A stretch of DNA of 35,895 nt from Folioceros fuciformis. Lineage: Eukaryota. The position numbers were made by a program, and so were the translations under genes. The stretch is from NCBI GenBank assembly GCA_049999805.1, contig JBNGIO010006223.1, positions 62,636 through 98,530 on the forward strand, written 5' to 3'. The notes under the pieces were generated by a model, which saw only the letters and a program-made list of their open reading frames with translations, had not been told where the DNA came from and searched no databases. Shown one piece after another: positions 1 through 35,895 of the stretch (positions are counted from its first letter, which is position 1; each line of letters opens with the position of its first letter).

Positions 1-881
1 CATCACCATTGTGCTGCATAAGGGGAATGGGGGTGCACCTGCACAGCTGCTTGTAGACCTCACCGCAGGATAAAAGACATTGTGTATGAATCGAAATGAA
101 GAAAAACATTGTGTCCCTTTCGATCCACAAAGAGGTTAGAGGTAGAGAAAAAAAATTGCTATACACACCTAGGGTTGCATGAGTCGCCCACTTGCCAACT
201 CGAGAAGTAGAGTAGAGGAATATTCCATAGATGCAACTGAATATTTGAGTATAAAATATATATTCCAACTTAAAAATATGAGTCTATAGTCCCTGTCCGC
301 ATTGATATTCCATATTTGCCTGACCTATAGTTGTTGTCAGAAATAAATATTACTTATGAATATTAAAATATTTAAAAATAACTTATTAAAAGTTCTTAAA
401 ACCTATTAAAAGACTTTTGGATGCATAAAGCCAAGTGCGTGCATGGTTTTAATTAATACAAACAATATATGTTGTGCAACCTTCTCTTAATAGTACATAT
501 TCAAATTGTTGTTAGAATGCTATCCATACATAACTCTTACAAAGTTATATTGGTTGTGTTTTGATTTGTTTGGTTTGTAGCTGGCCAAAATACGAGGCGA
601 GCATGGCCAAGTGACAGTTCGACATTGAAACCCTCCGCTAATGCGGGGGACCATGGGAATAAATGACAAGACATTGTGGCATCTAGGGAGAGTGGTTTAG
701 AGGTACCTAGTTGGGTATCTTGTTGTATCGGATACCCTACCCAAGTTCCCAGAATGAAAAACAATAACGACAAGTGGAAAAGGACAGCCCGAGGTGGTCA
801 AAGCATCATCAAATACACCAAAGCCGATACTTCGCATGATGTGAAAGCACAACAGCGTCTTCGTGAAAAGAGGATCGCACT

Positions 882-2271
882 CTACAACTTGTGGATACTC
901 AGATCCACTGCATCAGGTAGGGTGCCGTCTTCCAGCTTCTTCCACCAGCCGAAAAGAAAATTGTCCACGACAATACGGAACCAAGGTGACAGCTTGATAC
1001 CGTCCTCACCAGCATCTGCCTTTCTCACTAGCTCTAGCAACTGCTCCTTGTTCACAAACTGGACATCAGATACCTCATCTGGGTTAGGCTTTACCTCCAC
1101 ATCCCTTTTCAGGGCGAGAAGATAGTCCACTGGAGTCACGACAAGACACGTAATAAGCTCCTGGTAGAAAGGATGGTGCGCAAGGAACAAAGAACGACAA
1201 GCTGTGAGCATCTTACGTTCATGCTCTCCCCATTTTCCATCAGACGGAGCCTTGTACAGGATGCGTCCAAGAACAGTGAAATCGTCTACCGGAGCATCCT
1301 TAGCAACTATGCCAAGCTCGTCGAACAACTTCCTCTGAGCTGCATTTCTGACACCTGTCACCAACGACCCCAGATGAGAAAAATGCTCGACCAAACCCGC
1401 TGCACAATTGACTACCATGCAAACGACTGGAAACGTCAAGACCTAAATTGTTCTCCGCGATGAGCTCCGAATCCCGGTAGAGAGGGTGACTGCAGCATGT
1501 GTTCGTCCACACCTCAGGGAATGTCACCTTTGTGGCAGACCGTTTCTGCATGTGCGTTTTACAAAGGCTGTCAGGAAATTTCTTCAGAACCAGCGCCACA
1601 GCCTCAGCTTCATCACAGTACCTGGAGGAGCAGCTCGTTTTTGGAGTTGAAAAGAAAGACGCTGAAAGCCCGATGGAGAAGGTTTTCAGCTTCAATCTTC
1701 GCCATCAAGTGACCTGATCGCAAGCCAGAATTAGCCACGGAGCACCCAGATAAGAAAAACTGCTAGGTCAAGACACAGAACACCGGGAAGGGAACGCACA
1801 ATTGTACTTGGAGTCATGGCCGACAACATTGTCGTGCTCATCCACCAAGATGCACCTGCACGGCATTTTCGAGTACAATCCCTTACGTTCCCGAAGCCCT
1901 AGCTAGCCTGACATTCCGAAAAAGCAGGATCAAGCACCCGAACGCCCAGCACAAAACAATCGGCCGTGCAGACGAGGCCAGGCCAAGCCAACTCACTCGT
2001 CCTCGAACATGAGGCGCTGCTGCACCGCATCCATCACCTCCACTTCCGCCATCCCGGTCACAGACGACGCGAGCACTGGCGCAAACCGGGGCAAGTTCCG
2101 GGAGGGGGACGGGCTCCAGAGAGCGTCACAGCTGGGAGCAGGAAGGCGTCGGAAGGAGGGATGCTGCCGCAACGAAAGGCCACGCACAGATGAAGGCGCA
2201 GGAGATCGGCACAGGGAGGAGAGGCGTGCCGACCACCTGGAAGAGAGCGTCCCTATCGAGCCACAGGACAT
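882..2271 (-). CDS. IDI: Isopentenyl-diphosphate delta-isomerase (type I, Nudix fold), 6 exons, N-terminal transit peptide
   Basis: Hand-spliced GT-AG exons give [86 protein letters not shown]..|[22 protein letters not shown]|..[21 protein letters not shown]. Probable ATG at 2271 (MSCGS, Ser/Arg-rich); second ATG at 2052 (MAEVEV). Confidence 0.96.
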
Positions 2272-2711
2272 TCCTCGTCCTCTTACTCCTCCGCCTCCAG
2301 ATCCGGCAATCCCTGTCCAGTTCCTCGCATCCGCTACCACCCTGCGCCCAAGAGCTACGCTCCGCTCCAAGGACTCGGCTGCAACTGCGACGCGATAAAG
2401 GCCTCCATCGAGGTGCAGGAGCATTTCAGACATGGCTCATCGTAAACGCACAATAGAGTCAGTACTCATGCCGCGTACTCACATGTACAGACTTATATCA
2501 CCTATATACATATGTAACACATGAAGCGTTGAAGCGGTTGGACATCAAGGACTGCACATTCAGCCATGTGTGAAAGGGACAGTGCGCTTGGAAGACGGTG
2601 AGCTAACCGCAGTCGTAAGGACCAGGAAACATCCTGCCAGAGACCGACATCGGGTTAGCTAGCCAGCTCGCGGTGGAATCTGAAAGCGGGAGGAAGGGAG
2701 CAGGCGGAGCC

Positions 2712-3340
2712 ATGGCGTACTCCCTCGCGTGCTCTTCGATTTCGCCGTCGTCCGCGCTCAGCAGTCGCGTCTCGCTCTCCAGCGCGGGCGTGCCCGGTTT
2801 CAGGCCGGTCCGGGTTTGCATTGGCAGGAGAGAGGCAACAGCGCCAGCGGCGACGAGGGTTGCTCCCATCAGGGCCCAGGCGCAGGACAATGACGGCGCC
2901 ACTCCTGCCGCCGCGGGCCTCAAGAAGGTGAGCTGCCGCGGTTTGGATTGAATCTGCGCTTCCGCTCCAGGCCTTGCTCGCTGCTGATGCGGAATGTGAA
3001 TCTCCGGTGCTGGCGACGTTAGGGATGTTTCGTCATGCGCTAACTCGTGGTCCTGACGCTGTCGCAGAAGGGCAAGCCTGTGGTTGCCAAGCAGAGGGTG
3101 CTGTTGAGGTTTCTATGGCTGGAGAAGAATATCGGGATAGCTCTTGACCAGGAGATCCCGGGGCATGGGTGTGTGCCCCTCAGTCCCTACTTCTTCTGGC
3201 CGAGAAAGGATGCCTGGGAGGAGTTGAGAGCCAAGCTGGAAAGCAAGTCTTGGATCTCCAGGAAGAGGACAATCATTCTTCTCAATCAGGCTACGGACAT
3301 CATCAACTTGTGGCAGCAAAGTTCCTCCGCTTCCCAATGA
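2712..3340 (+). CDS. PSRP3: Plastid-specific 30S ribosomal protein 3 (PSRP-3/Ycf65 family), 2 exons
   Basis: Exon 1 (2712-2927) encodes a Ser/Ala/Arg-rich transit peptide ending KK|gtgag. Exon 2 (3068-3340) encodes [57 protein letters not shown], the Ycf65 signature. Confidence 0.95.
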
Positions 3341-4389
3341 GTTCCCCCTCTTCCCATGGGCCTGGCCAGATGTCACCCATTCTTTTTATCACAGCCCGTT
3401 CTTGAGGTCATTTTCTAAGATTTTGGGCTTGCGTTTGGTCTGCCGAGGCAGTGCTGAAACGATGGCACCGCTTGTGCTCCCCATCCTTGTATGTATTGTC
3501 ATCTCCAAGCCTGGATGCACGTCTCTACGAAACAAGTGTACACTTTTGAGATGTAGCTCCGCAAGAACTAGCCTATCGCCTGCCACATCATTCGGGTCGC
3601 ACAGAATGGATCATGCGTAGAGGATGCGCGGTTGAACTAGAGACAGTGCGCATGTTGTTGTTCCATCCTAGGAGAGTGAAAGCCCAAAGCCAAATGGAGC
3701 AAACCGATGGGGGAGCTGTTGCACCGACATATTGGGAGAGCTGCCCGCTGCACTCCCGATTAACTTCAACTGACACGAGGTTCACCACGGGATACCCCGG
3801 CCGACCATAGAGCCCTGTGATTTGGTCCGGCAAGGTATGGAAGCATGAGAAACTACCCATGCAAACGACGAAGCTGGTGCTCAAGTATGTACGTGGAATA
3901 ATCAGACACTACATGTGTATATGCTCGTCACCTCCTAGGGACCAATGCGGGAACGCTATGAGTTAAGCCATTCAATGTTAAGAACTTGGAATAAATACAT
4001 GGCAACATGACTCAAAAAACTTTTGTGCCGCAACTCTGCAGCGGTTAAGACCTAAGGATAGTAAAGTGAAGCTTACTCACGGCAACATCCAGGAGCAAGG
4101 AACTTCGGTGAGGGTCTCAAAACAAGAGCCTCGACCTTCCATAAGGCGCTTTTCAATCTCTGGATGGTAAACCAGAAAATTGTGAAGATAGAATAACCGT
4201 GGGAAGACAACTACACCAGCAATCAGTGACGACATTTGAAAGCGTATCTCACCAATACGTCACATCGTACGGGCTATCGAAACCACGAGGGAATCACATA
4301 ATTACCTTAATTAGAACCGAAGGTGCTGCAACCTAGTGCCCATAAGCACTGATAGCCCTGCATTAGCTGTTTCTGGGTCCGCGTGGCCC

Positions 4390-6320
4390 TCAAGGCACGA
4401 CACGACTATCACCTGCAGATTGATCTCTTTGCTGCCTTTCCCTAAGTCTCTGTTGTTCTGCCTCGATTGTTCTTTTCCTCTCTTCCTCTTCCTGGACGCG
4501 ACGTCTCGAAAAGGTCTGACACTTTTCTTTGTACTCTTTGTAACGACGCAGCGAGCTCAAGACAAACTTGTATTCCCTTTCCTTGAAAGCTGTAAACCAT
4601 CGTAATGGACTAGTAGCAGCTCTTTCCTGTGAAAGAGATGATTTCGTCTGACAAGAAGAAGACAGAATTCAGGCTTACAGTACTATTTAGATGATCAGCT
4701 AAGGCTGAAAGCTGGTGTTGCCCTCCTACCAAATCAGAGAGTCAAATGAGAGAGAAGTGCTAGTGGGACTTAACAAGCGGTGCATCCGTGACTTACATCA
4801 AATTGTGCCCTAGCAGCATGGGCTATCTGCTTCTTTACTTCGTCTGTTTCTTCCGCCCTGCTTACAAGCCAAGGCCTGAAACACAATCCAAGGAAGAACA
4901 TAAGAGACTTTCAGTCTAGAAAATAATGGCAGTCCAAAGACACCTCATTAAGTTCATGGCTCCCAAGGGGTGATACCTAAACATACTAGAGGCAACCAGG
5001 CAAGTATCAGCTGTCAGCAGATTACAAGCAGCTGCTGCAGATGACGAGTCCCTGAAAACAATAAATCCAGAAGCACCTTCCTCATCTTCAACAGGAGGCA
5101 ATAAGAGGACCGTGCCCACTTTGTCAAACATGGATTGCAAAAAGATTCTAGCCTCGTGCGGAGCCAAGCCCGTCTCCACGTTCTCTATCCTCAACACAGA
5201 ATCCATTGGCCATGAACCCGAGCGTAAGGAGTCCCTTTCTGCTGGTGTATCTTCTATAGGGACACTTTGCTCAGGTCCTCTTGATCTCCTTCCCCTACTA
5301 AACCTGGTTTGACGTTGATCTCGGGGCTCAGGCACAACTCTTCCGGACCCACCATGAACATCACCTCCCTGAACATCTGCTGCTACTCCTGCAGGAGCAG
5401 ATGCTGTCACCAAAATTTTCTGCTGCCCATCCCGGTGAGCTTGGGGCTCGGGTGCAACTCCTGCGGTCTCACCGTGAGCATTACCTTCCCGAACATCTGC
5501 TCTTAACCCAGCTGGAGAGGATGCCAGTACCAATGCTTCGTGCTGCACGTGTTGGTGAGCTTGGGGTTGAGGCACAACTCCTCCGGATGCACCATCAACA
5601 TCACCTTCCCAAACATCTGCTGCTAACCCAGCTGGCGAAGAAGCTGCTCCTGATGCTTTCTCAAGCATCTCTCGGACGTGAGGATCGGACAGCCTGAGCC
5701 TCAGGCGTGTGTCAAAGCATAGGGCCTTGCCACCCGGCCTTCTTTCCACAGAGACTCCACGAAGGTCCTCAGGGCCCACTGCTAATGTCCACACCTTCAC
5801 AGGTCTGGCAGGTTCAGGCCCCCTTTGAACGTGAGGTGCAGATGATATCAGTTTCCTGCCTGGTTGGTGCTGAGCGGCACCATTTCCAACGTGCGGACCT
5901 GGAGAGGCACCACGCTCATGGTCATCGTCAGCCTGTGCATGCTCGGTCTGACTGTCATCCAGCTCGTTGGTAGCCATCACTTGGATTCTGGTGGTAACTG
6001 CGCTCAAAAGCAGCAGCAGTTTCAAGTGGCGGCGATGGCACCCTGCAACTGGCAGCAGGCAACTCCGCCCTCTTCAGCTTGTCGGGCCATTCACGCCACG
6101 TGCCGACGTAGACTTTCCATGTTGCATGTTTCCGTTGGTGTGCAAACCTTCTTCTCCCTACCTGCGAAAGCACGATGAGCAAAAAAGTACGCAAGCGCTG
6201 CTAACAAGGCTTATAAGAGCAAACCAGAAATCGACCCATCACCTACTTAACCCGAAGCGAACAAACAACTTCTCCTGACGTTGAGAACTCCGGATGAGCA
6301 CACACACCAGCTGTCCCTGC
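4390..6320 (-). CDS. Putative ASI1/IBM2-like RRM protein (divergent); 5' end and last splice sites uncertain
   Basis: The large exon in ORF 4916-6025 ends in an RRM-like segment SVLRIENVETGLAPHEARIFL..GASGFIVFRDSSSAAAACNLLTADTCLVASSMF. It splices (AG|gt..cag|G) to RPWLVSR. A terminal open frame AATSPLRWFTAFKEREYKF..EEEERKRTIEAEQQRLRERQQ ends at TGA 4390. The layout resembles the ASI1 C-terminus as I recall it; this was not searched. Confidence 0.45.
5310..5644 (-). repeat. Three imperfect in-frame 120-bp (40-aa) tandem repeats
   Basis: ASSPAGLAADVWEGDVDGASGGVVPQPQAHQHVQHEALVL / ASSPAGLRADVREGNAHGETAGVAPEPQAHRDGQQKILVT / ASAPAGVAADVQGGDVHGGSGRVVPEPRDQ; unit starts at 5644, 5524 and 5404. Confidence 0.9.
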
Positions 6321-8218
6321 GCTCAGGTGACCAAACCGTGAAGCATGGAAATCGGATGAAATGAGTTGCCCACCCTCCCGAAGACGTCTTGGAGCGTGTG
6401 CAAAGACACACCAGTTCAGGGCCCTGAAACCCCTAGAAGTCCAGAATCAGTAAGTTCCTCCTTCCCGCCAACTTGAGGCTCCACTTGTTCCATTCTCGAT
6501 CGTCCGTCCCTGAACTCGCCTAGAACAAGCAGGTGGACGTCCTCAGCAGAGAAATCCTTGCGACTGAGCACCATCCACGGGTGTGCCAGCGTGGACGGCG
6601 GGAAGAGGGCTGCAACAGGCCACCGCAAGGCAGGCCCAATTGCCACAGAAGCAGCTGAGCATGAAGGGGCCAAAGTTGGTGTCAGCAGCGAGGACCTAAG
6701 CACGCAAATGCGAGTAGCAGAGTGGGCAAACAGTGGACGTAGGAAGTTCGGCCGGCATGGCAGCAGGGAGGTGTGAAAGATGGGCACTTGTTACAAACCT
6801 GGAAAGGGAAGCGGTTGTCCAGTACATGAGCCGCGCCGCGGGTGGTGCTGGGCCTTAGGATTCCCGATAACTTGTCCGAATAGTGCAGAGAAACGCGAGG
6901 GAGTGCTGGACGGTTGGGACCCGGTCGGTAGAATTCCCTGGATGTTGCACTCCGTTGCGTTGGGCAGGAGTGGGAGGCTCATTACGGTACGCTTCAGTAG
7001 CAGTGCCCTGCTGACGGATCGTTTCCCGCGTTCGGCCTTCCTCGGACAGGGAAGCAAAGCAGCCCATGGTTTTGTTTCCAGGCAGCCTCCTCTCTTCACC
7101 TCACCTCACGTAAATCAACGATGGATCGTTCAAGTTAGCTACTTTACACATACTGTATCTCTTGCTGTCTCCGTTAAAAGACCGTGCAGGCTTGTCACGA
7201 AGAATTTGGGGCCCGGGTGAGTGGGAGCCGCAAGCTTGTTTCCTCATGTCAAATCAGCGGCGCCGCCAGCAGCCTAAGGGAGAGCAGTGCGTATGCCAGA
7301 GGCAGTGAGGCCGACGCAGCGCTGCCTCGAGGATCTTTGCTGCGTCTTGTGCGTCGCGTTGTGCGAGGAGAGGGAGAGGGAGCGAGGCGAGGGAGTGGCA
7401 AATCTCGGTCGCCCTGGGTGTGGCGCAGCCTGCTAGCGCAAGCATGCCAGCATTTATGCAGCGGCCGGACTCTGCACCCAGCCAGCGCAGTCACAGGCGC
7501 AGTCACAGTCACAGGCACAGGCACAAGCCGAAAAGGGTCTTGAAACAACACTAGAGCTGGCCCAGCGCAAGGATCGCGTGCTTTCTTGGTCGGGACCCCA
7601 GCCTCCGGAAGCTCTTCACCCGGCACCCTCTCGCCCGTCCGCAACGCATCAGCCGATCGTCCCTCCTTGCTTTGCTTCAAAGGGAAGAATCCCAAGAATC
7701 TTGACTGACTGGGTCCCCCGTACACTGTACGCATCAGATCTGAAACGACAGGGCGGCAGTCGATTCAACACGCTGAATTTTTCGGCATTCAGTCTGAATA
7801 CAATCCTGGAGTCCGGAGTCCATCCTGGAGTCTTCTTGTTTTCCTCTCTCTTTCGACTCGGATAGATAGCCTATTGAAAAGCACCAACAATCATATGCGT
7901 ATGTGTGCATATTGTGCAGGGGATGCATACACACACCATTCCAGTACTGCAAGTCGACAGCATTTAAGGTTCTCGATCATGGTTAAAAAGTTCAATGGAG
8001 CTTTGCAACTTGCAATGGCAATGTTTCGAGGATGCATCACAGCTTGAAACGGAACAAGCTTGCAGAGTCTGCATGCATGAAACGGAGGCAGCCGCAGCAT
8101 TGTACAGTACAGTGCAGTAGCAAGCAGTTCCACGAGTACTGTAGTTGGGATGTGCGAATTACTTTATCATGTATTTGCAACCCATGTATACGTATCCTCC
8201 ATGAGCATGGGCCCATGG

Positions 8219-10949
8219 TCATAGAGGAATGACATAGACCCCATATGTCACTCCATAATGCTCGGGCTCTCGTCTATAACGTCCGGTCAGGCATATGAAG
8301 CTCCTTATCCGTTGTGTGCTGAACACAAAAGCCATGGTCGCTGTGAAGCCCAGAATGAAGCCAATACTCAGTGCTACATCTGACATAACCGGATCCGAGT
8401 GGTCAGATTCCTCTCCGAAATTGTGGCTATTATTTCCTTCAGTCCCTGACCCTCCTGATTTAATTGAGCAAAGCGGTAGTGGAGGACCACAGAGTCCAGC
8501 ATTTCCCGGCACAAAAGAAGAGCTGTCGAGACTACCAAATTGCCCGCCCGTGGGAATTGGGCCTGACAGATTATTCCACGAAACGTTGAACAAACTCATG
8601 AAATTTAGATTTGACAGGGTGGACGGAATGTTACCGGACAGCTGGTTGTGGCTCAAATCCAGGATCTCTATCATACGTAGCTGCCCTAACCTCTTCGGAA
8701 TTGGCCCATCAAGCTCGTTGTGGGAAAGGTCCAAAAATCTCATTCCAATGAGAACGCCAATTTCTTCTGGGATGGAACCCTGTAGATGGTTAGATGACAA
8801 GTCGAACGCTGTATTTGCCTTCAGGAGATACTGGAGTGGCTTCCCACTTAAGGGAAGACGTAGGTCTTCATATATAGTAAACTTTCCAACATCTTTGTCC
8901 ACCGTTGCATTTTGGAAACCTTTCAGGCCACTGAAAATCTCGATTGGAATGGTTCCAGTGAAAGAGTTTATTGGACAGCACCAGTGCCTGCAGCTGAGGC
9001 AACATTCCCAGCCAGTTCGGGACGGCCCCACTGAGATTGTTGCTTCCGAGATTCAACACGCGCAGATCCACAAGCTGCTGTAGCTCTAGGGGAATGCTTC
9101 CATTTAGCTGGTTCTCATGCATGTCTAAAATAACCAGGCCCGTGCAATTGCCCAAACTGGATGGTATACGACCAGACAAAGCATTTGATTGTATGATCAA
9201 AGTGCGTAGGCTCTTTGCGTTTCCTATACTCTCTGGAATGGGGCCTGGCATTGGGGTTGACACGACAAGCATTAGGAAGAGACTCTGAAGAGTCCCTGGA
9301 AGCAATATAATGATTAAATAAAGTTTGCAGTGTGCACGAACGGGGCAAGAGCAGATGTTACAGCACCTTCCACTTGGCTTTCTTGGAGAACGAACCTCTG
9401 CAGCGAACTCATATTTTCAAACAGCTTCCTTGGGATGAATCCGTATAGCCCAGAGGAAGACATCTCAAAATCTGTGAGGTGTGTCAACTTGGCAAAGTCT
9501 TCAGGAATGGAACCCTGTAGATTGCTTCCCCCGAGATGCAGTATTTGAAGGTCGGAGAGACTGACCAGGGAAGCCGGAAGAAGGCCTTCAAAGCTATTGT
9601 TGTTCAACTGGAGATTTTGCAACCTTGTCATGTTCCCAAACATATCGGGGATGGGTCCCGACAGGTTGTTATAGCTCAGATCCAACACTACAAGCTCCTG
9701 AAGCTGCTGAAAGCTGGTTGGTATGATACCAGTGAAGTTGTTCCTCGTAAGCCACAACTTGGTGAGTGGTAACCCTCCCAAGACGGAGGGCAGCATCCCA
9801 TTCAAATAGTTGTAGGGAACCTCTAATACGGATAGGCTCGATAGATTGGCGAACCAGTCAGGGATTGGTCCAGTGAAGTTGTTGCCGAAAAAGTGGAGCT
9901 CCGAAAGGGCGGTCATCTTGCTGATGCCTTCTGGCAGAGGCCCTGTGAACTCATTTACGCTTAACTCGAGAAACACCAAGATGACAAGCCTCTGTATGCT
10001 GGGCGGGATGCTGCCAGACAACCTGTTGGAGCGCAAATCCAAGTGTGTCAAAGAGGTAATATTGCTAACTGCTTCTAGGGTGATGGTTCCACTAGTGTTG
10101 AATGTGCTCTCTCCTAATGCTAGAAGGTATAACCTTGAAAGTCTGGACAATGACGTGGGGAATGGCCCACTTATGTTGTTCCACCCCAGATCCAGATACT
10201 CAAGGTTGCTGCAGTCGCCGATCTCGCTGGGAATCGGCCCTTCCAATCCACGGTGTTGAGATTGGTAGCCGTACCATTCTATGATTGCAAGATTTTTTAA
10301 CTGGCCAATGCTTGATGGAATCTGACCCCCGAGTTCACCGTTTCCTCCCAAGCTAAGTACTGTCAAGTTAGAACAATCCCCTATAGATGCAGGGAGGGAT
10401 CCGTTGAGCTGGTTGAATCCAAGTTCCAAGTACTGCAAGTTTTTGAGCATGCCAAGCTCGGCAGGAATGATCCCCGTCAGCTGGTTGTCCGACAATGAAA
10501 GCTGGACCACGTTCTGTAGGCCACCAATCGCAGGATGGATGGAACCGCTGAGCTGTTGGCCTGCCAACAACAAAGAAACCACTGTCCAAGTGCTGCCTGC
10601 CCAACCGCACTGGACACCGACCCAGTTGCAAGCAGCCCCAGCGTTGTCCTTTGTCCATTTCGCAAGGACACGTGATGCCTTGCTTAAAATCCAGCAGAAT
10701 GGACACCTCTGTTGCGTTCGAAGGCGCGTCATAGACATCTTGCAGCTTCCTTCCTTGGGTGGTGCGGTGAGCAGTGCAACAAGACGTATGAGCGTCGGCA
10801 AGTCTATTTGTGTGCTTGTGCGTGCCATTCCACCTACTTAGCTTGAACTGAGGTGACGACGCGAACGATGAAGCACAGACTCCTGGAGCGCCGACACCGA
10901 GATGCCGACACAAGATCCCCGCAACGAGAAGCAGCGGCAGCACCCCCAT
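8219..10949 (-). pseudogene. LRR receptor-like protein (signal peptide, LRRNT, ~20+ plant LRRs, island domain, TM helix, short tail) broken by three frame disruptions
   Basis: Signal peptide MGVLPLLLVAGILC; LRRNT EVSILLDFKQGIT/..LAKW..ACNWVGVQC; many LxxLxLxxNxLxGxIP repeats; GNAGLCGPPLPLC cap; TM VALSIGFILGFTATMAFVF; no kinase domain. The reading frame changes at ~10670, ~9296-9340 and ~8968. Confidence 0.85.
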
Positions 10950-11090
10950 GACCGGGACGTCTCACAAGCGCCCCACTAAACGAGAGGCACAGACAGCACC
11001 TCCAATACCGGGGGGGACGTCTCACAAGACCCCCACAACAAGAAGCAGAGGCAGCTCCTCCATGACTGGGGACGTCTTACAAGAGCCCCA
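10915..11090 (-). repeat. ~57-bp tandem repeat (about 3 copies) overlapping the RLP start codon
   Basis: The motif gggacgtct(c/t)acaag recurs near 10954, 11014 and 11069. On the minus strand the units are copies of the ATG/signal-peptide sequence. Confidence 0.75.
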
Positions 11091-12330
11091 CAGTCTCAAG
11101 CATCGGCTGTGCCTGAAATCCAATCTCTGCAGACGTTTCACGACGCAGAGAAGAACAGAGGCAGCATCTCGTGTGTGTGAAGTCGAATCCGTGCAGCCGA
11201 TGGTTCACAGTGATACGTTCTGCTGGTGACACGTCTCCGGCAGGAATCACAAGTCAATGAAGGTCTAGACGTTATCCAATCCCGGCATACGGAATGTTGG
11301 AAAAAGAGCTAAGACTTGCATACTACAGTAACTCAACAGCTTGTAATTTAATAGCAAATAACCCCCTTAGTTTCCTAAATAAAAAATATACAACATGCAT
11401 GCCCGGTAAACAAACCTTTCTGGCATGACATGCCAACACCTTTGTCGGCCCGATTCGGGCTGCCCTGCCGTGCCGTCTGGACTCACATTCCGTGCTGAAT
11501 AGGTCAACCGTGAGCAATGCCAATTCCTGTACATACTTAGCAGGCTAAGTGGCTGCAACATGGAGCGTTAGGGCGCGACGGGCCCCGAGCCCCAAGCCCC
11601 CAAGCGGGCCTGCCTGAAGGGGGAAATGGGAGCGCTCCAACAACGGCACTTGCAGCGGCAGCGGCATCGGCAGCGGCAACGGCCGCGGCCGCGCGTCTTC
11701 CAATAAAATTTGGTGTGCACGCTGGCAAGTCGTGAGACTCGCCAGTCAGGGCGCGCGATTCACACTTGCCATGTGGAACGACAACTTCACTGCAACACTG
11801 TAACAAGCACACGACAGCACTCGGACATGCAGCCAGCATTATATGCACGGATTCTTGGCTGCGCGGCCAGATTGGATACGGTCGCCTCCTCTTCATTCTG
11901 TGGATCTTCCGCATACACTCATGAATGCTCTCCTGTTCCCGCTTCCCCACGCCCTTCCAGCTCGGCGGCCATCCCCTCCGTCTTCTACCCGTGGTCACAA
12001 CCCCGGCTCCGACTCGTTACTCTCCTCCAAGCAAGCACTGTATGTATGTACACAGCAGCTCCAAGTCCAGCCCACGCCCACGCCCGCGCCCACGCCCACG
12101 CCCAGCCGCAGTTCGGACCGTCACTCTCCATTTAATTCGACTCTCAATTTATGTACGTCCCTTCGCCGTCCGGCACATCAGTCTCTGTCTCCCGCTTTTT
12201 ATATCCTGGGGTCCTTTTCTGTGCCGTGGTGTCGATTGGAGTGTCGCGGAGTGGAGTGCACCACCTACAACCCAGCTCCGCCGCCGTCTTCCGCATTCTG
12301 CCAATTTGCCACCTCCTACTTCTCCCCGCC

Positions 12331-15300
12331 ATGGAGTCCGCTTCGGGGGGCAGGCTCGACGCCGGCTCGCTCTCCGTGCGCCTCGCTCCCAGGAAGGGCT
12401 TCGGGAGCGCGGGCCAGCCCATCTACGTCGTCTCCAACTACTTCGTCGTCACATTTAAGCCCAAGCTCCTCTATCAGTACGACGTGAGCTCCAGCACCAC
12501 CACCCAATTCCACGCCCGCCTCTTTGCTCCAAATTGTCCTCGTTCTTGTTCTTTTAGGATGGCATCCCACCGCTGTATTCTTTTGCTCGCAATTGCGCTG
12601 CCCATCTGCGCACCAAGCTGCGCCGTCCTAATGCCAAGATTGCTCCCCCTCCTCCTCCTCCTGCTGTGCTGTTGCTGTTTCGTTCATGCCTTGCCTTTGC
12701 CGTAATTCTCCTGGCGCAGGTGAATATTACGCCCCAAGTCCCCAAAGGCCTGCAGAGAGCCGTGTTCGAAGAGCTGTGCAAGTTCGAGCAAGTGTTTCCC
12801 GACGGAATGCTGCCTGTTTACGACGGCCACAGAACTATTTATACGTCCCGGCCTCTCAAGGAGAAGGTGATCGATACCAAGGTGACGCTGCAGGAGCTGC
12901 AGTCCGGGGGGGGCCGAACGAGGAACCGGGATTTCGAGGTGGTGCTGCGGGCTTCGGCGCAGCCCGACCTCAGGCTGCTTCGCAGTTTTCTGTCCGGGAC
13001 AACGCCCGACCTGCCTTACGACTGCATCCAAGCTCTCGATGTTGTGCTCAAGGAGACGGCCACTCGTTGTGGGTAAGGCGGACCGGCCCCGCTCTCACTG
13101 CCTCACGCTTGCTGGATGCATGGGCTGCTCGCTCTCCTCCTCTGCTGCCACGGCTCCTTCGCTCTTCCTCAATTCTGTCTCCCCTCTTTGCGCAGCTTTC
13201 TGGCTGGGAAGCGTTCGTTTTTCGCCACATTGTTTGGCTCCACCAGCCTGGGAAATGGTGTGGAGGCTTGGAAGGGCTTTTATCAGTCTCTCAGGCCGGG
13301 GAATGACGAGCTGCTTCTCAATATAGGTGCGTGACTACTGCACTTTGCTTTCTCCAAATGTGTGTGGCTCGCCGGCTCGCCCGCTGCCTTGGCTCGGCTG
13401 GCTCATTTCCGCGGACTCTTGACATCTCGTGGCGTGCACAGATGTGTCTGCGCTGGCTGTATTAGAGGAGGTGCCGCTGCTCACGTTCTTGGAGAACGCG
13501 TGCAGAAAGGATGTGAGAGAATTGCACCGCGCCCTGCAAAGGCGCGATGCAGAAGGGGATCGCTTCCGTGTGCAAGTAGCGCCTTCTCTTGCTCTCCACT
13601 GCACCAACCCCCTTCATTGCCTCTGTCTTCCTTTGGACTAATGTGCCCCCCACCCTTCTTCGCAGATTAGGAAGAGCCTTAAGGGTCTTCGAGTAGCAAC
13701 CCTCCACGCGGCCAGACGCAAATATAAGATCCAAACCATCACGGATGAACCGCTGAGCGTCTTGAAGTCAGCAACTTACTCAAATTCCCCCGGTCCAAGG
13801 GAAACTTGTTTCACAGCTCTTTCAGGAGACTTGCATGTCGTAGGCTGATCACGGTTGTTGTCTGCATCAGATTTGATATGCAAGGAATTGAAATGACTGT
13901 GACCGACTATTTTGAGCAGAAGTACAATCAAAGGTTGGAGTTTCCTGGGTTTCCCGCCATTAACGCAGGCTCCAAGGAGAAGAAGAAGTACATCCCTTTC
14001 GAGGTACTTCATTTCGTTTTGACAAGGTTCGGGTGTCCTGTCTTGCCTTCAAAGGTTACTGAATTGAACAAATTTGGTGGCTCAGGTCTGTAAACTAGTT
14101 GGAGGTCAGCGCTTCATGAAGAAACTGGATGAGCAGCAGACGGACAAATTCAAGAATTTTACCATGGCCGCCCCTGGGAAGAGGCGTGCAGACTGCGAAA
14201 ATGTAAGCTCTTTGCGCCCGGCAGTTCCCCATAGAGTTCAATTTCACAACCGATAAGCACACGTCAGGGTTTTCAGAAGCATGTCCCTGTGTTCGTGTTC
14301 GTGCTACCAGTGGATGACTTGCATTCTGACTTGTGTGGTACATAGATGGCAAGGAACATTCACCACCAAGGTCGGAAATACGAGGAAGAGTTTGGCCTGG
14401 GTATGAATCCTGTAGGTGCCATAAAAGCAAGAGTTCTTCCAAAACCGAAGGTTATAAGCCTTTTCAGCTCGTCGCCATGGCTGACGCCGCTCTGGTGCAG
14501 AGATTTCTTTTCGTGAGTTCTCAAACATCCAGGGGGATTTTACAGGTGTGCTACAGCAATTCAGAGGCACAGATCAACCATGCGGGAGCGTGGAACCTAA
14601 GAAATACGGTATAGAGGTCTCCTGTTGCACTGTCAGCACGCTTGGGCTCTTTCTGGACTGCCTCACAATTGACAATGCATGCTGCCTTCCGAGAGGAATT
14701 CAGGTTCTCGTCGAAGGGTGCAAAATCAGCAACTGGACGTTGATCAATTTCGAGCCACGATTGGATGGTGGAGCTGTTCAGAATATTGTTGATACACTTC
14801 CCCGAGACTGCAAACGATATGGGGTGGTAAGTTCATGGTCCTGCTCGGCGCGGACTGCCTACAGTTGGATGACGTCTCCTAGTGAATCTCCTGTCACGTT
14901 TATGATTTCTCACATGTTCTGGGAATGTGTTAGGCTTTAAACCCATCTCCTGTAGTCGGCTGGGTCACCGAAAAGGGCCGAAATGTTGGAGCTGTCATTA
15001 AACATGTCTGGGATGAATGTCAGTCCAAGACCTCGAAGCACTTGGAGCTGTTGGTTGCGATCATGCCCTACTCAGGAGATAAAGAGATCTACAGTACGTC
15101 AGGAAATTTCTTATCTAAAAAATTGTGACAGCTTTCCTGCCTTGTCTGATTCCTGTTTTCTGGTGCTAGGATTAGACTGCGCTAATCACTGGATGGACAA
15201 CATTCTCTGTTCTGATCACTAGGTATTTTTCGTCCAGGATCTGTAAAGAAGATTTGTGAAATAGATTACGGTTTCCTATCTCAGTGCTGCAAGGCTGCAA

Positions 15301-17124
15301 ACATTGCAAATAGAAAGCCAAACTTTTTGGTTGGCTATCTGGCTAATGTGATCTTGAAGATAAATGCGAAGGTACACCTTCTGCACCTTATGGAATGGAA
15401 TGTTTTCATCTTGCAAATTGAGCGAGCTCTCATTACTGTTTTGCTTGCTTGCAGTGTGGGGGATTGAACTCTCTTCTGATGAATGAAAAGATGAAGCGAC
15501 TTCCTCGCATCTCTTCCAGCCCAACAGTCCTTATTGGCGCAGATGTATCACATCCACGCGTGGGGGATGACTCAAGTCCCTCAATTGGAGCTGTAAGTGA
15601 AGGCCAACTGCACTGTCACTGACTTGCCTTCGCACATCTTTTAGTTGCTACTCTTGTTGAGTTCCCTGTGCAGAGCTTTTTTTTTCCACTCCTTGTTGAT
15701 GTTGTCACAACCTGTTCACTGCAGGTTGTTGGGTCTGTGGACTGGCCACATTTTGCAAAATATGTGACGAAAGTTAGAGCACAGTCTCACCGCACAGAGG
15801 TGCTTGAAGATTTGTTCTGGGAGAAGACTGATGAACAAGGGAGGAAGCAAACGGGTGGTATTTTCAAGGACCTGCTGACCGTCTTCAAAGACAAGGTTTC
15901 CAAGAAGCCGGAGCAGATAATCTATTTCAGGTACGGTGCGCGATGTTTTCCTGCGTTTGTGATGAGATCATTCATATGGGAAGACGCCTCATTAGGCATG
16001 TCTGGCAGAGATGGTGTCAGTGAGGGCCAGTTTGACATTGTGCTGCGGGAGGAGTGCGATGCCCTCAGAAAGGTGGCTCTTTCCACTTTGTATGTGCAAG
16101 GACTTATTTGCATAAAAGTCTGCTCACTCCTGCTCACGCAGTATTGTACAGGCATGTGTCTCTCTAGGATGGGGAAGCCATGCGTCGGGCGCCCCTGGTG
16201 GGCCGGCTCAGAAAAAGTCTAAGATGGACACACCGAGGATCATCTTCATTGTTGTTCAAAAGAGGCATCATACTAGGTTGTTTCCATCGGAGAGCCGTGA
16301 TGATAAGCAGAATGTTCAGCCAGGTGATCTGTCTTGGGTTCCATTTCTTATTTACTGTATGTGAAGTTGATGTCAGTCAGTCACGCAGAAAGAGGTTCGG
16401 TGTGTCGGTCTAATCAGTGTTGTGGTTCAACATGGGCAGGCACCGTGGTGGATCGAACAATCTGCCAGCCCAATCATTTTGACTTCTTTCTTTGCAGTCA
16501 TGCTGGCCTTCAGGTGTGGTTGTTGGTTGTGACTCTGTGGCTGGATAGCGGACTTGAAGACGCCGCATACTTGCCACACTTTTGGTTGCAACGCGTTTGT
16601 GAAAAGTCGAAAACGCTGTGCAGGGAACGTCGAGGCCTGCACACTACCACATCTTACTCGATGAGATAGGGTTTTCTGCTGATGACATCCAGACTCTAGT
16701 GAACGAGTTGTGTTACCAGTAAGAGATGCTGAGAAATCTTGATTTGTCGCTGACCTTGCCTGTCTTTGGAACGCTGATCCAACCCAACCTTGTTCCGCGT
16801 CCGTGGGCATGCAGGTATGCTCGCTGTACCAAGGTGGTCTCCATTGGTAAGTGGTATTTTTTGAGAAAAATGTCGCTTGTCACTCGCAAGCTAACTCTCG
16901 TGTCTTGCACAGTTCCCGCGGTGTACTATGCTCACTTGGCTGCAAAACGAGCAAGAGATTGGATAGACTTTGAAGGATCTTGGGCCTCGGAAGGAGGATC
17001 TCACCAGGAGACCGGCAGTATTGTAAGCGCGGGTAGTGGAAGCGGGCGTGTGCGTGGAGCCTGCACCGTTAAACCCTTGCCCCAGATCCATGAAAGAATC
17101 ACGAAATCCATGTATTATATTTAA
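12331..17124 (+). CDS. AGO: Argonaute A (N, L1, PAZ, L2, MID, PIWI), 20 exons, intact, DEDH tetrad
   Basis: All exons join in frame at GT-AG sites: [155 protein letters not shown]. Confidence 0.97.
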
Positions 17125-17897
17125 GGCCGTCAAGTCTGAGGGAGCAATACGGTCCACGGGATTCATTGCGTTAAGGAATCCTGGACGCATAAACATTTCC
17201 CAAGTGATTGGCCGAGATTCTGATGGAGCGATCGCGCCAAGGCGTGTGGGACCATGTCCGGCACCATCTTCTGATGCTCACGTTCGCTTTCTGGGAATCG
17301 AGTTATCTTTTAACACCCTTGATACCAAGTATGCCCGACTTTGTGAGTGGATACCGCTGGTACATCTACGTATATTTATTAACTTGCAGATGCCCACAGA
17401 ATATATGCGGTCTTTCAGCAAACCAGCAGCACAGGCACTGTGCATACATACACATCATACACCAGTCACCCAGCTCAAAGTCTAATAGCGACCATGAAAT
17501 GCACGTCACACATGGGACAGCAGCCAGGGGAATGCAGCATGTTTCAGAACGGGTAAGCACCGTAAGCAGACACATTGCATTTGTAGCTCATCAGGACTTG
17601 TAACTTCAACTGGACCTACAACATCTCTTCCGACAGTGGTCGACATCCTGCGTTCAGCTACGTCTACTCAGCGTTTGCACTCGTAGCGCCGATGTGGAAT
17701 TTACTCTCCAATTCCGAGTACAAAAGAAAATTCAAGAACCGAAAATTATGTCACTTCTGATAAGAAAGAGCGTGTTGCGTGCTCTCGCGCACTTGCACAC
17801 ACCTCTCTCTTCCCCTTCCCGAGGAGCCTAACCTCTACAGTCCACATACTATATTATGTAGATACTATCACGAGACCAGTGGCCTCAATACCTGCTC

Positions 17898-20800
17898 CTA
17901 AATGAAATACATATGTCGTTTCAGTTTCTCGTTGATCACAGGCAGTGGCCGTACGGGTCCCAGCGCCCCACGAGCTCGTGCGGAGCGGCTTGAGTTGCTT
18001 CCCACATTACTGTCTACATCAGGTCGTGAACTCCCTCCGTCAGATAGGGCATCATAGTCGATCCAAATCCGAGCTCGGGTCGCAGCGAGATGCGCATAAT
18101 AGCAGGCTGGTACTGCACATGCGTCTCACATGGATTACTAGTCTTACAATCAGGTGGCGATTCACATTACAAAGTTATGCATGGATTTTGCACTCACAAC
18201 AAGTGACCATAAGTACTTACCAATGGACACGGCTCTTGGACAGCGAGCATAGCTGCCACAACCACAACGAACGTGTGAGAAGGTACATCATAGTTACATG
18301 AATTATAGTAGAAATGTGTGCCTAATTTAGTCACTTACTTGTGGCAAAGGTCGTTGGTGAGTTTCTGGATTTGGTCAGCAGAAAACGAATTCTCGTCGTG
18401 GACAACATGATAATGTGCAGGCCTGCTTGTCCCCTACAGGAATTGTGATGTGGATCACTATTTAGTAGCTCATTACTCTGAACGCGCAAAGAAATAATGA
18501 AAAAAACCAATATTGCTACAACCTGAATCCCCAAATGGCTGCAAAGAAAGAAGTCAAACTGGGTGGGATGGCAGATTACAGAATCCACGACAGTTCCTGT
18601 ACACACATAGACAGCTTCAAAATGATAACAACAAAATCAACAGGCTAGCTAGCTGACAAAACTAGCCAGACGACCCAACCTGGAAAAATGTTCCCCGTTT
18701 TTTGGGTTTTTCGGCGATCCCTTGGAAACAGACGAGTATGGTGTTGTTTCTGAACGACAATGAAGGTTATCTTGGGAGTAATGTCATTCTCCGATGCGCG
18801 TTGCTTCTTAGGAGCTGGCTCCTCTTGTCCAGGTTGTTGAACCCAGCCAAGAGCCTGGCATGCCTGTCAGTGGTTCACGACGCAGGGTTTAGCACAATTG
18901 CATTTCCATAAGGCCAAGCCCTTCTGAATGTACCCGAATGTACAGAGTGTGGTATACCGCTTTCACGGACTCCAGTTCTTGCTTCATGACAGCTTCAAAT
19001 TGTCCATCGCTTACTCCGTCTCTGCAAATCACCGTTCAAGTCCTGCAAAAGCTGATCGACAATTTCCAGGCACAAAATGGATTGTATGCCAAACCTGTAG
19101 AAGAGTATTCTCTGTGGTCGTTTTCCTGTGTTCCTCGCAAATGATGCCAAGAGATCCCTGCCAACCCCCAAAAAACCAATGCTCATATTCAGCTTGTAGA
19201 TGTACTGACATGAGAAAGAATATTAGAACCACGCAGCAAAAGCTTCTTGGCCTGTATGAAGGACTCCGGGAAAGTGGTTTTGCAACAGAAACTGCGTTCA
19301 GGAGACAAACTTACATTACGATGCCTCCAGATTCCTTTTGCCCCTCGTCATTCACTCTTTCCCAATACAGGTCGTCTAGAATTTCAGTTCGATGGGCTTG
19401 GCTTCGTGTCAGAGTCTCATATCTGGAGAGATTCGGCCAGTCCATGCTGGCAACCACCTGCAGAACGAAGGAGGTCAGCACATGTCAATCTAGATACTAC
19501 ATTACAGGGATGTCGACTGTCGTATGAAAAAGACTGTGAAATGCGTACGTACCGCGGCGATGGACGGACTACGGTCGTCTCCAACTCTGGGATGCGACAC
19601 ATCAGCACCGATGACTATTGACGGGACATCAGACAACAAGGGAAGTGGTCTAGAATTCACGTCCACCAACAGTGCATTGTTTCCCCCTAGCTGCTTGGAC
19701 ATATTCAGAAATCGGTGAAATCGGATCAGTAAATAGGCTGGGCATGAGCAATACTAGTTCTGGAACAGAAAATCTGGATAGTCAGCTTGTTATCAAGCCA
19801 CGTCGTTTACCTTCATGTTGATCTTAAGGATAACGTTCTGGACGTACGCTGGAAGACATTTTTTAAGTGCCTCTCCAGATTTCAGACACTGCGTCATGAA
19901 TCCGAGCTCGACATCACAAAGCTTCTTGACCGCTCCTGAACGGCATTCCAACACTTTTTTGAACAGCGTTGAAAGATTTCGCCATACTATGACAGAAAAG
20001 TCTAGCTTCAGCGTTCTTAAAATTGGTGAACCAGTTCACAGGGACTTACCGTACATTGCCTTGTTCTCCATGGTGGTGGGCAGGATGCAGATCAACAGCT
20101 CCAAGTCTCTACCAGTTTTGTCTTTTGCTTCCTTGCAGATGTGGTGGATGGTTTTCTCAACGTTCCCCCTCCGGTCTGCTATCCAAGGGCAAGCCATCTT
20201 TGGATTGATATCCTGTACGCAACGACAATCAGTTAGGAAGCAGCTAGGTACCGTATCTTCCAAGCGGAACAACTAAAATCGAAGAGCACCCTTTCGCAAC
20301 ATACCAAGCCGTAAACGATGCAGTTTCTCACAAATGTCGAAATAAAGTGCTCTATTGCATTGTCACTAAGCTGTGCGGCGAAACTGATTAACGTCCACTG
20401 TTTGATGACGGAACTCCTGAACATCGTCTTTGCAACAGTAGCCATTATACAGATTTCAGAATCCTTGTTTCGCTAGGACCTACACTGTAAAGCGGTTTTA
20501 AAGATCAGGGAAGTTTTCAGATGGATGAACCGTACCTTCCCATTCATTTTCCACCAGCCCTCTTCAGGAAGAACTTCTTGCCGTTGTCCATATAGGATCT
20601 GGAACACATCCGTACAGAGAAGTTCAGACGTGGGGGACGTTCAGAAAGTTGGAAGGACCTATCTGACCGGACCTTGGGTGCAGGCAATATTCGTCCTGTG
20701 ATTTCGGCCATCCGACTGCTGACTCTAATACCGAACTCTTCGGCATAGGTGGCGCTGGCGTTTATGCTTCTCTTGGCAATCTGCATTTCAGGTGTCGAAC

Positions 20801-22904
20801 AAGTTAGGTGGGGCAAGATACAAAATAACAGGGAGCTATCCAAACTTACGTTGTTTGTCTCTTCCAATCTATCCGCTGGTCTCGAGCACGTCATCCTCAG
20901 CAAGGCATCAACCTGTGCTTCGTTGAGTTTCTTTGTGTGGCGCTGACCACGCACAATTCTGCACAGCTGTTCAAGGCCGTCGACTTGGTATTTGCATTGA
21001 CGTCTGCTCTAGACATCTGCATCGACTTTTGGGGCGCATCTGGTTTTGCAATATGGGGTAAGTATGCTCACCTCCATGGGTATGTACGTTGACTTCTCCT
21101 TTGTACCGACTTCAATAGCCGGCAGCCCAGCAAGGATGATGCCGTGATTATGGCGCTCTCTAAAATACTGAATGATACCGATTCTTGTTCCATTGTGATC
21201 GAACCTACAACGTTCACCAGAGACCAAAGAACAAACGCGATGTCATCCAAAGGGATACCGGGTTCCATAAACCCGTTGAGTCGTATGCGTATACAAAGCA
21301 GAACCTGTCCCGCGCGAAGCAACTTGAGAGAGTAAGTGAGGCTTACGACAGTTCGGAGAGGGGGACATTCGTGACGTTCTGGATTCGATATTTGCGTTTG
21401 GTTCCGTAGATGAGCTCAACTCGAACTCCTTTGAGGAGCTTCTTGATCTGTATGCACGTCAGATGTACAACATCAAGCGTGGAGCGTTCTTTTTGGCTGG
21501 GACGGAAAAATGGACAGCTCTCTGAATTGGGCTCCTACTTTCACTCGTGATGCGTCGCCACGACCATCAGGCCCTTGTAGCTCCTTGTTCATCTCGTTGA
21601 TATCAACTCTCAAAGCTTTTGCGATGTAGTCAGGCAAGAGATCTGGCTCCAGGAATGCGTTTGCGGAGATGTCTGCCATCCCCAGCGAAAGTCAGCTGGC
21701 TTATGTTACATGAAAGCTAACGTCATGCATTTCGATGATCTCATGCGTCATCACAAGGTAGCTCTCTGTTCCACCATGCACAGGCACCTAAGAGAAACTG
21801 AGAAACTGCCACCAAGATTAGTCACAGACAGTCGAGCAGGTAGGATGCAAGGACTCTCGTACCTATGTTGAGAATGAGCTTGCCGTTTTGTGCAGGCCGA
21901 ACCGACTGGTAAAAGCCTTTCCAAGCCATAACCCCGTTGCCAAGAGATTTGTTCCCAAAGCATTCATCAAAGAAGGACCTCCCGCCTGGCAAGAATCTGC
22001 ACATCAAAGTCAATCGAGCCGATGAGAATGAAAGAAAGCGGACAAGGAAGGGAAGTGTACAGAAGGTTCATGTCTAGAGTAAAATATGGGCAGATTCCGA
22101 CTTACCTTTTTGTTGCAGACTCACGTAGCACAATGTCTAGGGCTTGCAAGGCCTTCTGGGGAAGAATGGGAACGGTGCCCTCAAGAAAGGCTCGCAACTG
22201 AGCCAGATCGACCCTAGAAGCCTCCCTCAAAATCACGTGAAATGAGCGATTTTTCCTGCAACAGAGGAAATCGATGAACAAATAGTAGTGTGAACCCGGC
22301 CCCAAAGAACCGAACAGTGGAAAGAAGCAGTGAAGAACCTCAACACTACTTACCGGGTTCTGACGACCGGTCCATCGCTGTCGGTGTTTTCCGGCAACGT
22401 GATGTCGAGCTCAACTTGCTCAATGGGCAGAGGCTTAGCAGTATACAAACTCTTTTGTCCATCATAGGCGGGGAGGGCTCCACCCAGCTTCTCCATGCGG
22501 TACTCAGCCACCAGCGCAGTCATCACAGCTCGATTGAGCCCCCTTGGCACATCCGGGGAGATAGTAACCTGCAAGAATCGATATAGCATCCAACGTTGGT
22601 AGACGGACTAACTAGCCGGAAGCCAATTCGACGTGCCGCATCACTGAATCATCCTATGCGATAAGATGCTTACGTCGTAATGGTAGAGGAGCTTAGGAGT
22701 GAACTCGATGAGGTAATGATTCGCCAAAATTTTCACGGGATCTCCCACTGAGCCGTGATTCGGTCTCCTCGCCAGACTTGGTTTCGAGGCCGCCATGGAT
22801 CTGATATTCGGGCTGGAGGTGGTAGCAAAATCACCACGCGGTGTGTCTGGGCCCATTCGCTTCCTGGAGGCGAACCGCGGCGGGGAGGCCATAGTGGAAA
22901 GCAT
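17898..22904 (-). CDS. AGO: Argonaute B, 22 exons, intact, DEDH tetrad (ATG at 22904 or 22892)
   Basis: In-frame spliced exons: [156 protein letters not shown]. Confidence 0.97.
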
Positions 22905-23479
22905 CCTTCCAGAACTTGCTGTGGCACTAACGATCAGCTGTGTCACTCCAGAGCCGGAGCGTAGATGTAACAGAGGTCACTCAGCTAGCACCAACGTCTA
23001 TGTAGAAATATCTACGAATGGGACCGCGGACGTAAGCGACACCGAAGCCACCGCACGTCTAGACTGCAACTTGAAGCGATCTAACAAGACTGCAAACTGT
23101 GGAGCATCACCAGAAAGCAGAGCCGGGCAATTGTACCGGAGCGTAACCAGGAGCAGAAGCAAGAAAGAGCAGGGGAAGATTGCGGCTGAGGAGAGCGCAG
23201 CAGATCTAGAGCTCAGAGCGGATAGCGCATCAGAGATGGAGACGACGGAGAGGAGGGGAGAGCGCCGCACAAAACAAAGGAAAGCATTGGCGAAATTTGG
23301 TTGCAGAATGCCAGGCACGGGCAAGGCCGGCTCACTCAACCTTGAACTACACCCTCACTGTCTGTGACATGATCACGTACGCTTGGCGCCAGTGCACGTC
23401 GGATCGTCTCTGGGCGTATCAGAACCGGTTGGTATCCCTTTGTACCGTCTGCACCACGCGCGCGTACGTCACTTGGAAC

Positions 23480-23513
23480 TATCTAGAGTGATACAAGAGT
23501 ATCACTCTAGATA
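23480..23513. repeat. Perfect 15-bp inverted repeat with 4-nt loop
   Basis: tatctagagtgatac-aaga-gtatcactctagata. Confidence 0.9.
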
Positions 23514-23660
23514 CGAGAGGAAATGCGTCTGTCGCTACCGTGTTAGGAGACCAGGCCCTGGGTGTTAAGTTGACACCGTCTAGCAAACTAAATCAAACAT
23601 TATATCTCATCATTTTTCTTAGTTATTGTTTATACCTAGAGGTTATTTGCACATAAAACC

Positions 23661-24830
23661 TCACGTCCCTTGCTTACATGTACAATAACCCCAAGCGGTT
23701 CCAGCACCACTCACAATATTTTTGCGTGTTGTCCCATTGTCCTGAGTGTTGACATAAGTAATATTTGGAGAGTCTGGAGTTGGTAAGACCACATGGTTGT
23801 CTAATATGGCTATTGCTTTTTGGAGAGCACTCCGCACAATGTTTTCTTGCTTGGAATTTCGAAGCATGCCAACTGCCTTACATTGGGCTACATACCAAAA
23901 GTGCCCGATAACCTCTTCGAACAAAATATGCAGCAGCCAATCCAATCGCCGATTACTAAGCGTTTTCTTGGAGGGCAAACATCTGTACTTCAGATGTTTG
24001 TGATATGCTTCTATGGACGAGTTGTAATCTTGTTTGGCATGTGGAATTGTCCTAATTGCTTTAATCCACTGTAGCATGTTAAAACCCCACTAGTCTTTAA
24101 AATACTTCACAAAGCTGCTAGCAAACTCCTGAAAGGTAGTTTGGATGCACGCTTGGTTTATGTCTACCCCAACATCAATGTCCATATGCATGATGTCACC
24201 TAAGGATTTCATACTTGCATACCAAGTGTCGAGTGCTGCAACCAAGCCCTCCAAACATGCCATAGACACAAGAAAACCAGCACGTTACTTCCAAACACAG
24301 ACTTAATGCCATTTATTTCTGCCATACAATCATTTACCAGAAAAGCGGTTGCCAATCTAACCTATGTAGAAGCATCCTTGCTCGTAAGGATTCCAGCCAC
24401 TATGAAATATTGGCTGCCGTAGCCTTGCTGGTAATCACCCAAGCAACAGGGATATCGTTAAAATGGTCGTAAAAAACCAATAGAATGAATAGCTAGAACT
24501 CCACTTATGGGTGCCAAATGTGGCATCCATAGATATCACTGACTTATGACCCAGACGTAACATGGAGTGTAACTAAAAATCTATTTGGATGCCTAACATA
24601 AAATCTTTGGCATGTAGTTCTTCTCCTAGCAAAGGGAAAAATACCTCCTCCCTGCGGACATCCGTCCATAGCTTGATAATCACCTCATCATTTACATGGA
24701 ATCGCCACACCCTGGAATCCAACTCTGCTTGCAAATTCCTTATATCTCCAGGCAACAAAAAAATTATCCTGTTCAAGGAAAAAATCATCTCGCTCAAGGA
24801 CTGCTTACACATCATGATGATTCCTTAAAA
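23661..24830 (-). mobile_element. Degenerate Mutator-like (MULE) transposase with start of a SWIM zinc finger
   Basis: Minus-strand fragments in the expected order: VISMDATFGTHK (first D), FLVND..AEINGIKSVF..FLCLWHVWRAW (second D region and CxxH), DYNSSIEAYHKHLK (E), YCTCKQG (SWIM start). Interrupted by stops and frameshifts; AT-rich. Confidence 0.8.
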
Positions 24831-24911
24831 ACTATTAGAAATGAATAGTAGTTTAGGGCAACACATCAAAAGGATAATTGTTCCAAATTAATTTATGCCA
24901 TATCAGAGAGT

Positions 24912-25216
24912 GGTAGAAGAACTTTGCTTGTAGTTTAAGCAAGGTTATTACTATAGAACAGATGGTGTATAGAATAGTAACATGNNNNNNNNNNAGCAAG
25001 GTTATTACTATAGAACAGATGGTGTATAGAATAGTAACATGGTGACCCTCCGGTAGAAGAACTTTGCTTGTAGTTTAAGCAAGGTTATTACCATAGAATA
25101 GATAGTGTATAGAATAGTAACATGGTGACCCTCCGATAGAAGAACTTTGCTTGTAGTTTAAGCAAGGTTATTACTATAGAATAGATACTGTCTAGAATAG
25201 TAACACGGTGACCCTC
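24912..25216 (+). repeat. 83-bp tandem repeat (about 3.5-4 copies) spanning an assembly gap, probably within the copia LTR
   Basis: Unit ggtagaagaactttgcttgtagtttaagcaaggttatta..atagaatagtaacatggtgaccctcc; ggtgacc recurs at 25041, 25124 and 25207. Confidence 0.88.
24985..24994. other. Assembly gap (10 N)
   Basis: Run of n characters inside the 83-bp array. Confidence 0.99.
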
Positions 25217-25370
25217 TAGTATACAAGGGGTCATGGCCACACTCTATAGTGTAGTGGTGAATAGATAAGCATCAGTGTTTGAGCTGATTCAGCTTGTACA
25301 TGTTGTCCACCCTCCCATGTCTTGTAAAATATTTCCCCTCAATAAAGGCTAGATTCATATATTTCTAACA

Positions 25371-25383
25371 CGGTATCAGAGCC
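25371..25383 (+). promoter_or_regulatory. Primer-binding site complementary to the initiator Met tRNA 3' end
   Basis: cGGTATCAGAGCC directly after the LTR-terminal CA (canonical TGGTATCAGAGC). Confidence 0.8.
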
Positions 25384-25488
25384 ATGTTCTAGAGCCTAAG
25401 TAGTTTTCTCTTGGTCAGTATAGTTGTGTACTCGTGTCAACACCTCTTTTGCATAGTTCTTAATAGAGTGCTAGAAAGAACTCGTGTG

Positions 25489-27458
25489 CAAATGCTAACA
25501 ATGGAGAAGATCTCTAGAACATGGTATCAAAGCCATGTTCTAGAGCCTAAGTAGTTTTCTTTTGGCTAGTATAGTTGTGTACTCGTATGAACACCTCTTT
25601 TGCATAGTTCTTAGCATAGTGCTAGAAAGAACTCGTGTGCAAATTGTGAAGGTATTGATAGTATTCATTCTATAGCAAGAGGTTGAAATTCGAGAGGATA
25701 TAATAGATGGCGTCAACAAGCATGGAGACACGTTTCATTCAGACATGCTCGATGGAGAAGTTTGGAGACAAGAACTTCACACTATGGAAGTTAAAGATGA
25801 AGATGCTTCTCATTGACAGAGAAGTATGTAAATTCGTCAACAAGGGTCTCGAAGACACACCCACCGAAGGAGACCTTGATAAGGATGGACGAGCATTAGC
25901 TGCAATCCTTCTTAATGTGTCTGATGACATACTCTCTCAATTGAGTGAGTGTGCAACATCGAAGAAGGCATGGACTACCCTTTGCGATATGTATGAAAAA
26001 AGAAGTATGTTGAGTGAGATGTTTTTGGAGTAACAACTGTCCAACTTCAAGATGGTTGAAGCGGACACGATTCAACAGCACGTCAACAAGTTGAAGAACT
26101 TGGCCTTGAGATTTTTTAGCAAGGCTAGGTACAAGGTGTACATCCTTTATAGTACCTTTGGACTTTTTACTAAGTAGTGTTATCTTTATGACACCTTTCC
26201 CTTAAATCTCGTGTGATGTGTTATCACTAAGCGCTAATGTGTTATTACTAAGCGCCACCTTATGCCATGTTGGCATTTCTTTGTAGCTCGAGATCTAGGG
26301 TCGGTTGTAGGTAAAGTGTTGAGATGCTTCAGAGTCTAGGTATAGACTCTCATCCTTCCTTGATGAGCAATCTCCCACTATCTCTATTGTTGAAGCATAA
26401 AAGAGATTTTCATCCCGCTCACTTACTTGATTGGCTTGTGATTGTTTTCCCTTCTTCAAGTCAACCAATCTTGTCCTACAGTCTTTTGCATGATGGTTAG
26501 GTTTCTTACAGTAATGACAAGTACCCCATGTCTTTTTCTTTGTAACTTTCTCCTTTAATCCTTCATTGGAGTTGTCATGTGAGGTCTTCCCTTTGTGTTT
26601 TTCCTTTCCTTGAAAAAAGTACCGAGTCACCTTTGTATTCATTCTCGAATGCATTCACTAGCTTCTCTTGTAGAAGCAACCCAACCACCTCTTCTATTGT
26701 TGCTTGTTTATTACTTGAATGCATCGCCGCTGATGTCCTAAAAGACAACACAAACTACATGTACGCAGATGGTAAACTATTCAATAACAGCATAATAATC
26801 CTTCGTTTAGAAGGTTTGATGTCTATAGCTTGCATTTGATCAACCATGTTCTTCAACTTATTGACGTGCTGTTGAATTGTGTCCGATTCAACCATCTTGA
26901 AGTTGGACAGTTGTTACTCCAACAACATCTCACTCAACATACTTCTTTTTTCATATATATCGCAAAGGGTAGTCCATGCCTTCTTCGATGTTGCACACTC
27001 ACTCAATTGAGAGAGTATGTCATCAGACACATTAAGAAGGATTGCAGCTAATGCTCGTCCATCCTTATCAAGGTCTCCTTCGGTGGGTGTGTCTTCGAGA
27101 CCCTTGTTGACGAATTTACATACTTCTCTCTCAATGAGAAGCATCTTCATCTTTAACTTCCATAGTGTGAAGTTCTTGTCTCCAAACTTCTCCATCGAGC
27201 ATGTCTGAATGAAACGTGTCTCCATGCTTGTTGACGCCATCTATTATATCCTCTCGAATTTCAACCTCTTGCTATAGAATGAATACTATCAATACCTTCA
27301 CAATTTGCACACGAGTTCTTTCTAGCACTATGCTAAGAACTATGCAAAAGAGGTGTTCATACGAGTACACAACTATACTAGCCAAAAGAAAACTACTTAG
27401 GCTCTAGAACATGGCTTTGATACCATGTTCTAGAGATCTTCTCCATTGTTAGCATTTG
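25489..27458. repeat. Long inverted repeat: arms 25489-26103 and 26844-27458 (~615 bp each), ~740-bp spacer
   Basis: The arms are reverse complements with only about 7 mismatches seen by eye; the ORF track shows near-identical proteins on opposite strands. Confidence 0.95.
26295..27458 (-). mobile_element. Inverted second copy of the same copia element: PBS, gag, zinc knuckle, start of protease
   Basis: gag ATG at 27240, premature TAA at 26914, CHYCKKPNHHAKDC (CCHC knuckle) and YLDSEASQH (degenerate LDSGAS protease motif) in ORF 26295-26654. Confidence 0.88.
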
Positions 27459-27459
27459 G

Positions 27460-27750
27460 ATCTTAGCATCCCTAGATATCATTGACTTGTGACCCTAACG
27501 CAACATGTACTGTAACTGAAAATTTGTTTGGATGCCTAACATAGAATCCTTGGCATGTAGTTCTTCTTCTTGGCAAGGGAAAAATACCTCCTCCGTGTGC
27601 ACATCCATCCATAGCTTGACACTCATCTCATCATTTATATGGAATCGCCACACTTTGGAATCCAACGCTATGTGCAAATTCCTTATGTCTTTAGGCTGCA
27701 AAGAAATCATCCCGCTCAAGGACTGCTTGCACATCACAATGGTTCCTTAA
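27460..27750 (-). mobile_element. Second, diverged MULE transposase fragment (paralog of ~24530-24830)
   Basis: MMCKQSLSGMIS..DIRNLHIALDSKVWRFHINDEMSVKLW..MLGIQTNFQ versus MMCKQSLSEMIF..DIRNLQAELDSRVWRFHVNDEVIIKLW..MLGIQIDF. Confidence 0.75.
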
Positions 27751-28268
27751 AAACATCTTAGACTCATGGTCAATCAGGATTTGAAAAGTAGTCATCTTGT
27801 GGAGCAACAGATAAAGGAGCAAGGGTACAATTTGAAGTTAAATCACTAACTAGCAAACCATGACAATACTCTCCTGTGCTCCCTTTGATGTAGTCTCAGT
27901 TCACCAACCTCAGAAAACATCTCCAACTGTATTACAAATAACAACAACTGCTCCCTTTGCCTAGCTTTGGCTTGTTAGTGATGTGCGCACGAATTGCAAA
28001 ATCTGGAGGAGTTTGCTTTGGATAGCCATAAGCATAGGCAAACTTGATGTAGTGCCGAGGAGTGGTAGATGAAATTCCTCTTTTGCCTCACATCAGATCT
28101 GGTCCAAACATTAGTAGCCCTTATCAATTATTTGGGGAAGAATGTCGACTTCTCTTCGCCAGCAATGAAATCTGGGTACTTCATCTAGGGAATGTAGCAA
28201 CGTTTCACACAAATCACCGTCTGCCGAACAAGATGCTCACCATCCTGCCAATTCAATGTCTCCTAACA

Positions 28269-28355
28269 GAAACGACCAGGACGTGGATTACTTCAAAAGG
28301 GCAAGGTTGAGGAAACGACCAGGACGTGGATTACTTCAAAAGGGCAAGGTTGAGG
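28269..28355 (+). repeat. Exact 43-bp tandem duplication
   Basis: gaaacgaccaggacgtggattacttcaaaagggcaaggttgag occurs twice (28269 and 28312). Confidence 0.9.
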
Positions 28356-28446
28356 CAGGATGAGGGCACCCACATTCCTTCTTGGCATGGATTGTCTTCT
28401 CTGTTTGCTCTGTCACGACCAGGTGTGGAGCTTGGCCTCGCGAGCG

Positions 28447-28614
28447 CGCGGGGATACGGCACTTTCAGAGTTTTCACGGGGATACGACATTTTCAGAGTT
28501 TGCACGGGGATACGACACTTTCAGAGTTTGCACGGGGATAGGACACTTTCAGAGTTTGCACGGGGATACCACACTTTCAGAGTTTGCACGGCGATACGAC
28601 ACTTTCAGAGTTTG
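28447..28614 (+). repeat. 28-bp minisatellite, 6 copies
   Basis: Consensus cacggggatacgacactttcagagtttg with 0-3 substitutions per copy. Confidence 0.93.
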
Positions 28615-28821
28615 CATTTCTTCTTCAAACTAAAGACGGGTTCAGGAATACATAGACATATGGGCATACGGTACGTATAGCAATACGGTATAGCTATACT
28701 ACACGTTGAAAATGCCGTCGCGCCGAATGGGAGAGTGGATGAGCGCGCGCCTAATGAGAAAGTGGATGAGCGCAATGGCATGACCGCTGCGCTGTGCCTC
28801 GCTGACCATGGTGAGTCGGCA

Positions 28822-28933
28822 CTTTGGTTTCCGTGCTCGCATTAGCAGCACAGTGATCATTTGCTTTCCGTGCTCACATTAAGACACAGTGATCATTTGG
28901 TTTCCGTGCTCGCATTAAGAGCACAGTGATCAT
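28822..28933 (+). repeat. ~37-bp tandem repeat, 3 copies
   Basis: tttg(g/c)tttccgtgctc(g/a)catta..cacagtgatca occurs three times. Confidence 0.85.
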
Positions 28934-29155
28934 TAGCGCCTGCCGTCGACGACACTCAGTTCACCTGTGGAGTTTCTGTACATGTTTATCAAAGTAGTAA
29001 TCTAGGTGAATAAATACTAATCCGCTTTCAGACGGTGCCTGCACATGTTTTTCGCATAGAAGTGAAAGTTCAAACGATTTTGAAATGCAATCACGGACAA
29101 TGCTGTAACTATATGGAAATAAGGAGTATTGCCATTGTCGAGCCGTAAGAAAGAA

Positions 29156-31618
29156 CTAGAGCTGGTTAGCTACTTCAGTTACTACTTCCGTGATATCAGA
29201 ATACTGCCGTCTTCCCTTCAACAAATGCTTGGCGAAAGTCAAGGCCTTCCTCTCGCAGGAGGCTCTTCTATCCAAATTTTCAATCGACTCCAAATCCTCA
29301 ACGTGGGCAATGCCCACAATCCTCCTAATCATCTTAGCTGCAGCATATCCAAGAGTATCCTCCAGCAGGCTTGCAAAATACTGGCTCTGGACAAGTTTGC
29401 GTGACTCAGGAGTGTTGTAGATGTCCGGCGGGTAGGCATCCCCTGTATTGGAGTCCCAACTTGCATCCCACAGTGTCGTAAACTTCGTCACCAACAGAGT
29501 CCACGTCTCCTGGATGGTGTGCAATATCCACTTTTTGTATTCATCCCTACCACCGGGAGCAGAAGCATGACCATCCTGAGAGTAAAATGACAACAACATA
29601 TTTCCAATGAAAGCTCCCACGTCGAAGCCCATGGGCCCATAGAAGGCGAATTCCGGGTCAATGACCTGGGTGGAAGTCTGGGTGACCATGATGGAGCCAG
29701 TGTGCAGATCACCATGCACCCGGGCCTGCGGACTTGCAATGAACTTGTTTCTAAGGGAGGCAATCTCAGTCTTAACAGACAAGTCGCCTTGCAGAGCTGC
29801 AACATCATCATCCAGGTGAGGGGAGGTCCAGCGGTTGTGGATATGGGTCATGTAAGGGTCGGAGAAGATGACCTGTTCTGTAAGTCTGCACATTTCTACG
29901 TTCTCGCAGAACTGAGCGACAGCGGCCTTGTAGTCGAGAGTAGACAGGGCCAAAAGAGAGGAATGAAAAAGAGTTTGGGCTACAAACTCAGAGATATGCT
30001 CCGCCAGGAGAGGATAGACAGTCCCTGCAATGAGGCCCTTCCGTAGGATAATATGAGGCGGCTCCAAATAGCGCATCACAGTGAGAGCCATAGGGTGGTC
30101 GAAATAAAAGACTTGAGGCACATGCTGGGGTACAACTCGCGCTTGTTCTCTCAACGCTGTTACCTCAAAGTAGGCACGCTCAATTGTCATTTTCCACGAC
30201 TCCCCCACGCACCGCACATAAGGAAGCGCCTGCTTGAGTACAAACGAGCCTTCCGGACCCAACACGATGTAGACGAAATTGAGATTGCCATCTCCCACTT
30301 CCTTGATCCTCCATTCGTCAGGAGTGCCCCCAAGTCGAGCTGCGAGCTCCGGCACACCCTCCACGTAAGCACGCACCTTTTCCTCCTTGAGTGCCCTGAA
30401 CCCCTTACCCTTACCCTTACCGTCGCCATCCTGGTGCCCGTTAGCCACGACCTCCGGAGCGTCGTCATCGCCGGTAGGACCCGCATCATTGCCAGCAAGG
30501 AAGGACGGCACATCGAACACTTCAGAGCTGGAGTTCTTGGCGATAACCCCCTTGTCAGTGATGATCGCCGAGATAAACCTGGAAGGCGTCACATCAAAAG
30601 CCGGATTCCAAACCCCAATCCCAGGCGCAGCAACCTGGACTCCCGAGCCGCCCCCGGCATGTGTGAGCTCCCGCGGATCCCGCTCCTCGATAACAATCTC
30701 CTTCCCGGAGCGGATCCCGGTATCCAAAGATGTGACAGGAGCCGCGACATAAAAGGGAACTCCATGCACAAACGCGGAGAGCGCGAGACTGTAGGTGCCG
30801 ATCTTGTTGGCCGTGTCCCCGTTGGCGGCAACGCGGTCGGCTCCCACCACCACCGCATGCAGGCGGCCGGAGGCCAAGAGCGCGGCCGCCGCAGAGTCGG
30901 CGATAAGCACACCCGGGATCTTGTCATGCACCAGCTCGAAAGCCGTGAGCCTGGAGCCCTGGTTGAAGGGCCTGGTCTCGGTGCAGAAGACGGTGTCCAA
31001 GGCGCCCCTGGCATGCAGCGCCCTGACCACCCCGAGCGCAGTCCCGTACCCCGAGGTGGCCAAGCTCCCGGTGTTGCAGTGCGTGAGAAGGCGCAGCTTC
31101 CGGCTCCCCTTCTCCCCCTGTCCCGCTATCACCAGCTCCGCGCCGTGCCAGCCGATGGCCTTGTTGGCCGACACATCGTCGGCCAGCATCTGCTCCGCCG
31201 CCTGCACGTAGGCATGGAACACAGCGGCCGCGTCGCCTGTCCCCGCTGCTGCTGCGGCGTCCGAGACCACCTGCTTGAGCTTGGCAGCGGCATCCGCTAG
31301 GTTGACGGCCGTCGGGCGGCTGGAAAGGAGGTGATCGAGGCGGTCTGCGATGAAAGAAGCGGCCTGGGGGGCCGAGGACGGCACAGGCAGCGCCGTGAGC
31401 TCCACGGCGAGGGACAGGGCGGCGGCGATGGCGATCGCAGGCGCCCCCCGCACCACCATGTTCCGGATGGCGCGCCATCCGGCGGCCGAGTCTGGGACGT
31501 CTACAAACACCGTCTGCGCGGGCAACTTGGTCTGGTCCAAAAGCTGCAGCTGGCCGCGAGAGTAGCGGATGGCCTGCAGCCGTCCGCTCTCCTTCTCCTG
31601 CTCCACTGCTTCTACCAT
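29156..31618 (-). CDS. MTI1-MTK: Intronless bifunctional methylthioribose-1-phosphate isomerase (MTI1/MtnA) - 5-methylthioribose kinase (MTK/MtnK) fusion, 820 aa
   Basis: N-half (~31618-30491): [72 protein letters not shown]. Linker of ~30 aa (30490-30401). C-half (30400-29156): [57 protein letters not shown]. Confidence 0.96.
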
Positions 31619-32429
31619 GGCTCGCTGCTCGCCTTCTTCTCCCTTGTTCTCGACTCCCCGTCAAGTTCTTTTATCCTACACTACCTGGCCTACTTTCCTG
31701 CACGTCGTGTGGCTGCATTCAGTGAACCTGAAAGGTTCTCCTTCAGGAGACTCTGTACTTGCATACATCCATATAACGTGACCTCCGTAGATAGATAGGA
31801 TATTCCATTCTCTCTGAAGGACCCCGCCGGTACACGTGGAATACTACAGTACGTACGCGTGACCTTATTCATACAACTCCTTATTTCCTCACAACTCCCC
31901 GCTTGAATCTTTGGAAGGCAGCGGTCAGGCGTGACATGCCAAACTTTTTTCAGAAAATTATTTTCTATTGTACTTGCTTTTGCCATCATGACAATTCAAA
32001 ACAATTCAAAAACTGCCTTGCCTTCTTGGGCCCCCCCTTCCCATACTGCTGTTCGACTCCAGCCTCCTCTTGGCACTTCGTGTGGTGAAAGGCTCTCCCG
32101 CGACATTCCTCATCCATGAAGAATCATCTTGCAAGCAACAAAGCTTAATTGGAAATCTCCAGAGACACCATCAATACCCCCAGTCAATACACGACCAGCG
32201 TAGTGCGCTGGGACAAGGCATATAGGGGAAAGAGCGAGGGGAGCTGGATTCCATTTGGCCATAGAGGAGTAGCACCGAAGGAGGGGCAAATCCCGTGACG
32301 GCCACAGAAACCCGAATGATGCCCATGTTGCCGCACCCCCTGCTGGTTGGTGGAGTGGGCCTTCAGCTTGTAGAGCGAAATAGCCTTTGGAACCTCTGCG
32401 GAACTATGGTCGCCGCTTCGCACACTGGG

Positions 32430-35134
32430 TCACACAATCACTTCTCTCAAAGCCGCTATCAGGGCCTTCGGGTCGTATATCACCCCGACCTTGTCATCGC
32501 GCATTGAATCAACCGTCACCTGCAGGAGCGACCAGATCATTGCCACACGCACGAATAATGAGGCCGAAGATAAGAAATGAAGATTGTCACCTTACCACAT
32601 TAGTTACGCCAATGCCCGCCAACATTTCCAGATCCAAAGCAATCTCTCCGTCCTTCGGGACCAACATCACAGACACATACGTCGATGGCTGCAAACAGGA
32701 TATGGCAACTTAGCCAAAAACCTGGTGGCTACGAAGTGCAAATTTTTTCCACTCCACAACAAATTATGCGCGACGTAGTCATACCGGGTGATTCAGGGAG
32801 TTATCTTGATCATCACAGTACTTTCGGTTCAAAGCGTCAGCGAGGGAGACCACAAAGTCCGATGCCATCATTCCCTTCGTCTCTCGGTCATAGGTACCAT
32901 TCAGTATGAACACCTGAAAAGTTGAGAAATGGACAAGCTTCAGAACCTGGAAACGTCTTTCACTCATTTTCCCCCAAATAACAAAAGAAACCGTCCCATA
33001 ACCGAAGGAGCATTGCCAAAAAACGAAGATGGAGAACACTCGTTCTAAATACTTGCAACAATTACTACCTTGGGACACATTTGTCTAGATATTGCTTCTC
33101 CAACGCCTCGCAACACCTACACAGGGTGGATGAAAACTCAATTTCAAGAAGCTGCCAGGTGCTCCGACATCACCGAATGCCTAGGTACTGACCAGAGACG
33201 GACACACAGACGTGTAGAAAGACCCCATTCCAAATATTATGGCGTCCACCTGGGACAGCTGCTCAAGCACGGTTGCATTGACCGTTGGGTAGACCTACAA
33301 ATACCCATGACGTTGCATTATGTTAGGTGACGACAATTGTGGCAGCAGACACAAGTGAAATGAAGAGAAGGCGCATGGTAACCTCATGTAAAAGATTGGT
33401 GCCCTCGCTTGACATGTAGAAGATTCGCTTGATAGGAGCTGGAAGCGGAGGAGATGCGTGCATGACCTAATTGAGCAACCACGTCCAAAGTAGAGAAGGG
33501 AGTTAAAAATCACACTTGTTGGCCGTATACAGTGGGCATCAACCTAAGAACCTCACCTTGTTGACAGTGTGCGACAATTCACCAGCCAATTTCTCAACCA
33601 CAGGGTGCGATATCTCATTCTGGCCCCTAATTATGGAGCCATCCTGCCACGGTACGTAAGTTTTGGAGTCAGAGACCATAGATACCAGCCCCCAGGCGAC
33701 GAAAATACTCACTCAAGGGAAACAAGTGATGGAAAAGCAAATGGCACCCACATGTAGCTCACAACCAAGTGTCAGCCTATCGTTAGTGCATATCGCAGGA
33801 AGCACAAGGCTCTCTGCAGGAATCTGAGAAACACGTGAATACAGAAAAATGGCTGCATCTAAAGAACCAAAAAAAATTCGAGCGCCAGCAAAGAAAAAAT
33901 TGCCGATGCTGCAAGCAAAGACCTGCAGCAAAGTTAGAGACCAGACGCTTTTTAATCAAGTCGCAAAGGGAGGATGGAAAGCAGGGCCGTGATATGATGA
34001 AGCACACACGAGCAGCTTGTAACATGGTGCACAAAAGAGGGAAAAGATATGAAAACTGACCTCCCATTGGAGAAAAGGAATCGATCGTAAGAGCGCTGAA
34101 GAATCTGCACCAGGTGCTAGACTGTGTGAGTGCGTGGTGACGGGGTAAGAGTGCAGTGAGCTAAAATCGAATGACAAGAGAGGCAGAATTGGAATGCACG
34201 AAACCAATTCCCACCTGACTCTGAAAGTGGACGAGAAATGCGCGGATAGTTTCCCTGTAAGGCCCAGACACACCCTCCCACAGCGAGTGCTGTCCTTCCA
34301 CAATCTCGTACCTGCAAATGTGCAAGAAAACTGGTCGTCAGTCCAAACATGCGGCAGCCTGGCGCCGGACTGCCGCAGCTGAGAAAAGACAAGCCCTACC
34401 ACTCAGCCTTGGCCCTGATGTCATCAATCGGGAGCCGATGGCCTAAAAGTCGCCTCACGGCCAAGGCCTCAGCCGAGCCCTCGTCAGAAAGGCGCATGCA
34501 CCGGGACCGAATGTCTCCGACAGCAGGGCCTCCTGCGGCAGAGTGCACGGTACTGTGTGAAGAAGCGCCACACTCATCGTCCAGCAGAGTAGTGGATGGG
34601 AAAACGGGGACGCACCGAGCACACGCACAATCTCCGCCGTGCTGCCCCCATCGTCCGAGACAGGCAACACGTGCGCGACGCGGGTGGTGAACTTCTTCAA
34701 TTCCTCCACCACCCCGTTGAACGCCGTCCCACCTGTACCCAAGCCAGGTGCGGTGAGGGTGAGGCTGCCAGCCCGGTTCACCCAATCAGGCTTGGAGCAG
34801 GAGTCGGCGCGGGCCTCTTTCCCGGTCCGACTGACGTACCGGAAAACACCACCATCGAAGGCTGGTGCATGCGCAGAGGGCGCGGCGGCATGAGGTCCCC
34901 TAGAGCCCCCATGCCAGAATCCTCCTGCGGCAGATCAGCAACGGACTGCGGAGACGGCATCGGCATGGGCACGATGGGCAGGGCGCCTGCGCCATGCAAT
35001 GCCCGCCTCCTGCATTGCCACGGCCATGCCGGGAACGCAGCAGCGCGTGCCGCAAGAACGCGAAGGTGAGGAAAGGGAATAGGAGTGGGAATCGCAGCGG
35101 GCGGGCGCCATCCGGGCCGCACACCAATGTCCAT
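32430..35134 (-). CDS. UPF0052 / YvcK(GlmR)-CofD-related protein (yeast YNL011C-like, Arabidopsis MEE18-like), multi-exon
   Basis: Spliced exons: MVVFSG|GTAFNGVVEELKKFTTRVAHVLPVSDDGGSTAEIVRVLG|GPAVGDIRSRCMRL, SIGNFFFAGARIFF, GQNEISHP, PIKRIFYMSSEG, AIIFGMGSFYTSVCPSL|VLRGVGEAI, LNGTYDRET, YDPKALIAALREVIV*. The start codon is provisional (MDIGV at 35134). Confidence 0.88.
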
Positions 35135-35789
35135 GTCCCAGCCGGCCGGCCATGGAGCCTGTGGCATCGGACAGAACGTGTGTCCACTCCGGCTCCACAC
35201 TGGACGGAACCACCACCCCTCAAAGCAGCAGCCCGAAAGCATGGATCGATTATTCATTTCATACGTCTGCAGCATCTGGCCCCCTCCCTCCGGTAACGGA
35301 ACAGCTCCCGTTCCGTCACGATGCAGCTGGAAGTGGGGCCCGACGGCTCTAGACCTCCGTCGTCGGCTTCTCCTCTTCCCGAGGACGAAACGGTCAAGAG
35401 TGCATTATTGAGTCTCAGCAAACGGCTGAAATGAAGAATTCACGAGTCGCGGGGTGGGTCACTACGGCCTTGGTAGGTACTAATGGGGATTTGACGCGTC
35501 TCTTGTTGCTGTGGCCAAAGGAAGGAAGGCAGGAAGCAGCAATCGTGGCTTCCTTTTTAGGGCGGCTGGTCTCTACTCCCGAATCCTTCACGAACATTCG
35601 GCCTGCCCTTCGTGGGACCCTCCTCCCTTTGGGTAGCTCTTAGAGTCGGTTCCACCCGCGGTTAGGCAGTACATAAATGTCCCTGCGCCGCGTCGAGTAG
35701 TATTGTGTTGTCTGCTCCTTTCGCCTCCCCCGCCACTCTGTCTGTCGCGGCGTCGGATTTTTCCCCGTTTCCCGCTTTTCTTCGCAGAC

Positions 35790-35895
35790 ATGGCTCCCAA
35801 GGTTTATGGAATGGCGGGATCGACCTGCACCGCCCGGGTGCTGGCCACTCTGTACGAGAAGGGGGTGGAGGAGGTGGAGCTGGTACCGATCAACC
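35790..35895 (+). CDS. GSTF: Phi-class glutathione S-transferase, 5' end only (runs off the window)
   Basis: MAPKVYGMAGSTCTARVLATLYEKGVEEVELVPIN matches the KVYG..ST..RVL..L.EKG N-terminus of plant phi GSTs. Confidence 0.85.
   Translation, partial: MAPKVYGMAGSTCTARVLATLYEKGVEEVELVPIN

Follow-up and report, generated by a model that had tools for sequence, protein, structure and literature searches.

A convergent pair of Argonaute genes of the AGO-like clade in nuclear DNA of the hornwort Folioceros fuciformis

Introduction

A fourth clade of land-plant Argonautes (AGOs), named AGO-like, was described by You et al. (2017, Genome Biol 18:158, PMC5569507) from a hornwort, lycophytes, ferns and gymnosperms, with loss in angiosperms; Table S2 of that paper lists m14883 and m115433 from Folioceros fuciformis, together with g6055, under this name. 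The clade recurs in the analysis of Wang et al. (2021), who describe it as a long-branch clade absent from bryophytes, and in a 2023 review, which treats it as a clade without known cargo or function. AGO-like is the one major land-plant AGO clade of which this can be said, the angiosperm models lack it, and we found no functional study of it in the literature searched.

You et al. reported the hornwort members as transcripts only, whereas the genomic DNA analyzed here provides their arrangement, exon structure and common introns. We conclude, with a probability of about 90%, that the locus holds the hornwort's two AGO-like-clade Argonaute genes, which lie as convergent neighbors and are identical, where compared, to the published Ffum14883 and Ffum115433.

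Results

The window is the whole analyzed stretch of 35,895 nt from F. fuciformis (assembly GCA_049999805.1, contig JBNGIO010006223.1, positions 62,636 to 98,530 of the forward strand), and all coordinates below are counted from its first letter. The AGO pair sits in nuclear DNA, as seen from the introns and the ordinary plant neighbors. Gene 1 (plus strand, 12331-17124) and gene 2 (minus strand, 22904-17898) converge tail to tail, their stop codons separated by 773 bp (17125-17897, GC 0.48). Both models are intact from ATGs at 12331 and 22904, where an earlier note on this DNA, made from the letters alone, had placed two full-length genes in this orientation. New from the window are the convergent neighborhood, the 773-bp spacing of the stops, the exon counts of 20 and 22, the 19 common introns and, for each gene, a precise model with its transcript ends.

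The gene 1 model was obtained by spliced alignment to P0001, its orthologue from a second hornwort, Nothoceros aenigmaticus (EukProt EP00246), to which it is 74% identical; an exon-only search, made with the gene 1 exons alone, gave one match among 301 candidates. The model encodes 899 aa in 20 exons at 12331-12483, 12720-13072, 13196-13326, 13442-13575, 13666-13766, 13871-14003, 14086-14202, 14346-14450, 14546-14608, 14704-14826, 14934-15093, 15238-15371, 15455-15592, 15725-15930, 16009-16072, 16152-16323, 16440-16513, 16624-16718, 16815-16846 and 16913-17121, with GT-AG in every intron and a TAA stop at 17122-17124. An upstream in-frame ATG lies at 12151, and this is where the published Ffum14883 coding sequence begins; the Nothoceros orthologue and the sequence context of the ATGs nevertheless favor a predicted start at 12331, which we adopt.

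Gene 2 was modeled by spliced alignments with six guide proteins and encodes 934 aa in 22 exons on the minus strand, at 22904-22674, 22568-22354, 22255-22106, 21996-21863, 21672-21539, 21447-21347, 21204-21072, 20966-20850, 20780-20673, 20598-20536, 20427-20305, 20212-20050, 19935-19811, 19690-19553, 19457-19315, 19157-19095, 19021-18958, 18863-18680, 18596-18523, 18433-18339, 18252-18221 and 18112-17901. Translation starts at the first in-frame ATG (22904) and ends at a TAG at 17900-17898. A single pair of exons remained ambiguous (20966|20850, 20780|20673) and was fixed by the joints of a transcript contig, record 2 of the public run X1.

Two contigs of run X1, whose library type is unrecorded (the label "RNA?" is a guess), span 40 joints, 19 in gene 1 and 21 in gene 2, and at every joint the intron ends read GT..AG on the strand of that gene. 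They align to the window as 42 pieces (20 + 22) with 0 mismatches and leave the introns and the spacer uncovered. Because all 40 introns are missing from these contigs, we take both genes to be transcribed. Contig record 1 (3,205 nt) covers 12047-17345 on the plus strand and comprises 284 nt of 5′UTR, 2,700 nt of coding sequence and 221 nt of 3′UTR, so that the gene 1 5′UTR begins at or before 12047. The gene 2 contig covers 17722-23300 on the minus strand and continues for 77 nt past 23300, the end of the compared stretch; its 5′UTR is at least 473 nt long and contains four upstream ATGs, all out of frame. The earlier note had held that both copies were retained and intact, and the open frames, canonical splice sites and fully spliced contigs agree with this. 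An overlap of the convergent transcripts, considered as a source of antisense small RNAs, is unsupported here: the contigs stop at 17345 and 17722, 376 bp apart, and no overlap was seen in the spacer.

We compared the two genes with the published Folioceros sequences over exon 1 and total length, about the first 400 nt of each published sequence being visible. By eye, gene 1 exon 1 is identical to Ffum14883 at 333 of 333 nt and gene 2 exon 1 to Ffum115433 at 231 of 231 nt. The length of Ffum14883 (2,880 nt) equals that of the gene 1 coding sequence counted from the ATG at 12151, and the length of Ffum115433 (2,805 nt) equals that of the gene 2 coding sequence counted from 22904. In the visible part of the same supplement, Smog6055, translated by eye, equals P0013 except for one residue. 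Over the extent compared, gene 1 appears to be Ffum14883 and gene 2 Ffum115433; the pair is real, but would then already be known. In clade, complete domain set and catalytic residues, too, the pair agrees with the description by You et al.

Phylogenies of three depths agree in uniting the pair with the AGO-like proteins. FastTree (169 rows) places both genes in a 16-row clade with support 100, a quick IQ-TREE run (45 rows × 868 columns) recovers a 15-row clade at SH-aLRT 100, and a careful IQ-TREE run (23 rows × 896 columns) gives the AGO-like clade 100/100 on a stem of 0.60. The 23-row set is the 45-row set minus 22 rows, namely AGO4, algal, extra AGO1/5/10/18 and AGO2/7 proteins; in all trees the pair stands as the only AGO genes of its plant, and the reference clades are labeled by their named members. 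In the quick 45-row tree the AGO-like clade is sister, with moderate support (SH-aLRT 85-92), to AGO2/3/7 plus AGO1/5/10; in FastTree its placement beside these two is a polytomy within a wider 63-row clade supported at 99. The pair falls outside AGO1/5/10, AGO2/3/7 and AGO4/6/8/9, which bears out the earlier idea of a non-canonical AGO lineage.

Of the 14 clade proteins, those with a name come from a hornwort, Selaginella, ferns or gymnosperms, and the unnamed ones group with ferns or gymnosperms; there are no angiosperm proteins of the clade among the best 120 of the 3,199 matches, which were those listed. When the proteins are grouped at 50% identity, scores drop from 824 bits for one cluster, represented by P0010, to 636 bits for the next. 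A profile search with 11 clade members, bounded at 8,000 candidates, listed 103 proteins, none of them in the clade besides the query's own P0001, probably because that bound displaced the others; it supplied the named AGO5, AGO18, AGO2-like, Closterium and animal outgroups. Each of three clade motifs occurs in 13/14 clade proteins and in 0/326 other AGOs, and a C-terminal Ile in 11/14 and 13/326, respectively. The motifs first quoted as traits of the pair are all present in both genes (e.g. F(K/T)PKLLYx, (V/I)L(E/D)DL(F/Y)WE, RDGVS, YYAHLA, RAR.WID and the C-termini MYYI/MYFI); they are not specific to the pair, however, being signatures of the clade that fern and gymnosperm members carry as well. 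The F. fuciformis locus conflicts with the absence from bryophytes stated by Wang et al. (2021) and supports You et al. (2017).

The order N-L1-PAZ-L2-MID-PIWI is present, and the domain limits were mapped on both genes. In a Pfam scan, 9 of 12 exon translations match ArgoN, ArgoL1, PAZ or Piwi, and the Nothoceros protein contains all six AGO domains, with ArgoL2 and ArgoMid under the Pfam cut-offs. Alignment with AGO1/10, AGO7-clade and AGO4 proteins reveals that the four D-E-D-H columns are conserved in both genes, as had been claimed from the letters; we take these columns to be the catalytic tetrad of slicer-competent AGOs. Their codons span 15542-16935 in gene 1 (plus strand: D599 15542-15544, E640 15797-15799, D685 16010-16012, H837 16933-16935) and 19603-18090 in gene 2 (minus strand: D629 19603-19601, E670 19385-19383, D715 19020-19018, H871 18092-18090). 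The MID columns Y..K..Q..K..K are also conserved in both, and presumably form the pocket for the guide 5′-phosphate, as in human AGO2. Over residues 18-893 the Nothoceros protein aligns with 7sva, a structure of Arabidopsis AGO10 (E 9.8e-195), in whose chain the second Asp column of the tetrad is Ala. Judged by these residues, each protein would load a 5′-phosphorylated small RNA and cleave complementary RNA. Both would most likely act in post-transcriptional silencing, since their clade groups with AGO1/5/10 and AGO2/3/7 and not with AGO4.

The two proteins are 46% identical overall, with 44% in N, 65% in L1, 46% in PAZ, 33% in L2, 31% in MID and 54% in PIWI, in line with the strong divergence, including N, PAZ and MID, that had been noticed at the outset. 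Because MID and L2 are the least conserved parts, the two proteins have probably diverged in guide choice. Each of the 19 gene 1 introns has a gene 2 counterpart at the same position and in the same phase. Between the genes pS is 0.76, beyond saturation of the synonymous sites, and pN is 0.37, so that dN/dS is not measurable. The duplication is old, since the Nothoceros protein is 74% identical to gene 1 and gene 2 only 46%, and the adjacency of the genes, taken with their common intron positions, points to an old local event. A repeat scan of 11500-23800 gave just six inverted matches, 18-79 nt long, of which four link equivalent exons of gene 1 and gene 2; the introns and flanks bear no trace of the inverted duplication. 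The sequences show that the pair goes back to an old duplication at the DNA level in which intron positions were kept. Of the old local inverted duplication first proposed, age and DNA-level origin stand (19/19 introns, saturated pS) and adjacency favors a local event, but no inverted trace is left in introns or flanks.

Discussion

The first reading of this DNA had raised the possibility of a lineage-specific AGO class. Both genes do lie outside the three angiosperm clades, their motifs are absent from 326 other AGOs, and identity to the nearest non-hornwort proteins is no higher than 47-52%; yet Selaginella, fern and gymnosperm proteins with the same motifs stand in the same clade, which has been in print with these very genes since 2017 and was repeated in 2021 and 2023. 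That the pair founds a lineage-specific, previously unrecognized class is thus practically untenable. Improbable, though less starkly so, is the proposal that AGO-like is a fast-evolving offshoot of AGO1/5/10 set apart by long-branch effects, with the two genes as divergent AGO1-type paralogues. The best solved relative is AGO10, the Selaginella member is named "argonaute 1B" at NCBI, the stem of the clade is long (and "long-branch" in Wang et al. 2021), and its placement reaches an SH-aLRT of only 85-92 or collapses into the FastTree polytomy. Against this, AGO1/5/10, including the zygnematophyte Closterium, forms a clade without AGO-like at 98-99, the AGO-like proteins lack the long N-terminal extension (AGO10 residue 127 aligns to P0001 residue 18), and the MFYC end is absent from the AGO-like clade. 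We accordingly retain the assignment of both genes to a separate AGO-like clade.

Within that clade, the history of the pair can be read in more than one way. The genes might not be sister paralogues: the duplication would then precede the split of hornworts from vascular plants, gene 2 would correspond to the AGO-like gene of vascular plants, and hornworts alone would have kept the gene 1 type. Spliced-alignment scores of gene 2 are higher with fern proteins (2158 and 2084) than with gene 1 (1840), its identity is 52% to a fern protein and 46% to gene 1, and the AU test does not reject a tree in which gene 2 groups with the whole vascular-plant set (delta lnL 2.03, p-AU 0.313). It accepts just as well, however, a grouping of gene 2 with gene 1 and P0001 (delta lnL 1.96, p-AU 0.299), the quick 45-row tree unites the three at SH-aLRT 66, and a gene 1 lineage that evolves faster (stem 0.59-0.71) would account for the score differences. 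At the base of the clade in the careful tree, gene 2 joins Selaginella and gene 1/P0001 at 32/16, and adjacency favors a local duplication but gives it no date. We consider the separate origin unlikely, although a serious contender. Somewhat more tentative still is the idea that hornworts keep two AGO-like subfamilies that split before the hornwort/vascular divergence, with gene 2 as counterpart of the single vascular gene and the fast gene 1 type, most altered in L2 and MID, as a hornwort-only slicer with its own cargo. That either copy is decaying or silent is very improbable. The gene 1 orthologue does fall below the Pfam cut-offs (ArgoL2 24.4 against 33.3, ArgoMid 20.9 against 27.5); but splice sites are canonical and the frames open through all 20 and 22 exons, pN lies far below pS, the catalytic and 5′-phosphate-binding columns are retained in both genes, both are present as fully spliced contigs, and Nothoceros keeps a conserved orthologue of gene 1.

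Two intact AGO-like genes, convergent in nuclear DNA, remain the reading that we prefer. The locus opens no new class, and its value lies in being a starting point for functional work in a transformable hornwort. Its additions are modest: the anchoring in nuclear DNA, exact gene models and transcript ends, and the arrangement as neighbors with common introns.

Comparison with the named clades sets the pair in context. AGO4/6/8/9 has the same domains and is more distant, branching outside the group formed by the other three clades; the named Cycas AGO4 in our set ends in MFFC, whereas the pair ends in MYYI and MYFI. AGO2/3/7 belongs to the same larger group as the pair (the 63-row clade at 99), and a C-terminal Ile occurs in some of its proteins too (e.g. 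P0361, P0175, P0234), yet it is a clade apart at 98-99 from which the three AGO-like motifs are all absent. With AGO1/5/10, represented by Arabidopsis AGO10 (PDB 7sva/7swf/7swq), the pair has in common the six-domain architecture, aligned end to end (E 9.8e-195), D-E-D-H and the MID 5′-phosphate pocket, at an identity of about 41-43%. This clade too stands apart (98-99), holding named AGO1, AGO10, AGO5 and AGO18 proteins without these genes. AGO-like proteins have no long N-terminal extension, carry signature motifs of their own and end in Ile, whereas MFYC, given as the typical end of AGO1/5/10 in the earlier note, closes the named AGO1/10 proteins of the alignment and 145 of the 326 AGOs outside the AGO-like clade; the loop that precedes the conserved Tyr of MID also differs between the pair and AGO1/5/10. 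Across these differences, the common catalytic and guide-binding residues suggest that the AGO-like pair and AGO1/5/10 probably work alike as guide-directed slicers.

Gene Structures and Transcription of the Argonaute Pair

The DNA of the window is plant-like and nuclear (GC 0.39-0.61), and a stop-to-stop ORF listing places Argonaute motifs on both strands of 12000-23200. ORF pieces of the plus-strand gene (gene 1) match the minus-strand region (gene 2) collinearly at 30-67% identity, and 9 of 12 exon translations have a Pfam match to ArgoN, ArgoL1, PAZ or Piwi. With the second exon of gene 1 (117 aa) as query, one protein matched among 301 candidates: P0001, an 894-aa protein, 60% identical, from the hornwort Nothoceros aenigmaticus. 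Our own spliced protein-to-DNA alignment with P0001 as guide yields a gene 1 model of 20 exons, all GT-AG, that encodes 899 aa at 12331-17121 (+) followed by TAA. Gene 2 was modeled by spliced alignments with six guide proteins, which agree on 22 exons apart from the 5' end; with some guides a few boundaries also differ, mainly in the exon pair around 20966-20673. Read from its first in-frame ATG at 22904 to the TAG at 17900-17898 (-), gene 2 encodes 934 aa. The convergent genes lie 773 bp apart stop to stop, with transcript ends 376 bp apart.

Public sequencing run X1 contains 43% of the words sampled from the stretch; no library type is recorded for it, and RNA is a guess. Against 12000-23300, X1 provides two contigs with 0 mismatches, one of 3205 nt at 12047-17345 (gene 1) and one of 3459 nt from 17722 to past 23300 (gene 2). 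Their 40 joints and 42 pieces equal the 19 + 21 introns and 20 + 22 exons of the models, all 15 of the 40 joints that were listed have GT..AG ends (minus-strand reading), and the gene 1 model accounts for the full length of the first contig as 284 + 2700 + 221 nt. The introns and the intergenic spacer are left uncovered, and the ambiguity over one exon pair of gene 2 is resolved by the joints 20966|20850 and 20780|20673. These data argue strongly for transcription and splicing of both genes, with the caveat that the RNA nature of X1 is deduced from the same contigs. The earlier note's description of two intact, convergent Argonaute genes with slicer motifs is thus borne out by open models of 20 and 22 exons, a retained D-E-D-H site and spliced contigs.

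An in-frame ATG at 12151 (+) lies within the transcript, 60 codons 5' of the likely gene 1 start, and is where the published CDS begins; the extension (12151-12330) is hydrophobic. The context of this ATG is weak (T at -3), that of ATG 12331 is GCCATGG, and the start of P0001 aligns with position 12331. Gene 2 has four in-frame ATGs 5' of its N domain (22904, 22892, 22856 and 22796; -), the fourth of which best fits the AGO-like clade consensus N-terminus (MA....P..S); the true start may therefore lie 36 codons 3' of the first ATG. The gene 2 5'UTR (22905-23377, -) is at least 473 nt long, provided that the contig's 77 nt past 23300 continue unbroken in the window, and it holds four out-of-frame upstream ATGs (ORFs of 7, 24, 5 and 8 codons) that could allow translational control.

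Placement in the AGO-like Clade

You et al. (2017; PMC5569507) describe four land-plant AGO clades, the fourth of which, "AGO-like," retains the domains and catalytic residues and is held by the hornwort Folioceros fuciformis, lycophytes, ferns and Picea, angiosperms having lost it. Table S2 of that paper assigns two AGO-like genes to F. fuciformis (m14883 and m115433) and one to each other species with an entry. By eye, within the ~400 nt displayed per published sequence, Ffum14883 equals 12151-12483 (333/333 nt) and Ffum115433 the reverse strand of 22904-22674 (231/231 nt); their lengths, 2880 and 2805 nt, are those of the CDSs from ATG 12151 and ATG 22904, stop codons included. Smog6055 from the same supplement, translated by eye, equals the database protein P0013 save one residue. 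With P0001 also being a hornwort protein, the window can be assigned to F. fuciformis or a very close relative.

Phylogenetic analysis gives the same placement. Among the best 120 of 3199 matches to P0001, the top 12 are fern, gymnosperm and Selaginella proteins (43-49% identity), followed by named AGO1/AGO10 proteins (40-42%); among 50%-identity cluster representatives, a single cluster (P0010, Wollemia, 824 bits) precedes a drop to 636 bits. Outgroup clades were labeled through cluster-member names (Cycas AGO4, Marchantia and Chara; an AGO7-like protein, Selaginella and Closterium; Chlorokybus and Mesostigma). FastTree (169 rows) recovers at 100 a 16-row clade in which the two genes and P0001 stand together with Selaginella, six fern rows and five from gymnosperms. 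With 45 rows x 868 columns, a quick IQ-TREE run (LG+C20 PMSF) supports the AGO-like clade at SH-aLRT 100, as sister to AGO2/3/7 + AGO1/5/10 (92) with AGO4 outside, and a careful tree (23 rows x 896 columns) supports it at 100/100 with a stem of 0.60. The pair thus falls outside the AGO1/5/10, AGO2/3/7 and AGO4 clades.

The proposal of a possible lineage-specific AGO class does not hold, since the genes belong to a known clade, and both clade and genes were already published in 2017. Nor are the traits common to the two proteins peculiar to them: when 14 clade proteins were compared with 326 other AGOs of at least 800 residues, the motifs GAD(V/I)SH.R.G(D/E)., (F/Y)WE(K/R/N) and RA(R/Q).W.. each occurred in 13/14 clade proteins and 0/326 others, and are therefore clade signatures. 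A C-terminal Ile is found in 11/14 clade proteins (consensus SMFYI), the remaining three ends being cut or aberrant, vs 13/326 other AGOs.

A 2023 review lists hornworts among the AGO-like holders and describes AGO-like cargo as uncharacterized, while Wang et al. 2021 give the clade as absent from bryophytes; this locus and Nothoceros P0001 side with You et al. 2017. We found no functional work on the clade in the literature searched. The present analysis adds the two gene structures, their convergent arrangement as neighbors and support from genomic DNA for a bryophyte having AGO-like genes.

History of the Pair and Its Surroundings

The idea of an old duplication fits the gene structures. 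All 19 gene 1 introns coincide with gene 2 introns in alignment column and phase, and gene 2 has two extra introns, which follow residues 149 and 693. Divergence at synonymous sites has reached saturation (pS 0.76; pN 0.37), and the 74% identity of gene 1 to P0001, its Nothoceros orthologue, indicates that the duplication predates the split of these two hornworts. Gene 2 is somewhat nearer to fern proteins (52%) than to gene 1 (46%). Node support at the base of the clade is 32/16 and 65/73 in the careful 23-row tree, and two arrangements fit almost equally: joining gene 1, P0001 and gene 2 costs 1.96 lnL (p-AU 0.299), joining gene 2 to all vascular-plant members costs 2.03 lnL (p-AU 0.313), and neither is rejected. 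Outside the conserved exons, we found no DNA-level trace of the duplication.

The neighbors are ordinary plant genes: an ORF with a NUDIX domain at 885-1442 (-), an exon of plastid ribosomal protein PSRP-3/Ycf65 at 3044-3337 (+) and an LRR-repeat receptor-like gene at 8222-10837 (-). A 385-aa ORF at 4919-6073 (-) has no Pfam match. An 834-aa ORF runs unbroken at 29159-31660 (-) and combines an IF-2B-family domain (methylthioribose-1-phosphate isomerase family; residues 70-374, E 2e-68) with a methylthioribose-kinase-like APH phosphotransferase domain (residues 452-685, E 9.5e-13); it may be an intronless, fused two-step methionine-salvage enzyme. Two inverted 108-aa ORFs, 25707-26030 (+) and 26917-27240 (-), are alike at 105/108 residues and lie in an AT-rich stretch (GC ~0.39, 24000-28000) adjoining a 10-N gap (24985-24994); the plus-strand copy, the one scanned, matches copia-type gag family PF14223, and the pair look like retrotransposon remains.

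Proposed Function

P0001 has all six Argonaute domains, ArgoL2 and ArgoMid falling under Pfam cut-offs. When aligned with other members of the clade and with AGO1/10, AGO7-clade and AGO4 proteins, the two genes retain the catalytic columns D, E, D, H and the columns Y, K, Q, K, K, which we take, from human AGO2, to be holders of the guide 5'-phosphate. The strong divergence noted earlier is confirmed: the two proteins are 46% identical overall, lowest in MID (31%) and L2 (33%) and highest in L1 (65%) and PIWI (54%). The weak match in MID and L2, together with a different loop preceding the conserved MID Tyr, makes divergent cargo plausible.

Our best guess, based on the clade grouping with AGO1/5/10 and AGO2/3/7, away from AGO4, is a post-transcriptional role. 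Both proteins probably act as slicers directed by a guide: a 5'-phosphorylated small RNA would sit in MID and PAZ, and RNA paired with it would be cut at the D-E-D-H site. This proposal draws on the conserved residues and on likeness to Arabidopsis AGO10, with whose structure (7sva) residues 18-893 of P0001 align end to end (E 9.8e-195).

Follow-up and report, generated by a model that had tools for sequence, protein, structure and literature searches.

The closest described relatives of the proteins reported here belong to the AGO-like subclade of plant Argonautes (You et al. 2017, Genome Biol, PMC5569507; PMC7994812; PMC10671604). In the available portions of these sources, AGO-like proteins come from hornwort, lycophytes, ferns and gymnosperm and not from angiosperms, have the full domain set and the catalytic residues, and form a separate clade beside AGO1/5/10. 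There the clade is delimited solely by its place in phylogenies, and both its function and the small RNAs that it carries are said to be unknown. The phrase 'nuclear localization' occurs zero times in the text of PMC5569507, and we found no description of a loop feature in the accessible literature on the clade; Li et al. 2022, Plant J may describe clade features. Table S2 of PMC5569507, as far as it was available, assigns two AGO-like genes to Folioceros (for example, F. fuciformis m14883 and m115433).

Outside this subclade, both the PIWI segment considered below and short import signals have been described. In human AGO2, the helix-to-strand loop at residues 695–700 (C.L19 in the numbering of PMC12477606, available in part) comprises five residues with a conserved Tyr. 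The accessible text of PMC9262622 places the tryptophan pockets flanking this loop on the PIWI exterior, and describes P700 as a prolyl-hydroxylation site that affects stability and lines tryptophan pocket 3, with nitrosylation of the nearby C691. Occupation of a pocket by the Argonaute itself is described for pocket 2, where AtAGO10 W732 and AtAGO1 W785 lie beside or inside it (PMC12477606; bioRxiv 10.1101/2025.10.18.683247; both in part). With respect to import, the AtAGO1 nuclear localization signal (NLS; aa 2–6) and its NES sit in the N-terminal extension according to the sections of PMC9994745 at hand, and AGO4 provides a precedent, in the available part of a review (PMC10671604), for an NLS that is unmasked by siRNA loading.

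The window analysed here is a 35,895-nucleotide stretch of Folioceros fuciformis DNA that contains two convergent neighbouring Argonaute genes, AGO-A and AGO-B. We located AGO-A by tblastn with its Nothoceros ortholog, P0003, and built the exon chain from homology and GT-AG rules. The resulting coding region occupies 12331–17124 on the forward strand in 20 exons and encodes 899 amino acids, from MESASG to MYYI and a stop codon; a further in-frame ATG lies upstream at 12151. AGO-B (17898–22904, reverse strand) was modelled as 22 exons encoding 919 amino acids, a model that may be short of a piece of the N domain. AGO-A is 74% identical to P0003 and 46% identical to AGO-B, and both window proteins align over the full length of P0003. 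Contigs from two runs presumed to be RNA (X1 and X2) were used as splicing evidence, counting only contig-bridged, intron-less joints. An X1 contig confirmed six 3′ junctions of AGO-A (15592/15725, 15930/16009, 16072/16152, 16323/16440, 16513/16624 and 16846/16913), and X1 contig record 2 confirmed nine 3′ junctions of AGO-B; the remaining AGO-A junctions are predicted. P0003 scored above the Pfam cut-offs for ArgoN, ArgoL1, PAZ and Piwi and below them for ArgoL2 and ArgoMid, and exons of AGO-A matched ArgoN (60.7 bits) and Piwi (33.6 bits). The model of P0003 matched the structure of AtAGO10 (7sva) with an E-value of 1e-81 and TM scores of 0.80/0.90. At the columns of P0003 D600, E641, D686 and H837, AGO-A and AGO-B both carry D, E, D and H, the predicted catalytic tetrad.

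Exon 16 of AGO-A (16152–16323, forward strand) encodes the end of a PIWI helix (ACVSL), an expanded loop and an 11-residue strand. It is preceded by an intron AG at 16150–16151 and followed directly after 16323 by GT. Translation of 16152–16325 yields 58 residues, of which residues 21–58 are covered by Pfam Piwi (profile positions 180–217). A first-pass annotation had proposed a PIWI-loop insertion with an NLS-like motif at 16152–16235, an interval that coincides exactly with codons 1–28 of this exon (ACVSL...KMDTP). The 3205-nt X1 contig, which is identical to the window, joins 16072 to 16152 and 16323 to 16440, with no joint inside the loop exon. An X2 contig from a relative that is approximately 90–93% alike spans 16150–16320 with 18 substitutions and zero gaps. 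Twelve of these 18 differences are listed; they result in five replacements, located in the spacer or at the x position of the basic motif, and none of the 12 falls on the loop G, W or three Lys. The loop is kept in spliced contigs, exon 16152–16323 being unbroken in both X1 and X2. Removal of the loop by splicing is ruled out for the contigs seen in these two runs; contigs drop rare isoforms, and a minor isoform is possible.

We sized the loop by its RDG-to-QK distance, which is 57 residues in AGO-A, 59 in AGO-B and 56 in the Nothoceros ortholog, compared with 40 in Helianthus AGO1. Among the 120 best database hits to P0003, 106 have this same spacing of 40. The difference between 57 residues and the 40 of canonical AGO1/5/10 makes the AGO-A loop 17 residues longer, and the corresponding values are 19 for AGO-B, 16 for Nothoceros and 15–19 across the clade described below. 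A MAFFT alignment of 43 AGOs delimits the expanded loop of AGO-A as 22 residues (16167–16232, forward strand), where canonical proteins have five (E-P-N-Y-Q). The earlier suggestion that this is a true insertion was thus borne out by alignment. In HMMER alignments to PDB sequences, exon residues 24–49 paired with human AGO2 696–721 and residues 28–52 with Arabidopsis AGO10 826–850, and the first 23 residues of the exon had no counterpart.

At the start of the loop stands an L-G-W island (16164–16172, forward strand), in which the Leu corresponds to human AGO2 L694 and AtAGO1 L873 of tryptophan pocket 1 and is followed by an invariant Gly-Trp. This assignment draws on the accessible part of bioRxiv 10.1101/2025.10.18.683247 and on the 34-residue K839–L873 spacing, which we checked. 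Near the other end lies the NLS-like basic patch PAQKKSKMD (16203–16229, forward strand), with its core KKSK at 16212–16223. The loop closes on a Pro (16233–16235, forward strand) equivalent to human AGO2 P700 of pocket 3: in the phmmer alignment, exon residue 24 stands opposite AGO2 696, which puts residue 28 opposite P700. The bounds of the loop are therefore the equivalents of L694 and P700, both of which line exterior tryptophan-binding pockets. Neither the invariant Gly-Trp nor the tryptophan-pocket setting had been pointed out in the first-pass annotation. Compared with the homologous human loop, which has the same Pro, AGO-like loops have 20–25 residues instead of five, have lost the Tyr and have gained GW and a basic patch. 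AGO-B also carries the insertion, a point that the earlier description did not include. Its loop exon (18680–18863, reverse strand) contains an expanded loop of 24 residues (18777–18848, reverse strand), with GW at 18843–18848 and PAPKKQR at 18798–18818. LGW and PAxKK are thus present in both paralogs despite their 46% identity.

To place the two genes among plant Argonautes, we ran a quick IQ-TREE search (LG+G4) on 43 rows. The 15 insert-bearing rows, consisting of AGO-A, AGO-B and 13 database proteins, formed one clade of hornwort, Selaginella, fern and gymnosperm proteins with an SH-aLRT support of 100. Support was again 100 after the insert columns were deleted, so a single gain of the insertion suffices. 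The 13 database proteins were found among the best 120 hits to P0003 (8000 best word-sharing candidates scored) and comprise Nothoceros, Adiantum (2), Ceratopteris, Cryptomeria, Taxus, Ginkgo, Wollemia, Selaginella and four transcript assemblies; no insertion in a named angiosperm was found among these 120 hits. Selaginella P0140, an older partial model that duplicates P0145, was left out of the 15; it is missing 14 loop residues including GW, and its RDG-to-QK distance is 41. Ten comparator rows were traced to Selaginella, a chytrid, a priapulid, Closterium, grasses and other contigs, and the tree holds no named sequence of AGO2/3/7 or AGO4/6/8/9, plant clades that we take to have a short loop at the insertion site. 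A phmmer search of 1.84 billion representatives with the N-domain exon as query gave 125 hits, the best at 41% identity. It contributed one further clade member, Wollemia P0068, along with canonical comparators, and the listed matches did not include the Nothoceros protein. Judged by its taxa and its place in the tree, the insert-bearing clade matches the published AGO-like subclade, lost in angiosperms. The two genes in this window agree in number and clade with the two AGO-like genes of Folioceros in the available part of PMC5569507. On this alignment, the insertion is a hallmark of a whole AGO subclade, beyond one gene, which the first-pass annotation had not noted.

Conservation within the loop is concentrated in two islands. 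Six positions (L, G, W, K, the next K/R and P) were each kept in 15/15 members of the clade, and every other loop column reached 10/15 or less. The loops share a layout: L-G-W comes first, K-[KR]-x-[KR] follows close to the end, and between them lies a fast-evolving spacer of Gly/Ala/Ser/Pro or acidic residues. In 13 of the 15 sequences K[KR]x[KR] started in the same alignment column, where 0.31 of 15 would be expected from shuffling each loop 20,000 times, and none of the 28 canonical rows had the motif at this column. Elsewhere in the protein, such a motif was shared by 7 of the 15 at most. The cores of AGO-A (KKSK) and AGO-B (KKQR) both fit K(K/R)X(K/R); both Adiantum sequences read KRQQ and fall outside the consensus. 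The longer form P-x-x-K-[KR]-x-[KR] occurred in 8/15, namely all three hornwort and all five gymnosperm sequences, and its leading Pro was absent from the fern and Selaginella members. Chance, or a private quirk of one gene, was ruled out by the clade-wide alignment, the column counts and the shuffling. Conservation of the basic patch looks like that of a functional short linear motif. It is improbable that the loop is simply a tolerated surface linker whose Lys residues serve modification (ubiquitin, acetyl or SUMO, with effects on turnover) or another kind of sorting, such as nucleolar. The fast-evolving spacer would suit such a linker, as would the fact that the equivalent human AGO2 loop is a modification site (P700 and C691; PMC9262622, available in part), but a plain linker fails to explain K-[KR] and G-W in 15/15 sequences across hornworts, lycophytes, ferns and gymnosperms, or the survival of both islands in two paralogs that are 46% identical.

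The best single reading of the basic patch is a classical NLS, which we put forward tentatively and with slightly less than even confidence. The basic island would then be a monopartite signal of the c-Myc type bound by importin-α, and would give AGO-like Argonautes a nuclear phase, while the loop would be tethered at its base by the Gly-Trp, which would sit on or inside the adjacent tryptophan pocket. The resemblance of PAQKKSKMD to the c-Myc signal PAAKRVKLD that had been proposed held up, as did its fit to K(K/R)X(K/R); both sequences are quoted in the available text of PMC5288373. AGO-A matches c-Myc at P1, A2, K4, K7 and D9, with R5 replaced by K and L8 by M; PARKKHKID of Nothoceros is similar, and gymnosperm members read P-S-x-K-[KR]-x-R. 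Unlike the c-Myc signal, the AGO-like patch lies in a loop of a folded domain and not in a terminal tail, and lacks the Pro in ferns and the last basic residue in the two Adiantum sequences. The proposal of a nuclear import signal inside PIWI is therefore upheld in part: the insertion, its retention through splicing, the c-Myc-like consensus fit and the conservation in 13/15 favour it, and binding to importin, entry into the nucleus and a possible influence of small-RNA loading are predictions. Arguing against an NLS, basic residues in the patch number just three or four, and the patch often has acidic neighbours. Predicted monopartite signals are also unreliable, given that 0 of 8 sufficed for import in Phytophthora sojae (PMC5288373, in the part available).

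An import signal at this position would differ in its placement from that of AtAGO1, which is likewise a short basic Argonaute signal. The AGO1 signal is in the N-terminal extension (PMC9994745, accessible sections), whereas the candidate here is inside PIWI. Of the 12 clade rows with an uncut N-terminus, nine had 18–33 residues ahead of the N domain, with 44 in AGO-B and 81 in Taxus, and the 15 named AGO1/5/10 rows had 110–292. As aligned, the AGO-like clade is without the long N-terminal extension that houses the AGO1 NLS. We also examined AlphaFold models of orthologs that are 74% identical to AGO-A or less. In the AlphaFold2 model of the Nothoceros ortholog (mean pLDDT 86.6), a helix at 690–710 is followed by a stretch without secondary structure at 711–733 and a strand at 734–742; the ten-residue block means of pLDDT are 96, 75, 59 and 95, and the basic patch (722–730) lies in the block with a mean of 59. 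The Cryptomeria ortholog gave block means of 94, 65, 52 and 92, with the patch (736–739) in the block of 52. In both ortholog models, G-W directly follows the helix end and opens a loop without secondary structure. The loop is probably flexible and may be exposed at the surface in AGO-A, with the caveat that low pLDDT does not in itself measure how accessible a residue is to solvent.

Because the loop belongs to the part of PIWI that forms the exterior pockets for tryptophan (GW proteins), a serious rival reading is that it is a GW-pocket or partner-binding module. The invariant Trp would in this case fill or reshape pocket 1 or 3 in cis, and the mobile basic patch would attract an acidic Trp-bearing partner or compete with one. 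We consider this main rival, which is compatible with an NLS, rather unlikely. The insertion begins right after the pocket-1 Leu and stops at the pocket-3 Pro, and G-W is kept in 15/15. Self-filling also has a precedent in pocket 2 (AtAGO1 W785 and AtAGO10 W732), and the equivalent of W785 is Trp in 15/15 AGO-like rows. The parallel is partial, as W732/W785 are located in another loop and are common to all plant AGOs, whereas the loop Trp is specific to AGO-like proteins, adjoins pockets 1 and 3, and has only a putative docking. The pocket residues themselves are partly kept: the L873 equivalent in 15/15, the K839 equivalent as K/R in 12/15, and the R867 equivalent as R/K in 14/15. The P700-equivalent Pro is present in 15/15 of the clade and 15/15 AGO1/5/10 rows. 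The canonical loop Tyr, present in 15/15 AGO1/5/10 rows, is absent from 15/15 AGO-like rows, and the position of AtAGO1 R834 is E or D in 13/15, a charge reversal; together, these changes indicate that the surface was rebuilt. In AtAGO1, the positively charged R834 and R1045 around the pockets are needed for the SGS3 IDR-dependent function (bioRxiv 10.1101/2025.10.18.683247, available in part). The pocket-side position of the loop and the charge reversal suggest a role other than an NLS. Against a GW module, whose partner and Trp docking are hypothetical, the strict K-[KR] with a tolerant x resembles a linear motif read in a groove more than a diffuse charge patch, and acidic residues in the same loop partly cancel pure electrostatics.

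Contact of the basic patch with RNA (guide, target or flanking transcript), which would tune binding or slicing, is highly improbable. A flexible loop with Lys/Arg residues would fit such a role in an RNA-binding protein, and in the strand that follows the loop (VVQKRHH), part of the conserved PIWI core, Q, K and H are the same in 43/43 rows; canonical slicers, however, function with a five-residue loop. The NLS reading could also be joined to the pocket setting as a switch, an idea that we regard as unlikely. GW would plug its own pocket 1 or 3 and mask K[KR]x[KR], and the loading of a small RNA, or a competing GW protein, would release it and permit import. Only programmed AGO-like complexes would then enter the nucleus, and an import gate within PIWI would replace the N-terminal-extension signals of AGO1 and AGO4. 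For the AGO-like loop, the AGO4 precedent is an analogy only.

The AGO-like branch is the sole major land-plant Argonaute branch without a known cargo, partner, location or function, and is described as an open problem in the accessible part of PMC10671604. A clade-wide insertion at the GW-protein docking surface is the first sequence-level signature of this branch. Should the basic patch prove to be an NLS, PIWI itself, and not an N-terminal extension, would carry the import signal of these Argonautes, which would suggest a nuclear role, for example in chromatin or co-transcriptional silencing, that flowering plants abandoned or passed to other AGOs. If the switch reading is true, the AGO-like branch would be a nuclear small-RNA effector lost by angiosperms.

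Analysis by stop-to-stop frames, tblastn and exon chains showed that the window is eukaryotic, rich in introns and contains two convergent Argonaute genes. Searching with a full-length relative by tblastn, and building exon chains by homology and GT–AG rules, placed AGO-A (coding 12331–17124) on the forward strand and AGO-B (22904–17898) on the reverse strand; the two proteins are only 46% identical. The AGO-A contig begins at 12047, and an in-frame ATG at 12151 (within 12047–12483, forward strand) precedes the MESASG start, the one that aligns with the Nothoceros N terminus, by 60 codons; translation may begin at either. The convergent stops are 776 bp apart (17124–17901), and one contig of the intron-less set X1 ends at 17345 whereas the other begins at 17722, leaving a stretch of about 377 bp from one 3′ end to the other uncovered. 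Elsewhere, the reverse strand carries a leucine-rich-repeat protein gene (8222–10837; three frames matching LRR_1, LRR_8 and LRR_14, E down to 1e-40) and a NUDIX hydrolase domain frame (885–1442; PF00293, E = 4e-6). Copia-type gag pieces (PF14223, E of about 6e-13) occur at 25707–26030 (forward) and 26917–27240 (reverse), and a gap of 10 N (24985–24994) falls within near-identical repeated frames. One uninterrupted 834-residue frame (29159–31660, reverse) combines an IF-2B/MtnA-type isomerase domain (PF01008, E = 2e-68, residues 70–374) with an APH-type kinase domain (PF01636, E = 9.5e-13, residues 452–685), and looks like a fusion of methylthioribose-1-phosphate isomerase and a kinase. This frame lacks introns, whereas the Argonaute genes of the same genome have about 20 each.

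The AGO-A exon at 16152–16323 (forward) translates to 58 residues, with 16152–16235 forming codons 1–28. The Pfam Piwi model covers only residues 21–58 of this exon, and HMMER left its first 23 residues unaligned to Arabidopsis AGO10 and human AGO2, which have the short loop. The first-pass annotation had proposed a PIWI-loop insertion here, and alignment bore this out: from RDGVSEGQF to the QK of VVQKRHH we counted 57 residues in AGO-A, 59 in AGO-B and 56 in P0003, compared with 40 in Helianthus AGO1. P0003, a transcript product of the hornwort Nothoceros aenigmaticus, is the closest database protein and shares 73.5% identity with AGO-A across 892 columns, which makes a hornwort the probable source of the window. 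Among its best 120 matches, the distance was 40 in 106 (angiosperm, moss, liverwort, fern and Selaginella sequences: AGO1, AGO10 and MEL1-type) and 41 in one old partial Selaginella model. The insertion was found in the other 13: Nothoceros, two Adiantum, Ceratopteris, Cryptomeria, Taxus, Ginkgo, Wollemia, Selaginella and four unnamed transcript assemblies. The distance was 55–59 in seven of them, and in six fern-type sequences missed by the regular expression the insertion was evident in the printed sequence. Closterium, chytrid and priapulid Argonautes also have the short loop. P0140, an older partial model of apparently the same Selaginella locus as P0145, is missing 14 residues of the loop, among them the GW; this may be an annotation artefact, but it illustrates that gene prediction can conceal the loop.

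AGO-A, AGO-B and 13 database proteins formed one clade in a 43-row tree (quick search, LG+G4, long branches flagged) with an SH-aLRT of 100, which persisted when the insert columns were removed. Its composition matches the published 'AGO-like' clade, described in the available portions of PMC5569507, PMC7994812 and PMC10671604 as comprising one hornwort, lycophytes, ferns and one gymnosperm, with none in angiosperms. The two genes in the window also agree in number with the two AGO-like genes given for Folioceros in Table S2 of PMC5569507. The gene family and clade are already known. The insertion, its GW and its basic patch went unmentioned in the accessible parts of the literature searched, short of figure S3 of PMC5569507 and of Li et al. 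2022 (Plant J), which may bear on novelty; the term 'nuclear localization' had no matches in the available text of PMC5569507.

Across the 15 clade sequences, the only fully fixed loop residues were L, G, W, K, K/R and the closing P (15/15 each); in every remaining loop column the commonest residue reached at most 10/15. The motif K[KR]x[KR] begins at one alignment column in 13 of the 15, compared with 0.31 predicted from shuffled loops, and both Adiantum sequences read KRQQ there. It was found at that column in none of 28 canonical rows, and at any other position in never more than 7 of the 15 clade proteins. A proline precedes the first lysine by three residues in 8/15, namely every hornwort and gymnosperm row. 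Both islands are retained in AGO-A and AGO-B despite their low identity. The patch reads PAQKKSKMD in AGO-A, PARKKHKID in Nothoceros and PSQKRPR, PSSKKPR, PSHKKPR or PSSKRLR in gymnosperms; PSQKRPR and PSSKRLR presumably also fit Kosugi's class-2 pattern. By sequence, these patches conform to the monopartite consensus K(K/R)X(K/R) and are similar to the c-Myc signal PAAKRVKLD, both as quoted in the portion of PMC5288373 available.

Intron-less contigs came from two runs, X1 and X2, guessed to be RNA; none of the runs listed by the search is recorded as RNA. A 3,205-nt X1 contig, identical to the window, joins 15592/15725, 15930/16009, 16072/16152, 16323/16440, 16513/16624 and 16846/16913, all at GT..AG borders, and leaves the loop exon undivided; nine AGO-B junctions are bridged in the same way by another contig of X1. 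The X2 contig, from a relative about 90–93% alike, spans 16150–16320 with 18 substitutions and no gap. The 12 listed, read by hand, include A11G, A14T, P15T, G17E, S23P, R29K, S46L and four changes that are silent; of the seven replacements, five lie in the spacer of the loop or at position x of the motif, and among these 12 none alters G6, W7, K21, K22 or K24. Because the loop exon is kept with no internal joint or gap, the contigs seen argue against its being spliced out, although a minor loop-less isoform may exist, since contigs drop rare isoforms.

AlphaFold2 models of two orthologs, P0003 and P0136 (Cryptomeria), place the loop between helix and strand. The P0003 model (mean pLDDT 86.6), which matches the Arabidopsis AGO10 and human AGO structures from end to end, has a helix at 690–710, no secondary structure at 711–733 and a strand at 734–742, with block means of 96, 75, 59 and 95; P0136 (mean 86.7) has a helix at 698–718, a loop at 719–744 and a strand at 745–753, with block means of 94, 65, 52 and 92. 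In both, the lowest block holds the basic patch. Alignment, with spacing checked, equates the Leu before GW with AtAGO1 L873 and human AGO2 L694, described in the available part of bioRxiv 10.1101/2025.10.18.683247 as a key residue of tryptophan pocket 1; the closing Pro corresponds to AGO2 P700, assigned to pocket 3, and the pockets face the outside of PIWI (PMC9262622). The canonical loop Tyr is present in 15/15 AGO1/5/10 rows and absent from 15/15 of the clade. Where AtAGO1 has the surface Arg R834, 13/15 clade members carry E or D, and the Trp that self-fills pocket 2 of plant AGOs is retained in 15/15. A nuclear localization signal leaves the invariant GW and the remodelled vicinity of the pockets unexplained, and a partner-binding or pocket-regulating module would account for both; this main rival is possible but rather improbable, and is compatible with such a signal.

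Nine of the 12 AGO-like rows not cut at the N terminus have 18–33 residues ahead of the N domain (44 in AGO-B, 81 in the Taxus model), compared with 110–292 in 15 named AGO1/5/10 rows. The 44-residue stretch of AGO-B (22773–22904, reverse) has a small basic patch of its own, and AGO-A has none. In the sections available, the nuclear localization signal (residues 2–6) and export signal of AtAGO1 sit in the N-terminal extension (PMC9994745), and AGO4 is reported to expose its signal upon siRNA loading (PMC10671604), a precedent for the masking dependent on small-RNA loading that the first-pass annotation raised as a possibility. We tentatively favour a classical nuclear localization signal as the best single explanation of the basic island, because it fits the motif, the tolerance at x, the flexibility of the surroundings and the lack of an N-terminal extension. 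A role of the loop lysines in modification or other sorting is unlikely, and contact of the patch with RNA is still more doubtful. Together, these data support well a flexible insertion at the surface of the GW pockets that defines the clade and carries two conserved islands.

Follow-up and report, generated by a model that had tools for sequence, protein, structure and literature searches.

What kind of Argonaute carries a basic loop in its PIWI domain, and what might such a loop be for? The question is raised by two Argonaute genes, AGO-A (forward strand) and AGO-B (reverse strand), that lie tail to tail as an adjoining convergent pair in the window analysed here (the whole 35,895-nt stretch of Folioceros fuciformis DNA; Table 1). 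A preliminary description had proposed that both proteins share a PIWI insertion in which only a short basic motif has been selectively kept, that this motif is functional, and that both act in the nucleus although they do not look like AGO4.

Table 1 Features of the AGO-A/AGO-B locus (positions are those of the window)
Feature	Position	Strand	Basis
AGO-A gene (mRNA)	12047..17345	+	3205-nt spliced X1 contig, 0 mismatches
AGO-A CDS, 20 exons, 899 aa	12331-17124	+	splice model
AGO-A insertion-bearing PIWI exon (ACVSLGW...NVQP)	16152..16323	+	translation and splice model
AGO-A insertion	16167..16229; Trp codon 16170-16172; core PAQKKSK 16203-16223	+	translation, alignment
Spacer between 3' ends of AGO-A and AGO-B transcripts, 376 bp	17346..17721	.	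ends of the two X1 contigs
AGO-B gene (mRNA)	17722..23300, 5' end past 23300	-	3459-nt spliced contig of run X1, 0 mismatches
AGO-B CDS, start MAASKPS, 898 aa, 22 coding exons	17898-22796	-	splice model and X1 contig
AGO-B insertion-bearing PIWI exon (ACQALGW...NIFPG)	18680..18863	-	X1 joints 18596/18680 and 18863/18958
AGO-B insertion proper, 20 residues	18789..18848; Trp codon 18843-18845	-	translation and alignment gap in 34 non-clade rows
AGO-B basic core PAPKKQR	18798..18818	-	translation

The gene structures come from splice models and from run X1, whose RNA label is a guess and which was used solely for what its spliced contigs bridge. The introns among the listed X1 joints are many and short (69–157 nt). 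For AGO-B, 14 of the 15 listed joints agree with the splice model and the remaining one was set to the contig; an alternative in-frame ATG further upstream, at about window position 22904, would add 36 amino acids. The 20 model exons of AGO-A plus its UTRs sum to 3205 nt, exactly the size of its X1 contig. With 46% identity overall, the two proteins are deeply diverged paralogues.

AGO-A and AGO-B form a clade of six sequences with P0004, P0007 and two gymnosperm proteins (Wollemia P0005 and Ginkgo P0006). This clade has a support of 100 in a FastTree phylogeny (78 rows), and the value is the same in an IQ-TREE analysis (40 rows) that leaves out the insertion columns, where its long stem persists. 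AGO-A and AGO-B are monophyletic with the gymnosperm proteins and lie outside AGO1/5/10, AGO2/3/7 and AGO4/6/8/9, in a sample without a named fern or lycophyte member. P0004 is the AGO-A orthologue (74% identical), whilst the two gymnosperm proteins show about 46–50% identity. In a profile search of representatives the score of P0005 was 1699 bits and that of the second-best representative 863, the whole clade being a single 50% cluster (P0005) at this level. A separate profile search, in which 8000 candidates were scored, returned mostly AGO1/5 and animal Argonautes, which served as controls, with P0004 as the only clade member. The judgement that the two proteins are not AGO4-like is borne out by this placement, which sets them apart from the group bearing the QKNHHTK signature, presumably the mark of AGO4-type proteins. 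AGO4/6/8/9 proteins are defined by clade and by a nuclear localisation signal (NLS) near the N-terminus; AGO-A and AGO-B are placed separately, and their short N-terminus contains no K[KR]x[KR].

The clade itself, which the preliminary description missed, has been published. You et al. (2017, Genome Biol 18:158; PMC5569507) describe AGO-like as a fourth land-plant Argonaute clade, which angiosperms have lost and which occurs in hornwort, lycophytes, ferns and gymnosperms; two of its entries, Ffum115433 and Ffum14883, are from F. fuciformis. Compared with the supplement of that paper, exons 1–2 of AGO-B are identical, by eye, to the first ~250 nt of Ffum115433, and the peptide of the AGO-A upstream ORF matches the start of Ffum14883. 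On these 5' parts (the first ~400 nt are available), AGO-A and AGO-B appear to be the same genes as Ffum14883 and Ffum115433, respectively. It is very likely, as far as structure and evolution are concerned, that AGO-A and AGO-B are the two hornwort members of the AGO-like clade. The statement in PMC7994812 that the AGO-like clade is absent from bryophytes is contradicted, because this hornwort window holds two AGO-like genes.

Both genes comprise colinear full-length exon chains, and both proteins contain GADVSH, HRTE, RDGVS and YYAHLAA. The catalytic tetrad (D600, E641, D686, H837) occupies invariant columns in the alignment, and PMC5569507 states that catalytic residues are kept in the AGO-like clade; AGO-A and AGO-B carry the D-E-D-H tetrad of eukaryotic Argonautes. 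Precomputed Pfam domains of P0004–P0007 include PAZ and Piwi, and the AlphaFold2 (AF2) model of P0004 matches both AtAGO10 (7sva; E 1e-84, TM 0.92 by target length) and human AGO2. The N/PAZ/MID/PIWI architecture is present, and the bilobed fold is predicted from the model of this orthologue.

Is the insertion real? The AGO-B insertion with PAPKKQR exists as claimed, as part of a 34-aa peptide encoded by a single exon segment (18762–18863, reverse strand). The range first given for this peptide (18775–18863) has its start right but reaches only as far as ...DITP. The AGO-A counterpart was read from the translation of 16152–16346 (forward strand). The extra residues could in principle stem from an intron that went unnoticed or from a mistake in the assembly: the preliminary description worked from raw DNA, and the AGO-B gene is rich in short introns. 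The spliced X1 contig, however, leaves the AGO-B exon uncut, with zero internal joints and 0 mismatches, and the insertion is for this reason coding sequence rather than a retained intron. The reading frame is, moreover, open and conserved, and P0004 and the Wollemia sequence, both transcript-derived, also retain the loop. Such an artefact, which has a vanishingly small probability, was ruled out for AGO-B by the X1 contig and for AGO-A by the exact match to contig size. Sliding of a splice acceptor site as the origin of the loop was dropped, as five conserved codons (ACxxL) stand 5' of the insertion within the exon. The 61-aa translation of the AGO-B exon matches Pfam Piwi with an E-value of 4.4e-6 (26.6 bits, which for this fragment is under the 28.9 cut-off); a homologue search with the same 61 residues among longer proteins gave no candidate with three words in common.

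The position of the loop follows from alignment to solved Argonaute structures. The segment after the insertion aligns with human AGO2 residues 695–704 (EKDYQPGITF) and with AtAGO10 residues 820–830, and this alignment identifies a true insertion of ~18–19 extra residues after the leucine equivalent to AGO2 L694. So aligned, the loop is flanked by the counterparts of L694, a residue of Trp pocket 1, and P700, a residue of pocket 3, and it starts at its N-terminal end with Gly-Trp; neither the Trp-pocket position nor the Gly-Trp start had been noticed in the preliminary description. In the AF2 model of P0004 (pLDDT 91.4), a helix ends at residue 710, residues 711–733 form a coil and a strand runs from 734. 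Mean pLDDT values for successive blocks of 701–740 are 96, 78, 59 and 96, and because the basic core falls in the block at 59 it is predicted to be the most flexible part of the loop.

An insertion of 16–20 residues is present in all six clade sequences, Wollemia and Ginkgo included. Elsewhere this part of PIWI is of near-constant length: the distance from DGV to VVQK is 35–43 residues in 230 of 235 anchored Argonautes, the longer ones being the four database members of the clade (53–57) and the unrelated P0235 (52), which lacks both LGW and a basic core. No named angiosperm match from our non-exhaustive searches has the long loop. Within the insertion, AGO-A and AGO-B have in common only G-W, P-A, K-K and one K/R (by BLASTP and MAFFT), as first reported. 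LGW is kept in six of six clade sequences, as is K[KR]x[KR], whose six copies align with one another, and the fuller PxxK[KR][^DE][KR] in five of six (P0007 has no leading Pro), counts that rest on six sequences without a fern or lycophyte. The polar or acidic spacer between LGW and the core, by contrast, varies in both sequence and length. The proposed selective retention of a short motif is thereby upheld, and a check on orthologues agrees, the motif being kept in the 74%-identical P0004 and in the two gymnosperm proteins. Outside the clade, P..K[KR][^DE][KR] is found anywhere in the protein in only 2 of 240 Argonautes, whereas the looser K[KR]x[KR] is found in 106 of the 240. Clustering of basic residues, assessed by shuffling within each insert, gave P values of 0.02–0.11 per sequence. 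We are highly confident, for the structural and evolutionary part of the reading, that this is a clade-defining PIWI surface loop with a Gly-Trp start, a variable spacer and a conserved P-x-x-K-(K/R)-x-(K/R) core.

Conservation of this kind might nonetheless reflect a tolerated lineage-specific remnant without specific function, in which LGW is retained for packing against the domain, and the basic residues by common descent or to meet a general need for solubility or charge. That so few insert residues are common to AGO-A and AGO-B, against 46% identity protein-wide, is in keeping with this, as is the frequency of K[KR]x[KR] among Argonautes in general; the conservation counts, moreover, are not independent, since they derive from just six related sequences. 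A remnant does not readily account for a core that keeps its place in the alignment among paralogues of 46–52% identity and in gymnosperms whilst the adjoining spacer changes, nor for the near absence of the strict motif elsewhere, and we think it rather improbable.

What, then, might the core do? Patterns used to recognise NLSs include the PSORT 'pat7' rule and Kosugi class 2, (P/R)xxKR(^DE)(K/R). The monopartite NLS consensus is K(K/R)X(K/R), and the c-Myc NLS is PAAKRVKLD (as cited in PMC5288373); K-(K/R)-X-(K/R) is matched by all six clade sequences, and in the 898-aa AGO-B the PAPKKQR core is the sole occurrence of K[KR]x[KR]. Only 24–37 residues precede the N-domain xNHF motif in the clade, compared with 83–218 in 10 of 13 other plant AGOs (xNHF was not found in the other three), and the NLS motifs of AGO4/6 lie near the N-terminus (bioRxiv 10.1101/2022.01.18.476847). 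The core would be an exposed linear motif acting as a classical monopartite NLS for recognition by importin-alpha, and would let Argonautes without a long N-terminal extension enter the nucleus. Judged by its sequence, this is the likeliest single function of the core, although we put it forward only tentatively; the nuclear localisation of AGO-A and AGO-B first suggested is plausible.

Several observations tell against an NLS. A block pLDDT of 59 indicates flexibility but not clear disorder, the motif has three basic residues only and acidic neighbours, and a leading Pro is missing from the core in P0007. Matches as short as this frequently turn out not to work: of eight monopartite classical NLSs predicted in P. 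sojae, not one was sufficient (PMC5288373). Docking into the importin-alpha groove may be sterically hard, because the core lies 3–8 residues before a buried beta-strand. An NLS also leaves unexplained why the loop sits between residues of the Trp pockets and why its Gly-Trp is invariant. A bipartite NLS using the downstream RDRRKTQK was considered and dropped, that sequence being 27 residues away in a folded part. A phrase search of the literature found no paper on an NLS within a PIWI domain.

A role in tuning GW-partner binding is a serious rival, since the loop sits between the L694 and P700 equivalents and starts with Gly-Trp. The loop would remodel the Trp-binding pockets of PIWI: the invariant Trp, which stands two residues beyond the pocket-1 Leu, would fold back to fill pocket 1 or 3 in cis, the core would set the charge around the pockets, and the GW/WG partner would be selected in this way. 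In human AGO2 the key residues are L694 and K660 for pocket 1 and R688 for pocket 3, and K660A/L694Y abolishes TNRC6 binding (bioRxiv 10.1101/2025.10.18.683247); pocket 3 is formed with the help of C691 and P700 (PMC9262622). By alignment, the insertion begins right after the L694 equivalent and ends before that of P700, which places a Trp conserved throughout the clade beside pocket-lining residues. As read from sequence, the equivalents of L694, P700, L650 and F653 are present in all six proteins and K660 as K/R in five. Plant AGOs offer a precedent for a self-filled pocket, W785 of AtAGO1 and W732 of AtAGO10 occupying pocket 2; this pocket-2 Trp is itself kept in the clade (SxDWP, W623 of P0004), 88 residues before L711, like W732–L820 of AtAGO10 (an inferred offset). 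In AtAGO1, siRNA amplification depends on positive surface charge near the pockets (bioRxiv 10.1101/2025.10.18.683247). The first block of the loop is better ordered in the model than the basic core (pLDDT 78 against 59), but 78 is not the sign of a firmly docked side chain, and a patch of charge would not call for so strict a motif as PxxK[KR]x[KR]. On balance we regard a role at the Trp-binding surface as possible but on the unlikely side.

The NLS and the pocket could also be combined. By analogy, the loop might be a built-in switch in which Trp plugs pocket 1 or 3 in cis, keeping the loop against PIWI, until small-RNA loading or a competing GW partner releases the loop and exposes the NLS core. 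This is a distinctly doubtful proposal; if true, nuclear import of an AGO-like RISC would be coupled to its loading or partner state.

The AGO-like clade has persisted in non-flowering land plants whilst being lost in angiosperms, and the window documents two diverged AGO-like paralogues, tail to tail, in a hornwort. A 2023 review (PMC10671604) holds it important to characterise which small RNAs AGO-like proteins load, and in the literature searched we found no report of a cargo, partner or localisation for the clade. A clade-defining loop with an NLS-like core and a Gly-Trp near the GW pockets provides concrete handles on clade function, bearing on a nuclear role and on the use of GW partners relative to AGO1 and AGO4. 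The insertion is not described in the main texts of PMC5569507, PMC7994812 or bioRxiv 10.1101/2022.01.18.476847, although the domain alignment in Fig. S3 of PMC5569507 may show it; the supplement of PMC7994812 yielded neither the loop-start sequences of the clade nor AGO-like.

Set beside known systems, the loop occupies, by sequence alignment, the same fold position as human AGO2 residues 694–701 (LEKDYQPG), but the span from Leu to strand is ~7 residues in canonical AGOs and 23–27 in the AGO-like clade. As with W785 of AtAGO1, W732 of AtAGO10 and the GW pockets of human AGO2, a conserved Trp is found near pocket residues on the exterior of PIWI; the two Arabidopsis residues, however, sit in pocket 2, whereas the AGO-like Trp lies, by alignment, elsewhere, after the pocket-1 Leu. 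The c-Myc NLS shares P-A-x-K-[KR]-x-K-hydrophobic-D with AGO-A (PAQKKSKMD) and P0004 (PARKKHKID), but the clade core, unlike a classical monopartite NLS, is inside a loop of a folded domain and near a strand. Short conserved basic motifs have likewise been proposed for nuclear targeting of plant AGO4/6 and AGO1/10 (bioRxiv 10.1101/2022.01.18.476847), those of AGO4/6 near the N-terminus and that of the AGO-like proteins in a PIWI loop of a different clade. The switch, finally, would resemble that of AGO4, whose NLS becomes exposed on loading, except that here it would be part of PIWI, in a clade lacking an N-terminal extension.

The extra PIWI segment is real in both of the convergent Argonaute genes of the window, AGO-A and AGO-B (see table). 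For AGO-B, the range 18775..18863 in the preliminary description was correct at its 5' end (18863) and stopped 13 nt short of the peptide quoted at its 3' end. Alignment with solved structures matches a ten-residue segment to human AGO2 695-704 (EKDYQPGITF) and to AtAGO10 from residue 820, which indicates that some 18-19 residues are extra; these sit immediately past the leucine equivalent to AGO2 L694. The two inserts have few positions in common, as had been claimed, with only G-W, P-A, K-K and K/R aligning in the extra segment. The sole K[KR]x[KR] match in AGO-B lies in the loop; AGO-A has a second, KRAR at residues 841-844, besides that of its loop.

Features of the window (window positions) and clade proteins from the databases
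Feature	Positions	Strand	Details
AGO-A CDS	12331-17124	+	20 exons, 899 aa
AGO-B CDS	17898-22796	-	22 exons, 898 aa
X1 contig, AGO-A	12047-17345		3205 nt
X1 contig, AGO-B	17722 to past 23300		3459 nt
AGO-A counterpart loop peptide	16152-16346	+	by translation
AGO-B loop peptide	18762-18866	-	by translation; frame stays open beyond
AGO-A upstream extension	12136-12330	+	65 codons
AGO-B upstream extension	22797-22904	-	36 residues
LRR ORF	9314-10837	-	long
LRR ORF	8219-9052	-	long
142-aa ORF	23661-24089	-	CxC...H-like end
AT-rich block	24000-28000		GC 0.39-0.40
834-aa ORF	29156-31660	-	uninterrupted; IF-2B family domain (E 2e-68), APH-type kinase domain (E 9.5e-13)
P0004			EukProt entry, transcript-derived; loop ALGWGSEAPAGEPARKKHKIDETPKITF
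P0005			Wollemia nobilis transcript; loop ALGWAEQPETGSDEGPSSKRLRLGKSPMVTF
P0006			Ginkgo Gb_34718; loop ALGWAEQPQTSQAGEPSHKKPRIGKSPQVTF
P0007			EukProt entry; loop SLGWGSGLHNGQNDDSQVKRSRAGDSLPKVTV

Gene models were assembled from chains of ungapped tblastn matches, with P0004 as guide for AGO-A and P0007 for AGO-B, after which GT/GC-AG introns were chosen. The sole public sequencing run that contains the stretch, X1, whose kind we guessed to be RNA, gave two contigs on 12000-23300 with 0 mismatches; introns are absent from both, and the AGO-B joints show CT..AC ends on the plus strand. Among the joints listed (25 others exist), 14 of 15 agree with the models, and the intron at the fifteenth was moved by 6 nt to fit. 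The AGO-B insertion exon lies between joints 18596|18680 and 18863|18958 and has no internal cut in the contig, while for AGO-A, whose insertion-exon joints fall outside those listed, exon lengths and UTRs sum to exactly the length of the contig. The uncut exon and the length match together indicate that the extra residues belong to the spliced form.

A word search with an AGO-A ORF returned four proteins, P0004-P0007, and the same kind of loop is found in all four. When a profile of these proteins was searched against 1.84 billion cluster representatives, P0005 scored 1699 bits and the runner-up 863, which places the whole group in a single 50% cluster, clearly separated from every other Argonaute. 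Together with AGO-A and AGO-B they form one clade with support of 100 in FastTree (78 rows; P0103-P0170 were limited to lengths of 780-1150 aa) and again of 100 in IQ-TREE (LG+G4, quick search; 40 rows picked by hand, with the insertion columns dropped). The clade stands apart from the AGO1/5/10/18 group, from a group that includes a Cuscuta 'AGO2-like' protein and from a group with the signature QKNHHTK, which we take to be AGO4-type; that neither protein looks like AGO4 thus agrees with the trees. AGO-A is 74% identical to P0004 and 46% to AGO-B, AGO-B is 52% identical to P0007, and both are 46-50% identical to the gymnosperm proteins. In the tree, AGO-B, the AGO-A lineage and the lineage of P0007 and the gymnosperms form a trichotomy. 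The pair lies tail to tail (12047-23300), with transcript ends 376 bp apart, and is either an old duplication still adjacent or a local one diverging fast.

How specific is the loop? When 246 Argonautes from word, profile and representative searches were aligned to the clade profile, both anchors aligned in 235. The distance from DGV to VVQK is 35-43 residues in 230 of these (37 in 176), 53-57 in the four database clade members, and 54 and 56 in the AGO-A and AGO-B models; in P0235, an unrelated protein, it is 52, without LGW or the basic core. LGW and K[KR]x[KR] occur in all six clade loops, the latter in a single aligned block, and P-x-x-K-[KR]-[not D/E]-[KR] in five (Ser replaces Pro in P0007), counts that measure conservation rather than independent events because the six sequences share kinship. 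Shuffles within each insert recreate the four-residue pattern in 2-11% of trials. At any position, this pattern is present in 106 of 240 non-clade Argonautes of at least 600 aa, and the seven-residue pattern in two. AGO-A and its orthologue P0004 keep GWGS, PAxKKxK and the next Asp around differing spacers (SHASGAPGG vs SEAPAGE). Conservation of the motif in orthologues, which the preliminary description had proposed as a test, is supported and extends to gymnosperms across the six sequences, and we consider it very probable that the loop is conserved, functional and clade-defining.

The genes and the clade are already known. You et al. 2017 (PMC5569507) described a fourth land-plant Argonaute clade, 'AGO-like', and their Table S2 assigns two F. 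fuciformis transcripts to it, m14883 and m115433. Within the first ~400 nt in supplement file 2, Ffum115433 matches AGO-B exactly, by eye, over exon 1 and the junction of exons 1 and 2, and the start of Ffum14883 encodes a peptide identical to that of window ORF 12136-12705, an ORF that leads into AGO-A. These 5' matches indicate that the window genes are either the AGO-like genes already published for the hornwort or copies almost identical to them; the window contradicts the statement in Wang et al. 2021 (PMC7994812) that the clade is missing in bryophytes. According to a 2023 review, the small RNAs bound by AGO-like proteins await characterisation (PMC10671604). The Ffum14883 CDS begins upstream of the AGO-A start MESASGG, which is backed by P0004, and the unconserved extension probably represents 5' leader that happens to be in frame. 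The published AGO-B transcript's CDS likewise begins at an upstream in-frame ATG, and the added residues include an R-K-R cluster, which is no match to K[KR]x[KR]. We found no description of the loop in the searched literature on the clade; the alignment in You et al. Fig. S3 may display one. The word 'insertion' has 0 occurrences in the main texts of PMC5569507, PMC7994812 and bioRxiv 10.1101/2022.01.18.476847, and a phrase search of the literature found no paper locating an NLS in the PIWI domain.

Upstream of AGO-A, two ORFs rich in leucine-rich repeats (LRR_1, LRR_8 and related families) are probably a single receptor-like gene. The 142-aa ORF at the border of the AT-rich block had no Pfam match at E 0.001 and is possibly a transposon remnant beside the AGO-B promoter side. 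The 834-aa ORF, with a domain of the IF-2B family that we take to include methylthioribose-1-phosphate isomerase, sits in DNA of GC 0.59-0.60; the adjoining AGO genes are intron-rich.

An AlphaFold2 model of P0004 (97-row alignment; mean pLDDT 91.4, pTM 0.91) has AtAGO10 7sva as its best structural match (E 1e-84, TM 0.92 by target length). Around the loop it has a helix at 690-710, coil at 711-733 and a strand from 734, with block pLDDT of 96 (701-710), 78 (711-720, LGW), 59 (721-730, PARKKHKID) and 96 (731-740), suggesting that the loop juts out flexibly, with its basic part the least fixed. By alignment, the loop begins with an invariant Gly-Trp immediately past the equivalent of L694 and stops short of that of P700. 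In human AGO2, K660 and L694 have key roles in Trp pocket 1, as does R688 in pocket 3, and K660A/L694Y abolishes TNRC6 binding (bioRxiv 10.1101/2025.10.18.683247); pocket 3 also involves C691 and P700 (PMC9262622). In AtAGO1, siRNA amplification requires a positive surface round the pockets (bioRxiv 10.1101/2025.10.18.683247). By reading of the sequences, equivalents of L650, F653, L694 and P700 are kept in all six clade members, that of K660 is K/R in five, and that of R688 is R in two and K in four. Given its position and its Gly-Trp, the loop could plausibly act as a cis plug, as a new patch of charge or in both ways. In plant AGO1 and AGO10, the protein's own Trp fills pocket 2 (AtAGO10 W732, AtAGO1 W785); this residue is seemingly kept in the clade, as W623 in P0004, 88 residues from the pocket-1 Leu just as in AtAGO10, so that the clade would have two conserved Trp at the GW-pocket surface. 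We consider it possible, but less likely than not, that the loop acts mainly at this surface.

The basic core may instead, or in addition, be a putative monopartite NLS, the two readings being compatible and not mutually exclusive. An internal signal would offset the short N-terminal region: 24-37 residues precede the N-domain xNHF motif in the clade, against 83-218 in 10 of 13 other plant Argonautes (motif not found in three). Against a signal count the minimal match of the core to the consensus, its tethering a few residues from a strand in the predicted model, and the finding that in P. sojae each of eight predicted monopartite signals proved insufficient (PMC5288373). We put a working NLS at somewhat under an even chance, and the nuclear role proposed for both proteins from sequence is a reasonable hypothesis that faces a serious rival at the GW pockets. 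The core fits the traditional monopartite NLS K(K/R)X(K/R), and in AGO-A and P0004 it resembles the c-Myc signal PAAKRVKLD (both as given in PMC5288373). AGO1 and AGO10 reportedly carry distinct conserved NLS motifs of their own, and those of AGO4/6 lie near the N terminus (bioRxiv 10.1101/2022.01.18.476847), whereas the candidate signal of the clade is internal.

Follow-up and report, generated by a model that had tools for sequence, protein, structure and literature searches.

Salim, Negritto and Cavalcanti (2009, PLoS Genet, PMC2759508) described an mtnAK gene in Tetrahymena thermophila (XP_001031773), in which the order of the two parts is A then K. The same paper records the fusion for Ostreococcus tauri, Micromonas and Phaeodactylum tricornutum as well. 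The accessible portions of Salim 2009 (PMC2759508), Nakano 2013 and Sekowska 2018 treat MtnAK as predicted only and contain no biochemical assay of it. For the kinase, Ku et al. (2007, PMC2194712) defined the MTR kinase motifs, namely the GXGNXN G-loop, the HGD loop, (I)DXEF and RR, and showed that the RR motif binds MTR in the A. thaliana enzyme.

Here, we analyzed a window of DNA from Folioceros fuciformis, which means the whole stretch of 35,895 nucleotides under study. Listing and translating its open reading frames showed one uninterrupted frame of 820 aa at 29156..31618 on the minus strand. This ORF is very probably the Folioceros orthologue of MtnAK, an already known bifunctional enzyme of methionine salvage (the Yang cycle). 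The features of the locus are as follows.

29156..31618, minus strand: mtnAK coding sequence, 820 codons plus stop, intron-less, across which the RNA-type contig and the DNA are collinear
30494..31618, minus strand: N-terminal half, aa 1-375, MTR-1-phosphate isomerase (MtnA/MTI) of the IF-2B family (TIGR00512, 4ldq alignment, Foldseek)
31067..31084, minus strand: THCNTG motif, aa 179-184, with Cys181; aligns to THCNTG of human MRI1
30833..30844, minus strand: GADR motif, aa 259-262, with Asp261; aligns to GADR of human MRI1
30401..30490, minus strand: linker, aa 377-406, 30 aa, Gly/Asp/Lys-rich, predicted disordered (AF2 pLDDT, motif map)
29159..30400, minus strand: C-terminal half, aa 407-820, 5-methylthioribose kinase (MtnK/MTK) (TIGR01767, 2pyw alignment, Foldseek)
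30278..30295, minus strand: G-loop GDGNLN, aa 442-447; identical to A. thaliana MTK
29702..29716, minus strand: HGD catalytic loop HGDLH, aa 635-639; identical to A. thaliana MTK
29651..29659, minus strand: Mg-binding DXE motif DPE, aa 654-656, followed by Phe657; identical to A. thaliana MTK
29321..29326, minus strand: RR motif, aa 765-766; identical to A. thaliana MTK
31619..32429, minus strand: spacer of 811 nt that separates the mtnAK ATG from the upstream gene's stop codon at 32432-32430 (spliced translation)
32430..35193, minus strand: upstream neighbour, a CofD/UPF0052-like gene with 12 GT..AG introns (X1 joints, intron ends, translation)
28595..32517, minus strand: stretch under one unbroken contig of run X1; it takes in the 3' flank, mtnAK in full, the 811-nt spacer and, from the upstream gene, the last coding exon

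The Pfam search placed IF-2B at aa 56-360 with 231.1 bits (cut-off 22.4) and APH at aa 438-671 with 48.9 bits (cut-off 23.2). Both domains lie in one frame, MtnA at the N-terminus and MtnK at the C-terminus, which is the arrangement that defines an MtnAK fusion. Because both halves gave E < 1e-130 against curated NCBIfam equivalog models, the matches to MtnA and MtnK are far beyond chance. An in-frame stop at 31663-31661, 14 codons 5' of the ATG, indicates that the ORF has no further 5' extension. Since the protein is without an N-terminal extension, it is probably cytosolic. A tblastn search of the window with the protein returned only its own gene and two weak matches (E 0.024 and 8.3), so that no stand-alone MTI or MTK copy was found within the window, and Rfam gave no match at gathering score over the same stretch.

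The N-terminal half matched NCBIfam TIGR00512 (salvage_mtnA) with 446.6 bits against a cut-off of 279, over aa 15-360 and profile positions 1-334 of 335. Human MRI1 (4ldq) aligned to it with 354.7 bits over aa 14-362, and Foldseek with this half of the AF2 model returned 4ldq_A and 2yvk_A, both with TMt 0.89. The MTI of seed plants is 62-67% identical to it. Conservation of motifs was measured over an alignment of 43 fused relatives, in which T179-G184 and G259, D261 and R262 are invariant. C181 of THCNTG and D261 of GADR are presumably the active-site residues, as we take them to be from structure work on the B. subtilis and human isomerases; a literature search for the numbers of MtnA catalytic residues returned nothing relevant.

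The C-terminal half scored 467.7 bits with NCBIfam TIGR01767 (MTRK; cut-off 275) over aa 408-815, covering profile positions 2-399 of 401. A. thaliana MTK (2pyw) aligned to it with 555 bits over aa 407-819, and seed-plant MTK is 59-63% identical. Foldseek with this half of the AF2 model found 2pyw_A with TMt 0.97 and an rmsd of 1.1 over 415 columns. The GDGNLN, HGDLH, IDPEF and RR motifs are invariant in the 43-protein alignment, as are H635, D637 and H639 within the second of them. Asp637 of HGDLH pairs with D238 of the Arabidopsis enzyme, as counted along the 2pyw alignment, and IDPEF at aa 653-657 corresponds to the (I)DXEF motif and is identical to that of A. thaliana MTK. The APH_6_hur model (PF04655) was not passed (19.9 against a gathering score of 27); the general APH superfamily model alone passes.

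The first-pass annotation, made from the letters of the window, had described a single 820-codon ORF with complete MtnA and MtnK domains, joined by a linker of about 30 residues at 30401-30490. The ORF translation and the scores of TIGR00512 and TIGR01767, both above their cut-offs, agree with this description, and the linker corresponds to aa 377-406. The motifs that it listed (THCNTG, GADR, GDGNLN, HGDLH, DPE and RR) stand where it had placed them and are invariant in the 43 fused relatives.

It might be argued that one half is catalytically dead, with a regulatory or eIF2B-like role, and that the protein is monofunctional. The MtnA fold is common to the regulatory eIF2B subunits, and some databases label relatives as 'translation initiation factor fusion with methylthioribose kinase'. 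However, the models of the eIF-2B alpha and delta subunits remained far below their cut-offs (NF006210, 59.1 against 339; NF004994, 48.9 against 249), whereas the MtnA equivalog passes, and the invariance of the Cys and Asp motifs and of all kinase motifs speaks against loss of either half. A monofunctional protein is therefore very improbable.

Our preferred reading remains a bifunctional MtnAK. The C-terminal kinase domain would convert 5-methylthioribose and ATP to MTR-1-phosphate, and the N-terminal isomerase domain would convert MTR-1-phosphate to methylthioribulose-1-phosphate. What the analysis demonstrates is the identity of the domains, conservation of the catalytic motifs, RNA-type coverage across the linker and the phylogenetic distribution; both enzyme activities, the cytosolic location and any kinetic benefit of the tether are inferred.

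The same pair could also, or even mainly, salvage 5-deoxyribose from radical-SAM by-products, like bacterial DrdK/DrdI. Beaudoin et al. (2018, PMC6079011) show that DrdK, a bacterial 5-deoxyribose kinase related to MtnK, takes both sugars, and they propose the methionine-salvage kinase and isomerase of plants for 5-deoxyribose metabolism. However, the best models for the two halves are MTR-specific equivalogs, and the closest solved relative of the C-terminal half by Foldseek is A. thaliana MTK with bound MTR. No DrdK or DrdI model was among the NCBIfam matches of the protein, and no aldolase gene was noticed in a Pfam scan of 15 of the 40 listed window ORFs of at least 130 aa. Salvage of 5-deoxyribose is conceivable but on balance doubtful, and it would be an added activity rather than a different identity.

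The AlphaFold2 model consists of two confident domains and a low-confidence linker. Its mean pLDDT is 89, and values below 50 are found only at aa 1-9 and 379-404. The pTM of 0.56, together with the low-confidence linker, means that no fixed arrangement of the two domains is predicted. In the alignment, mean column identity is 0.19 for the linker, compared with 0.69 and 0.64 for the two domains, and the distance between the invariant residues G357 and L425 ranges from 48 to 96 residues in the 43 relatives. The linker has a lineage-specific sequence at a position common to the fused relatives. The protein would consist of two domains that fold independently, with a flexible tether of about 30 non-conserved residues between them.

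These results bear on the suggestion that the tethered enzyme channels MTR-1-phosphate from kinase to isomerase, or that it forms higher-order assemblies through dimerisation of both halves. The kinase and isomerase reactions are consecutive, and Ku et al. (2007, PMC2194712) found A. thaliana MTK to be dimeric in the crystal and, according to the authors, in solution. Retention of the fusion across the green lineage and in a haptophyte also suggests some benefit. However, the variable length and low column identity of the linker argue against a channel or an assembly, as does the model, in which the disordered linker and the pTM imply no defined inter-domain interface. Separate genes suffice in seed plants and in the 80 prokaryote loci that we kept, and co-expression at a fixed 1:1 stoichiometry would explain the retention equally well. 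We consider channelling or higher-order assembly unlikely, but channelling by the MtnAK tether is an easily testable question for plant biochemists.

Evidence for expression comes from a 5384-nt contig of run X1, which is independent of the assembly and agrees with 28595-32517 at every position, with neither a mismatch nor a gap. The contig shows 12 GT..AG splice joints in the upstream gene, by which we judge that it was derived from spliced RNA; the run type is not on record as RNA. At the contig level, it covers the whole mtnAK ORF and the linker, and thus the check for RNA across the linker that the first-pass annotation had proposed gave one unbroken RNA-type contig. The gene is probably transcribed as one unspliced unit, although a contig leaves room for shorter isoforms and for RNA molecules that do not span the linker. 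Runs X2 and X3, from other organisms in the same study, had nothing on the ORF even at 80% likeness, and only 27-50-base pieces elsewhere in the window.

It is extremely improbable that an error of assembly or reading has joined two genes into the single ORF. We found no support for such an artefact, although the window does hold 10 N. The independent X1 contig agrees with the assembly here, and the same architecture, with the linker at the same place, is found in 118 of the 120 listed matches.

The contig that carries mtnAK also bears the intron-rich CofD-like gene upstream. The exons of this neighbour match Pfam CofD colinearly, each single exon being below the cut-off. One end of the contig falls within a 28-nt tandem array. 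We considered a longer fusion with the upstream exons, as the X1 contig reaches 35193, and rejected it: the upstream ORF stops at 32432-32430, 811 nt before the ATG, and an in-frame stop precedes the ATG.

It was also considered whether mtnAK is an intron-less (retroposed) copy that sits within the terminal exon of the CofD-like gene and shares its transcript. A search for signs of a retrogene 3' of the UTR found no A-run and no obvious target duplication, only tandem arrays. We regard this origin as improbable. If it were true, the transcript would be a dicistronic nuclear plant mRNA, and retroposition would add a further rearrangement to the history of a gene that also underwent one or two splits in seed plants.

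To place the fusion, we inspected the 120 best near-length database matches, and 118 of them have the PF01008 plus PF01636 build. Fused proteins among these matches come from liverworts, a moss, lycophytes, ferns, a gymnosperm row, streptophyte algae, chlorophytes and a haptophyte. The window protein is at most 70% identical to any database protein, and the value of 70% belongs to P0002. Maximum likelihood trees, one per half, followed the plant phylogeny, with the window protein within land plants. In both trees, it formed with P0002 a land-plant branch of its own, distinct from the named liverwort, moss, lycophyte, fern and seed-plant sequences.

In both trees, the stand-alone MTI and MTK of seed plants are nested inside the fused clade. 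This nesting implies an ancestral fusion and a derived split of the Arabidopsis type. The trees indicate that the green lineage had the fused gene ancestrally, and that later fission gave conifers and flowering plants their separate MTI1 and MTK; the gymnosperm row is still fused. Fission in seed plants probably took place once or twice. The split forms can be derived from one origin in the MtnK-half tree (99/96*), whereas two are required in the MtnA-half tree, and an AU test speaks against a single clade (p 0.029, for a group named after the tree was seen). Our literature search found no statement of fission from an ancestral fusion; most subscription journals lie outside its coverage, so such a statement may exist. 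An ancestral fusion with later fission may interest plant biochemists.

Prokaryotes were searched with patterns taken from the MtnA half, and 80 loci were kept of at least 600 matched. Among those kept, 79 match the MtnA half only and one matches both halves, as two genes; a fused mtnAK gene was found in none of the 80.

The mtnAK fusion is already known: it was published in 2009, and green algae and non-seed land plants normally carry it. The first-pass annotation is therefore supported in part. Its fusion with intact catalytic motifs stands, the MtnA-MtnK fusion that it named in Tetrahymena exists (Salim et al. 2009, PMC2759508), and sequence comparisons agree with its remark that Arabidopsis has separate MTI and MTK genes, in that seed plants encode the two enzymes apart. 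The novelty that it claimed does not hold. It had itself named wide annotation in non-seed plants as what would lessen that novelty, and 118 of the 120 listed matches are fused, with annotation in non-seed plants and green algae; by the trees, the fusion would be an ancestral state of the green lineage and not a new invention. The locus adds one more orthologue of a known fusion, from a land-plant branch absent among the named matches, and matters little as a finding.

Fusions of other methionine-salvage enzymes have been described. According to the accessible literature text, these include DEP1 (MtnB-MtnC) of Arabidopsis and MtnBD of Tetrahymena, which involve different enzymes; MtnBD joins non-consecutive steps. 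In Paenibacillus roseus, locus L066 has the same two enzymes as the window protein, encoded by adjacent mtnK and mtnA genes with 42% and 40% identity. However, they are two ORFs overlapping by 4 nt, and their order, K then A, is the reverse of that in the fusion. A. thaliana MTK (2pyw) has all functional loops identical to those of the C-terminal half, but seed-plant MTI1 and MTK are two separate genes and proteins.

Tetrahymena MtnAK, as presented in the available part of the 2009 paper, is like the window protein in being one polypeptide with MtnA N-terminal and MtnK C-terminal (779 aa in Tetrahymena and 820 aa here), and the proposed role, from MTR to MTRu-1-P in one protein, is common to both. 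The fusions in that part of the paper belong to other lineages (ciliate, prasinophytes and diatom), and we liken the Tetrahymena protein by architecture, not by alignment. Fused IF-2B plus APH proteins are annotated, for example, in Marchantia paleacea (P0003), Ceratodon purpureus (P0007), Selaginella moellendorffii (P0010), Ceratopteris richardii (P0013), Chara braunii (P0027) and Chlorella sorokiniana (P0051). The fusions of non-seed plants and algae have the same domain order and linker position as the window protein, mostly with 47-63% identity over 93-99% of the length, and by the trees the fused proteins of non-seed plants and green algae are its orthologues.

The mtnAK gene is real and expressed. 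It was described from the sequence as one uninterrupted reading frame in which an N-terminal MtnA half (MTI, the MTR-1-P isomerase) is joined to a C-terminal MtnK half (MTK, the MTR kinase), and the open reading frame and its domain matches bear this out. The gene and the parts of its protein are as follows.

29156-31618, minus strand: mtnAK, uninterrupted ORF of 820 codons (ORF listing and translation)
aa 179-184, N half: THCNTG motif
aa 259-262, N half: GADR motif
aa 377-406 (window 30490-30401): linker
aa 442-447, C half: GDGNLN motif
aa 635-639, C half: HGDLH motif
aa 654-656, C half: DPE motif
aa 765-766, C half: RR motif

All six motifs are found where the first-pass annotation placed them, and its gene identity was correct. 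An in-frame stop lies at 31663-31661, 14 codons 5' of the ATG. Two Pfam families were matched in the protein, IF-2B (aa 56-360) and APH (aa 438-671), and both NCBIfam equivalogs exceeded their curated cut-offs: TIGR00512, S-methyl-5-thioribose-1-phosphate isomerase, with 446.6 bits against 279 (aa 15-360), and TIGR01767, S-methyl-5-thioribose kinase, with 467.7 bits against 275 (aa 408-815). Third-position GC is 0.82-0.90 over the first 240 codons and declines smoothly in the 3' direction, reaching about 0.56 by the end of the ORF; because this drop is gradual, it marks no seam between two recently joined genes. Within the window, no second MtnA- or MtnK-like sequence was found.

Expression was assessed with X1, a public sequencing run in which every word sampled from the query was present and whose contigs were mapped on window positions 15896-35895. 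The run kind carries no RNA label, and we infer its RNA origin. One contig (record 3, 5384 nt) spans 28595-32517 with no other letters and no gaps; the window holds 10 N, none of them in this interval. On the 5' side of the interval, the contig has 12 joints whose skipped parts end in CT..AC on the plus strand, that is, canonical GT..AG introns of a minus-strand gene, which argues that it derives from spliced RNA. The whole mtnAK ORF, which has no intron, is bridged at contig level, and the linker at 30401-30490, for which mapping of RNA had been proposed, is crossed without a break. The contig ends within a 28-nt tandem array, so this end is probably an assembly break. Four tandem arrays occupy 28269-28934, in and beyond the 3' UTR, with units of 43, 28, 27 and 36 nt repeated 2, 6, 2 and 3.1 times. 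A second X1 contig, of high depth, covers 28775-28861 and shows three differences there.

Other contents of the window include the following.

882-1439, minus strand: ORF piece with a NUDIX hydrolase domain
8219-10828, minus strand: two ORFs (504 and 270 aa) with plant-type leucine-rich repeats and an LRRNT_2 N-terminal domain
15668-16222, plus strand: Argonaute-like ORF piece with a Piwi domain
32430-35193, minus strand: CofD/UPF0052-like gene with 12 GT..AG introns of 76-155 nt (spliced X1 contig)

Three exons of the last gene match Pfam CofD in colinear order (profile positions 7-42, 84-131 and 164-194), each singly below the cut-off. Its stop at 32432-32430 lies 811 nt before the mtnAK ATG, which rules out mtnAK as part of a still longer fusion. 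The X1 contig joins this intron-rich gene to the intron-less mtnAK over the 811-nt spacer, a structure that read-through, overlapping UTRs or a genuinely dicistronic RNA would each explain. The CofD-like frame shifts in the contig at the 33919/34058 junction, from exon 34058-34104 to exon 33751-33919 (minus strand), which may reflect alternative splicing or isoforms mixed during assembly. The X1 alignment counts 25 more joints beyond those described here. The leucine-rich repeat ORFs look like a receptor-like gene, and together with the Piwi and NUDIX pieces they are consistent with the nuclear genome of a land plant. Joints of the CT..AC type at 18112-18522 in another spliced X1 contig (3459 nt) point to a minus-strand gene over 17722-23377.

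Judged from the sequence, both halves of the protein look catalytically competent. The N half aligned with human MRI1 (4ldq) with 354.7 bits over aa 14-362, and both THCNTG and GADR are conserved. The Cys of THCNTG and the Asp of GADR are the catalytic residues of the B. subtilis and human isomerases; a literature search for MtnA catalytic residue numbers returned nothing relevant. The C half matched the A. thaliana MTR kinase of known structure (2pyw) along its full length, with 555 bits over aa 407-819. Ku et al. 2007 (PMC2194712) assign that kinase four functional elements: a G-loop (GXGNXN), a catalytic HGD loop that contains D238, an Mg-binding DXE motif with a following Phe, and RR. All four are identical in the mtnAK protein, with D637 and F657 corresponding to D238 and F258 when counted along the 2pyw alignment. 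Among 43 aligned proteins, namely the mtnAK protein and 42 fused matches from the 120 listed, T179, H180, C181, N182, T183, G184, G259, D261 and R262 of the MtnA half were invariant, as were G442, D443, G444, N445, N447, H635, D637, H639, D654, E656, R765 and R766 of the MtnK half.

An AlphaFold2 model built from this alignment had a mean pLDDT of 89 and a pTM of 0.56, with pLDDT below 50 only at aa 1-9 and 379-404. In the model both domains are predicted confidently, the tether between them is disordered, and the placement of the domains relative to each other carries no confidence; the halves of the model superposed on 2pyw and 4ldq with TMt of 0.97 and 0.89. Conservation is lowest in the linker (mean column identity 0.19 vs 0.69 and 0.64 in the domains), and the spacing from the invariant G357 to L425 varies from 48 to 96 residues across the 43 proteins. 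Both activities would reside on one chain with a flexible linker between them: the kinase domain would convert MTR and ATP to MTR-1-P, and the isomerase domain would convert MTR-1-P to MTRu-1-P. Substrate channelling and higher-order assembly, suggested in the first-pass annotation, are hypothetical for this protein. The protein is probably cytosolic, since it has no N-terminal extension relative to human MRI1.

A protein-database search with mtnAK returned 1122 proteins of 451-1435 aa at E <= 0.001. PF01008 and PF01636 occur together in 118 of the 120 listed; the two exceptions (Turnera and Musa) match only kinase families and align to roughly half the query. The closest of the listed matches, P0002, has 70% identity. 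Named fused matches include the following.

Liverworts: Marchantia paleacea, two Riccia species, Calypogeia fissa
Moss: Ceratodon purpureus
Lycophytes: Diphasiastrum complanatum, Selaginella moellendorffii
Ferns: Ceratopteris richardii, two Adiantum species
Streptophyte algae: Closterium, Chara braunii
Chlorophytes: many, including Chlorella sorokiniana (database name 'translation initiation factor fusion with methylthioribose kinase')
Haptophyte: Pavlova lutheri

The EukProt prefixes Gb_, SM... and Chlat1 were presumed to denote Ginkgo, Spirogloea and Chlorokybus. Each half was also searched against proteins of at most 450 aa, with 120 rows listed per half. All organism-named stand-alone rows in both lists are seed plants: flowering plants together with conifers, namely Cryptomeria japonica and Araucaria cunninghamii in the MTI list and Wollemia nobilis in the MTK list.

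Maximum-likelihood trees of each half were built from 30 fused proteins (the window protein and 29 of the 120 listed, picked for named lineages and best unnamed matches), with 9 of the 120 stand-alone MTI and 7 of the 120 stand-alone MTK rows. Both trees, rooted on one long-branched haptophyte row, follow plant phylogeny. The window protein and P0002 pair in both (100/98 and 100/99) inside land plants, separate from the rows of liverworts, the moss, lycophytes, ferns and seed plants, and would fit a land-plant lineage missing among the named matches, such as the hornworts. Stand-alone seed-plant sequences nest deep within fused rows in both trees (the seed-plant clade is supported at 96/87 in the MtnA tree and at 97/95 in the MtnK tree), which indicates, with that single-row root, that the fusion is the ancestral green-lineage state and that separate genes of the Arabidopsis type are derived by fission. 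The Gb_ row, a predicted gene model, is still fused within the seed-plant clade. The half-trees disagree on whether the split occurred once or twice: the MtnK tree allows one fission (split clade 99/96), whereas in the MtnA tree the Gb_ row groups with conifers (100/98), so that two would be needed. An AU test argues against one split clade (p = 0.029, for a group chosen after tree inspection). Among the seed-plant rows P0020, P0126, P0155 and P0245, the row read as Ginkgo is fused, and in conifers and flowering plants the two enzymes are separate proteins. No paper stating a seed-plant fission turned up in a literature search run mostly on open-access journals.

In a prokaryote scan with one genome per species, 80 loci were taken from at least 600 matched, and 79 of them match the MtnA half only. 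Both halves were matched at one locus, in Paenibacillus roseus, as two ORFs.

2908-5189 of the locus, plus strand: mtnK (403 aa) then mtnA (357 aa), with a 4-nt overlap

This order is the reverse of that in the eukaryotic fusion. The name mtnAK was given in Tetrahymena thermophila, where Salim, Negritto and Cavalcanti 2009 (PMC2759508) describe an EST-supported protein of 779 aa; they report this fusion also from Ostreococcus tauri, Phaeodactylum tricornutum and two genomes of Micromonas. The Tetrahymena fusion mentioned in the first-pass annotation is therefore confirmed; the novelty it proposed does not hold, because the fusion has been published since 2009 and is widely annotated. MtnAK is restated as a predicted enzyme by Nakano et al. 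2013 (PMC3698126) and Sekowska et al. 2018 (PMC6302742). The mtnAK of the window is an ordinary orthologue of this known fusion, and its order, MtnA N-terminal and MtnK C-terminal, is that of the Tetrahymena protein (PMC2759508).
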